Shown: one piece after another, positions 1 through 15,584 of the stretch | How the letters are laid out: every line of letters starts with the position of its first letter | Position numbering within the stretch: position 1 is the first letter of the stretch | Source of the DNA: Candidatus Latescibacterota bacterium | Lineage (GTDB): Bacteria; Latescibacterota; Latescibacteria; Latescibacterales; Latescibacteraceae | DNA: 15,584 bases | Assembly: GCA_016927495.1 (NCBI GenBank) | Contig: JAFGMP010000236.1 | Coordinates: 1 to 15,584 of the forward strand | Reading direction: 5' to 3' | Notes under the pieces: generated by a model | The model's database searches: none | Told to the model about the DNA's origin: nothing | Seen by the model: only the letters and a program-made list of their open reading frames with translations | Program-made: the position numbers and the translations under genes

Positions 1-15
1 ATTTTGGATATTGTA

Positions 16-1998
16 TCAATAAGGCGCCCACGATGTAATATGTCCGATAAGCGGTGTGTACGGCGGCTGTCCTGCAGGAGTAGAAAGATCGGGATCGTAC
101 ATATAAACGCGAACAGGAGGATTGTATCCTGTTTTTTGCACCCACGCAAGTTCATCGGTCTGTATTCCCGAATTATCGAGATTCGCACACATTACAGCGC
201 CATCAAGATGAACTACAGAGCCGAATTTTGTCAGCGTTTTTCCCGACCAGTTCTCCACAAGATCATCACAGTTTGCCCATGGATCACCACTATTATTGGG
301 GTCATTGTATCCTGCCGCGGTTTTCGGGGATTCGGGATTATATCTGACTATACCGCTCCAGTCATATCTGTTGTTATCATCACGGTCAGCCCAGTTATAT
401 TCATCAACAGTAGGCGCACCATCAACAAGTGCCGCATTAATTCTTGTATTAACTGCGCTTCTGTTTTTGGAATTTGTCGACTGAGCATCGCTGAATATAC
501 CGCTTAAATGATATATTCTGTGTACAGTCATAATTGCGCAGCCTTTTTTCTCTATTGTGTTAAAATCTCCCAATGTATATATGGTCCTGCAACTTGAAAC
601 CATTAATTTGTTCTGAAGTTTTGCTGTGTTTTTTAGCCTAACGGGCACATCACAGTATATTAAACCGTTTGAAGGCCAGTCGTTTGTTGTTGCTTCCTTA
701 AATAAAATACCGTCTGTAGCGCCACCGGTTACAGACTCACTGACTATGATATTAGTATTACCTCCGGCGTTAACTGCACTAACAACGGTATATGCATTAT
801 TCAAAGCGGTTCTTGTAAAACAACTGACGACATAAACGGCATCGCCGGCGTTATATTCGGTTTCATGATTGCCTAAAATGGTAATTCTTTTCGTTGCACC
901 GTCAGACGCAACTACGGAATAATCGGCTCCGCCGGAAATCAGATCGGCAAAATCAATCTCCCAGGCTGTTATCCACCGCTGTTCATTCCAGTTCCAGAAT
1001 GTCACTTGACTGCACCATGGTTCTGTTGAATGTGTTGTATTATTGATGTGGAGTTGAGCTTCCTGGTCATAATACTCACCGGGGTTAAGGTTTTGAACGG
1101 GAGGAGGCGACTTATATGGCACTTTGTCACGTACTACACCACCCCAGAGAGCTTTCGCACCAACTGTTTTGTCAGTCCAGTTTGCATTGTATGAGTCGAA
1201 TGCCAGACCCTCTGAACCACGAGGACTGCCGGGTTCCATTTCAATCCAGATACCGGATCCTTCACTATTTTTCGTTATTTCACATGCACCACTTGTATCA
1301 GGTCGGCCCCAGGCGTCTCTGCTTCGTATCATATTTCCGGTTGCTGTTACGGAAGATGAATTTATTCGTAAGGTTGCACCGGTTGGCCTTATATACATAT
1401 GCCCGTTTGCATGTACTTTACCCCTTATTTCCTGCGAGGCTCCACGGGTGAATTCACCAAGGTCCCTTGAGGCAAAATAAGAAAACTGGAACATTGTCTC
1501 AATCTCACCCTGAGCCCTTGTACGCTTTCGAATTTTGTCATACCATCCCTCAGACTCAATGATAAAAGAGAAGTTTGAGGTATAGTATACTCTGAACTTA
1601 AAACCGTGACGTTTGTCGGTGTCCCACATGGGATCATAGCCTTTCGATGAATCCCATTCCCATACATAACTACCGTCACTATCGATATAATAATTCGCAA
1701 GAGATGTTGGCAGAAGATCTTCACCGGTTTCCGATTGTGCCATATCGAGCGTATGAGTTGTTTGAAGAAAACCTGTATTGATGAATTCACGATATGCAAC
1801 ACGAGCACCTATTTCAGCCATATTCCGAGCCTGCATATTTATTTCGTAGTTACGGGATAGTGCAGCGTTTGTCGACGTACTTGTTATCACCCCGACACCT
1901 ACAACTGTTAGAGTCATGAGGATTACAAGCACGAGAACAAGGGCAAATCCCCGTTCTGAATTGCTACATCGATTAATCATAGATCTAATACTAACCAT
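16..1998 (-). CDS. Large PilX-like type IV pilus minor pilin / pilus-associated protein (660 aa)
   Basis: The ATG at 1998 lies 13 nt downstream of the PilW-like stop. The N-terminus NSERGFALVLVLVILMTLTVVGVGV has the PilX_N-like hydrophobic helix that follows a short polar leader. The ~500-aa C-terminal region is rich in W, Y, N, D and G and was not recognised. Gene order fimT-pilV-pilW-pilX matches canonical minor-pilin operons. Confidence 0.6.
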   Translation of the reverse strand: MVSIRSMINRCSNSERGFALVLVLVILMTLTVVGVGVITSTSTNAALSRNYEINMQARNMAEIGARVAYREFINTGFLQTTHTLDMAQSETGEDLLPTSLANYYIDSDGSYVWEWDSSKGYDPMWDTDKRHGFKFRVYYTSNFSFIIESEGWYDKIRKRTRAQGEIETMFQFSYFASRDLGEFTRGASQEIRGKVHANGHMYIRPTGATLRINSSSVTATGNMIRSRDAWGRPDTSGACEITKNSEGSGIWIEMEPGSPRGSEGLAFDSYNANWTDKTVGAKALWGGVVRDKVPYKSPPPVQNLNPGEYYDQEAQLHINNTTHSTEPWCSQVTFWNWNEQRWITAWEIDFADLISGGADYSVVASDGATKRITILGNHETEYNAGDAVYVVSCFTRTALNNAYTVVSAVNAGGNTNIIVSESVTGGATDGILFKEATTNDWPSNGLIYCDVPVRLKNTAKLQNKLMVSSCRTIYTLGDFNTIEKKGCAIMTVHRIYHLSGIFSDAQSTNSKNRSAVNTRINAALVDGAPTVDEYNWADRDDNNRYDWSGIVRYNPESPKTAAGYNDPNNSGDPWANCDDLVENWSGKTLTKFGSVVHLDGAVMCANLDNSGIQTDELAWVQKTGYNPPVRVYMYDPDLSTPAGQPPYTPLIGHITSWAPY

Positions 1999-2011
1999 AT
2001 TCTCACACCTT

Positions 2012-2890
2012 TTAGATGATAACTATGTTCTGAGGAATTACCAGGCCTTTAATTTCGACACGTCTGTAACCATCACCATATACAGGATCAATATAATTCG
2101 GTATCGGTTCGGATGTTTTTGAACGCAATGTCATTTCAATTTCCCTTATATCATAAATCTCATCAGGTTCCGGCTCTGTAATCCATGAGCCATCTTTCAT
2201 ATTGAACCGAATCTGAAAGTCTTCAACATCCCCAAGAAGAATTTGCGGATCATATGCCTGATGTTTTAGCATTAAATTTATTCTGCCTTCATCGTCCGTA
2301 TCGACATAAAAAGTAAGATGAGTAACAACCTGTATCGAACTGCCTGTATTATAAACATGGTCAAGTTGATTGTCATCATTCCAGGGCAGCGATGCATCAT
2401 GCCACAGTGTGGTTGAGTTTTTATTTGTAACTATAAATATTTCCGTAAATGTGCCATCAGAGATTACACACAGATCTCCTGTTTCAATTTCATCCGTGGA
2501 ATTACATTTAATCTGATCACCTTCACTTGCCATATTCTGGGTTGTTGTCACCGTGACTGCTTTGAAACTACCCATGATTGTTAATGAATCAGGGCTATCA
2601 TCAACACCATCGACAGCTTCTATCACAGCCCATCCGCTTGTAGGTGGTACTCCATTACCTGCCAATCTCACATGGTCATAAAGGAAATTCATAGCCCACC
2701 GTAATTCCTGCTGCATTTCGGATTCCTGACGTTTAACACTAAAACGTGTAACCTGATCAGCCATGAACTGAAACATTAACACTGCGAGTATTGAACCTAT
2801 GGTCATAGCGACCAGAAGTTCCGCAATAGTCATACCCTTTTCATTGTTACGAAAACGAGGTCTATTTATACCAATCAATTTTTTTTGCAT
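2012..2890 (-). CDS. PilW-like type IV pilus minor pilin (prepilin-type N-terminal cleavage/methylation domain)
   Basis: Leader MQKKLIGINRPRFRNNEKG, then MTIAELLVAMTIGSILAVL (G-1, E+5), then QVTRFSVKRQESEMQQELRWAMNFLYDHVRLAG, which is typical of PilW. The ORF track starts at an in-frame GTG at 2902. I prefer the ATG at 2890, which has a GGGGAG about 11 nt upstream. Confidence 0.6.
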   Translation of the reverse strand: MQKKLIGINRPRFRNNEKGMTIAELLVAMTIGSILAVLMFQFMADQVTRFSVKRQESEMQQELRWAMNFLYDHVRLAGNGVPPTSGWAVIEAVDGVDDSPDSLTIMGSFKAVTVTTTQNMASEGDQIKCNSTDEIETGDLCVISDGTFTEIFIVTNKNSTTLWHDASLPWNDDNQLDHVYNTGSSIQVVTHLTFYVDTDDEGRINLMLKHQAYDPQILLGDVEDFQIRFNMKDGSWITEPEPDEIYDIREIEMTLRSKTSEPIPNYIDPVYGDGYRRVEIKGLVIPQNIVII

Positions 2891-2929
2891 TACGGCATTC
2901 ACTCCCCAAAATTTAACCGAATAATGAAG

Positions 2930-3340
2930 TTAGTTGCTCTGATCGATACATACCGATGTAAGCGTAACTGTCTCAAGATTTCCAGTTGTACTCTCCCATT
3001 GAACTTTGGATGTAATTAACTTAGACCTTGGTATGGGATTCAGGTCATCTATTGTCCAAAACTGGTAGAAAACCCCGTTTGAATCACCGGTCGCGTTTAC
3101 CGGGTTCAGAGGATTCTCATAAGAGTTTTCTGCAAGATTTGGGTTCTCGTAGCCATCCGTCAAAAGTTGTTCAATTTTATTTTGAGCAAGCAAGACAGCC
3201 TGTGTGTGACGCTGGCTGTGAAAATTCCTTTGTACAATTTCCGATATTATCGAACCGACAATTCCAATTCCCACAACAAGAATCACCGAGGCCATTATCA
3301 CTTCGATCAGAGTGAAACCTTTTTCAGAGTTGTATTTCAT
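2930..3340 (-). CDS. PilV-like type IV pilus minor pilin
   Basis: N-terminus MKYNSEKGFTLIEVIMASVILVVGIGIV is a class III prepilin signal (G|FTLIE). TQAVLLAQNKIEQL follows, as in PilV. The start overlaps the upstream gene's stop as ATGA (3337-3340). Confidence 0.65.
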   Translation of the reverse strand: MKYNSEKGFTLIEVIMASVILVVGIGIVGSIISEIVQRNFHSQRHTQAVLLAQNKIEQLLTDGYENPNLAENSYENPLNPVNATGDSNGVFYQFWTIDDLNPIPRSKLITSKVQWESTTGNLETVTLTSVCIDQSN

Positions 3341-3822
3341 AAGTTTCTCTCCCGTATCCTGCCGGTAAGATAGTTTAATTCAACTTTTGTCGAATCTATC
3401 GAACTGTTAGTAATTATTATAGTCCCAGTCATTTCACCTCCTGTTAAACAGGATTTTTCAAGTTGTCCGAATTCATTAAATATGACAAGCCAATCCTCAA
3501 AATTATTCTCACTAATGGAAATTCCTGATTCAAGACTGTAACCGGCACCCCTGATTTCATTTGCACCTTCAGGATCACGAATGATATAAAAGTTACCGCT
3601 TCCGCCCTCATCGAATTGAACACCGTACGGTTCCGCTTCATTTACAGCCTTCATTCTGGCAGTGTAAAGTGATGCGGTCACCGTTGCAGTACTTGTGCGA
3701 AGTTTATCCTTTTTGAATACAAGATTAAGTGATGGTACCGCCAAACCTGCCATAATACCAATAACAACCATGACAATCATTAATTCAACGAAAGAAAAAC
3801 CGGATTCATTTGGCTTCATCAT
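3337..3822 (-). CDS. FimT/FimU/GspH-like minor pilin (pseudopilin)
   Basis: N-terminus MMKPNESGFSFVELMIVMVVIGIMAGLAVPSL has the prepilin cleavage/methylation motif (G|FSFVE). The following region, LNLVFKKDKLRTSTATVTASLYTARMKAV, resembles the GspH/FimT family. It is the first gene of the pilin operon and has a GAGAG upstream. Confidence 0.65.
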   Translation of the reverse strand: MMKPNESGFSFVELMIVMVVIGIMAGLAVPSLNLVFKKDKLRTSTATVTASLYTARMKAVNEAEPYGVQFDEGGSGNFYIIRDPEGANEIRGAGYSLESGISISENNFEDWLVIFNEFGQLEKSCLTGGEMTGTIIITNSSIDSTKVELNYLTGRIRERNL

Positions 3823-4190
3823 AGCACTCTCTTTAATAACATATATAAATCAAGTCGGGTTAAGTTTTTCAACATCACCTATTGTTTCTTGTAGCAAAAC
3901 GATACAAAATTTTCATTTCGGGACACTTTGATCAATACTAATTTTTTTAAATTGTTAAACCTACGCTATATAGTATATTCTATTTTTTCCTTTTGTAAAT
4001 AGAAGTTTTCTGCTTAAGCTTTTCATTTGATACATTCATTTTTCCAATGTTTTATTTGATTTTTATGATGTATTTAACGCAAAAAACATGCCGTTTAAAA
4101 AAATAAAATTGCACGGAAACCAGGTATGTTGTATTTTTTGCCTTAATAAATCACAACAATGTATTAATTTCTCTGAAAAGAAAGAATGGT
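3823..4190. promoter_or_regulatory. AT-rich divergent intergenic region between the pilin operon and the pfkB kinase gene; candidate sigma70-like promoter for the kinase is TTGCAC(4109-4114)-17 nt-TATTTT(4132-4137)
   Basis: A 368-nt very AT-rich non-coding spacer lies between divergently oriented genes. The -35/-10-like hexamers with 17-nt spacing were read directly. No experimental support. Confidence 0.25.
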
Positions 4191-5102
4191 ATGATCGCAG
4201 CAATCGGTATATCGGTACTCGATACGATAATGGTGATGGACGGTTTTAAATCCGCTGAGGGATCGTATCACTGTGAGAAACTTATCATTGAAGGCGGCGG
4301 TATGGCTGCAACCGCCCTTTGTACGGCTTCAAAGCTTGGTTCGCAAACACGTCTGTTTTCAAGGATTGGAAACGATGTATTCGGCAAACGGCTGCTGGAA
4401 GAGCTGAGAGATTTCGGGGTTGACATTTCGGGGACAATAACGCTAAAAAACAGAAATACTACCGCTTCTGTTGTGTTTGTCGATTTAAATACCGGAGAAA
4501 AACAATTTTATTCGGAATGGGATAAATCCGCATACATAGATTCCTGCTCACTTAATGTCAATTTGCTCGAAGGTGTTAAAATCATGCTTGTGGACGGACA
4601 TTGGACAGAAGGAGCATATGAGGGTCTTGTATGGGCCCGCGCACAGGAAATTCCTGTAGTTGCCGATTTTAAAAGAAAGTATAATGGCATCGAAAAATTA
4701 TTTCCCTTCATCGATTATTTCATCATACCGATGTTTTTTGCCGAAGAAATAACCGGAGAAAAAAAAACGGATCGAATGCTTCATAAACTTACCGAGCTGC
4801 AGCCGGGCATCCCGGTTATAACTTGCGGAGTTCAGGGAGGAGCATATATCGTCGAAAATGATATCAAACGTTACAAGGCATTTCCTATAAAAGCAGTTGA
4901 TTCAACAGGAGCGGGTGACGCTTTCCATGGGGCATTTTGCCATTTCATTTCCCATGGTGTAGAACTGTCCCGCTGTCTGGAATTATCTTCTGCTGTTGGC
5001 GCACTCAACTGTCGTGCCCACGGTGGTAGATCTGCTCTTCCGTCACGAGAAGAACTAAAGGTTTTTCTTAAAAATCATAATGTGGATCCGGAATTTCCAT
5101 AA
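4191..5102 (+). CDS. pfkB/ribokinase-family carbohydrate kinase
   Basis: An N-terminal beta-strand plus GG motif (IGISVLDTIMV...EGGGMAATALCTASKLG) and a C-terminal anion-hole/catalytic motif DSTGAGDAFHGAF (DTxGAGD) are diagnostic of the ribokinase/pfkB superfamily. Length is 303 aa. Confidence 0.8.
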   Translation: MIAAIGISVLDTIMVMDGFKSAEGSYHCEKLIIEGGGMAATALCTASKLGSQTRLFSRIGNDVFGKRLLEELRDFGVDISGTITLKNRNTTASVVFVDLNTGEKQFYSEWDKSAYIDSCSLNVNLLEGVKIMLVDGHWTEGAYEGLVWARAQEIPVVADFKRKYNGIEKLFPFIDYFIIPMFFAEEITGEKKTDRMLHKLTELQPGIPVITCGVQGGAYIVENDIKRYKAFPIKAVDSTGAGDAFHGAFCHFISHGVELSRCLELSSAVGALNCRAHGGRSALPSREELKVFLKNHNVDPEFP

Positions 5103-5228
5103 GTTCCTAAAATTCAAAATGCTATTTCCAAATGATCTTTTCCGAACATGTACTGATTCTGAGTATTAAACAACCTCAAATATAAAAAGAGTATTTACAC
5201 AAGTTTTCAAAATTCATTATCTCACTTA

Positions 5229-5257
5229 TTGACTTTCTACAGGTTAATTCGTATCTT
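5229..5257 (+). promoter_or_regulatory. Candidate sigma70-type promoter of the small basic ORF: TTGACT(5229-5234)-17 nt-TATCTT(5252-5257)
   Basis: Hexamers with 17-nt spacing were read directly. They sit about 55 nt upstream of ATG 5311, and GGAGG lies at 5302-5306. Confidence 0.3.
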
Positions 5258-5310
5258 TGATAAAAGCTTATAAACAAATAAAAATGATTACAAGTAGTGT
5301 CGGAGGTTAT

Positions 5311-5436
5311 ATGGGTAACAGAAAATTGAGAAAAGCTGAAATACGGCAAAGGCGTCAACGACGCGAAAAACGTCAGAAACAGAAAAAAAATGAATTGATT
5401 ATGAAAGCACAGGAAAAAAAAGATAAAAAGGATTGA
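5311..5436 (+). CDS. Small (41 aa) extremely basic Arg/Lys-rich protein, MGNRKLRKAEIRQRRQRREKRQKQKKNELIMKAQEKKDKKD
   Basis: This ORF is not in the six-frame track because it is under 60 aa. GGAGG lies 4 nt upstream of the ATG, a candidate promoter is upstream, and a strong hairpin+T8 terminator lies 76 nt downstream. Composition is about 50% K/R. It may be a ribosome- or nucleic-acid-associated small protein, but it could also be non-coding. Confidence 0.4.
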   Translation: MGNRKLRKAEIRQRRQRREKRQKQKKNELIMKAQEKKDKKD

Positions 5437-5511
5437 AACTTTTTTCCTGTTCAGGCATATTAAATACAGGTCGACAAAAAATTGCGCTGTCGGCCGTAGA
5501 ACCTCCCTTTC

Positions 5512-5545
5512 GAAACCCCGGTTGTATTTGACCGGGGTTTTTTTT
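5512..5545. terminator. Rho-independent terminator hairpin (9-bp GC-rich stem AACCCCGGT/ACCGGGGTT, 8-nt loop) followed by T8 on the plus strand; A-run on the other side allows weaker bidirectional function for the convergent BMC operon
   Basis: Stem 5514-5522 pairs with 5531-5539, loop is tgtatttg, and the T-run is 5538-5545. The site lies between the convergent small ORF (plus) and the aldehyde dehydrogenase gene (minus, ends 5630). On the minus strand the stem is followed only by TTTC. Confidence 0.6.
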
Positions 5546-5629
5546 GCTCAATAAAAAATGCGCACCGTTCTTTTTCAAAAACACGTACGCATATTTATTA
5601 TTTGCTTCGATATTCTTTCTCAGTCAATC

Positions 5630-7114
5630 TCAGACAAACCGCAGACTCCCTGCTATCGCCAGACGTCTGATTTTACAGAAATTAATCGGTGATGTGACGC
5701 CCTCACCGGTAGGAGTTGCGATTGTGAAAGCCATATACGCTTCGCCATCATCAGGACCGTCACCCTGATTACTGTAGCCGTTTGCCACCACAATTGTTGT
5801 ATTCATTGCTTTGGCAAAAGTTGTAATACGATCCATGTCTTTCGAATGAATGAGCGCCGTATGTCGATACCCATGTTCTGCTTCCAGACAACACTGTAAA
5901 CCGTCATCGAAATCTTTAACCCTGACAATAGGAAGAAGCGGCATCATCTGTTCTTCTTTTACTAACAGATTATCCTTGTCCGTTTCACCGAAAAGGAGAC
6001 GTGTACCCTCGGGAATGTTTAACTTCACAAGATCGGCAAGATAACTGGTGCTTCTGCCCACCATCTCACGATTAAGTACATGACCGCCTTTTTCGTTTGA
6101 AATAAAAGCTTTTTTGGTCAACAGGTCCATATGAATACTTTCGATTTTTACAGCGCCGGCTTTTTCCATCGCCATCATAAACCTGTCAAAAACGGATTCT
6201 ACAACAAAGACCTCTTTTTCAGCGATACAGAGGAGATTATTATCAAACGAAGCGCCTCTGATAATATCCCGTGCGGCTTTTTCAATATTGGCTGTTTCAT
6301 CGACCAGAACCGGCGGATTTCCGGGACCTGCGGCTATCACCTTTTTATCGGTGGCCATAGCAGCTTTAACAACACCCGGTCCTCCGGTTATCGACAATAA
6401 CGCGACATCAGGATGGTTGAACATGCTATTCGCCGTCTCGATTGTCGGATTCTCCACACAGGTAATAAGGTTTTCCGGAAAACCTCCCGCAACTATAGCT
6501 TTATGGAATATCTGCAGAGCATAGGCGCTTATTTTTTTTGCTCCGGGGTGAGGATTGAAAATTACAGTGTTACCCCCGGCAAGCATAATGATCGCGTTGT
6601 TGACCAACGTGGGAACCGGATGCGTGGACGGAGTTATTGCTCCTATTATCCCGAATGGCGCAAATTCCTCGATCGTGACGCCGGTTTCTCCCGACCATGA
6701 CCGTGAAACAAGATTCTCGGTACCGGGTGAATTTTTTGCGCAGTTTCTGTGTTTTAAAATCTTGTCTCTGATGTTCCCCATGCCGGTTTCTTCGAAAGTC
6801 ATCTTGCTGAATTCTTCTGCATAATCCAAAGTGACCCTGCGCAGGATACCGATGAGACGTTCACGTTCTCTGACACCAAATTTATTAAATTCAAAAAATG
6901 CTCTTTTGGATGCTGCAATTGCATCTTCCATACGGTCGAATACACCATCTTTGCCGCGTAAACCGGCCGATGATGCAACTGGTCTCATGGATTGTGGCGA
7001 TAAAGATGGTGTTACTGCACCCGATCCGGCTTTGGGTAGCGCCGTTCCGGACGTTTTTGCCACCGATGCAACAACAGATTCAACTATGCTTCTGATTTGT
7101 TGTTCGTCAATCAT
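5630..7114 (-). CDS. CoA-acylating aldehyde dehydrogenase (EutE/PduP family) with N-terminal encapsulation peptide
   Basis: The ALDH fold starts at GVFDRMEDAIAASKRAF. The catalytic Cys lies in FDNNLLCIAEKE. A ~55-aa N-terminal extension (amphipathic helix IDEQQIRSIVESVVASV plus an S/P/A/G-rich linker) is typical of BMC-targeted AldDH. AAGAGG lies 8 nt upstream of the ATG. Confidence 0.9.
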   Translation of the reverse strand: MIDEQQIRSIVESVVASVAKTSGTALPKAGSGAVTPSLSPQSMRPVASSAGLRGKDGVFDRMEDAIAASKRAFFEFNKFGVRERERLIGILRRVTLDYAEEFSKMTFEETGMGNIRDKILKHRNCAKNSPGTENLVSRSWSGETGVTIEEFAPFGIIGAITPSTHPVPTLVNNAIIMLAGGNTVIFNPHPGAKKISAYALQIFHKAIVAGGFPENLITCVENPTIETANSMFNHPDVALLSITGGPGVVKAAMATDKKVIAAGPGNPPVLVDETANIEKAARDIIRGASFDNNLLCIAEKEVFVVESVFDRFMMAMEKAGAVKIESIHMDLLTKKAFISNEKGGHVLNREMVGRSTSYLADLVKLNIPEGTRLLFGETDKDNLLVKEEQMMPLLPIVRVKDFDDGLQCCLEAEHGYRHTALIHSKDMDRITTFAKAMNTTIVVANGYSNQGDGPDDGEAYMAFTIATPTGEGVTSPINFCKIRRLAIAGSLRFV

Positions 7115-7140
7115 AATTTAACCTCTTATCACATTCGTAA

Positions 7141-7413
7141 TTACACCATCTGTTCCATGTCTTCATGCGGGCTTGCAATAACCTGTGTGGCAACAACTTC
7201 TCCTACACGGGCTGCGGCTTCGGTTCCGGCCTCAACTGCCGCTTTTACTGCAGCGACATCACCCCTGACCATAACCGCAATATATCCGCTTCCCGTTTTT
7301 TTGTAGCCCTGAAGACTCACCGAAGCGGCTTTGAGCATTGCATCAGCGCCTTCCACTGCGGCTATGAAACCTCTTGTCTCTATAAATCCTAATGCTCTTC
7401 CTGTAACTGCCAT
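7141..7413 (-). CDS. BMC-H hexameric shell protein (Pfam00936, PduA/EutM-like)
   Basis: MAVTGRALGFIETRGFIAAVEGADAMLKAASVSL...GDVAAVKAAVEAG is a canonical single BMC domain. AGGAGG lies 5 nt upstream. Confidence 0.9.
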   Translation of the reverse strand: MAVTGRALGFIETRGFIAAVEGADAMLKAASVSLQGYKKTGSGYIAVMVRGDVAAVKAAVEAGTEAAARVGEVVATQVIASPHEDMEQMV

Positions 7414-7438
7414 TGTATCCTCCTGGTTTCATGACATT

Positions 7439-8218
7439 CTATTGATTGTTGAGTTCCTTCATGATTTTTTCCGTTATTTCCGTGACAATATCTTCGTACT
7501 CCGATTTTGTGCTTAGTTCACAGCTTTCAGTCCCCGTGCATGTACCGCAATTCATGCATGCGCTGCCGCCGATTTTTATACCGAACTGATCACGAATCTC
7601 TTCGAGTTTCTTTACATTTTGCGTGCTGATCTGTTTCATTCCGCCAAGCTGATGAGCTGCCAGAGATATTATGGCAAAATGTTCCACACTCTCCATCTTA
7701 TAATAAGCCTCCATTACGTCTTTACCCAAAGTCATTGCTCCATGATTAGCAAGAAGAATGGCGTCATGACATAGTACCAGATCTTTTATAGAATCGGATA
7801 ATTCCGTTGTGGATGGAGTCCCATATTGGGCCAGCGGAATAGAACCCAGAGAAATTATTATCTCAGGTAATGTTTTAAAATCCAACGGGATATTGGCTAC
7901 CGCATAACCCGTGCAAACCGGCGGATGGGCATGAACAACAGAGCCGATATCATCACGCTGACGATACGCCTCGATATGAATTTTACTTTCGGATGAAGGT
8001 TTCATATACCCGCTCCGAACATTACCGTCCATATCGATCTTCACAAGCATATCAGGTGACATAAAACCTTTCGATACACCGGTTGGCGTGGTTATTATAT
8101 TCGTATCATCGAGTTTCATGCTGATATTACCGTCATTCGAGGCAACCCAACCTTTTAACCAGACACGTCTGCCAACCTCACATATCTGTTCCCGTATTTC
8201 TTTTTCTCGATTATTCAT
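7439..8218 (-). CDS. Class II (AraD/FucA-type, metal-dependent) aldolase with C-terminal Cys cluster and C-terminal encapsulation peptide
   Basis: FucA-like motifs are present: NDGNIS, KPSSES (the catalytic Glu position), HAHPP and ANHG (metal His ligands). The C-terminal ~45 aa read GGSACMNCGTCTGTESCELSTKSEYEDIVTEITEKIMKELNNQ, a CxxCxxCx5C cluster followed by an amphipathic helix. Confidence 0.85.
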   Translation of the reverse strand: MNNREKEIREQICEVGRRVWLKGWVASNDGNISMKLDDTNIITTPTGVSKGFMSPDMLVKIDMDGNVRSGYMKPSSESKIHIEAYRQRDDIGSVVHAHPPVCTGYAVANIPLDFKTLPEIIISLGSIPLAQYGTPSTTELSDSIKDLVLCHDAILLANHGAMTLGKDVMEAYYKMESVEHFAIISLAAHQLGGMKQISTQNVKKLEEIRDQFGIKIGGSACMNCGTCTGTESCELSTKSEYEDIVTEITEKIMKELNNQ

Positions 8219-8291
8219 TGTATTTGTTTCTGGTTTATAGTGTATGATTAATTCTACAGTTTATTTCAACTATTCCTTATTATGAAACTAT

Positions 8292-9479
8292 TTACCGAGT
8301 ATCGCTAACTACTTTTACAGTCTCACGGGCAACAATAATTTCTTCATTCGTATCAAGGACAAGCGCTGCAATCTTCGATCCTTCAGCATCGATACGTTCG
8401 CTGTTAGCCTCATTCGCGCTTTTGTCAAGTTTGAATCCCAGAAATTCCAGTGAAGTGAGGATCTCCGACCGCAGAGCACTGTCTTTCTGACCGGTTCCTC
8501 CGGTAAAACAAACAGCATCTACACCGCCCATGAATAAAATATATGCACCCATATAGAACTTGATATCATAAATAAACTTGTCACGGGCAAGCTGCGCTTG
8601 TTTGCTCCCCTTTCTGATGGCTTCAATTACATCCCTCATATCTCCTGACGTTCCGGAAAGACCCTTGAGTCCACCGTTCGATCCCAGTTCTCTATACGCA
8701 TCTTCAAGACTTATACCTTTTTTCTTCATAATGTACGGAACAATAAACGAATCCATATCACCGACACGTTTGGATTGAATAACACCCGTCTGTGTGCTGA
8801 AACCCATAGATGTATCTATAGCAACTCCGTCTTTAAACGCACATACCGAGGATGATCCCCCGAGGTGACACGCAATAACTTTATGATTTTTCAGATCGAG
8901 TTTCAGAATACGAACAGTTTCTCCGGTAACAAATCTCAATGATGCGCCATGATAGCCGTATTTACGGACACCATATTTTTCAAACCACTCAACTGGAGTG
9001 CCATAAACCTGGGCATATTCCGGCCTGTTAATATGAAATCCCGGTTCGAATACACCCACCAGCGGTTTTTCAGGTAACAGATCTTTAAACATCCTTATCG
9101 CTTCAAGGTATGGAGGATTATGAGCCGGCGCGATGTCGCTGTATTCATCCATTGCCGCAATAACTTTTTTTGTCAACAGTACCGAACCGTTTTGCTCTCC
9201 TGCCTGCACGGTTTTAAATCCTACCGCATCGATTTCTGACAAATCGTTTATAATTTCCGATGTCAGAAATTCGAGCCCCCGCCTGACCGCTTCCTTCTGA
9301 TTAAGTACCGGCTTTTCTTCATCGATGATAATGTCTCCCGAACCACGGTAATAGGTGCCATGCGCATTATCCGATCCTACACGTTCGATATGGACATGTG
9401 CGATAATGCTTTCAGTCTCCATATCGATGAACTGGAATTTGAATGAAGTCGATCCTATATTACAAACTATAACTTTCAT
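8292..9479 (-). CDS. ackA: Acetate/propionate kinase (AckA family)
   Basis: N-terminus MKVIVCNIGSTSFKFQF (the ASKHA fold beta1 / phosphate-1 motif). Length is 395 aa. Internal motifs HLGGSSSVCAF and FTGGTG are typical of acetate kinases. Confidence 0.9.
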   Translation of the reverse strand: MKVIVCNIGSTSFKFQFIDMETESIIAHVHIERVGSDNAHGTYYRGSGDIIIDEEKPVLNQKEAVRRGLEFLTSEIINDLSEIDAVGFKTVQAGEQNGSVLLTKKVIAAMDEYSDIAPAHNPPYLEAIRMFKDLLPEKPLVGVFEPGFHINRPEYAQVYGTPVEWFEKYGVRKYGYHGASLRFVTGETVRILKLDLKNHKVIACHLGGSSSVCAFKDGVAIDTSMGFSTQTGVIQSKRVGDMDSFIVPYIMKKKGISLEDAYRELGSNGGLKGLSGTSGDMRDVIEAIRKGSKQAQLARDKFIYDIKFYMGAYILFMGGVDAVCFTGGTGQKDSALRSEILTSLEFLGFKLDKSANEANSERIDAEGSKIAALVLDTNEEIIVARETVKVVSDTR

Positions 9480-9553
9480 CGCAGTTCAAAGTTTTAAGTT
9501 CAAGAATCAAAGTTCAGGGTTCGATGTACAAAACTAAAGTCAAACCATTTATA

Positions 9554-9820
9554 TCACATTGCCACATCATCAATAATAGCCAGAATATTAGCGTCGGAAC
9601 CGGTCATATCAGGGTGAAATGCCATTGCCGATTCCGGACCACCTTCATACAGGACAATCTGGCCTTCTCCGCATCCTATATAATCAAAAGTGATTATCAG
9701 GTTACCTGGTTTTTTTATATCACGGATATCTATTTCTTCCATTACCCTGAGCTTTTTGCCCGCAAGCGCAGGAAGCGTTTTGTTCAATACCAAATTACCG
9801 CGTACTTTGCCGGTTTCCAT
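9554..9820 (-). CDS. BMC-P pentameric vertex protein (EutN/PduN/CcmL family), paralog 3
   Basis: METGKVRGNLVLNKTLPALAGKKLRVM...IGCGEGQIVLYEGG matches the BMC-P fold pattern. Length is 88 aa. Confidence 0.8.
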   Translation of the reverse strand: METGKVRGNLVLNKTLPALAGKKLRVMEEIDIRDIKKPGNLIITFDYIGCGEGQIVLYEGGPESAMAFHPDMTGSDANILAIIDDVAM

Positions 9821-9886
9821 CTATTATTAACCATTCACGTTTCATTCTTATTGAAATCATCGGTACTCAAAAAATAAAGTACTTAA

Positions 9887-10621
9887 CTATATGCCGGTGA
9901 AACCTGAAATTATTGCTTCGGGATTCGATATCGATCCAAGCACAATCACATTAGCGCCTATATCGATCCTTGCGGCACGGGCATCATACGTGTCTCTGCA
10001 GTGGACGGCACGAACAGCGCTGTTTCTGTTTGCATGAATCGGAGCCTCCATTCCCGTGTTTTCAAGACAGACTCCGAAATGAGCGCCGCCTGAAACTACC
10101 ATATCCGCAAGCTTTTTTACATTTGCTTCATACGACCCGCCGGTAATTTCTTTTATCGTCAAATGTTTTGCTGCAAGAATATTCTTCAAAATTGAACCAT
10201 CACCCTTAAAATCCGGAGCAATAACGAGCGCAACAGAAATGGTACCCTGTATTGAAGAAACATTCCCAGATTTATTACCTGCTGCACCATCAATACGGTT
10301 GATAGTTATTTTCTTTTCTTTGGCAAAATCCAGCGCCAATGGCGTTATAACAGCCTTTTTTGTTATGGTGACGGTTTGCCCTTTTACTGCTTCGAGATCT
10401 TTCTGAGTAATAACCTGTTTCCCCGACATATCAGCGTTACCCGCTGCAGGTGCTTCAACAGGCAGTGTCGGACGAATCGATACCTGAGCCGGAACAGGTG
10501 ATTGTTGTGCCGGAGCTTGACTGCCGCTTGTTTCGGCAGACGAACTTACCGGAATACCCCGCTGGTTAAGAACTCTTTTTACTTCTGTAATAATCGCTTC
10601 GACAAGTTCATCGTGATTCAT
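9887..10621 (-). CDS. Encapsulation-peptide-tagged RpiB/LacAB-family sugar-phosphate isomerase-like protein (EP + linker + small unassigned module + RpiB-like domain)
   Basis: The N-terminus MNHDELVEAIITEVKRVL is an amphipathic helix, followed by a ~45-aa S/A/P/Q-rich linker. The middle module reads VITQKDLEAVKGQTVTITKKAVITPLALDFAKEKKITI. The C-terminal ~115 aa align to the RpiB core: GVCLENTGMEAPIHANRNSAVRAVHCRDTYDARAARIDIGANVIVLG versus RpiB [47 protein letters not shown]. Glu sits at the catalytic Cys/Glu position. The N-terminal GSDHAG motif has diverged to APDFKG. Confidence 0.6.
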   Translation of the reverse strand: MNHDELVEAIITEVKRVLNQRGIPVSSSAETSGSQAPAQQSPVPAQVSIRPTLPVEAPAAGNADMSGKQVITQKDLEAVKGQTVTITKKAVITPLALDFAKEKKITINRIDGAAGNKSGNVSSIQGTISVALVIAPDFKGDGSILKNILAAKHLTIKEITGGSYEANVKKLADMVVSGGAHFGVCLENTGMEAPIHANRNSAVRAVHCRDTYDARAARIDIGANVIVLGSISNPEAIISGFTGI

Positions 10622-10645
10622 GGTAAACCTACTTGATTATGTAAA

Positions 10646-10903
10646 TTAACGCTCAACTATATCATCTATAATTCCGCATAACCATGCTCTTTGAGGAACA
10701 ATGGGATCATTATGCATTTCCTGCGATCCTATACCATCCCAATTGAGAATAACTCTGTCACCTTTACCTGATGCGGTAAAATCAACCACAACCTGCGGCC
10801 TGCCCTGGGGCTGTCCCTTTGCATCAAGTACCTGAACAATCATTAGCTTTTTCCCATTAAGGCAGGGATGTTTGATTGTAGAAGTAACACTTCCAAGTAC
10901 CAT
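10646..10903 (-). CDS. BMC-P pentameric vertex protein (EutN/PduN/CcmL family), paralog 2
   Basis: MVLGSVTSTIKHPCLNGKKLMIVQVLD...ASGKGDRVILNWDG matches the BMC-P pattern. The ORF track begins at an in-frame TTG at 10921 (MRLREG-). The ATG at 10903 gives the canonical M-x-x-G-x-V-x-S-T N-terminus. The true start is ambiguous. Confidence 0.75.
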   Translation of the reverse strand: MVLGSVTSTIKHPCLNGKKLMIVQVLDAKGQPQGRPQVVVDFTASGKGDRVILNWDGIGSQEMHNDPIVPQRAWLCGIIDDIVER

Positions 10904-11034
10904 TCCCTCTCTCAACCGCAAACCTCATACTAAAAAATTAAACCATAAAATTCGTTACCTGTTTCATTTCGAAAACAACTTGTAATGTATCTCTTCTGTA
11001 ATAACTTGTATTCATCCTGTCTGCAATCAAATAT

Positions 11035-11583
11035 TTATACGAGATGCGGTATCAGTTCCGGATTCACCGACGGAATAACCACCGAAGCAATGAGCACTCC
11101 TCTGTCTTTAACTCCTTCAAGCGCAGCATCCATTGCCGACTGGACATTCTGGACAGAACCGGTAACGATCACATATGATTTTCCGGCAAGTCCCTTACCG
11201 AGCCTGAGTTCGATTATTTCCACATCGGAGGTTTTCACCATCGTATCGGCGCCCTCGATTGTTGCCGTCATCGTCATCGTTTCAAAAACACCGATTGAAG
11301 CGCCGATATTAACAATATCAGGACTGTAAAACGCCGAAAGAACTTTGTCATCGATACGAGGCAAAATGAGCGAGTCCAGAAAATTGAAATCGGCAATTCC
11401 CTTTGCAAGATCAATCGCTTCCCGGACAGCTCCGACATCTCCTGTAAATAATATCTGATAACGCCCGGGACAGTTTGGAGCGGAAAGCAAAATATCAATC
11501 GCCGTATTTTTGGAAATAAGATCGGCGGCCTGTATACCTTTTCCGACACTTATATATTCGAGAAAACCAATACATTTACTCAT
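11035..11583 (-). CDS. BMC-T tandem-domain shell protein, PduT-like with conserved pore cysteine (putative [4Fe-4S] site)
   Basis: Two BMC domains (IGFLEYISVGKGIQAADLISKNTAIDIL and IGVFETMTMTATIEGADTMVKTSDVEIIEL) sit in 182 aa. LLSAPNCPGRYQILFTGDVGAVREAI aligns with Salmonella PduT [27 protein letters not shown], including Cys38. The start overlaps the PduS stop as ATGA. Confidence 0.85.
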   Translation of the reverse strand: MSKCIGFLEYISVGKGIQAADLISKNTAIDILLSAPNCPGRYQILFTGDVGAVREAIDLAKGIADFNFLDSLILPRIDDKVLSAFYSPDIVNIGASIGVFETMTMTATIEGADTMVKTSDVEIIELRLGKGLAGKSYVIVTGSVQNVQSAMDAALEGVKDRGVLIASVVIPSVNPELIPHLV

Positions 11584-12956
11584 GAACCGGCACCCCTGAT
11601 TACAATATATTCATTCGTAACTTCTTCTACATGGCCATGTATTGATGCATGTACTCGCGCCCCCATTCCATTTTCAGGAATTTCACCGATCAGATCACCG
11701 GTTTTTACACTCTCCCCCTGTTTTACCACCGGTTTTGCCGGAGCACCTATATGCTGAAGAAGCGGGATACGCACCTTTCCGGGTATGAACGAACCAAGTG
11801 GTTCGAATTCTGTGTGTCCGAGATACCGTTCGAGGCCAAGTTTACGGGCATATGTTAAAGCCGGAAGTTTTCGATAATTAAACATTGCACCATCATACTG
11901 AGGCATCTTTGAAAAATCATACTTCAATCCCGACCGTTTTATAGCATCGCGAACCATAGCATATACTTTGTTGGGAGCCAGGCCGAAAATGCATGCGTAT
12001 TGTTCACAAACACCACACTGGCAGCACAAAATTGATTCGAATACCATCTGTTTTGTGAATTCATCGAGGTCATGCGCTTCAATTTTCCTTATAATCTCAT
12101 CGACAAACCATGAGTATGACATCATTTTTGCCGGTGAAATGGCATGGCCTATAGCGTTTCTCGGGCAAAGTATAGTACATTCCTGACAGGTGCAGCACAT
12201 TTTTGCCCGCTGTTTCGTAATACGGACAGGTTCTTTTTTTAATCGAACCATCGTGTGGTCTTTCGGCAATACTATTACACCCCCAAATCGCTTATCGATA
12301 ACATCGTCCGTATCACCGATCGGCCCCATTATAGGTCCGCCCAAAATGATCTCGTAATCAGTTACAGTTACTCCGCCCGCAAATGCTATAAGGTCTTTTA
12401 CAGGCGTTCCTATCGGAACCTCAACGGTAACCGGACGGGCTACTTCCCCACCGATGGTAACATTTCGTGAAGTAACGACCTTACCGTCAAGCGCATCGGA
12501 AATCTGCTTGAATGTAGCCACATTGCTAACCGTCACACCAATCATAAAAGGCAAACCGCCCTGTGGCACCGTCTTTCCGGTCACATCACGGATCAGGACA
12601 AGCTCATCGCCTGCGGGATAAGAATTTTCGAGAATACCGATTTCGAATTCCGGTTTACCTGATATTACCTGAGAAACAGCATCGATGGCAGCGGTATTTT
12701 TATTTTTGATACCGATGATTCCCTTTCGGGCGCCAACCTGTTCCATCGCCGCTTCCATACCGCGTATGAAACTGCCGGGATTTTTTTCCATGAGATGTTT
12801 ATCGGCTTCGAGAATAGGTTCACATTCGGCGCCGTTAGCAATAACGGTGTCGACAGCATTTCCCAATTTAACATGAGTGGGAAATCCCGCACCGCCAGCC
12901 CCTACTATTCCGGCATCACGAACAATTGAAACAATATCGACGGCAGTCCGGCTCAC
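11580..12956 (-). CDS. PduS-like (RnfC/NuoF-like) NAD(H)- and FMN-binding iron-sulfur oxidoreductase
   Basis: N-terminus MSRTAVDIVSIVRDAGIVGAGGAGFPTHVKL closely matches PduS (GVVGAGGAGFPAHVKL). Two ferredoxin-like Cys clusters are present: CCTCQECTILCP and CCQCGVCEQYAC. The gene starts at GTG and overlaps the upstream BMC-P stop as GTGA. Confidence 0.85.
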   Translation of the reverse strand: MSRTAVDIVSIVRDAGIVGAGGAGFPTHVKLGNAVDTVIANGAECEPILEADKHLMEKNPGSFIRGMEAAMEQVGARKGIIGIKNKNTAAIDAVSQVISGKPEFEIGILENSYPAGDELVLIRDVTGKTVPQGGLPFMIGVTVSNVATFKQISDALDGKVVTSRNVTIGGEVARPVTVEVPIGTPVKDLIAFAGGVTVTDYEIILGGPIMGPIGDTDDVIDKRFGGVIVLPKDHTMVRLKKEPVRITKQRAKMCCTCQECTILCPRNAIGHAISPAKMMSYSWFVDEIIRKIEAHDLDEFTKQMVFESILCCQCGVCEQYACIFGLAPNKVYAMVRDAIKRSGLKYDFSKMPQYDGAMFNYRKLPALTYARKLGLERYLGHTEFEPLGSFIPGKVRIPLLQHIGAPAKPVVKQGESVKTGDLIGEIPENGMGARVHASIHGHVEEVTNEYIVIRGAGS

Positions 12957-13273
12957 TCTTTCTCACCTTTCCGATACACAAAATTGGTGTCAACCGACAC
13001 TGAATCGACAATCCCGATTATCAGACCATCCGTAGGTATACTCGCCGTTGTATCTGTCATACGGGCGGAAGATCCCTGTACGACAAGCACCAATTCACCC
13101 CGTCCGGCGCCAATCGGATCGTTTACTATCAGTGTGGTTCCGGTCGGCAGAATTTTACTGCCTTTAGGATCATTTGTAATATTCTGAACCTCGATAAGTA
13201 GAAACTTCTGCCCGATCAGTCGGTCAATCTTCACTGACGACACTATTTCACCGATAACTTTACCGACTACCAC
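12953..13273 (-). CDS. BMC-P pentameric vertex protein (EutN/PduN/CcmL family), paralog 1
   Basis: VVGKVIGEIVSS...GSSARM...DGLIIGIVDSVSVDTNFVYRK aligns with CcmL/EutN, including the C-terminal DTVSRDNYLLYSK-like segment. GTG start, with GAGGT 8 nt upstream. Confidence 0.85.
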   Translation of the reverse strand: MVVGKVIGEIVSSVKIDRLIGQKFLLIEVQNITNDPKGSKILPTGTTLIVNDPIGAGRGELVLVVQGSSARMTDTTASIPTDGLIIGIVDSVSVDTNFVYRKGEKE

Positions 13274-13430
13274 AAGTCAACCTCATTTTTCATTTTGTAT
13301 ACTTGTTGTAAGTAAATTTTTTTACATCAGACAAATACATTGTCCAAAACTAATAACCATGGTAAATCAAATATCTTCGATTCTTATTCTTTAAACACAG
13401 ATTCATCCTTGAATCATGTGCTTAAATCGG

Positions 13431-13793
13431 TTACACTCCGGGGCTTTTCTTCTGATCACCCGCAGGTGAAGCTTTTGTCGTTTTCGGTTTGGGAGCATTT
13501 GCCTTTTCTGCCGGTTTTTCTGCCTCCACGATGCCGATAAAAGCTTCCATTTCCTTATGAGGGCTCGCTATAACCTGAGCAGCAACGACCTTGCCAATAG
13601 CCGCGGCAGAACCTGCGCCTGCATCGACAGCAGCTTTTACTGCCGCCACATCTCCGGTCAGAATGATCATAACAAGTCCACTGCCTGCACGCATCTGAGT
13701 CAGAAGGGAAACATTGGCCGCTTTCAGAGCCGAATCGGCAGCCTCCACCGCGGCAACAAATCCCTGTGTCTCAATGAAACCCAAAGCTTGCAT
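13431..13793 (-). CDS. BMC-H shell protein with ~35-aa Lys/Pro/Ala-rich C-terminal extension
   Basis: The BMC domain is MQALGFIETQGFVAAVEAADSALKAANVSL...GDVAAVKAAVDAG. The tail reads EAEKPAEKANAPKPKTTKASPAGDQKKSPGV. AGGAG lies 6 nt upstream. Confidence 0.85.
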   Translation of the reverse strand: MQALGFIETQGFVAAVEAADSALKAANVSLLTQMRAGSGLVMIILTGDVAAVKAAVDAGAGSAAAIGKVVAAQVIASPHKEMEAFIGIVEAEKPAEKANAPKPKTTKASPAGDQKKSPGV

Positions 13794-13908
13794 GTGTATC
13801 TCCTATGTAATAAGTATCATAATTCCTGAATCATAAAAAGTTTTACCCGAATTTTATTCTTATATTTCACAATCCAGTCTTAATAGCGTTCAGCCAATTC
13901 AGATGCTT

Positions 13909-14175
13909 TTATTTGAAAAGTCCATCCAGTTCTTCATGAGGACGCGGAATAATGTGCGATGAAATGAACTCTCCTACATTTTTCGCCACTTCAGTGCCGG
14001 ATTCCACGGCTGCTTTGACCGAACCTACGTCGCCGGTGATAACTGTGGTTACAAAACCACCACCGATGCCAACCTGTTTGAGCAGTTCAACGCTGGCGCT
14101 CTTCAACATCGCATCGGTTGCAATTGCGAGTCCTGTGAATCCTCTTGTTTCAAGAAGTCCTATTGCTTTTCTCAT
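13909..14175 (-). CDS. BMC-H hexameric shell protein
   Basis: MRKAIGLLETRGFTGLAIATDAMLKSASVELL...GDVGSVKAAVESG is a canonical BMC domain. GGAGG lies 10 nt upstream. Confidence 0.9.
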   Translation of the reverse strand: MRKAIGLLETRGFTGLAIATDAMLKSASVELLKQVGIGGGFVTTVITGDVGSVKAAVESGTEVAKNVGEFISSHIIPRPHEELDGLFK

Positions 14176-14216
14176 TGTAGTGAAACCTCCATGTGTTGTG
14201 TGGTTACAGTATTAAA

Positions 14217-14945
14217 TTAATCTTTTATTATCTCGACATCTTTGCCGCAGCCAATATCCGCGACATTTCCCTCGTCCGTATCAAGATGTACTTCGAGCCG
14301 TACATTATCGGATACCCGCACCACCATATTTTCAAACGTTACCGCATTAGGCCCTCCAACCCTGAGCTTAACTTTATCTCCATTTTTCAGCCCGAAATAT
14401 GCTGCCTCTTTTGGATTCATGTGAACATGCCTCATGGCACGGATACAACCCTCGTCAAGTTCGACAACACCTTTTGGGCCAATTATTGTTATAGGCGCAG
14501 AACCCTTTATATCACCGGAAATTCTTAATGGTGCATCGATACCTAGAAAAATAGCATCAGTTTTGGCCAGTTCAACCTGAGTTCTATCTCTCAAAGGCCC
14601 GAGAATCCTTACTTTTTCAAGAAGCCTCGTTTTGGGTCCGATTAGCGCCACTGTCTGTTTCTCAGCATGAGTGCCGGGTTGATATAATTCCCGTAAATGA
14701 TCGAGTTCAGCACCGGGACCGAATAGTTTTTCAAGATGTTCTTTGCAGAGATGTACATGACGAACCGAAACTCCAACCGGTATTCTTTTCGGATTAATCG
14801 AATCATATACAACATTTTCCGTTTCTTTTTTTTCCGGTTCTTTTGATGGTACCGTTAGGTTAATTCGTTCAAATACTTCCCGAACAATCCGATTGAGTAT
14901 ATCCTGGTCAATCGAAGGTGTCCGGCTTACATTTGTGTTATTCAT
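14217..14945 (-). CDS. pduL: PduL-type phosphotransacylase (Pfam06130) with N-terminal encapsulation peptide
   Basis: Two PduL repeats with His-rich metal sites are present (IPVGVSVRHVHL and IRAMRHVHMN). The N-terminal amphipathic helix DQDILNRIVREVFERI plus a linker precedes the catalytic domain, as in encapsulated PduL. Confidence 0.85.
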   Translation of the reverse strand: MNNTNVSRTPSIDQDILNRIVREVFERINLTVPSKEPEKKETENVVYDSINPKRIPVGVSVRHVHLCKEHLEKLFGPGAELDHLRELYQPGTHAEKQTVALIGPKTRLLEKVRILGPLRDRTQVELAKTDAIFLGIDAPLRISGDIKGSAPITIIGPKGVVELDEGCIRAMRHVHMNPKEAAYFGLKNGDKVKLRVGGPNAVTFENMVVRVSDNVRLEVHLDTDEGNVADIGCGKDVEIIKD

Positions 14946-15255
14946 ACTTTCTAACCTTTGAATTGAGCGAGATAGTATTTCATGATTTATCGAAAATATG
15001 CTCTACAGTGAAATAATCCACTTGAAATTCTCGTGAGTTTTCTGTCGAATTACTTAACCAATGTCTAATATATGGTATTGCCTGAAATTTTACAATAAAT
15101 AAGGATGCAAAAATTTAAAAAAATATAACTATATTTACTGGACAGAGATAAAGAAAGAGTCTATTATATACAAAACGCAATGGGAAATTACTCTTGCAGT
15201 AAAATTAATTTGTATTATTATATATAATGTTATTCTACTATAATGGGTGCAAAAT
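14946..15255. promoter_or_regulatory. AT-rich divergent intergenic region upstream of the BMC operon (minus) and of a secreted-protein gene (plus); probable operon promoter/regulatory region; TATAAT at 15223-15228 on plus strand
   Basis: The 310-nt non-coding spacer is more than 70% AT. It lies directly upstream of the first BMC gene (pduL). No specific operator was recognised. Confidence 0.25.
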
Positions 15256-15584
15256 ATGAGACATGTGCGTAAAAAAATTATTAAAATTACTTTCAGCAGG
15301 GTTTTATTTAACATATTCATACTTTTTTTTACATTTTTTTTCCTGGCTGAAAAGTCAGTCGCTCAACAGGATACAATCAGCATATTTGAACTGACCGGCA
15401 ACAATACAGATATATTCTCAAAAGAATGGAATCATATTCTGCCGGAAAATCAAAAGGCATATACAAACTATACCATCGAAAAAAATAATAATGAATTATA
15501 TCTTAAACTACGTTCCGGCGGTACCGGTTCACTGCTTGAAAAAAAAGTCGACAACATCAATGTCGCAAAATTTCCCATAATGGA
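15256..15584 (+). CDS. Partial CDS (5' end), secreted/exported protein with N-terminal signal peptide; continues beyond window
   Basis: ATG at 15256. The open frame runs to the window end with no stop. MRHVRKKIIKITFSRVLFNIFILFFTFFFLAEKSVAQQ has a Lys-rich n-region, a hydrophobic core and an AxA-like cleavage site. It is absent from the ORF track because it is incomplete. Confidence 0.45.
   Translation, partial: MRHVRKKIIKITFSRVLFNIFILFFTFFFLAEKSVAQQDTISIFELTGNNTDIFSKEWNHILPENQKAYTNYTIEKNNNELYLKLRSGGTGSLLEKKVDNINVAKFPIM

Follow-up and report, generated by a model that had tools for sequence, protein, structure and literature searches.

A YihV-like pfkB-family sugar kinase convergent with an SPU-like microcompartment operon of Latescibacterota, and its possible role as an accessory ketose kinase

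Described systems and the genes of the window

Ahead of class II aldolases, ketoses are converted to ketose-1-phosphates by the FGGY-family kinases FucK and RhaB, the same reaction that is proposed below for a kinase of unrelated fold and family (FGGY: PF00370/PF02782). The sulfofructose kinase YihV of E. coli phosphorylates the C1 hydroxyl of a ketofuranose and recognizes the sulfonate by a Lys27-Asn109-Arg138 triad (PMC8006165, the source of the residue roles used here). Microcompartment (BMC) loci of the SPU type have been defined by DERA (PF01791) as signature enzyme (Dwyer 2024, PMC11585597), and "SPU-like" loci were reported from Latescibacteria (Axen 2014); as the substrate of the SPU-like BMC the literature has variously guessed at fucose, rhamnose or unspecified sugar phosphates. 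The SPU locus of Atribacteria (JGI 0000079-L04) has a ribokinase-family gene together with a sugar isomerase directly upstream of the shell genes (Axen 2014 Dataset S2), as a table entry that is not discussed. In Pfam family and position, the only features on which the two are likened, this PF00294 gene beside an SPU-type BMC resembles the gene described here; however, it runs in the direction of the shell genes, encodes 196 residues and has an AP_endonuc_2 "L-rhamnose isomerase" as its partner.

The window, i.e. the whole stretch of 15,584 nucleotides that was analysed, contains a BMC operon on the minus strand from 14945 to 5630 (Table 1). The operon encodes PduL, three BMC-H, three BMC-P and one BMC-T shell proteins, a PduS-like protein, an RpiB-like protein, acetate kinase, a class II aldolase and AldDH, and so holds all components of the SPU-like type (AldDH, PduL, PduS, RpiB-like protein, class II aldolase, acetate kinase and shell genes; Axen 2014), in the gene order of the published SAG B13 locus. 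No DeoC-family (DERA) match was found among the ten window proteins scanned, and none was called in the orthologous loci. AldDH scores 583 bits against the NCBIfam model PRK15398 (cutoff 403). Encapsulation-peptide-like extensions are present on the RpiB-like protein, the aldolase, AldDH and PduL, and none is present on the pfkB kinase that adjoins the operon. This kinase had been taken in the initial annotation for the only kinase of the window; it is the only sugar kinase, an acetate kinase being encoded within the operon.

Table 1. Positions of the kinase gene, the BMC operon genes and the other features of the window
Positions	Strand	Feature	Basis or remark
16..3822	-	four pseudopilin/minor-pilin genes	Pfam N_methyl; N-terminal methylation motif, PilX_N-like
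3823..4190	.	divergent AT-rich intergenic region, presumed kinase promoter	sigma-70-like matches
4191..5102	+	pfkB/ribokinase-family sugar kinase, YihV-like clade	PF00294, AF2, closest PDB 7ag6
5311..5436	+	conserved micro-ORF, 41 aa, Arg/Lys-rich (MGNRKLRKAEIRQRRQRREKRQKQKKNELIMKAQEKKDKKD)	downstream of kinase
5512..5541	+	intrinsic-terminator-like hairpin	13-bp stem, 6 GC pairs, T-run; before convergent AldDH gene
5630..7114	-	acylating AldDH, last operon gene, N-terminal encapsulation-peptide-like helix	Pfam Aldedh
7141..7413	-	BMC-H shell protein	PF00936 called on L001 orthologue
7439..8218	-	class II (FucA/AraD-type) aldolase, CxxCxxC, C-terminal encapsulation-peptide-like helix	Aldolase_II E 4.5e-45
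8292..9479	-	acetate kinase family enzyme	PF00871 E 1.4e-93
9554..9820	-	BMC-P (EutN/CcmL) shell vertex protein	PF03319
9887..10621	-	RpiB/LacAB-like protein, N-terminal encapsulation-peptide-like helix + linker	PF02502, residues 162-230 only
10646..10921	-	BMC-P shell vertex protein	PF03319 called on orthologues
11035..11583	-	BMC-T (tandem BMC domain) shell protein	PF00936, two stretches
11580..12956	-	PduS/RnfC-like flavin and Fe-S oxidoreductase	Complex1_51K, SLBB, RnfC_N, Fer4
12953..13273	-	BMC-P shell vertex protein	PF03319 called on orthologues
13431..13793	-	BMC-H shell protein	PF00936 called on orthologues
13909..14175	-	BMC-H shell protein	PF00936 called on orthologues
14217..14945	-	PduL-type phosphotransacylase, first operon gene, N-terminal encapsulation-peptide-like helix	PTAC E 9e-69, from residue 56

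Two of the encapsulated enzymes bear on what a neighboring kinase might supply. The aldolase is 33% identical to E. coli FucA, and its residues N31, T46/G47, S75/S76/E77, H96, H98 and H159 align to the FucA residues that bind Zn and the DHAP phosphate, which argues that it needs a ketose-1-phosphate-type substrate, as the initial annotation had held for class II aldolases; C221, C224 and C227 and the C-terminal helix are conserved. The case for the encapsulated isomerase reaction of that annotation is weakened: as read from an alignment to RpiB structures, the RpiB-like protein carries Glu187 and Arg209 where the catalytic Cys and His, respectively, would stand, both invariant in seven orthologues, and the homologous SPU protein had negligible ribose-5-phosphate isomerase activity when assayed (PMC11585597).

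The kinase, its fold and its relatives

The kinase ORF extends from ATG to stop over exactly positions 4191-5102 of the plus strand and encodes 303 residues, of which 2-285 cover positions 4-301 of the 302 of the Pfam profile PF00294 (PfkB) at E 5e-37 (128.2 bits against a curated cutoff of 25.8), the sole Pfam match in the protein. [quoted passage not shown] In this model the fold begins at residue 2, no block falls below pLDDT 85, and the chain is ordered to the end of the last helix (286-295) with no linker-plus-helix extension; i.e. an encapsulation peptide is absent. The ORF is intact and its product is a predicted ATP-dependent sugar kinase of the pfkB/ribokinase family, by its sequence and model soluble and non-encapsulated, as initially annotated; it is a new addition to an already known kinase family.

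Most of the family's active site motifs are retained. In the motif D237-S-T-G-A-G-D243 the residues D237, T239, G240, A241, G242 and D243 are invariant among 38 relatives, as are the GGG motif G35-G37 of the lid hinge and D11, and D243, the GAGD Asp, aligns to YihV D244 and RbsK D255. The NXXE motif associated with Mg and phosphate is not found, RbsK N187 and E190 aligning to P180 and F183 of a "PMFF" stretch of which P180 and F182 are invariant among the relatives. This is no argument for inactivity, since the active YihV ("SEPG") is likewise without the canonical motif.

By sequence the best PDB match is YihV (7ag6, E 1.8e-32), to which the kinase is 29% identical over its full length with one gap (TM 0.89), against 20-22% identity and a TM of about 0.85 for ribokinases. 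YihV (PDB 7ag6/7agh/7agk) has in common with it the pfkB fold with a short beta-lid, a GGGxAATA motif, the catalytic Asp of GAGD, and the two residues, an Asp and a Ser, that contact O3/O4 of the sugar; moreover yihV, like the kinase gene, forms its own transcription unit beside an aldolase-containing catabolic cluster. The sugar-hydroxyl ligands D13, S95 and D244 of YihV align to D11, S93 and D243, although D11 and D243 are common also to ribokinases, and the match of hydroxyl ligands is therefore not specific to YihV. None of the K27/N109/R138 sulfonate triad is kept, the corresponding residues being S25, S108 and H137, and YihV Asp162, partner of an in-trans Lys, is replaced by Lys161. As aligned, the YihV contacts to the C1-C4 hydroxyls are retained and the predicted pocket for the C6 substituent differs. 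The partner aldolase is also unlike that of YihV, for here it is an encapsulated class II enzyme of FucA type, whereas YihT, the SFP aldolase of sulfo-EMP, is a class I member of the LacD/DeoC family. The second-best PDB match, a putative ribokinase of Agrobacterium tumefaciens (2rbc, E 1.2e-27, TM 0.90, 26% identity), falls on a common YihV-like branch with the kinase but is from another phylum, and, being uncharacterised, adds nothing on the substrate. The kinase reaches the threshold of none of the NCBIfam equivalogs, the best being ribokinase TIGR02152 at 105.3 bits against a cutoff of 299.65, so that regiochemistry and substrate can be judged solely from a 29%-identical relative.

As to the placement of the kinase within the pfkB family, proposed in the initial annotation, its relationships were examined by neighbor-joining with 100 bootstraps and with E. 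coli YihV and RbsK as the reference kinases. A clade of proteins at least 45% identical to the query is recovered in 99/100 bootstraps, YihV is the nearest characterised relative, and all clade members that bear an organism name are labelled Latescibacterota; several are named "sulfofructose kinase" by JGI. Monophyly of the BMC-adjacent kinases is weak (24-42/100). Sister-clade kinases occur in non-BMC sugar clusters with RuBisCO-like proteins and aldolases, an aldolase being clustered with the kinase in three of five such contexts (FBA_II in L005 and L169, DeoC family on the P0080 contig). For more distant homologues (75 proteins, 28-35% identical) the products of the ORFs immediately to either side, a total of 121 proteins, were compared with Pfam. 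They include OmpA, CycH, CoA-transferase and DNA ligase and show no common thread of aldolases or sugar metabolism; these heterogeneous neighbors leave the wider family silent on the substrate.

Linkage to the operon, proposed role and alternatives

The kinase gene is opposite in strand to the BMC operon, convergent with its 3' end and divergent from the four pseudopilin genes, an orientation that excludes co-transcription with the operon. The gene thus adjoins the operon, as the initial annotation had it, but is not part of it. The presumed promoter region shows several sigma-70-like matches, which are consensus matches only. A comparison of k-mers of at least 10 nt between the regions upstream of kinase and of PduL in four loci gave one AT-rich 13-mer, in the window only; this lone sequence provides no evidence for co-regulation, and no shared operator is seen. 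The terminator-like hairpin comes from a consensus scan for which chance alone would give about two such sites in the region, the one at 5512-5541 being the only one with a long stem. Judged from these signals, the kinase, the conserved micro-ORF and the hairpin are a predicted separate unit.

An intact kinase convergent to AldDH is found in 10 independent loci (the window, L001, L002, L003, L006, L009, L010, L011, L095 and the P0055 contig). Five SPU-like loci with an intact BMC are without an intact adjacent kinase (L172, the P0139 contig, L173 and SAGs B13 and K07). Of the kinase of Ca. Latescibacter sp. L173 a remnant is left after deletion, with residues 1-36 and 215-303 in different frames and a stop, and PfkB is absent from the gene listings of the two published single-cell loci (SAGs B13 and K07). 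The kinase is accordingly not a constant component of SPU-like loci; since the microcompartment persists in related genomes that have lost the kinase beside it, the link appears to be accessory rather than obligatory. In other loci with aldolases 44-53% identical to that of the window, apparently of the Acidobacteria ACI type and PVM-like by gene order, plus non-BMC gut loci, there is no pfkB homologue within 10 kb.

The reading that we tentatively put forward, and that may hold, is that the protein is a cytosolic ketose kinase making the ketose-1-phosphate for the DHAP-forming aldolase, and an accessory to the SPU-like BMC. The kinase would be transcribed on its own together with the basic 41-residue micro-ORF, ending at the terminator that faces the 3' end of the operon, and would phosphorylate a ketose in the cytosol to a ketose-1-phosphate, which the encapsulated class II aldolase would split to DHAP and an aldehyde, the latter then passing through AldDH, PduL and acetate kinase. 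The activating step ascribed to the kinase in the initial annotation is thus supported in part: it agrees with YihV being a C1 ketose kinase and with the adjacency in 10 loci, and is weakened by the separate transcription and by the five loci that have no intact adjacent kinase. It is plausible that the kinase is a dispensable feeder enzyme and not a defining part of the organelle.

It is also quite possible that the protein serves an unrelated pathway as an ordinary sugar kinase of the cytosol, its gene being carried in a slowly rearranging block of pilin genes, kinase, micro-ORF and BMC. It is a convergent gene with its own terminator; tblastn synteny places pseudopilin genes near it in 10/10 kinase-bearing loci, so that its adjacency to the BMC may be inherited synteny, the pseudopilin neighborhood being kept almost as consistently as that of the BMC. 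Inserts of 2-3.5 kb separate kinase and AldDH in three lineages, and the kinase losses with intact BMC, the non-BMC sugar clusters of the sister clade and the heterogeneous, housekeeping-like neighbors of the distant homologues point the same way. On the other hand, in L006, where 6 kb of unrelated genes part it from the pilins, the kinase remains by the BMC; it is retained at 51-78% identity in lineages where AldDH has diverged to about 70%; YihV phosphorylates a ketose at C1, as required for a DHAP-forming aldolase; and no second sugar kinase is nearby in the related loci.

More specific substrates appear less probable than the general ketose kinase reading. A dedicated L-fuculose or L-rhamnulose 1-kinase replacing the FGGY enzymes, a subset of that reading, is unlikely. 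Class II aldolases of the PVM and GRM5 BMCs process fuculose-1-phosphate and rhamnulose-1-phosphate (Axen 2014; Sutter 2021), and Latescibacteria are predicted in the literature to degrade fucose- and rhamnose-rich algal polymers. The residues in place of the sulfonate triad are small or neutral, and FGGY genes are absent, over about 10 kb, from all related loci, which supports the use of a non-FGGY kinase as first annotated. Yet fucose isomerase and "sugar (pentulose and hexulose) kinases", a COG label that presumably denotes the FGGY family, are annotated elsewhere in Latescibacteria genomes. It is to these latter kinases that fuculose and rhamnulose phosphorylation was assigned from single-cell genomes (Youssef 2015, PMC4454575), an annotation at odds with the pfkB enzyme filling this role. 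Moreover, a fucose or rhamnose isomerase, mutarotase or transporter was found in none of the loci, and the replaced pocket is polar rather than hydrophobic. In the BMC aldolase the FucA Y113 stretch is deleted and F131 aligns to Pro; in FucA these are among the residues that contact the lactaldehyde side of the substrate. Nothing singles out either L-fuculose or L-rhamnulose as the kinase substrate. A ribokinase-type enzyme supplying ribose-5-phosphate, or another aldose ω-phosphate, to the encapsulated RpiB-like isomerase is very unlikely, even though TIGR02152 is the best NCBIfam model, ribokinases are the next structural neighbors and share superfamily and overall fold, and the locus itself encodes an encapsulated RpiB-like protein. 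E. coli RbsK is 20% identical, and its presumed ribose ligands N14, K43, N46 and E143 are replaced by V9, M38, T41 and G136; the RpiB-like protein lacks both catalytic residues, and a pentulose-5-phosphate is of no obvious use to a FucA-type aldolase. With its low score and without the ribose ligands, the protein does not merit the name "ribokinase", which is rejected. Least probable, to the point of being hardly credible, is a sulfofructose kinase serving a sulfoglycolytic microcompartment. The position of YihV as closest characterised relative, the JGI name given to several clade members, and the paralogue cluster on the P0080 contig, whose cupin isomerase-like gene and DeoC-family aldolase are reminiscent of sulfo-EMP, are to be set against the loss of all three triad residues and the absence from the window and related loci of sulfoquinovosidase, SQ isomerase, SFP aldolase, SLA reductase and sulfonate exporter. 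FucA-type class II aldolases, further, give 3R products and SFP is D-fructo (3S,4R), a mismatch to be expected from established aldolase stereochemistry. With the sulfonate triad missing, the name "sulfofructose kinase" is also rejected, and neither of the two names should be entered for this protein in metabolic reconstructions.

As a soluble, easily expressed enzyme encoded beside the operon in most lineages, the candidate ketose kinase is the cheapest experimental handle on the substrate of the SPU-like BMC. Because it is outside the operon and has been repeatedly lost, it should not enter the definition of this BMC type.

A conserved micro-ORF downstream of the kinase

The spacer between kinase and AldDH contains, besides the hairpin, the micro-ORF of Table 1, which is preceded at 6-10 nt by GGAGG. 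Against Pfam nothing significant was found for it, the best match being DUF6800 at E 0.24. Two sRNA matches at 5399-5679, obtained when the full window was compared with Rfam and E values up to 1 were admitted, are attributed to chance (24-32 bits against gathering thresholds of 80-100). Although improbable, a bolder reading than the preferred accessory ketose kinase would be that the YihV-like pfkB kinase, the micro-ORF and the encapsulated FucA-like aldolase make up an undescribed non-FGGY route in which a modified ketose from algal polysaccharide (e.g. a 6-deoxy or otherwise C6-substituted ketohexose) is 1-phosphorylated and the ketose-1-phosphate so formed is the true substrate of the SPU-like BMC, the 34-41-residue Arg/Lys-rich peptide being a new BMC-associated factor.

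Homologues of the micro-ORF are found at this position in 10 further loci, two of them without an intact kinase, and residues R7, E10, R15, R17 and K23 are invariant. The micro-ORF may be linked to the organelle more tightly than the kinase. All loci with available DNA keep it at their 3' end.

Layout of the window and of the kinase unit

The microcompartment operon of the window is of the 'SPU-like' type first described from Latescibacteria single-cell genomes (Axen et al.), and has no gene for DERA, the enzyme by which true SPU loci are now defined (PMC11585597). Its genes run in the order PduL, BMC-H, BMC-H, BMC-P, PduS/RnfC-like, BMC-T, BMC-P, RpiB-like gene, BMC-P, acetate kinase, class II aldolase, BMC-H and acylating AldDH. 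The initial annotation placed a pfkB-family kinase gene on the flank of this operon, and both the open reading frame and a PfkB profile match agree with it. To this is added that the gene lies on the strand opposite to the operon: with the pilin genes and the operon both on the minus strand, the kinase is divergent from the former and convergent with AldDH, the final operon gene, an orientation that excludes co-transcription of kinase and operon. The statement that this is the only kinase in the window holds for sugar kinases; an acetate kinase, which is not a sugar kinase, is also present.

Features of the window and positions of the micro-ORF in related loci
Feature	Locus	Position	Strand	Basis or remark
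Four pseudopilin / minor-pilin genes	window	16-3822	-	N-terminal methylation motif, PilX_N
pfkB-family kinase	window	4191-5102	+	ORF, 303 aa
Micro-ORF, 41 aa, Arg/Lys-rich	window	5311-5436	+	translation; GGAGG upstream; between kinase and terminator
Terminator, 13-bp stem	window	5512-5541	+	ends kinase unit
13-gene microcompartment operon	window	14945 down to 5630	-	ORF + profile matches
Class II aldolase	window	7439-8218	-	
RpiB/LacAB-like protein	window	9887-10621	-	
Micro-ORF	L001	8381-8506		
Micro-ORF	L006	11087-11206		
Micro-ORF	L172	15065-15178	-	kinase absent
Micro-ORF	L173	9471-9575	-	kinase decayed

Family, fold and predicted chemistry of the kinase

The kinase is an uncharacterised, new member of a very well known family; the Pfam PfkB match spans the whole protein (E 5e-37). 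An AlphaFold2 model from an alignment of 38 relatives (pLDDT 95.4, pTM 0.93) is structured over the entire chain, starting at residue 2, and so leaves no room for an encapsulation peptide, the absence of which had been stated at the outset. Because D11, G35-G37 and the catalytic/anion-hole motif DSTGAGD243 are invariant in its clade, the enzyme looks catalytically competent. The nearest solved protein is the E. coli sulfofructose kinase YihV (E 1.8e-32, 29% identity with one gap; Foldseek TM 0.89 against the model), followed by the uncharacterised Agrobacterium kinase 2rbc and then by ribokinases at 20-22% identity.

YihV phosphorylates a ketofuranose at C1, and its O1-O4 ligands D13, S95 and D244 (PMC8006165) align with D11, S93 and D243 of the kinase; by analogy with this 29%-identical relative, phosphorylation at C1 would be expected. 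The YihV-defining sulfonate triad K27/N109/R138 (PMC8006165) is not kept, being replaced by S25/S108/H137. The JGI name 'sulfofructose kinase', given to many relatives, was rejected on this ground, and a sulfofructose kinase is a less likely identity despite the proximity of YihV. Ribokinase is the top NCBIfam model, scoring 105 bits where the cutoff is 299.65, and no NCBIfam equivalog cutoff is reached by the kinase. Neither are any of the E. coli ribokinase positions N14, K43, N46 and E143, which we take to be ribose ligands, conserved in it; the label 'ribokinase' was likewise rejected, and that version too is less likely. With both names failing, the protein is left as a YihV-like sugar kinase.

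Relatives of at least 45% identity form a discrete group (99/100 NJ bootstraps), beyond which matches fall to ~35%. Among species-representative genomes just five loci have at least 53% identity, four titled Latescibacterota and one an unclassified 'uncultured bacterium' MAG. The BMC-adjacent kinases form a single clade in the best NJ tree, with support for the split of only 24-42%, and the sister lineages occupy non-BMC contexts. A recurring sister cluster, found in L005 (4079-13913), L012 (6537-12799; Ca. Latescibacter anaerobius) and the P0080 contig, comprises a PF01050 cupin (mannose-6-P-isomerase-like), a Mannitol_dh enzyme, a RuBisCO-like protein (RLP), the pfkB kinase and an SSF/MFS transporter. 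The cluster appears to encode an uncharacterised pathway for a sugar or polyol in which an RLP takes part; AP_endonuc_2 isomerases or URO-D join some copies. The L169 surroundings differ from that cluster and include an SSF transporter next to a class II FBP-type aldolase gene in the neighbourhood. An aldolase of the same type occurs near the kinase in L005 and a DeoC-type one on the P0080 contig, and one sister-clade kinase sits among sulfatases.

Conservation and loss beside the microcompartment

An intact kinase gene convergent to AldDH is present in ten loci (the window, L001, L002, L003, L006, L009, L010, L011, L095 and the P0055 contig), and pilin genes adjoin the kinase in 10/10 kinase-bearing loci. 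In L006 pilins and kinase are 6 kb apart, with sulfur-metabolism genes in between, and the kinase still adjoins the microcompartment genes; in three lineages (P0055 contig, L010, L011) inserts of 2-3.5 kb, filled in the first by two DUF362 genes, separate the kinase unit from AldDH. The pilin genes hold their place beside the kinase/BMC block (window, L001-L003, L009-L011) at 45-65% protein identity, for which no functional reason is apparent. No FGGY kinase, whose presence next to the operon would have told against the initial annotation, was called within ~10 kb in any locus, and a shared operator for kinase and operon was looked for and not found.

Loci were also retrieved with the RpiB-like gene as marker instead of the kinase. 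Among 17 such contigs of at least 20 kb, 12 of which could be scored, the kinase is confirmed in five, probable in four (kinase and marker come from contigs of equal length) and without an intact copy in three. In L172 and on the P0139 contig the operon is complete, and kinase and pilins are both missing. In L173 (Ca. Latescibacter sp., GCA_030692375.1; 9711-10063) pfkB is a deletion pseudogene beside an intact operon, reduced to residues 1-36 and 215-303 (65% identity), which no longer share a frame and include a stop; ~180 codons are gone. No PfkB is listed near AldDH in the SPU-like loci of the single-cell genomes B13 and K07 (Axen 2014 Dataset S2). From the marker-contig counts and the loci lacking an intact copy, the kinase is a frequent yet dispensable neighbour of the microcompartment.

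The micro-ORF is more tightly tied to the operon than is the kinase, since its homologues (34-41 aa) are found at the corresponding place in 10/10 other loci with DNA (11/11 including the window), L172 and L173 among them. The family is ~40-50% Arg/Lys with the core RKLRRSE[LI]RxRRxRREKRxK and is convergent to the AldDH end; a Pfam search gave nothing significant (best DUF6800, E 0.24). It merits study of its own.

Upstream of PduL, most SPU-like loci (L003 20533-, L006 20643-, L007 11100-, the P0139 contig and SAG B13) have a conserved DUF3047 gene in divergent orientation; the window stops short of this position. The flanks of the L172 operon (1-4553 and 15558-20717) hold on one side a glycolytic run of PFK, class II FBP aldolase, GAPDH, PGK and TIM, and on the other NuoE/NuoF-type and iron-hydrogenase domain genes.

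Encapsulated enzymes and the proposed role of the kinase

At 33% identity to E. coli FucA, the class II aldolase has conserved Zn ligands (H96, H98 and H159), a conserved catalytic residue (Glu77) and conserved phosphate-binding residues (N31, T46/G47 and S75/S76), in line with the earlier view that it needs a ketose-1-phosphate-type substrate. It differs in that the stretch around FucA Y113 is deleted and F131 aligns with Pro; in FucA, we presume, both residues belong to the part of the active site that faces the aldehyde. From these residues the aldolase should make DHAP from a 1-phosphorylated ketose, the aldehyde half not being predictable. Its residues 217-229 carry an invariant GGxAC-xx-CG-x-CTG (C221, C224, C227), possibly a site for a metal or an Fe-S cluster, between the catalytic domain and a C-terminal encapsulation-peptide-like helix; FucA (215 aa only) lacks a C-terminal extension of this kind.

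The encapsulated isomerase proposed initially is doubtful. The RpiB-like protein, aligned to RpiB structures, has Glu187 at the catalytic Cys and Arg209 at the catalytic His, both invariant in 7 orthologues; its SPU homologue, with Asp at the Cys position, showed next to no isomerase activity on ribose-5-phosphate and may serve as a scaffold (PMC11585597). Of the RpiB profile only the central part can be recognised; it is preceded by an N-terminal helix, a linker rich in Pro, Ala and Ser, and a PduM/Eut-like segment at residues 60-107.

The reading tentatively preferred is that an active cytosolic kinase of the YihV-like clade (Latescibacterota-labelled genomes only) phosphorylates a ketose, and that in this lineage the ketose-1-phosphate most likely passes to the encapsulated class II aldolase, as an accessory step regulated separately from the operon. 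Neighbourhood and aldolase chemistry suggest this metabolic link. Its main rival, itself a serious though somewhat doubtful possibility, makes the kinase a syntenic bystander. Adjacency in 10 loci, its persistence in L006 away from the pilins and the lack of an FGGY kinase nearby speak for a functional link; the opposite strand, the separate terminator, the lack of a shared operator, the constant company of the pilin genes, the inserts before AldDH and the losses beside intact operons speak against it. A kinase specific for fuculose or rhamnulose is less likely. The label 'sugar (pentulose and hexulose) kinases' presumably denotes FGGY-type enzymes. Given that meaning, the canonical kinases appear not to be missing from the phylum, since Youssef et al. 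(PMC4454575), who proposed fucose and rhamnose as substrates, assigned the phosphorylations to enzymes so labelled that are encoded elsewhere in the genome.

The finding overturns nothing; its value is as a practical way to learn which substrate an uncharacterised organelle uses. No discussion of a kinase in Latescibacteria SPU-like loci was found in the papers and supplementary tables searched. In Atribacteria JGI 0000079-L04 (contig_16, genes 00375-00376) a ribokinase-family (PF00294) gene and an AP_endonuc_2 'L-rhamnose isomerase' gene lie directly upstream of the SPU shell genes on the same strand, and genes for an FGGY 'glycerol kinase' and URO-D lie downstream in a second Atribacteria locus (Axen 2014 Dataset S2). 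Sugar kinases beside SPU-type loci may thus be a wider, undiscussed pattern.

What the first reader, a model, noticed from the sequence alone, without database searches (positions are those of the whole stretch)
5630..14945. Complete 13-gene aldolase-type bacterial microcompartment operon (PVM/SPU-like) lacking any B12, glycyl-radical or lyase signature enzyme
All parts of a metabolosome are present in one minus-strand operon.

- **Shell:** three BMC-H (one with a tail), one PduT-like BMC-T and three BMC-P.
- **Aldehyde core:** AldDH, PduL and AckA.
- **Signature enzyme:** the only candidate is an AraD/FucA-type class II aldolase, partnered with an EP-tagged RpiB-like domain.

Known aldolase BMCs are of two kinds. 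The PVM type (Planctomycetes/Verrucomicrobia; fucose/rhamnose to lactaldehyde) uses a class II aldolase. The SPU type uses DeoC together with RpiB. This locus mixes features of both and adds PduS/PduT, so it may be an unclassified or rare variant. The substrate is unknown; candidates are 6-deoxyhexulose-1-P, 5-deoxy-pentulose-1-P and other ketose phosphates.

Gene order and overlaps (ATGA/GTGA) indicate a single transcription unit.
Basis: partly seen in the sequence, partly recalled or inferred. Interest (0 to 1): 0.8.

Follow-up and report, generated by a model that had tools for sequence, protein, structure and literature searches.

The report
Latescibacterial aldolase-type microcompartment operon
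This is a real, complete 13-gene operon for a protein-shelled bacterial organelle that most likely breaks down fucose- or rhamnose-type sugars, but the same locus type was already catalogued in this phylum in 2014, so it is another uncharacterised member rather than a new kind.

Summary
Thirteen co-directional minus-strand genes (5630-14945) encode three BMC-H, one PduT-type BMC-T, three BMC-P, PduS, PduL, a CoA-acylating aldehyde dehydrogenase, an acetate/propionate kinase, a class II aldolase and an RpiB-like protein. No B12, glycyl-radical or EutBC enzyme occurs in the window or within about 10 kb in eight syntenic relatives.

The window is an entire contig of a Candidatus Latescibacteria MAG. 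Its enzyme set equals the "SPU-like" locus that Axen et al. (2014) described from two Latescibacteria single-cell genomes. It also nearly equals type MIC4 of Sutter et al. (2021). So it is catalogued, but never characterised by experiment.

The closest aldolase and AldDH relatives outside the phylum lie in BMC loci next to fucose isomerase, RhaM, FGGY kinase, lactate racemase and an FAD-linked oxidase (D-lactate dehydrogenase-type domains). This favours fuculose/rhamnulose-1-P to DHAP plus lactaldehyde, then lactyl-CoA, lactyl-P and lactate plus ATP. PduS/PduT probably dispose of NADH electrons.

The RpiB-like protein keeps the fold but lacks the catalytic Cys and His and the C-terminal phosphate site. 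By analogy with the inactive SPU RPI, it is probably a packaging partner.

A conserved CxxCGxC motif sits ahead of the aldolase encapsulation helix. It is unexplained, and my text searches found no discussion of it.

The parts
15067..15095 (-). Candidate sigma-70-like promoter (TTGTAA-17-TATATT) in the 310-bp AT-rich gap upstream of pduL. Tentative.
   Evidence: Consensus scan. The block is nearly identical in the closest relative L011 and partly conserved in L003 and L006. Not tested functionally.
14217..14945 (-). PduL-type phosphotransacylase with an N-terminal encapsulation peptide (DILNRIVREVFERI) and linker
   Evidence: PF06130, E 9e-69. NF011652, 241 bits against a cutoff of 209. Hydrophobic moment 0.77; 1% of shuffles reach it.
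13909..14175 (-). BMC-H shell hexamer protein (88 aa; K25 and PRPH motifs)
   Evidence: PF00936, E 1.5e-25. 85-92% identical in the syntenic loci.
13431..13793 (-). BMC-H with a Lys/Pro/Ala-rich C-terminal tail of about 35 aa
   Evidence: PF00936, E 7.5e-24, matching residues 3-78 of 120. Tail sequence read.
12953..13273 (-). BMC-P pentamer protein 1
   Evidence: PF03319, E 3e-22. Its stop overlaps the PduS GTG start (GTGA).
11580..12956 (-). PduS-like flavin/Fe-S oxidoreductase (GAGGAGFP motif; two Cys clusters at residues 254-264 and 311-322)
   Evidence: Complex1_51K (E 8e-46), SLBB, Fer4_17 and RnfC_N. Cys positions.
11035..11583 (-). PduT-type tandem-domain BMC-T with the pore motif C38-P-G-R-Y
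   Evidence: Two BMC domains, E 1.5e-36. TIGR02526 match below its cutoff. The motif fits C-P/S/A-G-K/R/S-Y/F as given in PMC6325248. ATGA overlap with pduS.
10646..10921 (-). BMC-P pentamer protein 2
   Evidence: PF03319, E 8e-18. 26-29% identical to the other two BMC-P proteins.
9887..10621 (-). RpiB-like protein. It has an N-terminal EP helix (3-20), a disordered P/A/S linker (27-60), a small alpha/beta module with a VITxxDL...AVITPLAxD motif (62-110), and a truncated RpiB-fold domain (129-242).
   Evidence: PF02502, partial match, E 1.5e-11. Below every NCBIfam RpiB cutoff. AlphaFold2 model. Foldseek matches to RpiB structures with TM 0.6-0.8 relative to the target. The E. coli catalytic residues are replaced: Cys66 by Glu187 and His99 by Asp220. 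The C-terminal helix carrying Arg133, His134 and Arg137 in E. coli RpiB is missing; those residue roles are from my own recollection of E. coli RpiB, whereas the absence of the conserved GGRHxxR segment is seen directly.
9554..9820 (-). BMC-P pentamer protein 3
   Evidence: PF03319, E 9e-16.
8292..9479 (-). Acetate/propionate-family kinase with no encapsulation peptide
   Evidence: PF00871, E 1e-93. TIGR00016, 318 bits against a cutoff of 293. No amphipathic N-terminus.
7439..8218 (-). Class II (FucA/AraD superfamily) aldolase, the candidate signature enzyme. It carries a CxxCGxC motif (C221, C224, C227) and a C-terminal EP helix (238-257).
   Evidence: PF00596, E 4.5e-45. Zn ligands H96, H98 and H159, Glu77 and the phosphate-site residues are invariant. 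AlphaFold2 model: domain 1-211 confident, 216-237 disordered, helix 238-257. The Cys motif is present in 80 of 81 full-length close homologs.
7141..7413 (-). BMC-H shell hexamer protein (90 aa)
   Evidence: PF00936, E 8e-27.
5630..7114 (-). CoA-acylating aldehyde dehydrogenase (EutE/PduP type) with an N-terminal EP (QQIRSIVESVVASV) and a linker of about 35 aa. The catalytic Cys296 sits in NLLCIAEKE.
   Evidence: PF00171. NF011927, 583 bits against a cutoff of 403. Sequence read.
5512..5541 (.). Hairpin with a 13-bp stem between the convergent operon and the PfkB / small-ORF unit. It has an A-tract on one side and a T-tract on the other, so it is probably a bidirectional terminator.
4191..5102 (+). 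PfkB-family sugar kinase of undefined specificity, a conserved convergent neighbour. Whether it belongs to the system is uncertain.
   Evidence: PF00294, E 5e-37. Below every NCBIfam cutoff. Present next to the operon in six of seven genome loci and in L011. The unrelated pilin genes beyond it are equally syntenic, so linkage may only reflect vertical synteny.

Best explanation
The operon builds a catabolic bacterial microcompartment of the aldolase type. This is the Latescibacteria "SPU-like" locus, functionally akin to PVM, MIC4 and MUF3.

**Proposed route**
1. Outside the shell, L-fucose or L-rhamnose is isomerised and phosphorylated by enzymes encoded elsewhere. (Inferred.)
2. The ketose-1-phosphate enters the shell. 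The Zn-dependent class II aldolase, targeted by its C-terminal helix, cleaves it to DHAP and L-lactaldehyde. (Inferred.)
3. The EP-tagged CoA-acylating AldDH oxidises lactaldehyde to lactyl-CoA, producing NADH.
4. EP-tagged PduL converts lactyl-CoA to lactyl-phosphate and recycles CoA inside the shell.
5. The untagged acetate-family kinase makes lactate plus ATP.
6. No alcohol dehydrogenase is encoded. NAD+ is therefore probably regenerated by PduS (FMN and two Fe-S clusters), which passes electrons to the Fe-S cluster in the PduT pore and out of the shell.
7. The RpiB-like protein is most likely a catalytically altered or dead packaging partner, not a ribose-5-phosphate isomerase.

**Shown here:** gene content, motifs, folds, synteny and taxonomic origin.
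**Inferred:** substrate, product, electron route and the scaffold role.
For: **Gene content**
- Complete shell plus core gene set, each gene with a strong family match.

**Encapsulation peptides**
- Amphipathic terminal helices followed by linkers on PduL, AldDH and the RpiB-like protein (N-terminal), and on the aldolase (C-terminal).
- This matches the published EP pattern (PMC4594438).

**Aldolase active site**
- The Zn ligands, catalytic Glu and DHAP-phosphate site are invariant across Latescibacteria and Firmicutes homologs.

**Substrate evidence from context**
- In Neomoorella glycerini, the 53%-identical aldolase sits in a BMC locus flanked by RhaM, L-fucose isomerase, an FGGY kinase and a sugar ABC transporter. 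It carries the same CxxCGxC motif and EP.
- About 50%-identical AldDH proteins lie in MIC4-type loci of KSB1 and an unnamed bacterium. Both loci carry the aldolase, AckA, the lactate racemase LarA and an FGGY kinase. The KSB1 locus also carries an FAD-linked oxidase and L-fucose isomerase.
- Those loci contain no other FucA. This aldolase clade must therefore supply that step, and lactate is the implied product.

**Literature**
- PVM biochemistry gives the same route through lactyl-CoA, lactyl-P and lactate (PMC8857213; PMC4207490).
- Latescibacteria genomes are reported to encode fucose/rhamnose-to-lactaldehyde pathways and fucosidases, and to lack a propanediol dehydratase (PMC4454575).
- PduS oxidises NADH, and the PduT cluster (+99 mV) has been proposed as an electron exit (PMC6325248).

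**PduS/PduT in the window**
- The PduT pore Cys motif and both PduS Cys clusters are present.

**RpiB-like protein**
- SPU RPI also has an EP and lacks Cys66. It showed negligible isomerase activity and forms a complex with the signature aldolase (PMC11585597).
- The protein here is more degenerate still.

**Conservation**
- Identical 13-gene order in seven Latescibacterota species genomes and in one close metagenomic contig.
Against: - No fucose or rhamnose isomerase, FGGY kinase, LarA, transporter or regulator lies within about 10 kb of the operon in any of the Latescibacteria loci.
- The only neighbouring sugar kinase is a PfkB enzyme, which is not the usual fuculokinase family.
- The aldolase reaches no NCBIfam equivalog cutoff. 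Its best scores are to the OtnC decarboxylase model (129 bits against a cutoff of 250). Its best PDB sequence hits, in order, are 6vop, an entry annotated only as "Aldolase" that I could not identify with the tools; then 6btd, which I believe from memory is the 5-deoxyribulose-1-P aldolase; and FucA scores lower.
- By my own manual alignment to an E. coli FucA sequence recalled from memory, Tyr113 and Phe131 correspond to Glu119 and Pro135. In the alignments these same two positions carry Tyr and Phe in the 6btd (Bacillus) homolog.
- The RpiB-like domain has many invariant polar residues (E187, N198-R199-N200, H207, R209, R215, R218, D220). This is more than a pure scaffold would seem to need.
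- Nothing here has been tested by experiment.
Confidence: 0.6

Rival explanations
1. The shell and core chemistry are the same, but the substrate is a different ketose phosphate. Candidates are 5-deoxyribulose-1-P or ribulose-1-P from nucleoside or SAM by-product salvage, or another rare sugar. The neighbouring PfkB kinase phosphorylates it. The RpiB-like protein is an active isomerase that uses Glu187 as its base, and the aldolase releases acetaldehyde or glycolaldehyde. The acetate kinase would then make acetate or glycolate.
For: - The PfkB kinase is retained next to the operon in seven of eight related loci.
- The aldolase scores similarly against FucA and ribulose-1-P aldolase family models. 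It also matches PDB entry 6btd, which I believe from memory is the 5-deoxyribulose-1-P aldolase. None of these reaches a cutoff.
- The kinase weakly resembles ribokinase and ribose-1-P kinase models.
- The RpiB-like domain has an invariant Glu at the catalytic Cys position. Mycobacterial RpiB is known to use a Glu base, although at a different position (PMC11585597).
- One relative (L002) has a PF01791 aldolase plus a Zn-ADH inserted in the operon, which hints at sugar-phosphate plasticity.
Against: - The pilin genes beyond the kinase are just as syntenic, so linkage of the kinase is weak evidence. One locus (L003) lacks it.
- The RpiB-like domain lacks His99 and the C-terminal phosphate-binding helix.
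- Its better-preserved SPU relatives are already inactive on R5P.
- The nearest aldolase and AldDH relatives outside the phylum sit in fucose and lactate gene contexts.
Confidence: 0.25
2. The aldolase-family protein is not an aldolase. It is a decarboxylase or epimerase (OtnC- or AraD-like). The aldehyde handled by the compartment would then come from an enzyme encoded elsewhere, with this operon supplying only the shell and core.
For: - The best NCBIfam hit is 3-oxo-tetronate-4-P decarboxylase.
- The best PDB sequence hits are 6vop and 6voq, annotated only as "Aldolase". I suspect from memory, but could not confirm, that they belong to the OtnC family.
- Glu119 replaces the Tyr used by FucA.
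Against: - The score is half the family cutoff (129 against 250).
- The protein carries an encapsulation helix, as BMC signature aldolases do.
- In the Neomoorella and KSB1 loci, homologs with the same active-site residues are the only possible partner for the adjacent fucose isomerase and FGGY kinase.
- No alternative signature enzyme lies within 10 kb in eight loci.
Confidence: 0.06
3. The compartment is really a propanediol-type organelle. Lactaldehyde is reduced to 1,2-propanediol, and a B12- or glycyl-radical dehydratase encoded in a satellite locus makes propionaldehyde. This is the model drawn for Latescibacteria by Youssef et al. 2015.
For: - That paper's model.
- PduS is historically linked to cobalamin recycling.
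- The kinase is of the acetate/propionate family.
Against: - No dehydratase, activase, reactivase or lactaldehyde reductase occurs in the window or in any related locus.
- Youssef et al. themselves found no propanediol dehydratase in the genomes.
- PduS/PduT occur widely in B12-independent loci.
Confidence: 0.05

Closest known systems
"SPU-like" BMC locus of candidate phylum Latescibacteria (Axen, Erbilgin & Kerfeld 2014, PMC4207490)
   Same: The phylum is the same. [quoted passage not shown]
   Different: Nothing substantive could be found. The 2014 description rests on two fragmentary single-cell genomes and gives no gene order, residue analysis or function. I could not retrieve those two loci themselves to compare gene order.
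MIC4 locus type (Sutter et al. 2021, PMC8217296 Supplementary Data 2). Examples fetched here: KSB1 locus L013 and locus L014.
   Same: - AldDH with an N-terminal EP, PTAC, a pfam00596 aldolase with a C-terminal EP, and a pfam00871 kinase.
- Three or more BMC-P genes, one to three BMC-H genes, and a PduS plus Cys-pore PduT pair.
- AldDH about 50% and aldolase about 49% identical to the window proteins.
   Different: - The gene order differs and there are four BMC-P genes.
- A SorC regulator, LarA and an FGGY kinase are attached in both examples. An FAD-linked oxidase and FucI are attached only in the KSB1 locus.
- There is no RpiB-like gene. A protein of about 100 aa with an EP and an ITP-type motif sits in the locus instead; its homology to the N-terminal half of the RpiB-like protein is not significant.
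- The aldolase lacks the CxxCGxC motif.
- Latescibacteria are not among the listed MIC4 taxa.
PVM microcompartment of Planctomycetes and Verrucomicrobia (Erbilgin et al. 2014; experimentally characterised)
   Same: A class II aldolase signature enzyme with a C-terminal EP, AldDH, PduL, an acetate kinase and a BMC-P triplet. The chemistry proposed is also the same: fuculose/rhamnulose-1-P to lactaldehyde, then lactyl-CoA, lactyl-P and lactate.
   Different: - The PVM shell has only BMC-H and BMC-P, with no BMC-T and no PduS.
- PVM has a DeoR regulator and an LDH/MDH-like dehydrogenase, both absent here.
- PVM is restricted to two other phyla.
- PVM has no RpiB-like protein.
SPU microcompartments (SPU1-7; Commun Biol 2024, PMC11585597)
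   Same: - An EP-tagged RpiB-family protein that lacks the catalytic Cys.
- A BMC-P triplet and a frequent PduS/PduT pair.
- AldDH with or without PTAC.
   Different: - The defining DERA (pfam01791) is absent; a class II aldolase replaces it.
- SPU RPIs have Asp at the Cys66 position and keep His99 and the C-terminal GGRHxxR segment.
- The protein here has Glu and Asp at those two positions and is truncated.
MUF3-type loci of Clostridia and Thermoanaerobacterales (e.g. Neomoorella glycerini, L008)
   Same: These hold the closest aldolase relatives outside the phylum (about 50-53% identity), with the same CxxCGxC motif and C-terminal EP. AldDH, PTAC and PduS/PduT are present.
   Different: - A single BMC-P gene.
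- No RpiB-like gene.
- No kinase of the acetate family in the fetched example.
- Embedded in fucose-utilisation genes.

Membership tests
SPU-like locus (Axen 2014) | AldDH, PduL-type PTAC and PduS are encoded together with shell genes | tested here: met
   Pfam and NCBIfam hits above their cutoffs for AldDH and PduL. PduS shows the four-domain architecture.
SPU-like locus (Axen 2014) | An RpiB-like protein is present | tested here: met
   PF02502, 44.9 bits against a cutoff of 24.7. RpiB fold confirmed by Foldseek.
SPU-like locus (Axen 2014) | A class II (pfam00596) aldolase takes the place of the DeoC aldolase | tested here: met
   PF00596, E 4.5e-45. No PF01791 gene in the window.
SPU-like locus (Axen 2014) | An acetate-kinase homolog is in the locus | tested here: met
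   PF00871, E 1e-93. TIGR00016 above its cutoff.
SPU-like locus (Axen 2014) | Found in candidate phylum Latescibacteria | tested here: met
   The window proteins are 100% identical to NCBI records named Candidatus Latescibacteria bacterium, on a contig of 15584 bp. Four of the seven syntenic genome loci are titled Latescibacterota; the other three are titled "uncultured bacterium".
MIC4 (Sutter 2021) | AldDh with an N-terminal EP, plus PTAC, a pfam00596 aldolase and a pfam00871 kinase | tested here: met
MIC4 (Sutter 2021) | [quoted passage not shown] | tested here: inconclusive
   Three BMC-P paralogs are only 26-32% identical to each other. Clade colours need the authors' HMMs, which are not available here.
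MIC4 (Sutter 2021) | A PduS homolog next to a PduT-type BMC-T with a pore cysteine | tested here: met
   The genes are adjacent and overlapping. The C38-P-G-R-Y motif is present.
MIC4 (Sutter 2021) | Same gene order and composition as MIC4 representatives, and a listed taxon | tested here: not met
   The KSB1 locus L013 and locus L014 have a different gene order, four BMC-P genes and no RpiB-like gene. Latescibacteria are not listed for MIC4.
PVM | A shell of BMC-H and a BMC-P triplet only, with no BMC-T or PduS | tested here: not met
   PduT and PduS are present. PVM description.
PVM | Restricted to Planctomycetes and Verrucomicrobia, with a DeoR regulator and an LDH/MDH-like dehydrogenase in the locus | tested here: not met
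   The source is Latescibacteria. Neither gene is present in the window or its relatives.
PVM | A class II aldolase signature enzyme with a C-terminal EP | tested here: met
SPU (SPU1-7) | A DERA (pfam01791) signature enzyme | tested here: not met
   No PF01791 gene in the window. Only relative L002 carries an inserted LsrF/DhnA-type PF01791 gene, which has no EP.
RpiB ribose-5-phosphate isomerase (enzyme family, for the 244-aa protein) | The catalytic residues (E. coli Cys66 and His99-Asn100) and the C-terminal Arg/His phosphate site | tested here: not met
   The protein has Glu187, Asp220 and Ile221 at these positions, and the chain ends before the C-terminal helix. All NCBIfam RpiB and LacAB scores are below their cutoffs.
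RpiB ribose-5-phosphate isomerase (enzyme family, for the 244-aa protein) | The RpiB alpha/beta fold | tested here: met
   AlphaFold2 pLDDT is about 90 for residues 129-242. Foldseek probability 1.0 to E. coli, T. maritima and trypanosomal RpiB.
L-fuculose-1-phosphate aldolase (FucA) family | Three His zinc ligands, the catalytic Glu, and the DHAP phosphate-binding residues | tested here: met
   H96, H98, H159, E77, N28-N31, T44-G47 and S75 are invariant in the alignment and align with FucA structures.
L-fuculose-1-phosphate aldolase (FucA) family | An equivalog-level sequence match, and the Tyr113/Phe131 aldehyde pocket | tested here: not met
   The best FucA model scores 103-107 bits against cutoffs of 250-264. 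The pocket positions are Glu119 and Pro135, by manual alignment to an E. coli FucA sequence recalled from memory; in the alignments the 6btd homolog carries Tyr and Phe at these two positions. Activity was not testable.

The most novel reading that the evidence does not exclude
The strictly conserved C221-x2-C224-G-x-C227 segment lies between the aldolase domain and its encapsulation helix. It may bind an Fe-S cluster or another metal. If so, the signature enzyme, or its packaging, would be redox- or oxygen-responsive and might couple to the PduS/PduT electron relay.

A related possibility is that the Glu/Asp-substituted RpiB-like protein is a new isomerase or ligand sensor acting with the aldolase, rather than a dead scaffold. 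Either case would be a new functional element in aldolase-type microcompartments.
Probability: 0.15. Interest if true: 0.6.

Novelty: new member of a known kind. Interest (0 to 1): 0.3.

Why it matters
Aldolase-type microcompartments drive the breakdown of fucose- and rhamnose-rich algal and plant polysaccharides. Only the PVM type has been studied experimentally.

This window adds a clean, complete and widely conserved Latescibacteria example. That phylum has no cultured representatives, and it is thought to degrade algal detritus in anoxic sediments.

The operon is compact at 9.3 kb with 13 genes, which makes it a tractable target for heterologous reconstruction.

Three sub-features could be tested directly:
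- **PduS/PduT.** It appears to be the sole NAD+ recycling route, because no alcohol dehydrogenase is encoded.
- **The RpiB pseudo-enzyme.** It is degenerate and carries an encapsulation peptide.
- **The aldolase cysteine motif.** It is conserved and unexplained.

None of this changes the classification, so the value is incremental.

Tried and rejected
- **Rfam scan of the whole window.** No RNA family hit, so no riboswitch or other regulatory RNA was found.
- **Search for hidden signature enzymes.** All ORFs of at least 70 aa in the window and the flanks of the related Latescibacteria loci were examined. No GRE, activase, diol dehydratase or EutBC was found.
- **tblastn against the Latescibacteria loci.** FucI, FGGY kinase, LarA, FAD-linked oxidase, RhaM and SorC from the KSB1 and Neomoorella loci gave no hits. 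Substrate genes are therefore not linked to the operon in this phylum.
- **Substrate from sequence alone.** NCBIfam and PDB sequence searches could not discriminate between FucA, the 6btd entry (which I believe from memory is the 5-deoxyribulose-1-P aldolase), ribulose-1-P aldolase, OtnC and AraD. All scores fall far below family cutoffs.
- **Homology between the MIC4 100-aa protein and the RpiB-like N-terminus.** BLASTP gave E 0.62. A profile scored 8-9 bits, no better than the best of 4000 shuffles. I left this as inconclusive.
- **One further look-up failed.** The Acididesulfobacillus aldolase P0182 was not on record.
- **P0166 locus.** It is a reduced DeoR-aldolase-shell-PTAC locus with no informative sugar genes.
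- **Literature on the aldolase cysteine motif.** Two text searches returned nothing that discusses it. One review table shows Cys enrichment in aldolase linkers without comment.

Full report

Yes. ORF listing shows 13 consecutive minus-strand ORFs between 14945 and 5630. Pfam assigns every one:

| Gene | Coordinates | Pfam result |
|---|---|---|
| PduL-type phosphotransacylase | 14217-14945 | E 9e-69 |
| BMC-H | 13909-14175 | BMC domain |
| BMC-H with a Lys/Pro/Ala-rich tail | 13431-13793 | BMC domain |
| BMC-H | 7141-7413 | BMC domain |
| BMC-P (three genes) | 12953-13273, 10646-10921, 9554-9820 | EutN/CcmL |
| PduS-like protein | 11580-12956 | Complex1_51K, SLBB, Fer4 and RnfC_N domains |
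| Tandem-domain BMC-T | 11035-11583 | two BMC domains |
| RpiB-like protein | 9887-10621 | partial LacAB_rpiB match |
| Acetate kinase | 8292-9479 | E 1e-93 |
| Class II aldolase | 7439-8218 | E 4.5e-45 |
| Aldehyde dehydrogenase | 5630-7114 | Aldedh |

NCBIfam refines three of these. The dehydrogenase is of the EutE/PduP CoA-acylating type (583 bits against a cutoff of 403). PduL and the kinase also pass their family cutoffs.

Other points checked:
- The GTGA and ATGA overlaps exist. Other gaps are 24-157 nt.
- A 13-bp-stem hairpin at 5512-5541 closes the unit.
- A promoter-like TTGTAA-17-TATATT site (15095-15067) lies in a block conserved with the nearest relative.
- No B12, glycyl-radical or EutBC gene is present. 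The flanks hold a PfkB kinase (4191-5102, + strand), pilin-like genes (16-3822) and the first 109 codons of a DUF3047 secreted protein (15256-15584, + strand).

**2. Where does it come from, and how conserved is it?**

The RpiB-like protein, the aldolase and the AldDH are each 100% identical to NCBI proteins of a Candidatus Latescibacteria MAG. Those proteins sit on a contig of exactly 15584 bp, so the window is a whole contig.

I scanned one genome per GTDB species with a profile of the RpiB-like protein. This returned seven loci. Four are titled Latescibacterota and three "uncultured bacterium". tblastn shows the same 13 genes in the same order in every one. Amino-acid identity is 63-92%, except for the RpiB-like protein at 43-53%.

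A 51.5-kb metagenomic contig (L011) is closer still. It extends the upstream flank to DUF3047, a MacB-type transporter and a GH31 glycosidase. There is no regulator and no radical enzyme.

The PfkB kinase is retained convergently downstream in seven of eight loci. However, the unrelated pilin genes beyond it are retained as well. That linkage may therefore be plain vertical synteny.

**3. Anatomy relevant to mechanism**

*Encapsulation peptides.*
[quoted passage not shown] The kinase has none.
- AlphaFold2 models support two of these:
  - RpiB-like protein: helix 3-20, then a disordered stretch 27-60.
  - Aldolase: confident domain 1-211, disordered 216-237, helix 238-257.
- This is the published EP pattern, including the C-terminal position on class II aldolases (PMC4594438).

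*Aldolase.*
- It retains the three His zinc ligands (H96, H98, H159), the catalytic Glu77 and the DHAP-phosphate site. All are invariant across homologs.

*AldDH.*
- It has the catalytic Cys in NLLCIAEKE.

*PduS and PduT.*
- PduS has the GAGGAGFP motif and two cysteine clusters.
- PduT has C38-P-G-R-Y. This matches the Fe-S pore motif given in PMC6325248.

*RpiB-like protein.*
- It keeps the RpiB fold (Foldseek probability 1.0).
- Glu187 occupies the position of the catalytic Cys66, and Asp220 that of His99.
- The chain ends before the C-terminal segment that, from my recollection of E. coli RpiB, carries the phosphate-binding Arg/His residues. The absence of the conserved GGRHxxR segment is seen directly.
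- It falls below every NCBIfam RpiB cutoff.
- An exhaustive profile search shows a small core family: 9 representatives below E 1e-30. This sits inside a much larger set of proteins with the architecture EP, motif, RpiB domain: 990 representatives below E 1e-3. Many members of the larger set have Asp at the Cys position but keep His99 and the C-terminal site.

**4. What it most likely does**

Sequence alone does not fix the aldolase substrate. All equivalog models (OtnC, FucA, ribulose-1-P aldolase, AraD) score at half their cutoffs or less. The PDB sequence hits rank as follows. First are 6vop and 6voq, annotated only as "Aldolase"; I suspect from memory that they are OtnC-family. Next is 6btd, which I believe from memory is the 5-deoxyribulose-1-P aldolase. 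After that come pneumococcal and E. coli FucA, within a narrow band.

Genomic context of the nearest relatives outside the phylum is more informative:
- **Neomoorella glycerini.** The 53%-identical aldolase has the same Cys motif and EP. It lies in a BMC locus immediately after RhaM and L-fucose isomerase. A sugar ABC transporter lies upstream and an FGGY kinase downstream.
- **MIC4-type loci.** AldDH proteins about 50% identical occur in the loci of a KSB1 bacterium and an unnamed bacterium. Both carry the aldolase, the acetate kinase, the lactate racemase LarA and an FGGY kinase. The KSB1 locus adds an FAD-linked oxidase and L-fucose isomerase.

In those loci this aldolase clade is the only possible fuculose-1-P aldolase, and lactate is the implied product. 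The active-site residues are shared with the window protein.

Three literature points fit:
- The PVM pathway runs through lactyl-CoA, lactyl-phosphate and lactate (PMC8857213).
- Latescibacteria genomes are reported to encode fucose and rhamnose catabolism to lactaldehyde.
- The same report found that these genomes lack a propanediol dehydratase (PMC4454575).

The best model is therefore a fuculose/rhamnulose-1-P microcompartment. With no alcohol dehydrogenase encoded, PduS/PduT is the probable NADH electron outlet. That is a published hypothesis, not a demonstration.

For the RpiB-like protein, the best analogy is the SPU RPI. That protein is EP-tagged, lacks Cys66, is essentially inactive on ribose-5-phosphate, and forms a roughly 1:1 complex with the signature aldolase. 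Its authors interpret it as a packaging factor (PMC11585597).

I give this overall model about 0.6. The main reservations are:
- No fucose genes are linked to the operon in this phylum.
- The neighbouring kinase is a PfkB enzyme.
- The RpiB-like domain has many invariant polar residues.

**5. Comparison with known types**

- **SPU-like (Axen et al. [quoted passage not shown] Every feature is met here, including the phylum.
- **MIC4 (Sutter et al. 2021).** Lists the same enzymes, a BMC-P triplet and PduS with a Cys-pore PduT. The two MIC4-like loci I fetched differ in gene order. They have four BMC-P genes and lack the RpiB-like gene. Latescibacteria are not listed for MIC4. In that catalogue's tree file, a Latescibacteria PduT is marked as coming from a fragmented, omitted locus.
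- **PVM.** It fails on shell composition (no BMC-T or PduS), taxon and accessory genes.
- **SPU.** It fails on the defining DERA.

But that mix is exactly the reason the type was named in 2014, so the locus is not unclassified.

**6. Novelty and verdict**

This is a further, well-preserved member of a catalogued but experimentally untouched locus type. I rate it a new member of a known kind, with interest about 0.3.

Two details may be new:
- **The aldolase Cys motif.** A CxxCGxC motif lies between the aldolase domain and its EP. It is present in 80 of 81 close homologs and in most Firmicutes relatives. It is absent from the KSB1 enzyme. My text searches found no discussion of it, although a review table shows cysteine enrichment in aldolase linkers.
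- **The degenerate RpiB-like protein.** It is more degenerate than the SPU RPIs but still strongly conserved.

Either could conceal a redox or regulatory function. I estimate that at about 0.15.

Noticed in passing
window 7439-8218 (-), aldolase residues 221-233: A conserved C-x2-C-G-x-C motif lies in the otherwise disordered linker between the aldolase domain and its C-terminal encapsulation helix; the window protein has a fourth Cys at 233. The motif is present in 80 of 81 full-length Latescibacteria-type homologs and in most Moorella/Peptococcaceae homologs. It is absent from the KSB1 MIC4 aldolase and from a stand-alone paralog in a single-cell genome. It may be a metal or Fe-S site. My text searches found no discussion of it.
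   Followed up: partly
window 5311-5436 (+): A 41-codon ORF encodes a very basic peptide (MGNRKLRKAEIRQRRQRREKRQKQKKNELIMKAQEKKDKKD). It has a GGAGG ribosome-binding site and lies between the PfkB gene and the terminator hairpin. A 41-aa gene is called at the same place in the closest relative, L011.
   Followed up: partly
window 15256-15584 (+): The contig end cuts a gene for a signal-peptide DUF3047 protein that diverges from the operon. A comparable divergent gene of about 250 aa with a signal peptide lies upstream of pduL in L003, L004, L006, L007 and L011; only the L011 copy was checked against Pfam (DUF3047). Its function and any link to the compartment are unknown.
   Followed up: partly
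window 16-3822 (-): A cluster of four pilin or pseudopilin-like genes with N-terminal methylation motifs includes a 660-aa PilX_N protein. Most or all of the four genes are syntenic with the BMC operon in the five Latescibacteria genome loci whose contigs extend that far and in L011 (L003 and L004 lack one or two of the neighbours). This shows that the whole neighbourhood is vertically conserved.
   Followed up: partly
L002 5092-6931: In one relative (SAG AM-311-I19), two genes are inserted between ackA and the aldolase. One is an LsrF/DhnA-type class I aldolase (PF01791; NF006081, 354 bits, above its cutoff) with no encapsulation peptide. The other is a Zn-dependent alcohol dehydrogenase. This is a pfam01791 gene inside an otherwise SPU-like operon.
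   Followed up: partly
L013 9073-9378 and L014 4805-5101: MIC4-type loci encode a protein of about 100 aa, with no Pfam match, made of an EP-like helix, a linker and a "...ILTENHI...TIITPKAREL..." segment. It resembles the N-terminal half of the window's RpiB-like protein, and the weakly matching C-termini of PF15953 (PDU_like) and TIGR02536 (eut_hyp). The similarity is not statistically significant (8-9 bits).
   Followed up: yes
L013 14623-21428 and L014 12726-15600: Both MIC4-type loci carry the lactate racemase LarA and an FGGY kinase directly after the aldolase and acetate kinase. The KSB1 locus also carries an FAD-linked oxidase (D-lactate dehydrogenase-type domains) and L-fucose isomerase. 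This implies a route from fucose through lactate towards pyruvate.
   Followed up: no
L008 1-9966: The Neomoorella glycerini BMC locus is preceded by three URO-D-family (PF01208) genes. They are interleaved with RhaM, fucose isomerase and a sugar ABC transporter. They may act on methylated deoxy-sugars.
   Followed up: no
Proteins P0204-P0343: A large family of 200-280-aa proteins has an EP, an ITxxDL...TPLAxD motif and an RpiB domain. The catalytic Cys is replaced by Asp, or less often Glu. Many members retain His99 and the C-terminal GGRHxxR segment. The structured motif module ahead of the RpiB domain is not mentioned in the passages of the SPU paper that I read.
   Followed up: partly

Follow-up and report, generated by a model that had tools for sequence, protein, structure and literature searches.

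The class II aldolase of a Latescibacterota metabolosome ends in a 43-residue tail that combines a strongly conserved cysteine motif, placed in register with the catalytic domain, and a terminal helix of the kind already known as an encapsulation peptide (EP). The motif likely binds a metal, and an Fe-S cluster is favoured over zinc only weakly. The reading preferred here, to which an about even chance is given, is that an Fe-S motif orders or gates the catalytic tail without carrying electrons and is followed by the EP; binding, the nature of the metal and the effect on activity are what we infer. The Cys motif on the linker of a BMC aldolase is apparently undescribed. No description of it was found in the full-text literature, a scope that leaves out many subscription papers, so that an earlier mention is possible.

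The aldolase gene is one of 13 in a complete metabolosome operon, which comes from a Latescibacterota MAG and lies in the window (the whole stretch of DNA analysed, 15,584 nucleotides). The operon encodes shell proteins, AldDH, PduL, acetate kinase, PduS/MNdh and a PduT-type BMC-T (Table 1), and its boundaries were confirmed in the syntenic locus L001, located on a 1.67-Mb contig. No alcohol dehydrogenase family match was obtained among the operon proteins with Pfam, which corresponds to the ADH-less subset of metabolosomes. The gene content is identical to that of the 'SPU-like' BMC locus described by Axen et al. [quoted passage not shown] That description was made at the level of the locus and is silent on the aldolase tail. 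The PduS homolog contains the Pfam domains PF01512, SLBB, Fer4_17 and RnfC_N, and the BMC-T gene overlaps its stop by 4 nt. The MNdh/BMC-T(SE) module has been described as a four-domain PduS beside a BMC-T with a CP(G/S)K/R motif in the presence of an AldDH (PMC11626177), and all these elements are found in the operon. PduS/MNdh serves in NAD+ recycling (PMC11626177); the pore Fe-S motifs of PduT-type BMC-T proteins follow published definitions (PMC6325248, PMC11626177). The PfkB-family kinase gene is a neighbour of the operon in L001 as well, and it also adjoins a motif-bearing aldolase in L101. The presence of this kinase, together with fucose isomerase, RhaA or FGGY kinases in related loci, suggests a ketose-1-phosphate as substrate of the aldolase.

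Table 1 Features of the aldolase, its operon and the neighbouring kinase gene, with positions in the window
Feature	Position	Strand	Basis
Class II (FucA-like) aldolase CDS, signature enzyme of the locus	7439..8218	-	ORF, ATG start, 259 aa
Catalytic domain, residues 1-216, metal ligands E77, H96, H98, H159	7571..8218	-	Alignments A1 and A2
F212-G-I-K215, equivalent to Y209-G-L-R212 of E. coli FucA (in FucA's last nine residues)	7574..7585	-	Alignment A2
Cys motif C221-M-N-C224-G-T-C227-T-G-T-E-S-C233, conserved core C-x2-C-G-x-C	7520..7558	-	Positions, codons, conservation
Spacer E234-L-S-T237, motif to helix	7508..7519	-	12-59 residues in other homologs
C-terminal amphipathic helix, residues 238-257 (KSEYEDIVTEITEKIMKELN), predicted encapsulation peptide	7448..7507	-	AF2, hydrophobic moment
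BMC-H shell protein directly downstream of the aldolase	7141..7413	-	Pfam BMC
Acylating aldehyde dehydrogenase, N-terminal amphipathic helix QQIRSIVESVVASV	5630..7114	-	Pfam Aldedh
PfkB-family sugar kinase, convergent with the operon, candidate ketose-1-phosphate supplier	4191..5102	+	Pfam
Acetate kinase	8292..9479	-	Pfam
RpiB-like protein, N-terminal amphipathic helix and long linker	9887..10621	-	Pfam LacAB_rpiB, partial match
PduT-type BMC-T, two BMC domains, pore Fe-S ligand motif C38-P-G-R-Y	11035..11583	-	Pfam, motif
PduS/MNdh homolog, FMN/NADH domain, SLBB, two CxxCxxC at residues 254 and 311, RnfC_N	11580..12956	-	Pfam, motifs
BMC-P shell genes	9554-9820, 10646-10921, 12953-13273		Pfam EutN_CcmL
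Further BMC-H shell genes	13431-13793, 13909-14175		Pfam BMC
PduL-type phosphotransacylase, N-terminal amphipathic helix DILNRIVREVFERI, first operon gene	14217..14945	-	Pfam PTAC; boundary from L001

The claim of a complete FucA-like aldolase, made earlier from the letters of the sequence, was borne out. The Pfam family Aldolase_II (PF00596) spans residues 10-184 (E=4.5e-45, 154 bits against a cut-off of 22.2). E77, H96, H98 and H159 align with E73, H92, H94 and H155 of FucA; as zinc ligands, E77, H96 and H159 are invariant and H98 is nearly so in alignments A1 and A2 (114 and 22 sequences). The AF2 model reaches a mean pLDDT of 92, with values above 95 in the catalytic domain. With Foldseek, it was matched to structures of FucA, DrdA and YgbL at TM-scores (target) of 0.88-0.91 and an rmsd of 1.8-2.0 Å, 0.91 being reached with FucA, and the model thus has the FucA fold. 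Like E. coli FucA, the aldolase conserves the Y/F-G-[ILV]-[KR] element, the catalytic metal ligands and the fold; unlike FucA, it carries a Cys motif and an EP, and Y113 of FucA is not conserved. In FucA, a mobile C-terminal tail closes over the (neighbouring) active site. E. coli FucA stops 3 residues past Y209-G-L-R212, whereas the aldolase runs on for 44 residues (alignment A2). Mutants of Y209 and R212 of FucA exist as PDB entries 1DZV and 1DZX.

The translated open reading frame of the aldolase ends exactly in GGSACMNCGTCTGTESCELSTKSEYEDIVTEITEKIMKELNNQ, with cysteines at positions 221, 224, 227 and 233, and residues 217-259 correspond to positions 7442-7570, followed by the stop codon at 7439-7441. 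An annotation artefact or a read-through was ruled out for the tail, as it is in frame, ends on a TAA and is common to hundreds of sequences. The next gene begins 25 nt past the aldolase stop and is preceded by an AGGAGG ribosome-binding site. A SCIFF- or ranthipeptide-like precursor was likewise ruled out, since an enzyme precedes the tail in the same polypeptide and the locus encodes no radical-SAM maturase.

The terminal helix corresponds to the encapsulation peptide published for class II aldolases from BMCs. This half of the tail is already known, because, of 23 BMC-associated class II aldolases, 21 were reported to carry an EP at the C-terminus (PMC4594438). The sequence-only reading was right in likening the helix to an EP; its remark that C-terminal EPs are rare does not hold for this group of enzymes. 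AF2 predicts a helix at residues 238-257 with a pLDDT of ~90. Its best 14-residue stretch, VTEITEKIMKELNN, has a hydrophobic moment of 0.61 compared to 0.25 for shuffled sequences, 0.3% of which reach 0.61. In alignment A2, it lines up with the terminal helices of PVM-, ACI- and Firmicutes-type BMC aldolases, and the same hydrophobic pattern recurs N-terminally in AldDH, PduL and the operon's RpiB-like protein. As in the EPs described by Kinney et al. and Aussignargues et al., a terminal amphipathic helix of 15-20 residues is separated from the functional domain by a linker (residues 217-237) and is missing from non-BMC homologs. Indeed, short-tailed homologs in shell-less loci have neither the helix nor the motif. 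Shell genes are also found alongside, with three BMC-H, one BMC-T and three BMC-P genes in the operon. The enzyme family, the terminus, the ~17-20 residue helix and the shell-gene locus are those of the C-terminal EPs known from PVM, PVM-like, GRM5, ACI and SPU5 aldolases (Aussignargues et al. 2015, PMC4594438; Sutter et al. 2021, PMC8217296). Targeting of the present enzyme is predicted, and in the BMC literature examined no aldolase EP was found to have been put to an experimental test.

The linker in front of the helix differs from the published ones. It is unusually short, with 21 residues (G217-T237), whereas 23-81 residues were reported for other BMC aldolases, and in the published account the linker is unconserved and its cysteines are unmentioned (PMC4594438, PMC8217296). 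The linkers are stated to be conserved in neither composition nor sequence (PMC4594438). Table 2 of the same paper lists 5.5% Cys for aldolase linkers, the highest content among the linkers tabulated there.

In the present aldolase, the four cysteines of the linker are spaced x2, x2 and x5. Among the 14 proteins of the locus (3160 aa, 1.4% Cys), CxxCxxC occurs only in the aldolase tail and in the two ferredoxin motifs of PduS. Of 83 full-tail close orthologs, 82 share CxxCGxC. Between lineages, the Cys codons (TGC/TGT) and the Gly codon (GGA/GGC/GGT/GGG) differ and the amino acids are unchanged. As judged from these comparisons, the motif is more than chance, since it is unique in the locus besides PduS and its residues stay as codons turn over. 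In a broader set of 83 diverse homologs with an extension and a terminal helix, CxxCGxC was found in 32 and CxxCxxC without the Gly in 6 more, giving a total of 38; the C-x2-C-G-x-C core is invariant in alignment A3. The motif begins at position 4 of the extension in 31 of these 38 homologs and lies six residues beyond the C-terminus of E. coli FucA. The distance from motif to helix ranges from 12 to 59 residues. Cysteine accounts for 6.2% of the linker versus 1.07% of the catalytic core and 0.6% of the helix, a ~six-fold enrichment of the linker over the core.

Some cysteine at the start of the extension is shared even more widely: 66 of the 83 diverse helix-bearing homologs have one within its first 9 residues. 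In contrast, no Cys is present in that region in 40 of 47 short-tailed homologs, and the aldolases from non-BMC loci terminate in 'GRHPGYKKY'. The alignment of homologs thus came out as the sequence-only reading would have it, with a Cys motif conserved in orthologs and absent from short-tailed non-BMC relatives. A Cys near the position of C221 also occurs in the ACI, Lachnospiraceae and L084 types, all of them without CxxCxxC. The patterns of other BMC aldolases are C...CQ in ACI, PPC...CGC in the Lachnospiraceae type (110/119) and CDLCGN in PVM. A profile scan of metagenomes with alignment A1 mostly returned ACI-type Acidobacteria-like loci, which provide a motif-less contrast, and its new motif-bearing loci were only L016 and L046. 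A single-protein search of genome contigs gave 11 loci.

The fourth position is variable. In the 82 motif-bearing close orthologs, it is occupied by Cys at +6 (46 sequences), His at +6 (14) or Cys at +4 (10), and 6 sequences have none; Cys at +5 is also encountered in some orthologs. A candidate fourth ligand is therefore present in 76 of 82. The Cys/His alternation, for which two base changes are needed at +6 (TGY to CAY), would be ligand-like behaviour. The fourth Cys is missing from most Firmicutes homologs, and together with the 6 orthologs that have no fourth ligand this means that a classical Cys4 site is not general. Of the four-cysteine pattern C-x2-C-x2-C-x5-C noticed earlier, the first three members stood (82/83), but many orthologs have a His in place of C233, a displaced Cys or none at all.

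As for the metal, a resemblance to ferredoxins or to a Zn knuckle had been proposed for the motif. In its core, Gly follows the second Cys of a ferredoxin-type C-x2-C-x2-C (C221-x2-C224-G225-x-C227). However, the 'xxxCP' that follows the third Cys in ferredoxins is absent, the next ligand being C or H at +4 to +6, or none. The Pfam Fer4 clan gave nothing significant on the aldolase tail (best match Fer4_2, E=0.52, 10.9 bits against a cut-off of 24.5). Among seven other homolog tails searched in Pfam at E<=10, six were without an Fe-S match and one matched NADH_4Fe-4S at E=0.092. No significant match was obtained with the motif profile against all PDB sequences. Its top matches were both cluster motifs of the Clostridium acidurici 2[4Fe-4S] ferredoxin (CISCGAC, CIDCGAC), at E=0.17, and a mini-rubredoxin and a LIM zinc finger (CFNCGKC) scored nearly as well. 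The PDB/Foldseek look-up yielded no solved structure spanning the tail. AF2 gives no structural support, as pLDDT falls below 50 in the motif (residues 222-224 and 228-236). The lack of a significant match to an Fe-S family speaks against an Fe-S cluster, and so does the aldolase reaction, which needs no redox cofactor.

Several known cluster sites come close to the motif. The clostridial 2[4Fe-4S] ferredoxins (CxxCGxCxxxCP; 1FCA, 1FDN) have a near-identical heptapeptide, CISCGAC or CIDCGAC, compared to CMNCGTC, CIDCGAC and CVDCGAC in the aldolases. Unlike in ferredoxins, the motif sits on an enzyme tail, without a second motif and without a ferredoxin fold. The stretch C224-x2-C227-x5-C233 has the spacing of the last three ligands in WhiB-like proteins and in the [4Fe-4S] sites of MutY/EndoIII. 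Their first ligand, however, lies 6 or 14-22 residues upstream, as opposed to x2 here; there is no homology, and the x5 Cys is unconserved in the aldolases. The cluster of WhiB4 is an oxygen-labile sensor. Within BMCs, short Cys motifs with a proposed or demonstrated Fe-S cluster are found in the C-terminal tetracysteine extension of PduK, which may ligate Fe-S (PMC6325248), and in the pores of PduT and GrpU. PduT offers three Cys and leaves the fourth site open (PMC6325248). In contrast to these shell proteins, the aldolase is a cargo enzyme and bears its motif beside an active-site tail. HPAD-gamma is a documented case of a [4Fe-4S] cluster with three Cys ligands and a single His, and the small subunits of BSS contain clusters of structural role.

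In the structural zinc lobe of horse liver ADH, the ligands are arranged as C97-x2-C100-x2-C103-x7-C111. A Zn(Cys)3-4 site of this sort, folded as a small knuckle to make the beginning of the linker stiffer, might stand in the place of the Fe-S cluster, which we regard as unlikely. C-x2-C-x2-C-x5-C is near the structural-zinc pattern of the medium-chain ADHs, with three Cys spaced x2 and x2, a fourth a few residues on, and what would again be a non-catalytic metal. Moreover, 'CxxCG' is also the knuckle of rubredoxins and zinc ribbons, the mini-rubredoxin and the LIM finger are among the best profile matches, Cys/His exchange at a fourth position is common in zinc sites, and the enzyme already handles Zn. 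Nevertheless, Gly is placed differently in the ADH lobe and the fourth Cys is strictly kept there at x7, and homology with the ADHs is not expected. The best match of the heptapeptide, in which Gly follows the second Cys and a small residue precedes the third, is clostridial ferredoxin, and the fourth ligand of the motif is often absent. An O2-stable site would not be expected to give way to 2-Cys patterns in ACI and PVM, if these are aerobes, nor to track the Fe-S-dependent MNdh/BMC-T module. Reactive thiols without a permanent metal are a rather improbable solution. They might form redox disulfides within or between tetramers and so condense the cargo, or C221 might act as a 'cysteine switch' on the catalytic Zn and keep the aldolase latent until the EP is engaged. 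This would account for a feature seen only on BMC-associated aldolases, and a Cys near C221 is indeed the most widely shared feature (66/83), including the types without CxxCxxC. Its position, six residues past the C-terminus of FucA, prolongs a tail that closes over the neighbouring active site in that enzyme. Yet the invariance of three Cys and a Gly in ferredoxin spacing would be left unexplained, and the His that substitutes the fourth Cys forms no disulfide. The cytoplasm of a strict anaerobe is reducing, and no model puts C221 near the Zn, AF2 confidence being below 50 there. Finally, cysteines that arose by chance or neutrally in a low-complexity linker, as the published view of an unconserved linker would imply, are hardly credible. 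Linker length and the remaining sequence are indeed variable, and PMC4594438 states that linkers are conserved in neither composition nor sequence. Against this stand the conservation in 82 of 83 orthologs through synonymous codon changes, the fixed register, the enrichment over the core and the top rank for Cys in Table 2 of the same paper.

The genomic context of the motif bears on a further proposal. MNdh/PduS and a pore-cysteine BMC-T are encoded in all six motif-bearing lineages with a readable locus. The loci counted were the window, L001/3/4, L012, L097/98, L099, L104 and L105, and none of them contains an alcohol dehydrogenase. Both proteins are found in one of five motif-less types (L084), and they are missing from PVM (L014), ACI, the Lachnospiraceae type and the P0114 locus. 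The association (Fisher p=0.015) is confounded by shared ancestry, there being effectively two related locus types. Exceptions occur in both directions: MNdh is encoded without the motif in L084, and the motif-bearing aldolase of L101 is not accompanied by any shell gene within 10 kb. Some contigs were too short for this context (P0242 with 3.6 kb, P0124 and P0133 with less than 2 kb). The sequence-only reading had considered a contact of the aldolase with PduS and PduT. In this case, an Fe-S cluster of the tail would exchange electrons with PduS/MNdh or with the pore cluster of BMC-T, and the aldolase would belong to an electron-export chain. The joint occurrence of motif, MNdh and BMC-T would agree with such a contact, and the EP would put the tail close to the shell. 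However, the proposal found no support and is very unlikely to be true. The aldolase reaction is not redox, and the published path from MNdh to BMC-T is already continuous, with FMN and three clusters in line at 7-9 Å between centres (PMC11626177). The register of the motif is tied to the catalytic domain and not to the shell-binding helix, from which it lies at varying distances. L084, with MNdh and BMC-T, has a single-Cys tail.

According to the preferred reading of an Fe-S motif that gates or orders the catalytic tail, the aldolase would be the aldehyde-generating signature enzyme of a Latescibacterota 'SPU-like/PVM-like' metabolosome, and its tail would consist of two differently anchored modules. 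Module 1 (C221-C233) would be a metal-binding Cys motif of three invariant Cys and a variable Cys/His fourth ligand, held at a fixed distance from the catalytic domain. It would most likely ligate an Fe-S cluster, with a last ligand perhaps supplied from elsewhere or by an adjacent subunit. Such a cluster would impose order on the catalytic tail or gate it, and would set the point from which the flexible linker starts, with no role in electron carriage. Module 2 (238-257), the known EP, would bring the tetrameric enzyme to the cargo core or to the shell. Some of the lineages with other Cys patterns (ACI, PVM) are presumably aerobes. Given these and the different patterns in other subfamilies, the function common to all may not need an oxygen-labile cluster.

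A more far-reaching version, which we consider quite improbable, would make the Cys motif a labile sensor that gates the catalytic tail, either as an O2- or iron-sensitive Fe-S cluster or as a cysteine switch on the Zn that is released upon engagement of the EP. The toxic aldehyde would then be produced only inside a compartment with working NAD+ recycling from MNdh to BMC-T, and the other BMC aldolase subfamilies, whose Cys signatures differ but are always present, would have variant forms of this interlock. If this were true, the activity of the signature enzyme, its encapsulation and the redox competence of the organelle would be coupled by a built-in device.

The linkers of BMC cargo proteins are treated as unconserved spacers in the literature and presumably also in BMC engineering. 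In the signature aldolase of widespread sugar-degrading metabolosomes, the linker nonetheless bears a strongly conserved, subfamily-specific Cys signature. In the branch formed by Latescibacterota and Firmicutes, this signature has ferredoxin-like spacing, lies on the catalytic tail and travels with the Fe-S-dependent NAD+ recycling module. If nothing is bound, the finding would be an ordinary one, the EP half being textbook knowledge. If a cluster is bound, it would, to our knowledge, be the first metal cofactor site on a BMC aldolase. Heterologous expression may then need anaerobic, Fe-S-competent hosts, and the question of whether cutting 'just the EP' alters catalysis would be affected. 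Moreover, such a cluster would provide a handle on how the activity of a cargo enzyme is coordinated with encapsulation and redox state.

The FucA-like catalytic domain of the class II aldolase is complete, as the sequence-only reading had proposed. Its Pfam match has an E-value of 4.5e-45, homolog alignments show conservation of the metal ligands E77, H96, H98 and H159, and the AlphaFold2 model (mean pLDDT 92) matches FucA and related structures with TM values of 0.88-0.91. The ending of the tail (residues 217-259) was confirmed in the open reading frame, with cysteines at residues 221, 224, 227 and 233. Conservation of these cysteines was studied in 83 close orthologs with complete tails and 65-94% identity. 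The core C-x2-C-G-x-C occurs in 82/83. At the fourth position, 46 of these 82 have Cys at +6, the state in the window, and 14 have His at +6; Cys is found at +4 in ten and at +5 in two, combinations in four, and nothing in six. The four-cysteine cluster described earlier is thus reduced to a conserved three-cysteine core, the fourth being variable (Cys, His, shifted or absent). The Cys and Gly codons of the motif differ synonymously between lineages. The core persists at about 50% identity in homologs from Firmicutes, among them Neomoorella, Peptococcaceae and Limnochordia; a fourth Cys nearby is usually missing there.

A more distant set of 180 sequences, 157 of them usable, combined 150 representatives of 50%-identity clusters with 30 sequences of the first search. 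The extension and the terminal amphipathic helix are present in 83 of this set. CxxCxxC was found in 38 of these helix-bearing homologs, 32 times with Gly, and in 66/83 the first nine extension residues include a Cys. Cys makes up 6.2% of the linker; the corresponding values are 1.07% for the core and 0.6% for the helix. FucA-family aldolases had been said normally to lack such a cluster and, indeed, the tail is free of Cys in 40 of the 47 short-tailed homologs. Aldolases of loci unrelated to bacterial microcompartments (BMCs) terminate in '...GRHPGYKKY'.

The interpretation of the terminal helix as an encapsulation peptide (EP) is borne out by helix prediction, amphipathicity and family precedent, and is already known in the literature. 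AlphaFold2 places the helix at 238-257 (pLDDT ~90), and its hydrophobic moment is well above that of shuffled sequences. Its h-x-x-h-h-x-x-h pattern recurs at the N-termini of the AldDH, PduL and RpiB-like protein of the operon, and it aligns with the terminal helices of PVM-type, ACI-type and Firmicutes-locus aldolases. A C-terminal EP was published for 21/23 BMC-associated class II aldolases (PMC4594438) and also reported for ACI and SPU5 aldolases. No experimental targeting test of an aldolase EP was found in the searchable literature.

The position of the motif was studied by alignment with E. coli FucA, whose sequence was verified against 1FUA. FucA Y209-G-L-R212 corresponds to F212-G-I-K215 of the aldolase. 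As FucA stops three residues later, C221 lies six residues beyond the FucA C-terminus. Y209 and R212 fall in the last nine FucA residues, and the PDB has mutant structures of both. The C-terminal tail of FucA is a mobile segment and, on closing, covers the neighbouring active site. Among the diverse motif-bearing homologs, the start of the motif relative to the catalytic domain is identical in 31/38, and the third Cys is 12 to 59 residues from the helix. Given this fixed register with the domain, the variable distance to the helix and the alignment to the FucA tail, the motif is, as judged from the alignments, an appendage of the catalytic tail and not of the shell-binding helix.

Which metal the motif binds, if any, is not decided by sequence alone. 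Its heptapeptide is nearly that of clostridial ferredoxins, and in 1FCA and 1FDN the two cluster motifs were the top matches of the motif profile against the PDB, although at a non-significant E=0.17; this speaks for Fe-S. Against Fe-S, or for zinc, are several points: in that search a mini-rubredoxin and the zinc finger of a LIM protein reach almost equal scores, Pfam Fer4 gives no significant match for the tail, the ferredoxin-type 'CP' is absent, and the structural zinc of medium-chain alcohol dehydrogenases has the pattern C-x2-C-x2-C-x7-C. Among the three rival explanations, a zinc site is the likeliest. The C-x2-C-x5-C of the tail, for its part, has the spacing of the [4Fe-4S] sites in WhiB and MutY and was counted toward Fe-S. 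So were two precedents: small subunits of anaerobic radical enzymes have a [4Fe-4S] site with three Cys and one His as well as clusters with a structural role, and PduK carries a comparable, uncharacterised tetracysteine extension (PMC6325248). The AlphaFold2 model is uninformative on the metal site (pLDDT <50 across the motif). The motif probably binds a metal of some kind; that it binds Fe-S specifically is possible, with rather more doubt than confidence.

Reactive thiols, which would either pair in a disulfide or act on the catalytic Zn as a cysteine switch, rank second among the rivals, and a redox relay by the tail motif is the least likely. Electron transfer is a less likely role than a structural or gating one, because the aldolase is not redox-active, the chain from MNdh (the PduS homolog) to the PduT-type shell protein BMC-T is already continuous (PMC11626177), and the motif is not set relative to the shell-binding helix. 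The suggestion that the tail contacts PduS and PduT lost ground for the latter two reasons. The best-supported interpretation is a two-module tail, in which a metal site anchored to the catalytic domain would be followed by the known EP. The function of the motif is putative, and it may in the end be a simple structural metal site.

Features of the window and of the homologous loci compared
Feature	Contig	Position	Strand	Remark
Operon (13 genes)	window	14945 to 5630	minus
Gene 1, PduL	window		minus
Gene 2, BMC-H	window		minus
Gene 3, BMC-H	window		minus
BMC-H paralog with tail	window	13431-13793	minus	Lys/Pro/Ala-rich C-terminal tail, ~35 residues (EAEKPAEKANAPKPKTTKASPAGDQKKSPGV); other two BMC-H without tail
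Gene 4, BMC-P	window		minus
BMC-P/PduS overlap	window	12953-12956		four-base start/stop overlap
Gene 5, PduS-like flavo-Fe-S protein	window		minus
PduS/BMC-T overlap	window	11580-11583		four-base start/stop overlap
Gene 6, tandem-domain BMC-T	window		minus
Gene 7, BMC-P	window		minus
Gene 8, RpiB-like protein	window	9887-10621	minus	N-terminal amphipathic helix (ELVEAIITEVKRVL), then ~60-residue Pro/Ala/Ser-rich linker; LacAB_rpiB profile matched in middle only (residues 162-230)
Gene 9, BMC-P	window		minus
Gene 10, acetate kinase	window		minus
Gene 11, class II aldolase	window	8218-7439	minus
Aldolase residues 217-259	window	7442-7570	minus
Aldolase stop codon	window	7439-7441	minus
Gene 12, BMC-H	window		minus
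Gene 13, acylating aldehyde dehydrogenase	window		minus
PfkB sugar kinase	window	4191-5102	plus	after operon, with pseudopilin genes
Prepilin-type (N_methyl) pseudopilins, 660-aa PilX_N protein	window	16-3822	minus	adjoin BMC locus
PfkB kinase	L001	12911-13825		adjoins BMC operon
Pseudopilin cluster	L001	14144-17141		arrangement as in window
Second PfkB	L101	10857-11783		directly after motif-bearing aldolase in RhaA/epimerase/Dak/FGGY sugar locus
Example of Lachnospiraceae-type locus (with APH/MtnK-like kinase, IF-2B/MtnA-like isomerase, DeoR)	L008	6341-8766, 9965-10924		type comprises L006-L009

The locus is the 'SPU-like' locus of Latescibacteria noted by Axen et al. 2014 (PMC4207490). Its gene order is shared with L001, a 1.67-Mb Latescibacterota contig, where DUF3047 and NUDIX genes lie upstream and PfkB, pseudopilin genes and pheS downstream; the window operon is therefore complete. 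No alcohol dehydrogenase, isomerase or regulator was found within the operon itself. In some metabolosomes without alcohol dehydrogenase, NAD+ recycling was proposed to occur by electron export through MNdh and the BMC-T cluster (PMC11626177). The window locus belongs to this set, since its PduS gene overlaps the BMC-T gene and BMC-T carries C38-P-G-R-Y, the motif that ligates the pore Fe-S cluster in PduT/BMC-T(SE) (PMC6325248, PMC11626177). The overlaps of BMC-P with PduS and of PduS with BMC-T suggest translational coupling of the MNdh/BMC-T module. BMC RPIs of the RpiB-like kind are reported in the SPU paper to miss the catalytic Cys and to have almost no activity. The PfkB kinase may be a source of ketose-1-phosphate substrate.

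In every motif-bearing lineage with a readable locus, PduS/MNdh stands beside a BMC-T with the pore cysteine, and no alcohol dehydrogenase was found in these loci: Latescibacterota (window, L001, L003, L004), Neomoorella glycerini (L012), the Firmicutes lineage of aldolase P0091 (L097, L098), Limnochordia (L099), P0120 (L104) and Peptococcaceae CEB3 (L105). Five BMC aldolase types without the motif were compared, and the module is present in just one of them, L084, an exception to the pattern; it is absent from PVM-type L014, from ~50 loci of ACI type, from L006-L009 (Lachnospiraceae type) and from the P0114 locus. Another exception is a motif- and helix-bearing aldolase in a rhamnose-type sugar locus, with shell genes absent within 10 kb. 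The association (Fisher p=0.015, confounded by kinship) is suggestive only and represents few evolutionary events, since the Firmicutes loci share synteny and carry the aldolases most closely related to those of Latescibacterota. L096, with the same P0091 aldolase as L097 and L098, ends after BMC-P, followed by unrelated genes; ORF matching there gave a weak AldDH-like match, and PduS, BMC-T and acetate kinase were not found. The full gene set is present in L097/L098. L096 may have been rearranged, may be degenerate or may be misassembled. All three have a fragmentary PFL-like gene upstream.

Other BMC aldolases conserve their own Cys signatures at the same place. ACI-type tails (L017-L095; locus order aldolase-H-P-P-P) share a well-conserved block with two invariant Cys, APAPIC-x(8-25)-CQVVQAP...RLVP...EIRLTYxELTALIEDAV. 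The Lachnospiraceae-type tail (P0132, P0271-P0389) has GG-x-PPC...GVTPLVRP...C[GS]C in 110/119 sequences and CxxCxxC in none of the 119, and the PVM-type tail has (C-x2-)C-D-L-C-G-N. A Cys-based role of the post-catalytic tail therefore looks like a common property of class II aldolases that are encapsulated, and the ferredoxin-like motif would seem to be one variant of it. In L006-L009, genes for an APH/MtnK-like kinase, an IF-2B/MtnA-like isomerase and DeoR adjoin AldDH, BMC-H, PduL and BMC-P, and PduS and BMC-T are absent; this looks like 5-deoxyribose- or methylthioribose-type salvage feeding a microcompartment. In P0093 (355 aa, Vicinamibacterales MAG), the last ~70 aldolase-domain residues are duplicated before the tail (KAHDGMLLANHGALT...GIKA twice), which may be real or an assembly artefact. 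L010 and P0245 (584-587 aa) fuse an aldolase-like (MtnB-like) domain to an IF-2B/MtnA-like isomerase domain and are not BMC-related.

The EP and the locus type are already known; the conserved tail Cys motif is undescribed within the searchable literature, where no account of it was found. The EP survey considered the aldolase linker to be without composition or sequence conservation; its Table 2 lists 5.5% Cys there, the highest among the linkers tabulated, and its text nowhere discusses cysteine (PMC4594438). Given the ACI block, the linker is not unconserved in Acidobacteria-type aldolases either. The conserved Cys motif contradicts the picture of an unconserved linker and is directly testable.

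Follow-up and report, generated by a model that had tools for sequence, protein, structure and literature searches.

A module shared with EutQ in an RpiB-like microcompartment protein of Latescibacterota: a putative shell-to-core linker

Introduction

RpiB-like proteins that carry an encapsulation peptide have been known from bacterial microcompartment loci since 2014, and biochemical data followed in 2024. In this respect, the gene considered here is ordinary. It is located in the window, i.e. the whole stretch of 15,584 nucleotides from a Candidatus Latescibacterota bacterium (contig JAFGMP010000236.1) that was analysed, and it raises the question of whether its product is an encapsulated isomerase or rather a structural component built on an isomerase fold. 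The preliminary description of this DNA regarded an encapsulated isomerase step of this kind as uncharacterised for any microcompartment. This has to be corrected, because the locus type was described by Axen, Erbilgin and Kerfeld in 2014, who listed the RpiB-like protein in the 'SPU-like' locus of Latescibacteria (PMC4207490), and because an SPU RPI was purified in 2024. The 2014 study only lists the protein, and neither its degenerate site, nor its truncation, nor its middle module is described there. What is added here is a folded module of about 45 amino acids inside a stretch that was earlier described as an unstructured linker, and the finding that RpiB-like proteins contain this module not only in SPU-like but also in SPU-type and PVM-type loci.

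Gene neighbourhood and locus type

All genes given with coordinates in the following are encoded on the minus strand. The first operon gene seen in the window encodes a PduL-type phosphotransacylase with an N-terminal encapsulation-peptide-like helix (14217..14945). Next comes a shell and redox block (11035..14175), which contains two BMC-H genes (13909-14175 and 13431-13793), a BMC-P gene (12953-13273) and the genes for a PduS/RnfC-like flavo-FeS protein (11580-12956) and a tandem-BMC protein (11035-11583). The gene for the RpiB-like protein has a BMC-P (EutN/CcmL pentamer) gene directly upstream (10646..10921) and another BMC-P gene directly downstream (9554..9820). Further downstream are the genes for an acetate-kinase family protein (8292..9479), a class II aldolase (PF00596; 7439..8218), a third BMC-H protein (7141..7413) and an acylating aldehyde dehydrogenase (AldDH), a core enzyme that again starts with an encapsulation-peptide-like helix (5630..7114). 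In total, three BMC-H, one tandem-BMC and three BMC-P proteins are encoded. The aldolase carries a C-terminal encapsulation peptide (7451-7501); it is the signature enzyme of the locus and, by analogy to the SPU RPI-DERA complex, a candidate binding partner of the RpiB-like protein. The two genes had been described as adjacent, but they are separated by a BMC-P and the acetate kinase gene, and the RpiB-like gene is instead flanked by two BMC-P genes.

This arrangement, in which one gene is sandwiched between two BMC-P genes, recurs in loci L001, L002, L011, L013 and L015, and within the Latescibacterota the gene order is fully conserved down to 43% identity. The conserved neighbourhood (window, L001 and L002) includes both a PfkB sugar kinase and the class II aldolase; neither of them reached an equivalog cut-off in NCBIfam, and no substrate was assigned.

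The locus combines features of two established types. As in SPU loci, AldDH, a pfam02502 RPI, a BMC-P triplet, a PduS-like protein and a phosphotransacylase (PTAC) are encoded. The signature enzyme differs, because SPU loci encode a DeoC-type DERA (PF01791/pfam01791), which was found neither in the window nor in the syntenic loci L001 and L002; these contain the PF00596 class II aldolase instead. An assignment as SPU locus in the Sutter 2021 / 2024 definition was rejected for this reason. With PVM loci, the window shares the class II aldolase with its C-terminal encapsulation peptide, AldDH, PTAC, acetate kinase and BMC-P genes in more than the usual number. PVM loci are restricted to Planctomycetes and Verrucomicrobia. 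A DeoR regulator and a lactate/malate-dehydrogenase-type reductase are both absent from the window, L001 and L002, where a PduS-like protein is present instead, and the missing DeoR and Ldh-type genes together with the different phylum led us to reject a PVM assignment as well. The window is an instance of the Latescibacteria 'SPU-like' locus type (Axen et al. 2014, PMC4207490), a name that is explained by the replacement of DERA by a PF00596 aldolase.

Domain architecture of the RpiB-like protein

The protein is encoded by an ATG-started open reading frame of 244 amino acids plus stop codon (9887..10621), and its sequence is identical to the NCBI MAG protein 'RpiB/LacA/LacB family sugar-phosphate isomerase [Candidatus Latescibacteria bacterium]'. 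A plus-strand reading of the same region was rejected because the frame is full of stop codons. The proposed succession of N-terminal helix, linker, module and RpiB/LacAB-like domain was recovered in full, and these parts are conserved in about 75 homologue clusters with 42-79% identity. The family alignment comprises 32 sequences with a mean column identity of 54%. Scanning a genome collection with family-specific peptide patterns retrieved seven loci from Latescibacterota or MAGs, a count that covers close relatives. A weak Pfam match of the whole protein to DUF2807 (E 0.049) was treated as noise or at most a lead.

Residues 3-20 (HDELVEAIITEVKRVLNQ; 10562..10615) are helical in the AF2 model, and no other part of the protein reaches their hydrophobic moment (muH 0.53), a value that is attained by 1.2% of shuffled sequences. 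Within this amphipathic helix, E13, V14 and L18 are invariant in the family alignment. The helix has no counterpart in the non-microcompartment RpiB proteins of E. coli and M. tuberculosis, which begin directly at the domain. Its terminal position, the poorly conserved linker that follows and the location of the gene inside a locus of shell genes are all features of encapsulation-peptide cargo. Thus, the earlier reading of the N-terminus as a putative encapsulation peptide is supported by sequence and model, with targeting as the predicted function.

The linker (residues 21-63; 10433..10561) is of low complexity and consists largely of the residues that had been named for it (A8, P7, S7, Q4). 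It varies in length and sequence across homologues and is modelled with a pLDDT below 50. A second, short disordered linker (residues 112-127; 10241..10288) precedes the C-terminal domain; it is not conserved either and has a pLDDT below 50 at residues 114-123.

The RpiB-like domain has lost the canonical sugar-phosphate site

The C-terminal domain (residues 128-244; 9890..10240) is a truncated and degenerate version of the RpiB/LacAB fold. The match to PF02502 scores 44.9 bits (gathering score 24.7) but spans only half of the model, positions 38-106 of 138, and the family profile could be aligned to residues 10-118 of T. maritima RpiB. AF2 models the domain with a pLDDT above 90, and the best 45 Foldseek matches in the PDB are all RpiB/LacAB-type folds (best E 2.4e-8), with target-normalised TM-scores of 0.6-0.85 and E-values of 2e-8 to 1e-5 against RpiB/LacAB structures. 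AF2 and Foldseek agree with the fold assigned in the preliminary description. The Rossmann-like fold is common to the window protein, to RpiB of E. coli (1NN4/2VVR) and M. tuberculosis (1USL/2VVO) and to LacA/LacB. Of the RpiB motifs, the window protein retains Asp9, Thr68, Gly69, AAN(K/R) and R-A-x-x-C. It has gained the encapsulation peptide and the module and has lost the phosphate site and the C-terminal helices as well as His10, His99 and Asn100.

The former active site was mapped by comparing the 32 family sequences with RpiB sequences of E. coli and M. tuberculosis that had been verified. The positions concerned are D137/F138 (10208-10213), E187 (10061-10063), T189 (10055-10057) and D220 (9962-9964). 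The RpiB motif GCDHVG is changed to APDFKG, in line with the replacement reported earlier for the GSDHAG-type motif; Asp9 is kept as Asp137 in 29 of 32 sequences, while the His10 column is occupied by Phe138 in 31 of 32. In the His99 column, all 32 sequences have Asp220, and Asn100 is replaced by Ile, Tyr or Phe. Asp9 is thus the only one of the ring-opening and proton-shuttle residues (His99-Asn100, Asp9-His10) that is left. The domain also ends early, lacking about 29 C-terminal residues of RpiB where about 25 had been estimated, and a 4-residue deletion removes Arg110. As a consequence of deletion and truncation, Arg110, Arg133, His134 and Arg137 of the E. coli enzyme and Arg113, Arg137 and Arg141 of the M. 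tuberculosis enzyme have no equivalent in any of the 32 sequences. His10 of the E. coli and His12 of the M. tuberculosis enzyme are also lost, so that all phosphate-binding residues of both enzymes are absent.

These data bear directly on the proposal that an aldose-P to ketose-P isomerase operates inside the shell and provides the ketose-phosphate on which the class II aldolase acts. The PF02502 match above the gathering score, the NCBI protein name and the PfkB sugar kinase and aldolase in the conserved neighbourhood are compatible with such a step. The absence of every phosphate ligand, the exchange of His10, His99 and Asn100, the missing C-terminus and the genes that separate the RpiB-like protein from the aldolase argue against it. 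The NCBIfam scores of about 35 bits, compared to cut-offs of 88-139, point in the same direction (TIGR00689, 35.1 vs 88.3; TIGR01120, 35.4 vs 138.65; NF004051, 40 vs 135). Even the SPU RPI has essentially no activity on ribose-5-P, although it retains GSDH, His99 and the Arg residues of the C-terminus. We therefore consider the sugar-phosphate isomerase reading as largely refuted by the sequence data and a role of this kind as highly improbable. The alternative that had been offered, a catalytically dead scaffold, is supported by the map of catalytic residues.

The most conserved parts of the family are the three old active-site loops, P-D137-F138, C185-x-E187-x-T189-G190 and R218-x-D220-x-x-A-N224; H207, R209 and R215 are likewise invariant. 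This conservation suits a protein-protein interface no better than a still-functional pocket, be it for a ligand, a metal or catalysis, and for the same reason the window protein may have a residual, phosphate-independent activity. Glu187 is invariant and occupies the column of the catalytic Cys66 of E. coli RpiB, where a carboxylate could act as base, although SPU RPIs, with Asp in this column, are essentially inactive. In M. tuberculosis RpiB, the catalytic base is also a Glu, which comes from a different position, and the corresponding Glu75 column contains Gly/Ala193 in the family. The previous designation as 'M. tuberculosis RpiB type' is therefore right in chemical terms, in that Glu is present at a general-base position, but wrong in positional terms.

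An encapsulated enzyme with a new phosphate-independent chemistry would use Glu187 as base together with Asp220, Asp137 and Thr189 and might isomerise or tautomerise a carbonyl compound that is small or carries no phosphate, e.g. a free deoxy-sugar or an alpha-hydroxy-aldehyde such as lactaldehyde or glycolaldehyde released by the aldolase. Such an enzyme would be consistent with the invariant or nearly invariant loops in 32 sequences, with the location of Glu exactly in the Cys66 column, with the confidently retained RpiB fold (AF2, Foldseek) and with the promiscuity of some RpiBs towards unphosphorylated sugars (PMC4207490, PMC11585597). Still, we regard it as doubtful, because both the ring-opening residue His99 and the dimer-contributed C-terminal helices are missing, the activity of SPU RPI is negligible, and no pathway step of the locus obviously needs such an isomerase. 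Moreover, PVM-type homologues at the same genomic position have lost every pocket residue, which indicates that the common role of the superfamily is not this chemistry.

The middle module is related to EutQ, EutT, PduM and TIGR02536

Between the two linkers lies a conserved module of about 48 residues (residues 64-111; 10289..10432), which is a putative shell-docking domain. It is predicted to fold as beta-alpha-beta-alpha-beta, with a pLDDT of 74-89 in the full AF2 model and of 89 when modelled alone, and is characterized by the motif [VIL]IT-x2-D ... [IV][IV]TP-x-A-x-D-x-A/L-R/K ... I. The preliminary description had recognized the module as a separate unit but considered it unassignable. 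The unit is indeed real and conserved, but it can be assigned, because profile comparison identified it as homologous to the N-termini of EutQ and EutT and to the C-termini of PduM and TIGR02536, with a similarity that extends over the whole unit of about 45 residues. With a diverse module profile of 54 sequences, hhalign matched EutQ 1-47 with a probability of 89.7% (E 1.8e-6), whereas a first comparison with a narrow profile of the family only had reached a probability of just 20%. EutT 2-48 matched the module profile with an E-value of 5.4e-6. In a control with 58 sequences, the N-termini of EutQ and EutT were the only ones to score, and the other 56 were at E >=0.018. Positions 113-152 of PF15953, the C-terminus of PduM, matched with an E-value of 6e-6 and 26.7 bits (gathering score 27), and the C-terminus of TIGR02536 (positions 161-204) with 30.5 bits. 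A search of 5.8 billion proteins in a word-indexed collection returned no matches for the 48-residue profile, which is too short for significant E-values there, and the model of the module alone had no significant counterpart among solved structures. An E3_binding (PSBD) match in the second half of the module, seen for 4 of 54 members (best E 3e-4), was set aside as noise or a lead only. In the literature searched, we found no paper stating the homology of these modules, although it may have been mentioned elsewhere.

The relationship to EutQ is informative because the H1/H2 region of EutQ (residues 9-41) binds the shell, as reported in 2025, and because shell and cargo separate when eutQ is deleted (PMC12487888). 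PduM, which contains a signal sequence, contributes to the connection between core and shell (PMC12108088). The shell-binding role tentatively suggested for the middle module earlier thus gains support by analogy to the homologous N-terminal region of EutQ. For the window protein, we infer shell binding by extrapolation from an identity to EutQ of about 27%. The docking of the EutQ copy on the shell suggests that one shell-docking domain may be shared by EUT, PDU, SPU and PVM organelles.

The proteins differ in how the module is combined with other parts. EutQ resembles the window protein in its modular build with flexible spacer and globular C-terminal domain, but this domain has acetate kinase activity and is a cupin rather than an RpiB fold. 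The module is located at the extreme N-terminus of EutQ and not behind a helix and a linker, and EutQ contains an H3/H4 region that binds encapsulation peptides instead of an N-terminal peptide of its own. PduM and the TIGR02536 family ('eut_hyp') carry the same module at the C-terminus, behind an encapsulation peptide, and no RpiB-like domain was detected in them. As in the window protein, the signal sequence of PduM is N-terminal, and PduM is needed for a proper core-shell connection. A C-terminal module is also found in some RpiB-like relatives, e.g. in P0113.

RpiB-like proteins in other microcompartments

The closest characterized system is the SPU RPI, e.g. of Chloroflexi bacterium GWB2_54_36 (PMC11585597). 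It shares with the window protein the PF02502 fold, an encapsulation peptide at the N-terminus, a long spacer and the replacement of the catalytic Cys by a carboxylate (Asp in SPU, Glu in the window protein). The region that corresponds to the module was described as an unstructured linker in the 2024 study (PMC11585597), but the SPU-type representatives P0086, P0088, P0092 and P0097 carry the module of about 45 residues, as does the window protein. Differences are seen in the active site, where SPU RPIs have retained GSDH, His99-Asn100 and an Arg/His helix at the C-terminus, while the window protein has APDF and Asp220-Ile and lacks the C-terminal helix. The SPU RPI eluted as a tetramer, showed negligible ribose-5-P isomerase activity and formed a 1:1 complex with the signature aldolase DERA, and the authors proposed a packaging role for this RPI (PMC11585597).

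Among 153 representatives of RpiB-like microcompartment proteins, 134 carry the module. The Cys66 column contains Asp in 79, Thr in 29, Glu in 13 and Cys in only 4 of them, and His99 is kept in 57 of the 153. Hence, many lineages lose catalytic residues and yet retain encapsulation peptide, module and fold. The loss is complete in the PVM-type loci L011 and L015, where the protein between the two BMC-P genes has the same order of encapsulation peptide, linker, module and RpiB-like domain as the window protein and the same position upstream of a class II aldolase. In contrast to the window protein, these copies are fully degenerate and have no Pfam family on record; Thr or Ala is found at the Cys66 column instead of Glu, and Ala or Val at His99 instead of Asp. 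Their identity to the window protein is low, with a profile score of about 56 bits.

Possible function in the microcompartment

As the sugar-phosphate site is lost, a structural tether is more likely than a working sugar-phosphate isomerase, and we propose that the window protein is probably a shell-to-core linker or scaffold that is built on a pseudo-isomerase in an aldolase-type microcompartment of Latescibacterota. The N-terminal helix would join the condensate of cargo with encapsulation peptides (PduL, AldDH and aldolase), the flexible linker would provide reach, and the module of about 48 residues is predicted to dock on shell tiles like its EutQ homologue, the H1/H2 region. By analogy to RpiB enzymes, which form dimers or tetramers, and to the tetrameric SPU homologue, the RpiB-like domain is predicted to provide oligomerisation; a further possible role is binding of the signature aldolase, comparable to that of DERA by SPU RPI. 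The outcome would be a multivalent tether that couples the core with the shell. Oligomeric state, aldolase binding and the lack of catalysis are features that we infer from these comparisons.

The proposed RPI-like linkers, including the unannotated ones of PVM-type loci, are candidates for connecting shell and core in microcompartments of the aldolase type. Confirmation of this role would shed light on how some very widespread, yet least studied, microcompartments are assembled, and the module could then provide engineers with a portable shell-targeting tag.

A structural role is compatible with catalysis, because EutQ is both linker and enzyme, and tethering may therefore coexist with the phosphate-independent chemistry considered above. 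In such a protein, the remodelled pocket with the invariant Glu187 and Asp220 and the near-invariant Asp137 and Thr189 would form a new active site, a combination to which we assign a low probability. As part of the same joint reading, and with equally slim prospects, the pocket could catalyse the phosphate-independent ene-diol isomerisation of the aldehyde product of the aldolase or of a free deoxy-sugar.

The linker role also has to be weighed against that of a non-catalytic subunit of a cargo enzyme, e.g. a chaperone or activator that binds the aldolase or a sensor for small molecules that makes use of the former pocket, in which peptide and module would serve only for its own encapsulation. 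The conserved pocket residues would agree with such a subunit, and so would the stoichiometric RPI-DERA complex of SPU, the natural RPI-DERA fusions and the precedent of LacA (PMC11585597), a non-catalytic partner subunit with RpiB fold in which the catalytic Cys is replaced by a carboxylate, as in the window protein. We nevertheless judge it to be rather improbable, because the kinetics of DERA are unaltered by complex formation with SPU RPI (PMC11585597) and because the EutQ homologue of the module binds the shell and not an enzyme. In addition, the partner enzyme varies between DERA and a class II aldolase, whereas the module and the position between two BMC-P genes are constant.

Genomic context and published relatives

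The gene under study (9887-10621, minus strand, ATG start, 244 residues) lies opposite a plus strand that contains many stops and no open frame in this interval. It is embedded in a minus-strand operon headed by a PduL-type phosphotransacylase gene (14217-14945), followed by two BMC-H genes, a BMC-P gene (12953-13273), and genes for a PduS/RnfC-like flavo-FeS protein (11580-12956) and a tandem-BMC protein (11035-11583). A BMC-P gene directly precedes the target (10646-10921) and another directly follows it (9554-9820), after which come genes for acetate kinase (8292-9479), a class II aldolase (7439-8218), a further BMC-H protein (7141-7413) and, last, an acylating aldehyde dehydrogenase (AldDH; 5630-7114). 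A PfkB sugar kinase gene (4191-5102, plus strand) diverges from the operon, and beyond it lies a type-IV-pilin-like gene cluster (N_methyl, PilX_N; 16-3822, minus strand). Latescibacterota MAGs keep this arrangement in synteny, kinase and pilin genes included, at identities as low as 43%; the kinase and the pilin-like cluster stay with the microcompartment operon at just 43-45% protein identity. The window shows no gene for a DeoR-type regulator; a 61-residue ORF upstream of pduL (15135-15320, minus strand) has no Pfam match.

The gene content matches the "SPU-like" Latescibacteria locus described by Axen et al. 2014 (PMC4207490), and an identical protein is already present in NCBI, from a Latescibacteria MAG, as "RpiB/LacA/LacB family sugar-phosphate isomerase". 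The target is a divergent member of the RPI-like proteins known from microcompartments, and its locus type has been in print since 2014. The SPU-type RPI was studied in 2024 (PMC11585597), so the preliminary description of such a step as uncharacterised in any microcompartment is out of date. SPU RPI carries an N-terminal encapsulation peptide and Asp at the Cys66 position, has negligible ribose-5-P isomerase activity, is a tetramer and binds DERA, the signature aldolase, in a 1:1 complex; its authors suggested that the native function is lost while an importance for packaging remains (PMC11585597).

Two observations concern neighbouring proteins. In the PduS/RnfC-like protein, the RnfC_N barrel-sandwich domain is C-terminal (residues 391-450) and the match to the rnfC model begins only near position 121, so the protein's domain order is permuted relative to RnfC; its gene shares 4 nt with each neighbour (11580-11583 and 12953-12956), an overlap suggestive of translational coupling. 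The BMC-H protein encoded at 13431-13793 ends in a 35-residue Lys/Pro/Ala-rich tail (…EKPAEKANAPKPKTTKASPAGDQKKSPGV; 13434-13538, minus strand), which is absent from the other two BMC-H proteins of the operon.

Architecture and fold

The proposed four-part succession of helix, linker, module and RpiB domain recurs throughout the roughly 75 homologue clusters (42-79% identity) and is borne out by an AlphaFold2 model built on 32 of these homologues. In this model, residues 3-20 form a helix, residues 21-60 and 111-127 are disordered, residues 62-110 form a small beta-alpha-beta-alpha-beta unit (pLDDT 74-89), and residues 129-244 form a compact domain (pLDDT > 90). The hydrophobic moment of the N-terminal 18-mer (0.53) is the maximum in the protein and is reached by 1.2% of shuffles; PduL, AldDH and the aldolase from the same operon have similar terminal helices. 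The C-terminal domain is an RpiB/LacAB fold: PF02502 scores 44.9 bits (gathering score 24.7), residues 10-118 of T. maritima RpiB align with a profile of the family, and all 45 significant Foldseek matches of this domain in the PDB are RpiB/LacAB-type structures.

Loss of canonical RpiB residues

E. coli and M. tuberculosis RpiB reference sequences, verified against the PDB, were aligned with the 32-sequence family. RpiB Asp9 is retained as Asp137 (29/32), while His10 is replaced by Phe138 (31/32), Cys66 by Glu187 and His99 by Asp220 (both 32/32); Thr68 corresponds to Thr/Ser189 and Asn100 to Ile, Tyr or Phe. Arg110 is lost in a four-residue deletion, and Arg133, His134 and Arg137 are absent because the chain stops about 29 residues early. 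The Glu noted at the general base is real but is not of the M. tuberculosis type: the column of the mycobacterial base, Glu75, holds Gly or Ala, and the target Glu therefore replaces Cys66 in situ. None of the RpiB phosphate ligands survives, and the NCBIfam RpiB/LacAB models reach only about 35 bits against cut-offs of 88-139. It is hence very unlikely that the protein, its fold notwithstanding, is a sugar-phosphate isomerase that performs an aldose-P to ketose-P step inside the shell and feeds the aldolase.

A remodelled pocket that is independent of phosphate and holds a ligand or a metal, or acts catalytically, is improbable but deserves more weight, since conservation within the Latescibacterota family is highest in the three loops of the former active site, and H207, R209, R215 and R218 are invariant. 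Such a pocket could coexist with a tethering function, for which EutQ is a precedent.

The middle module

The module, conserved but left unassigned previously, can now be related to EutQ, EutT, PduM and TIGR02536 by profile matches, a family placement that the present analysis adds. In full-length scans, the only non-RpiB matches were to the C-terminal ~40 positions of PduM (PF15953, TIGR04493) and of TIGR02536 "eut_hyp"; the isolated module matched PF15953 with E 6e-6 (26.7 bits, gathering score 27). A profile search of 1.84 billion representatives returned a tight family of 9 clusters and, below a large gap, hundreds of 200-285-residue proteins matching from the module through the RpiB domain. 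Among the top 153 representatives, the module is present in 134: 94 carry it behind an encapsulation peptide and a linker, 24 have it at the very N-terminus and 9 place it after the RpiB domain. It follows a canonical-looking RpiB domain in the relatives P0113, P0126, P0137, P0159, P0162, P0166, P0171 and P0200, an order that mirrors PduM and TIGR02536 and shows the module to be mobile.

A diverse 54-sequence module profile matched E. coli K-12 EutQ residues 1-47 (probability 89.7%, E 1.8e-6). A local control set of 58 sequences combined 28 real proteins with 30 shuffles; EutQ (E 2.6e-6) and residues 2-48 of EutT (E 5.4e-6) were alone in scoring, and the sequence ranked after them reached E 0.018. 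In EutQ, shell binding resides in residues 9-41 (H1/H2) and the binding of cargo encapsulation peptides in residues 62-99, and shell and cargo separate upon EutQ loss (PMC12487888); this 2025 paper makes no mention of PduM, EutT or RPI relatives. PduM, which carries an N-terminal signal sequence, is required for proper core-shell connection (PMC12108088). The matching EutT segment (MKDFITEAWLRANHTLSEGAEIHLPADSRLTPSARELLESRHLRIKFI; E. coli K-12 eutT, 18503-19306 of locus L003, hhalign) suggests from sequence that EutT may dock to the shell as EutQ does.

Modelled alone, the module reaches pLDDT 89, and no specific structural relative was found among solved structures. Its second half (residues ~91-110, ~10292-10351) carries a TP-x-A-x-D-x-A-R-E-x-G-I motif and bears a weak resemblance to the 2-oxoacid dehydrogenase peripheral-subunit-binding domain (Pfam E3_binding; 4 of 54 module sequences, best E 3e-4), a likeness that could reflect convergence or distant homology.

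Degenerate copies and a possible tether

Of the 153 microcompartment representatives, 79 have Asp in the Cys66 column, 29 Thr, 13 Glu and only 4 Cys; 57 retain His99 and 58 retain Asp9-His10. Copies of the SPU type, one of which adjoins a cytidine deaminase gene, look canonical (GSDH, Asp, His-Asn, C-terminal RH..R), whereas many non-SPU lineages have lost these residues in differing ways. Two relatives without a recorded Pfam match are each flanked by a pair of BMC-P genes, with a class II aldolase gene downstream, in PVM-type loci: one (L011, 1498-2337) in a locus with an Ldh-like gene, the other (L015, 10001-10711) with the PVM set of DeoR, PTAC, two BMC-H, acetate kinase and AldDH. Both retain encapsulation peptide, module and RpiB-like domain and are fully degenerate homologues of the target, newly recognised here. 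One further relative occurs as X in the order AldDH, BMC-P, X, BMC-P, and another behind three BMC-P genes and ahead of a PduS-like gene. Encapsulation peptide, module, fold and place among pentamer genes are conserved from system to system; the catalytic residues are not.

On the best-supported reading, the target is probably a tether or scaffold that links shell to core and has a pseudo-isomerase as its framework. Its architecture, fold, residue losses, module homologies and synteny are observed directly; its partners, oligomeric state and lack of catalysis we infer. The encapsulation peptide would join the cargo condensate, the module would dock onto shell tiles, and the RpiB-like domain would supply oligomeric multivalency and possibly bind the aldolase. 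With the module assignment and the PVM-type homologues, the "enigmatic RPI" becomes a candidate linker, a hypothesis open to testing.

The class II aldolase and the substrate

The PfkB kinase and the aldolase both stay below every NCBIfam equivalog cut-off. The best match of the kinase is ribokinase (105 bits, cut-off 300), and those of the aldolase, likewise sub-threshold, are 3-oxo-tetronate-4-P decarboxylase, fuculose-P aldolase and ribulose-1-P aldolase. As the organelle substrate, fucose or rhamnose has been assumed (Youssef et al. 2015). Unusually high Cys content has been described for aldolase linkers (Aussignargues 2015). Here, a C-x2-C-x2-C-x5-C motif (CMNCGTCTGTESC; residues 221-233, 7520-7558, minus strand) lies in the spacer ahead of the C-terminal amphipathic helix (residues 240-256, 7451-7501, minus strand). 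Its N223, C224 and C227 are kept in a PVM-type aldolase of 32% identity, and the motif could be a metal, Fe-S or redox-sensitive site.

Follow-up and report, generated by a model that had tools for sequence, protein, structure and literature searches.

A PduS/PduT-type pair in a Latescibacteria class II aldolase metabolosome operon probably recycles NAD+ by electron export through the shell

In the Pdu systems of Salmonella enterica and Citrobacter freundii, PduS, the founding member of its family, and the shell protein PduT (structures 3N79 and 3PAC) occur together with a B12-dependent diol dehydratase, an adenosyltransferase and the alcohol dehydrogenase (ADH) PduQ. PduS homologs have since been renamed MNdh (metabolosome NADH dehydrogenase) and the shell protein they pair with BMC-T^SE (Sutter et al., PNAS 2024, PMC11626177), in a study that counts 361 ADH-less loci with the pair and puts the adjacency of the two genes at 97%. 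For the pair of the Clostridium botulinum GRM1 locus, the same study reports NADH oxidation in vitro with a kcat of 20 s^-1, an EPR signal showing that NADH reduces a Fe-S cluster with g-values matching those of the BMC-T^SE cluster, and five redox waves in square-wave voltammetry that were attributed to three Fe-S clusters and to FMN. The cluster potentials lie between -147 and -349 mV, and electron disposal in a fermenter is counted against the export reading; the support for the MNdh role was obtained in vitro (PMC11626177). In Latescibacteria, a PduS-containing locus from single-cell genomes was called ‘SPU-like’ by Axen et al. 2014 (PMC4207490), who suggested that PduS serves in aldehyde reduction or is an evolutionary remnant, rather than assigning it to NAD+ recycling.

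The window analysed here is the whole stretch of 15,584 nucleotides of a Candidatus Latescibacteria MAG; the source contig ends where the window ends, and the visible part of the genome thus amounts to 15.6 kb. All ORFs in the operon and around it were assigned with Pfam and NCBIfam, which reveals a metabolosome operon of 13 genes on the minus strand. Gene 1 encodes a PduL-type phosphotransacylase (14217..14945; Pfam PTAC, E 9e-69; NCBIfam PRK15070 above cut-off) with an encapsulation-peptide-like helix at its N-terminus, followed by two BMC-H shell proteins (13909..14175 and 13431..13793), the latter of 120 aa and extended at its C-terminus. A BMC-P (EutN/CcmL) vertex protein (12953..13273) precedes the PduS-type protein (458 aa, GTG start, 11580..12956) and the PduT-type tandem-domain shell protein (182 aa, 11035..11583). 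Further along are a second BMC-P protein (10646..10921), an RpiB/LacAB-like protein (9887..10621), which consists of an N-terminal encapsulation-peptide-like helix, a long linker, a PDU_like mini-domain and a divergent isomerase domain, and a third BMC-P protein (9554..9820). The operon continues with an acetate/propionate-family kinase that carries no encapsulation-peptide-like extension (8292..9479; Pfam, NCBIfam), a class II aldolase as the signature enzyme (7439..8218; Pfam Aldolase_II), a third BMC-H protein (7141..7413) and a CoA-acylating aldehyde dehydrogenase of the EutE/PduP family (5630..7114; Pfam Aldedh; NCBIfam PRK15398, 583 bits against a cut-off of 403), in which an amphipathic encapsulation-peptide-like helix at aa 2-20 leads into a Pro/Ser/Gly linker. 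The stop of the BMC-P vertex gene overlaps the start of the PduS-type gene by 4 bp (GTGA), and a second 4-bp overlap (ATGA) joins the PduS- and PduT-type genes; judged from these overlaps the pair is translationally coupled, and the sequence-only reading had likewise called the three genes coupled.

With the full enzyme set and the BMC-H/T/P genes in one operon, the window is another instance of the ‘SPU-like’ locus, with which it shares the phylum, the aldehyde dehydrogenase, PduL, PduS, the RpiB-like protein, the class II aldolase and the acetate kinase. In the supplement of the 2021 BMC catalogue, loci of Latescibacteria are entered solely under HO, MIC7, FRAG2 or ‘fragmented’, and none of the descriptions of SPU1-7 that were compared matches. 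The window also resembles the fucose/rhamnose (PVM) metabolosomes of Planctomycetes and Verrucomicrobia in its class II aldolase signature, aldehyde dehydrogenase, PduL-type PTAC, acetate kinase and surplus of BMC-P genes. In PVM, however, NAD+ recycling is assigned to an enzyme of the lactate/malate dehydrogenase family, which has no counterpart in the window, and PduS/T reside mostly in satellite loci (18/20; PMC11626177), whereas the pair here belongs to the core operon.

The PduS-type protein matches Complex1_51K (E 8e-46), SLBB, Fer4_17 and a C-terminal RnfC_N domain in Pfam, and its domain order is that of MNdh, namely PF01512 at 12-153, PF10531 at 166-211, a 4Fe-4S dicluster at 254-325 and PF13375 at 391-450. 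Its nearest solved relative in both fold and sequence is RnfC (PDB 9ERI_C, 7ZC6_C, 8AHX_C; E 1e-50, TM about 0.6), with which it is predicted to have an FMN/NADH site and two [4Fe-4S] clusters in common. The barrel-sandwich domain, however, is N-terminal in RnfC and C-terminal in the PduS-type protein, a circular permutation that is evident from a two-piece alignment to 7ZC6_C in which RnfC 18-84 corresponds to residues 381-447 and RnfC 122-391 to residues 7-280. The AF2 model (pLDDT 92.5, pTM 0.91) likewise finds RnfC as its best PDB fold (TM 0.60-0.63), with NuoF-type subunits next. Identity as RnfC or as PrdC was ruled out by the domain permutation and the lack of partner genes, the window containing no rnfABDEG genes as would be found for an Rnf complex. 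No equivalog name applies in NCBIfam, as the protein scores under the cut-offs of PrdC, RnfC, RsxC and NuoF (226 against 246 for rnfC, TIGR01945). The glycine-rich FMN/NAD(H) loop, G19-A-G-G-A-G-F-P26 (12879..12902), which the sequence-only reading had pointed out together with both Cys clusters, is present, and G19, G21, G22, A23, G24 and P26 are invariant across 112 homologs. The two predicted cluster motifs are C254-x2-C257-x2-C260-x3-C264-P (12162..12197), with its four Cys and the Pro kept in 112/112 homologs, and C311-x2-C314-x2-C317-x4-C322 (11991..12026), with its four Cys kept in all 112. At the level of sequence, all hallmarks of an MNdh are found in the PduS-type protein.

The PduT-type protein consists of two BMC domains (PF00936 in tandem; Pfam, E 1.5e-36) and aligns over its full length to 3NWG, 3PAC and 3N79 (E 2e-36 to 6.5e-30). 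Its AF2 model (pLDDT 89) adopts the single-layer BMC-T^s fold, with TM-scores of 0.86-0.91 against the same three structures, and the edge residue Lys25, which serves in tiling, is invariant in alignment A1. Compared with PduT of the Pdu systems, the fold is retained (TM 0.86) at a sequence identity of 31-35%, and the score in NCBIfam eut_PduT (118, cut-off 250) gives no equivalog name. The model places the pore loop C38-P-G-R (11461..11472) in the turn that joins strands 30-37 and 41-48, and Cys38 of the N-C-P-G-R sequence aligns with the CPGK Cys of 3PAC and 3N79, which is Cys38 in crystallised PduT, as well as with that of 3NWG. This bears out the earlier proposal that the cluster-ligating Cys is kept, and Cys38 is predicted to serve as a [4Fe-4S] ligand on the trimer axis. 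Alignment A1 shows no variation at C38, P39 or G40, and Cys38 is also kept in 13 orthologs from the related loci. The fourth position of the motif is Arg in 92/99 motif-bearing homologs and Lys in 7/99, with CPGK occurring in the more distant ones. Having Arg in place of Lys is a conservative change, at a residue that does not ligate the cluster. The PduS/PduT-type pair, with both ORFs on the minus strand, is real; cofactor loading of the two proteins is predicted.

Fourteen related Latescibacterota-type loci carry this operon as well. The order P-PduS-PduT, with the pair adjacent, is preserved in all of them, at identities of 70-96% for the PduT-type protein and 60-76% for the PduS-type protein where measured.

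Taken together, the pair is probably an MNdh with its BMC-T^SE partner tile, recycling NAD+ by electron export in an ‘SPU-like’ class II aldolase metabolosome. For this pair, the reading draws on the genes present, the order of the domains, the conservation of motifs, the fold, synteny, and the absence of ADH and B12 genes from the window and the scanned flanks, and the biochemistry is borrowed from the homologous C. botulinum pair. The latter likewise has four domains in the permuted arrangement, the FMN/NADH loop, the eight Cys for the clusters, an adjoining tandem BMC protein with a Cys pore and an acylating aldehyde dehydrogenase in its locus, and the role proposed for it, NAD+ recycling by electron export, is alike. 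It differs in belonging to a choline glycyl-radical locus and in carrying CP(G/S)K, whereas the window holds CPGR and a class II aldolase metabolosome devoid of ADH. As C-P-(G/S)-K has been described as the universal pore motif beside MNdh (Sutter et al. 2024, PMC11626177), the occurrence of CPGR in its place may count against the MNdh/BMC-T^SE reading. In the scheme proposed here, the encapsulated acylating aldehyde dehydrogenase would convert aldehyde to acyl-CoA and reduce lumenal NAD+ to NADH, and PduL and the acetate-family kinase would carry the acyl-CoA via acyl-phosphate to the acid and ATP. MNdh would sit against the BMC-T^SE trimer on its lumenal side and oxidize NADH at its FMN, with single electrons passing through its two [4Fe-4S] clusters to a [4Fe-4S] cluster that three Cys38 residues hold in the pore, from which a cytosolic acceptor would take them. 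The outcome would be the regeneration of lumenal NAD+ with no aldehyde diverted to alcohol. Electron export, which the sequence-only reading had also put forward, fits all features tested and equals the published MNdh/BMC-T^SE model. That reading is sound but not new, and its description of the idea as proposed but not demonstrated is outdated in view of the in vitro evidence for the C. botulinum pair.

As the operon and neighbouring ORFs are all assigned, it could be established from Pfam and NCBIfam that the window contains no ADH, no B12-dependent enzyme and no corrinoid adenosyltransferase, as had been claimed for the operon, and no further NADH-consuming enzyme besides the pair is found in the locus. 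Among the related loci, the annotated flanks of ~4-8 kb on each side hold no Fe-ADH, B12 gene or adenosyltransferase, those of the closest relative (L018) included. The expectation that flanking DNA would be clean of such genes holds for the visible flanks. The one exception among the loci is L002, whose otherwise identical operon has acquired, between the acetate kinase and the aldolase, a DeoC aldolase together with a gene of the Zn-dependent MDR ADH family. Single-cell genomes of Latescibacteria are reported to have an NADH-dependent ADH elsewhere in the genome (PMC4454575). These two observations, along with the 15.6 kb to which the visible genome is confined and the 1,725 loci that hold both systems (Sutter et al. 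2024, PMC11626177), speak for an arrangement in which NAD+ is mainly recycled by an ADH or lactaldehyde reductase that is encoded elsewhere and recruited to the lumen, the pair being conditional or auxiliary as in Salmonella Pdu, which has the two systems side by side. We consider this unlikely, as the window and, for 13 of the 14 related loci, the scanned flanks are devoid of ADH, the L002 protein lacks an encapsulation-peptide-like extension from its likely start (MRVAMYY...), and the pair is coupled and strictly kept in every locus. A conserved gene for an external acceptor (ferredoxin, flavodoxin or another obvious candidate) was also sought in the flanks of the relatives, and none was found. 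HydABC-like genes are situated beside L014 and a Fer4_20/Pyr_redox_2 gene upstream of L018, neither of which is conserved among the relatives.

The original Pdu assignment, in which PduS acts as a cob(III)/cob(II)alamin reductase for a B12 enzyme, has in its favour the homology to Salmonella/Citrobacter PduS, which is reported to reduce corrinoids in vitro (PMC2982820). Neither the window nor the related loci, however, contain a B12-dependent enzyme, an adenosyltransferase or a B12-binding domain, and no Rfam family was matched in a scan of the window, which hence has no cobalamin riboswitch; together with the argument that the MNdh fold has scant room for cobalamin (Sutter et al. 2024, PMC11626177), this makes the assignment so improbable here as to be nearly negligible. 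The pair might instead move electrons for other ends, for example to bring reducing power into the lumen or to maintain a metal or Fe-S centre there in a reduced or repaired state, such as one at the tri-Cys motif of the aldolase tail. For GRM loci, an earlier suggestion was that radical enzymes are supplied with electrons. No radical or other reductant-requiring enzyme is encoded in the present locus, and the published data favour the direction from NADH to the shell cluster, although either direction was raised by Axen et al. 2014 (PMC4207490) and a conserved C-x2-C-G-x-C motif of the aldolase does adjoin its encapsulation peptide. We give such other uses a slim chance, the presence of the same Cys motif in Firmicutes homologs being a further, weakly relevant, point against them.

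If the MNdh/BMC-T^SE model holds, the shell would part two redox pools, and all of the aldehyde could be converted to acyl-CoA and ATP with no half of it lost as alcohol. This point was published in 2024 and has since been used for annotation in later work; as the operon type (2014) and the NAD+-recycling idea (2024, with in vitro evidence) are both already in the literature, the window adds little beyond a compact, well-conserved ADH-less operon present on many independent contigs. Such an operon could be used as a test case for the model, there being no second recycling route encoded in the locus.

Finally, the class II aldolase scores under the NCBIfam cut-offs of FucA, OtnC, AraD, MtnB and RhaD, and no equivalog name applies to it. 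Its conserved tail comprises a C-terminal encapsulation-peptide-like helix preceded by the motif C221-x2-C-G-x-C. A more elaborate scheme, in which MNdh/BMC-T^SE is the compartment's sole NAD+ route in this clade, is tuned by a clade-specific CPGR pore and is wired to an extra lumenal metal or Fe-S centre at this tail motif, appears very doubtful; were it true, the module would do more than dump the electrons of NADH. The tri-Cys motif itself extends to Firmicutes homologs of the aldolase.

The PduS-like gene (11580-12956; 458 aa) and the tandem BMC gene behind it (11035-11583; 182 aa) are the fifth and sixth members of one compact metabolosome operon that, judged from the window ORFs and their Pfam matches, runs on the minus strand from 14945 down to 5630. 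They are preceded by genes for a PduL-type phosphotransacylase, two BMC-H proteins and a BMC-P protein, and are followed in order by BMC-P, an RpiB/LacAB-like protein (9887-10621; 244 aa), BMC-P, an acetate/propionate-family kinase, a class II aldolase, BMC-H and, as the thirteenth and last gene, a CoA-acylating aldehyde dehydrogenase, all on the minus strand. The BMC-P stop and PduS start overlap by 4 bp, as do the PduS stop and PduT start, in agreement with the coupling of the three genes proposed by the sequence-only reading. A hairpin with a 13-bp stem followed by a T run (5512-5541) lies between the aldehyde dehydrogenase gene and a convergent kinase gene, and is likely a two-way terminator marking the operon end.

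The PduS-like protein is composed of Complex1_51K, SLBB, 4Fe-4S dicluster and RnfC_N domains (Pfam), with the barrel-sandwich domain at the C-terminus. HMMER aligns residues 381-447 to RnfC 18-84 and residues 7-280 to RnfC 122-391, i.e. a circular permutation relative to RnfC, as described for PduS-type proteins (Sutter et al. 2024, PMC11626177). The AlphaFold2 model is confident (pLDDT 92.5, pTM 0.91), and its closest solved folds are RnfC subunits (TM 0.60-0.63), followed by NuoF-type subunits. The G19-AGGAGFP loop and both Cys motifs (C254xxC257xxC260xxxC264P and C311xxC314xxC317xxxxC322), which the protein had been said to keep, are present and invariant in 112 homologs at 41-78% identity.

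Full-length alignments link the PduT-like protein to three solved shell-protein structures, D. hafniense BMC-T (3NWG) and PduT (3PAC, 3N79), at E values from 2e-36 to 6.5e-30; its model (pLDDT 89) superimposes on the same structures with TM 0.86-0.91. Cys38, modelled in a turn between strands 30-37 and 41-48, aligns with the Cys of the CPGK motif in all three, consistent with the earlier claim that the cluster-ligating Cys (NCPGR) is retained. The pore motif of the window protein is CPGR (11461-11472, minus strand), whereas CP(G/S)K has been given as universal for such partners (Sutter et al., PNAS 2024, PMC11626177). CPGR is found in 92 of the 99 motif-bearing PduT homologs, including all at 69% identity or above, and CPGK appears in more distant ones. 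The Lys-to-Arg replacement beside the cluster ligand is specific to the clade, and we treat it as conservative, with the ligand Cys unaffected. Both the PduS-like and PduT-like proteins score below the cut-off of every NCBIfam equivalog model; they therefore belong to the same families as the enteric proteins but are not their orthologs.

Our reading of the pair coincides with the one put forward by Sutter et al. (PNAS 2024, PMC11626177), in which PduS homologs are renamed MNdh and their partner BMC-T^SE. MNdh was found in 2,172 BMC loci, always with an aldehyde dehydrogenase; its gene adjoins a Cys-pore BMC-T in 97% of cases, and 361 loci carry the pair without an alcohol dehydrogenase (PMC11626177). 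The C. botulinum pair was reported to contain FMN and Fe-S and to oxidize NADH (kcat 20 s^-1), with EPR evidence of reduction of the shell-protein cluster by NADH and five voltammetry redox waves (PMC11626177), and the model has already been used for annotation in later work. The statement that the idea had been proposed and not demonstrated is therefore out of date. The demonstration was made in vitro. By the best-supported account of the window pair, PduS would dock on the PduT trimer from the lumenal side and oxidize NADH at FMN; its two clusters would hand the electrons to a [4Fe-4S] cluster on the three Cys38 residues, and from there they would reach a cytosolic acceptor. For this pair we infer every step beyond gene content, motifs and fold. 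Trans-shell electron export for NAD+ recycling fits these features as predicted and matches the 2024 model; the observation of the pair is correct, and export is the best available interpretation. Locus type and mechanism are both already in the literature, and the window offers a clean natural test case of a locus without an alcohol dehydrogenase (ADH).

Encapsulation-peptide-like amphipathic helices with low-complexity linkers occur at the N-termini of the aldehyde dehydrogenase, PduL and the RpiB-like protein and at the C-terminus of the aldolase; inspection of the kinase sequence revealed none. The helix on the aldehyde dehydrogenase would place the NADH-producing step in the lumen, and PduS is the sole NADH-consuming enzyme encoded in the operon. 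As the sequence-only reading had it, no ADH, B12-dependent enzyme or corrinoid adenosyltransferase family is represented among the window proteins (Pfam, NCBIfam), and an Rfam scan of the window matched no family, hence no cobalamin riboswitch. Because the source contig ends at the window end, the flanks were viewed in related loci: 14 further Latescibacterota-type loci carry the same operon in the same gene order, on contigs that include 1.67 Mb, 898 kb, 93 kb, 54 kb and 51.5 kb. L018, the nearest relative (PduT 96%, aldolase 94% identical), also shares the downstream kinase and pilin genes. Pfam tables and flank-ORF scans of the related loci, reaching some 4-8 kb out from the operon in both directions, gave no Fe-ADH and no B12 gene. 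The original cobalamin-reductase role of PduS finds no support at the window or in these flanks and is very hard to credit.

Recycling of most NAD+ by an ADH encoded elsewhere in the genome is a more serious alternative, albeit an unlikely one. An NADH-dependent ADH is mentioned for Latescibacteria single-cell genomes (PMC4454575), and in one of the 14 related loci (L002, single-cell genome AM-311-I19) 2.2 kb of DNA inserted between the genes for the kinase and the class II aldolase (L002:5092-6931) encodes a DeoC/LacD-family aldolase together with an ADH-family protein of the Zn-dependent MDR type. The latter, taking its likely start, has no evident targeting extension, and the window and scanned flanks speak against this alternative. 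The insertion, with its aldolase of the SPU signature enzyme family, connects this type of locus with SPU loci and shows that the clade is not uniform in its ADH content. Absence of ADH, seen in the window and scanned flanks, is thus the rule in this clade and not absolute. That the pair serves another lumenal redox need is improbable; one example would be a conserved tri-Cys motif on the aldolase tail (C-x2-C-G-x-C, 'ACMNCGTCTG'; residues 221-227, window 7538-7558, minus strand), which may bind a metal or an Fe-S cluster. The motif lies between the catalytic core and the C-terminal helix, and none of the papers found mentions it. Every Latescibacterota ortholog retains its three Cys, and the motif also occurs in Firmicutes homologs of 48-59% identity (Moorella, Peptococcaceae, Desulfitobacteriaceae, Limnochordia); the position of a fourth Cys varies in residue, and a Calditrichia homolog lacks the motif.

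With regard to the acceptor in the export route, the flanks of related loci hold no conserved candidate gene beside the operon. One operon is immediately followed downstream by a HydABC-like set (2Fe-2S thioredoxin-like, Complex1_51K, NADH_4Fe-4S and Fe-hydrogenase large subunit; L014:17806-21371), and in L018 (1-59) a gene for a Fer4_20/Pyr_redox_2 oxidoreductase is found 6.6 kb upstream of the operon. These are isolated cases; lacking conservation, neither qualifies as the acceptor.

The RpiB-like protein is divergent, matching profile positions 38-106 of 138 with scores far under family cut-offs. Relative to T. maritima RpiB, 'LLCGTG' reads 'CLENTG' (catalytic Cys to Glu) and 'SHNN' reads 'IDIG' (His to Asp), both replacements being conserved in 11 orthologs. 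A long Pro/Ser/Ala linker follows its N-terminal helix, and a 40-aa segment (68-107) matches PF15953 PDU_like/TIGR02536. SPU-type RPIs reportedly carry Asp where the catalytic Cys would be, have little activity and bind the aldolase; by analogy, the window protein may be non-catalytic.

On the opposite strand, a PfkB-family sugar kinase (4191-5102, plus strand; best NCBIfam match ribokinase, under the cut-off) adjoins the operon and is kept in at least nine related loci, several of which also carry the type IV pilin-like cluster (16-3822, minus strand; three N_methyl proteins and a 660-aa PilX_N protein). In L016 (7709-15315) the operon ends after the RpiB-like gene and is followed by unrelated housekeeping genes (DUF1385, RF-1, PrmC), so that either the locus is rearranged or the assembly is chimeric. 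Divergent from the window operon, the N-terminus of a DUF3047 protein (15361-15584, plus strand), cut by the window end, is 40% identical to its L015 counterpart (E 4e-19) and 39% to that of L016 (E 8e-19); at least 11 related loci have a DUF3047 gene at the corresponding place, and the start of the protein resembles a signal peptide.
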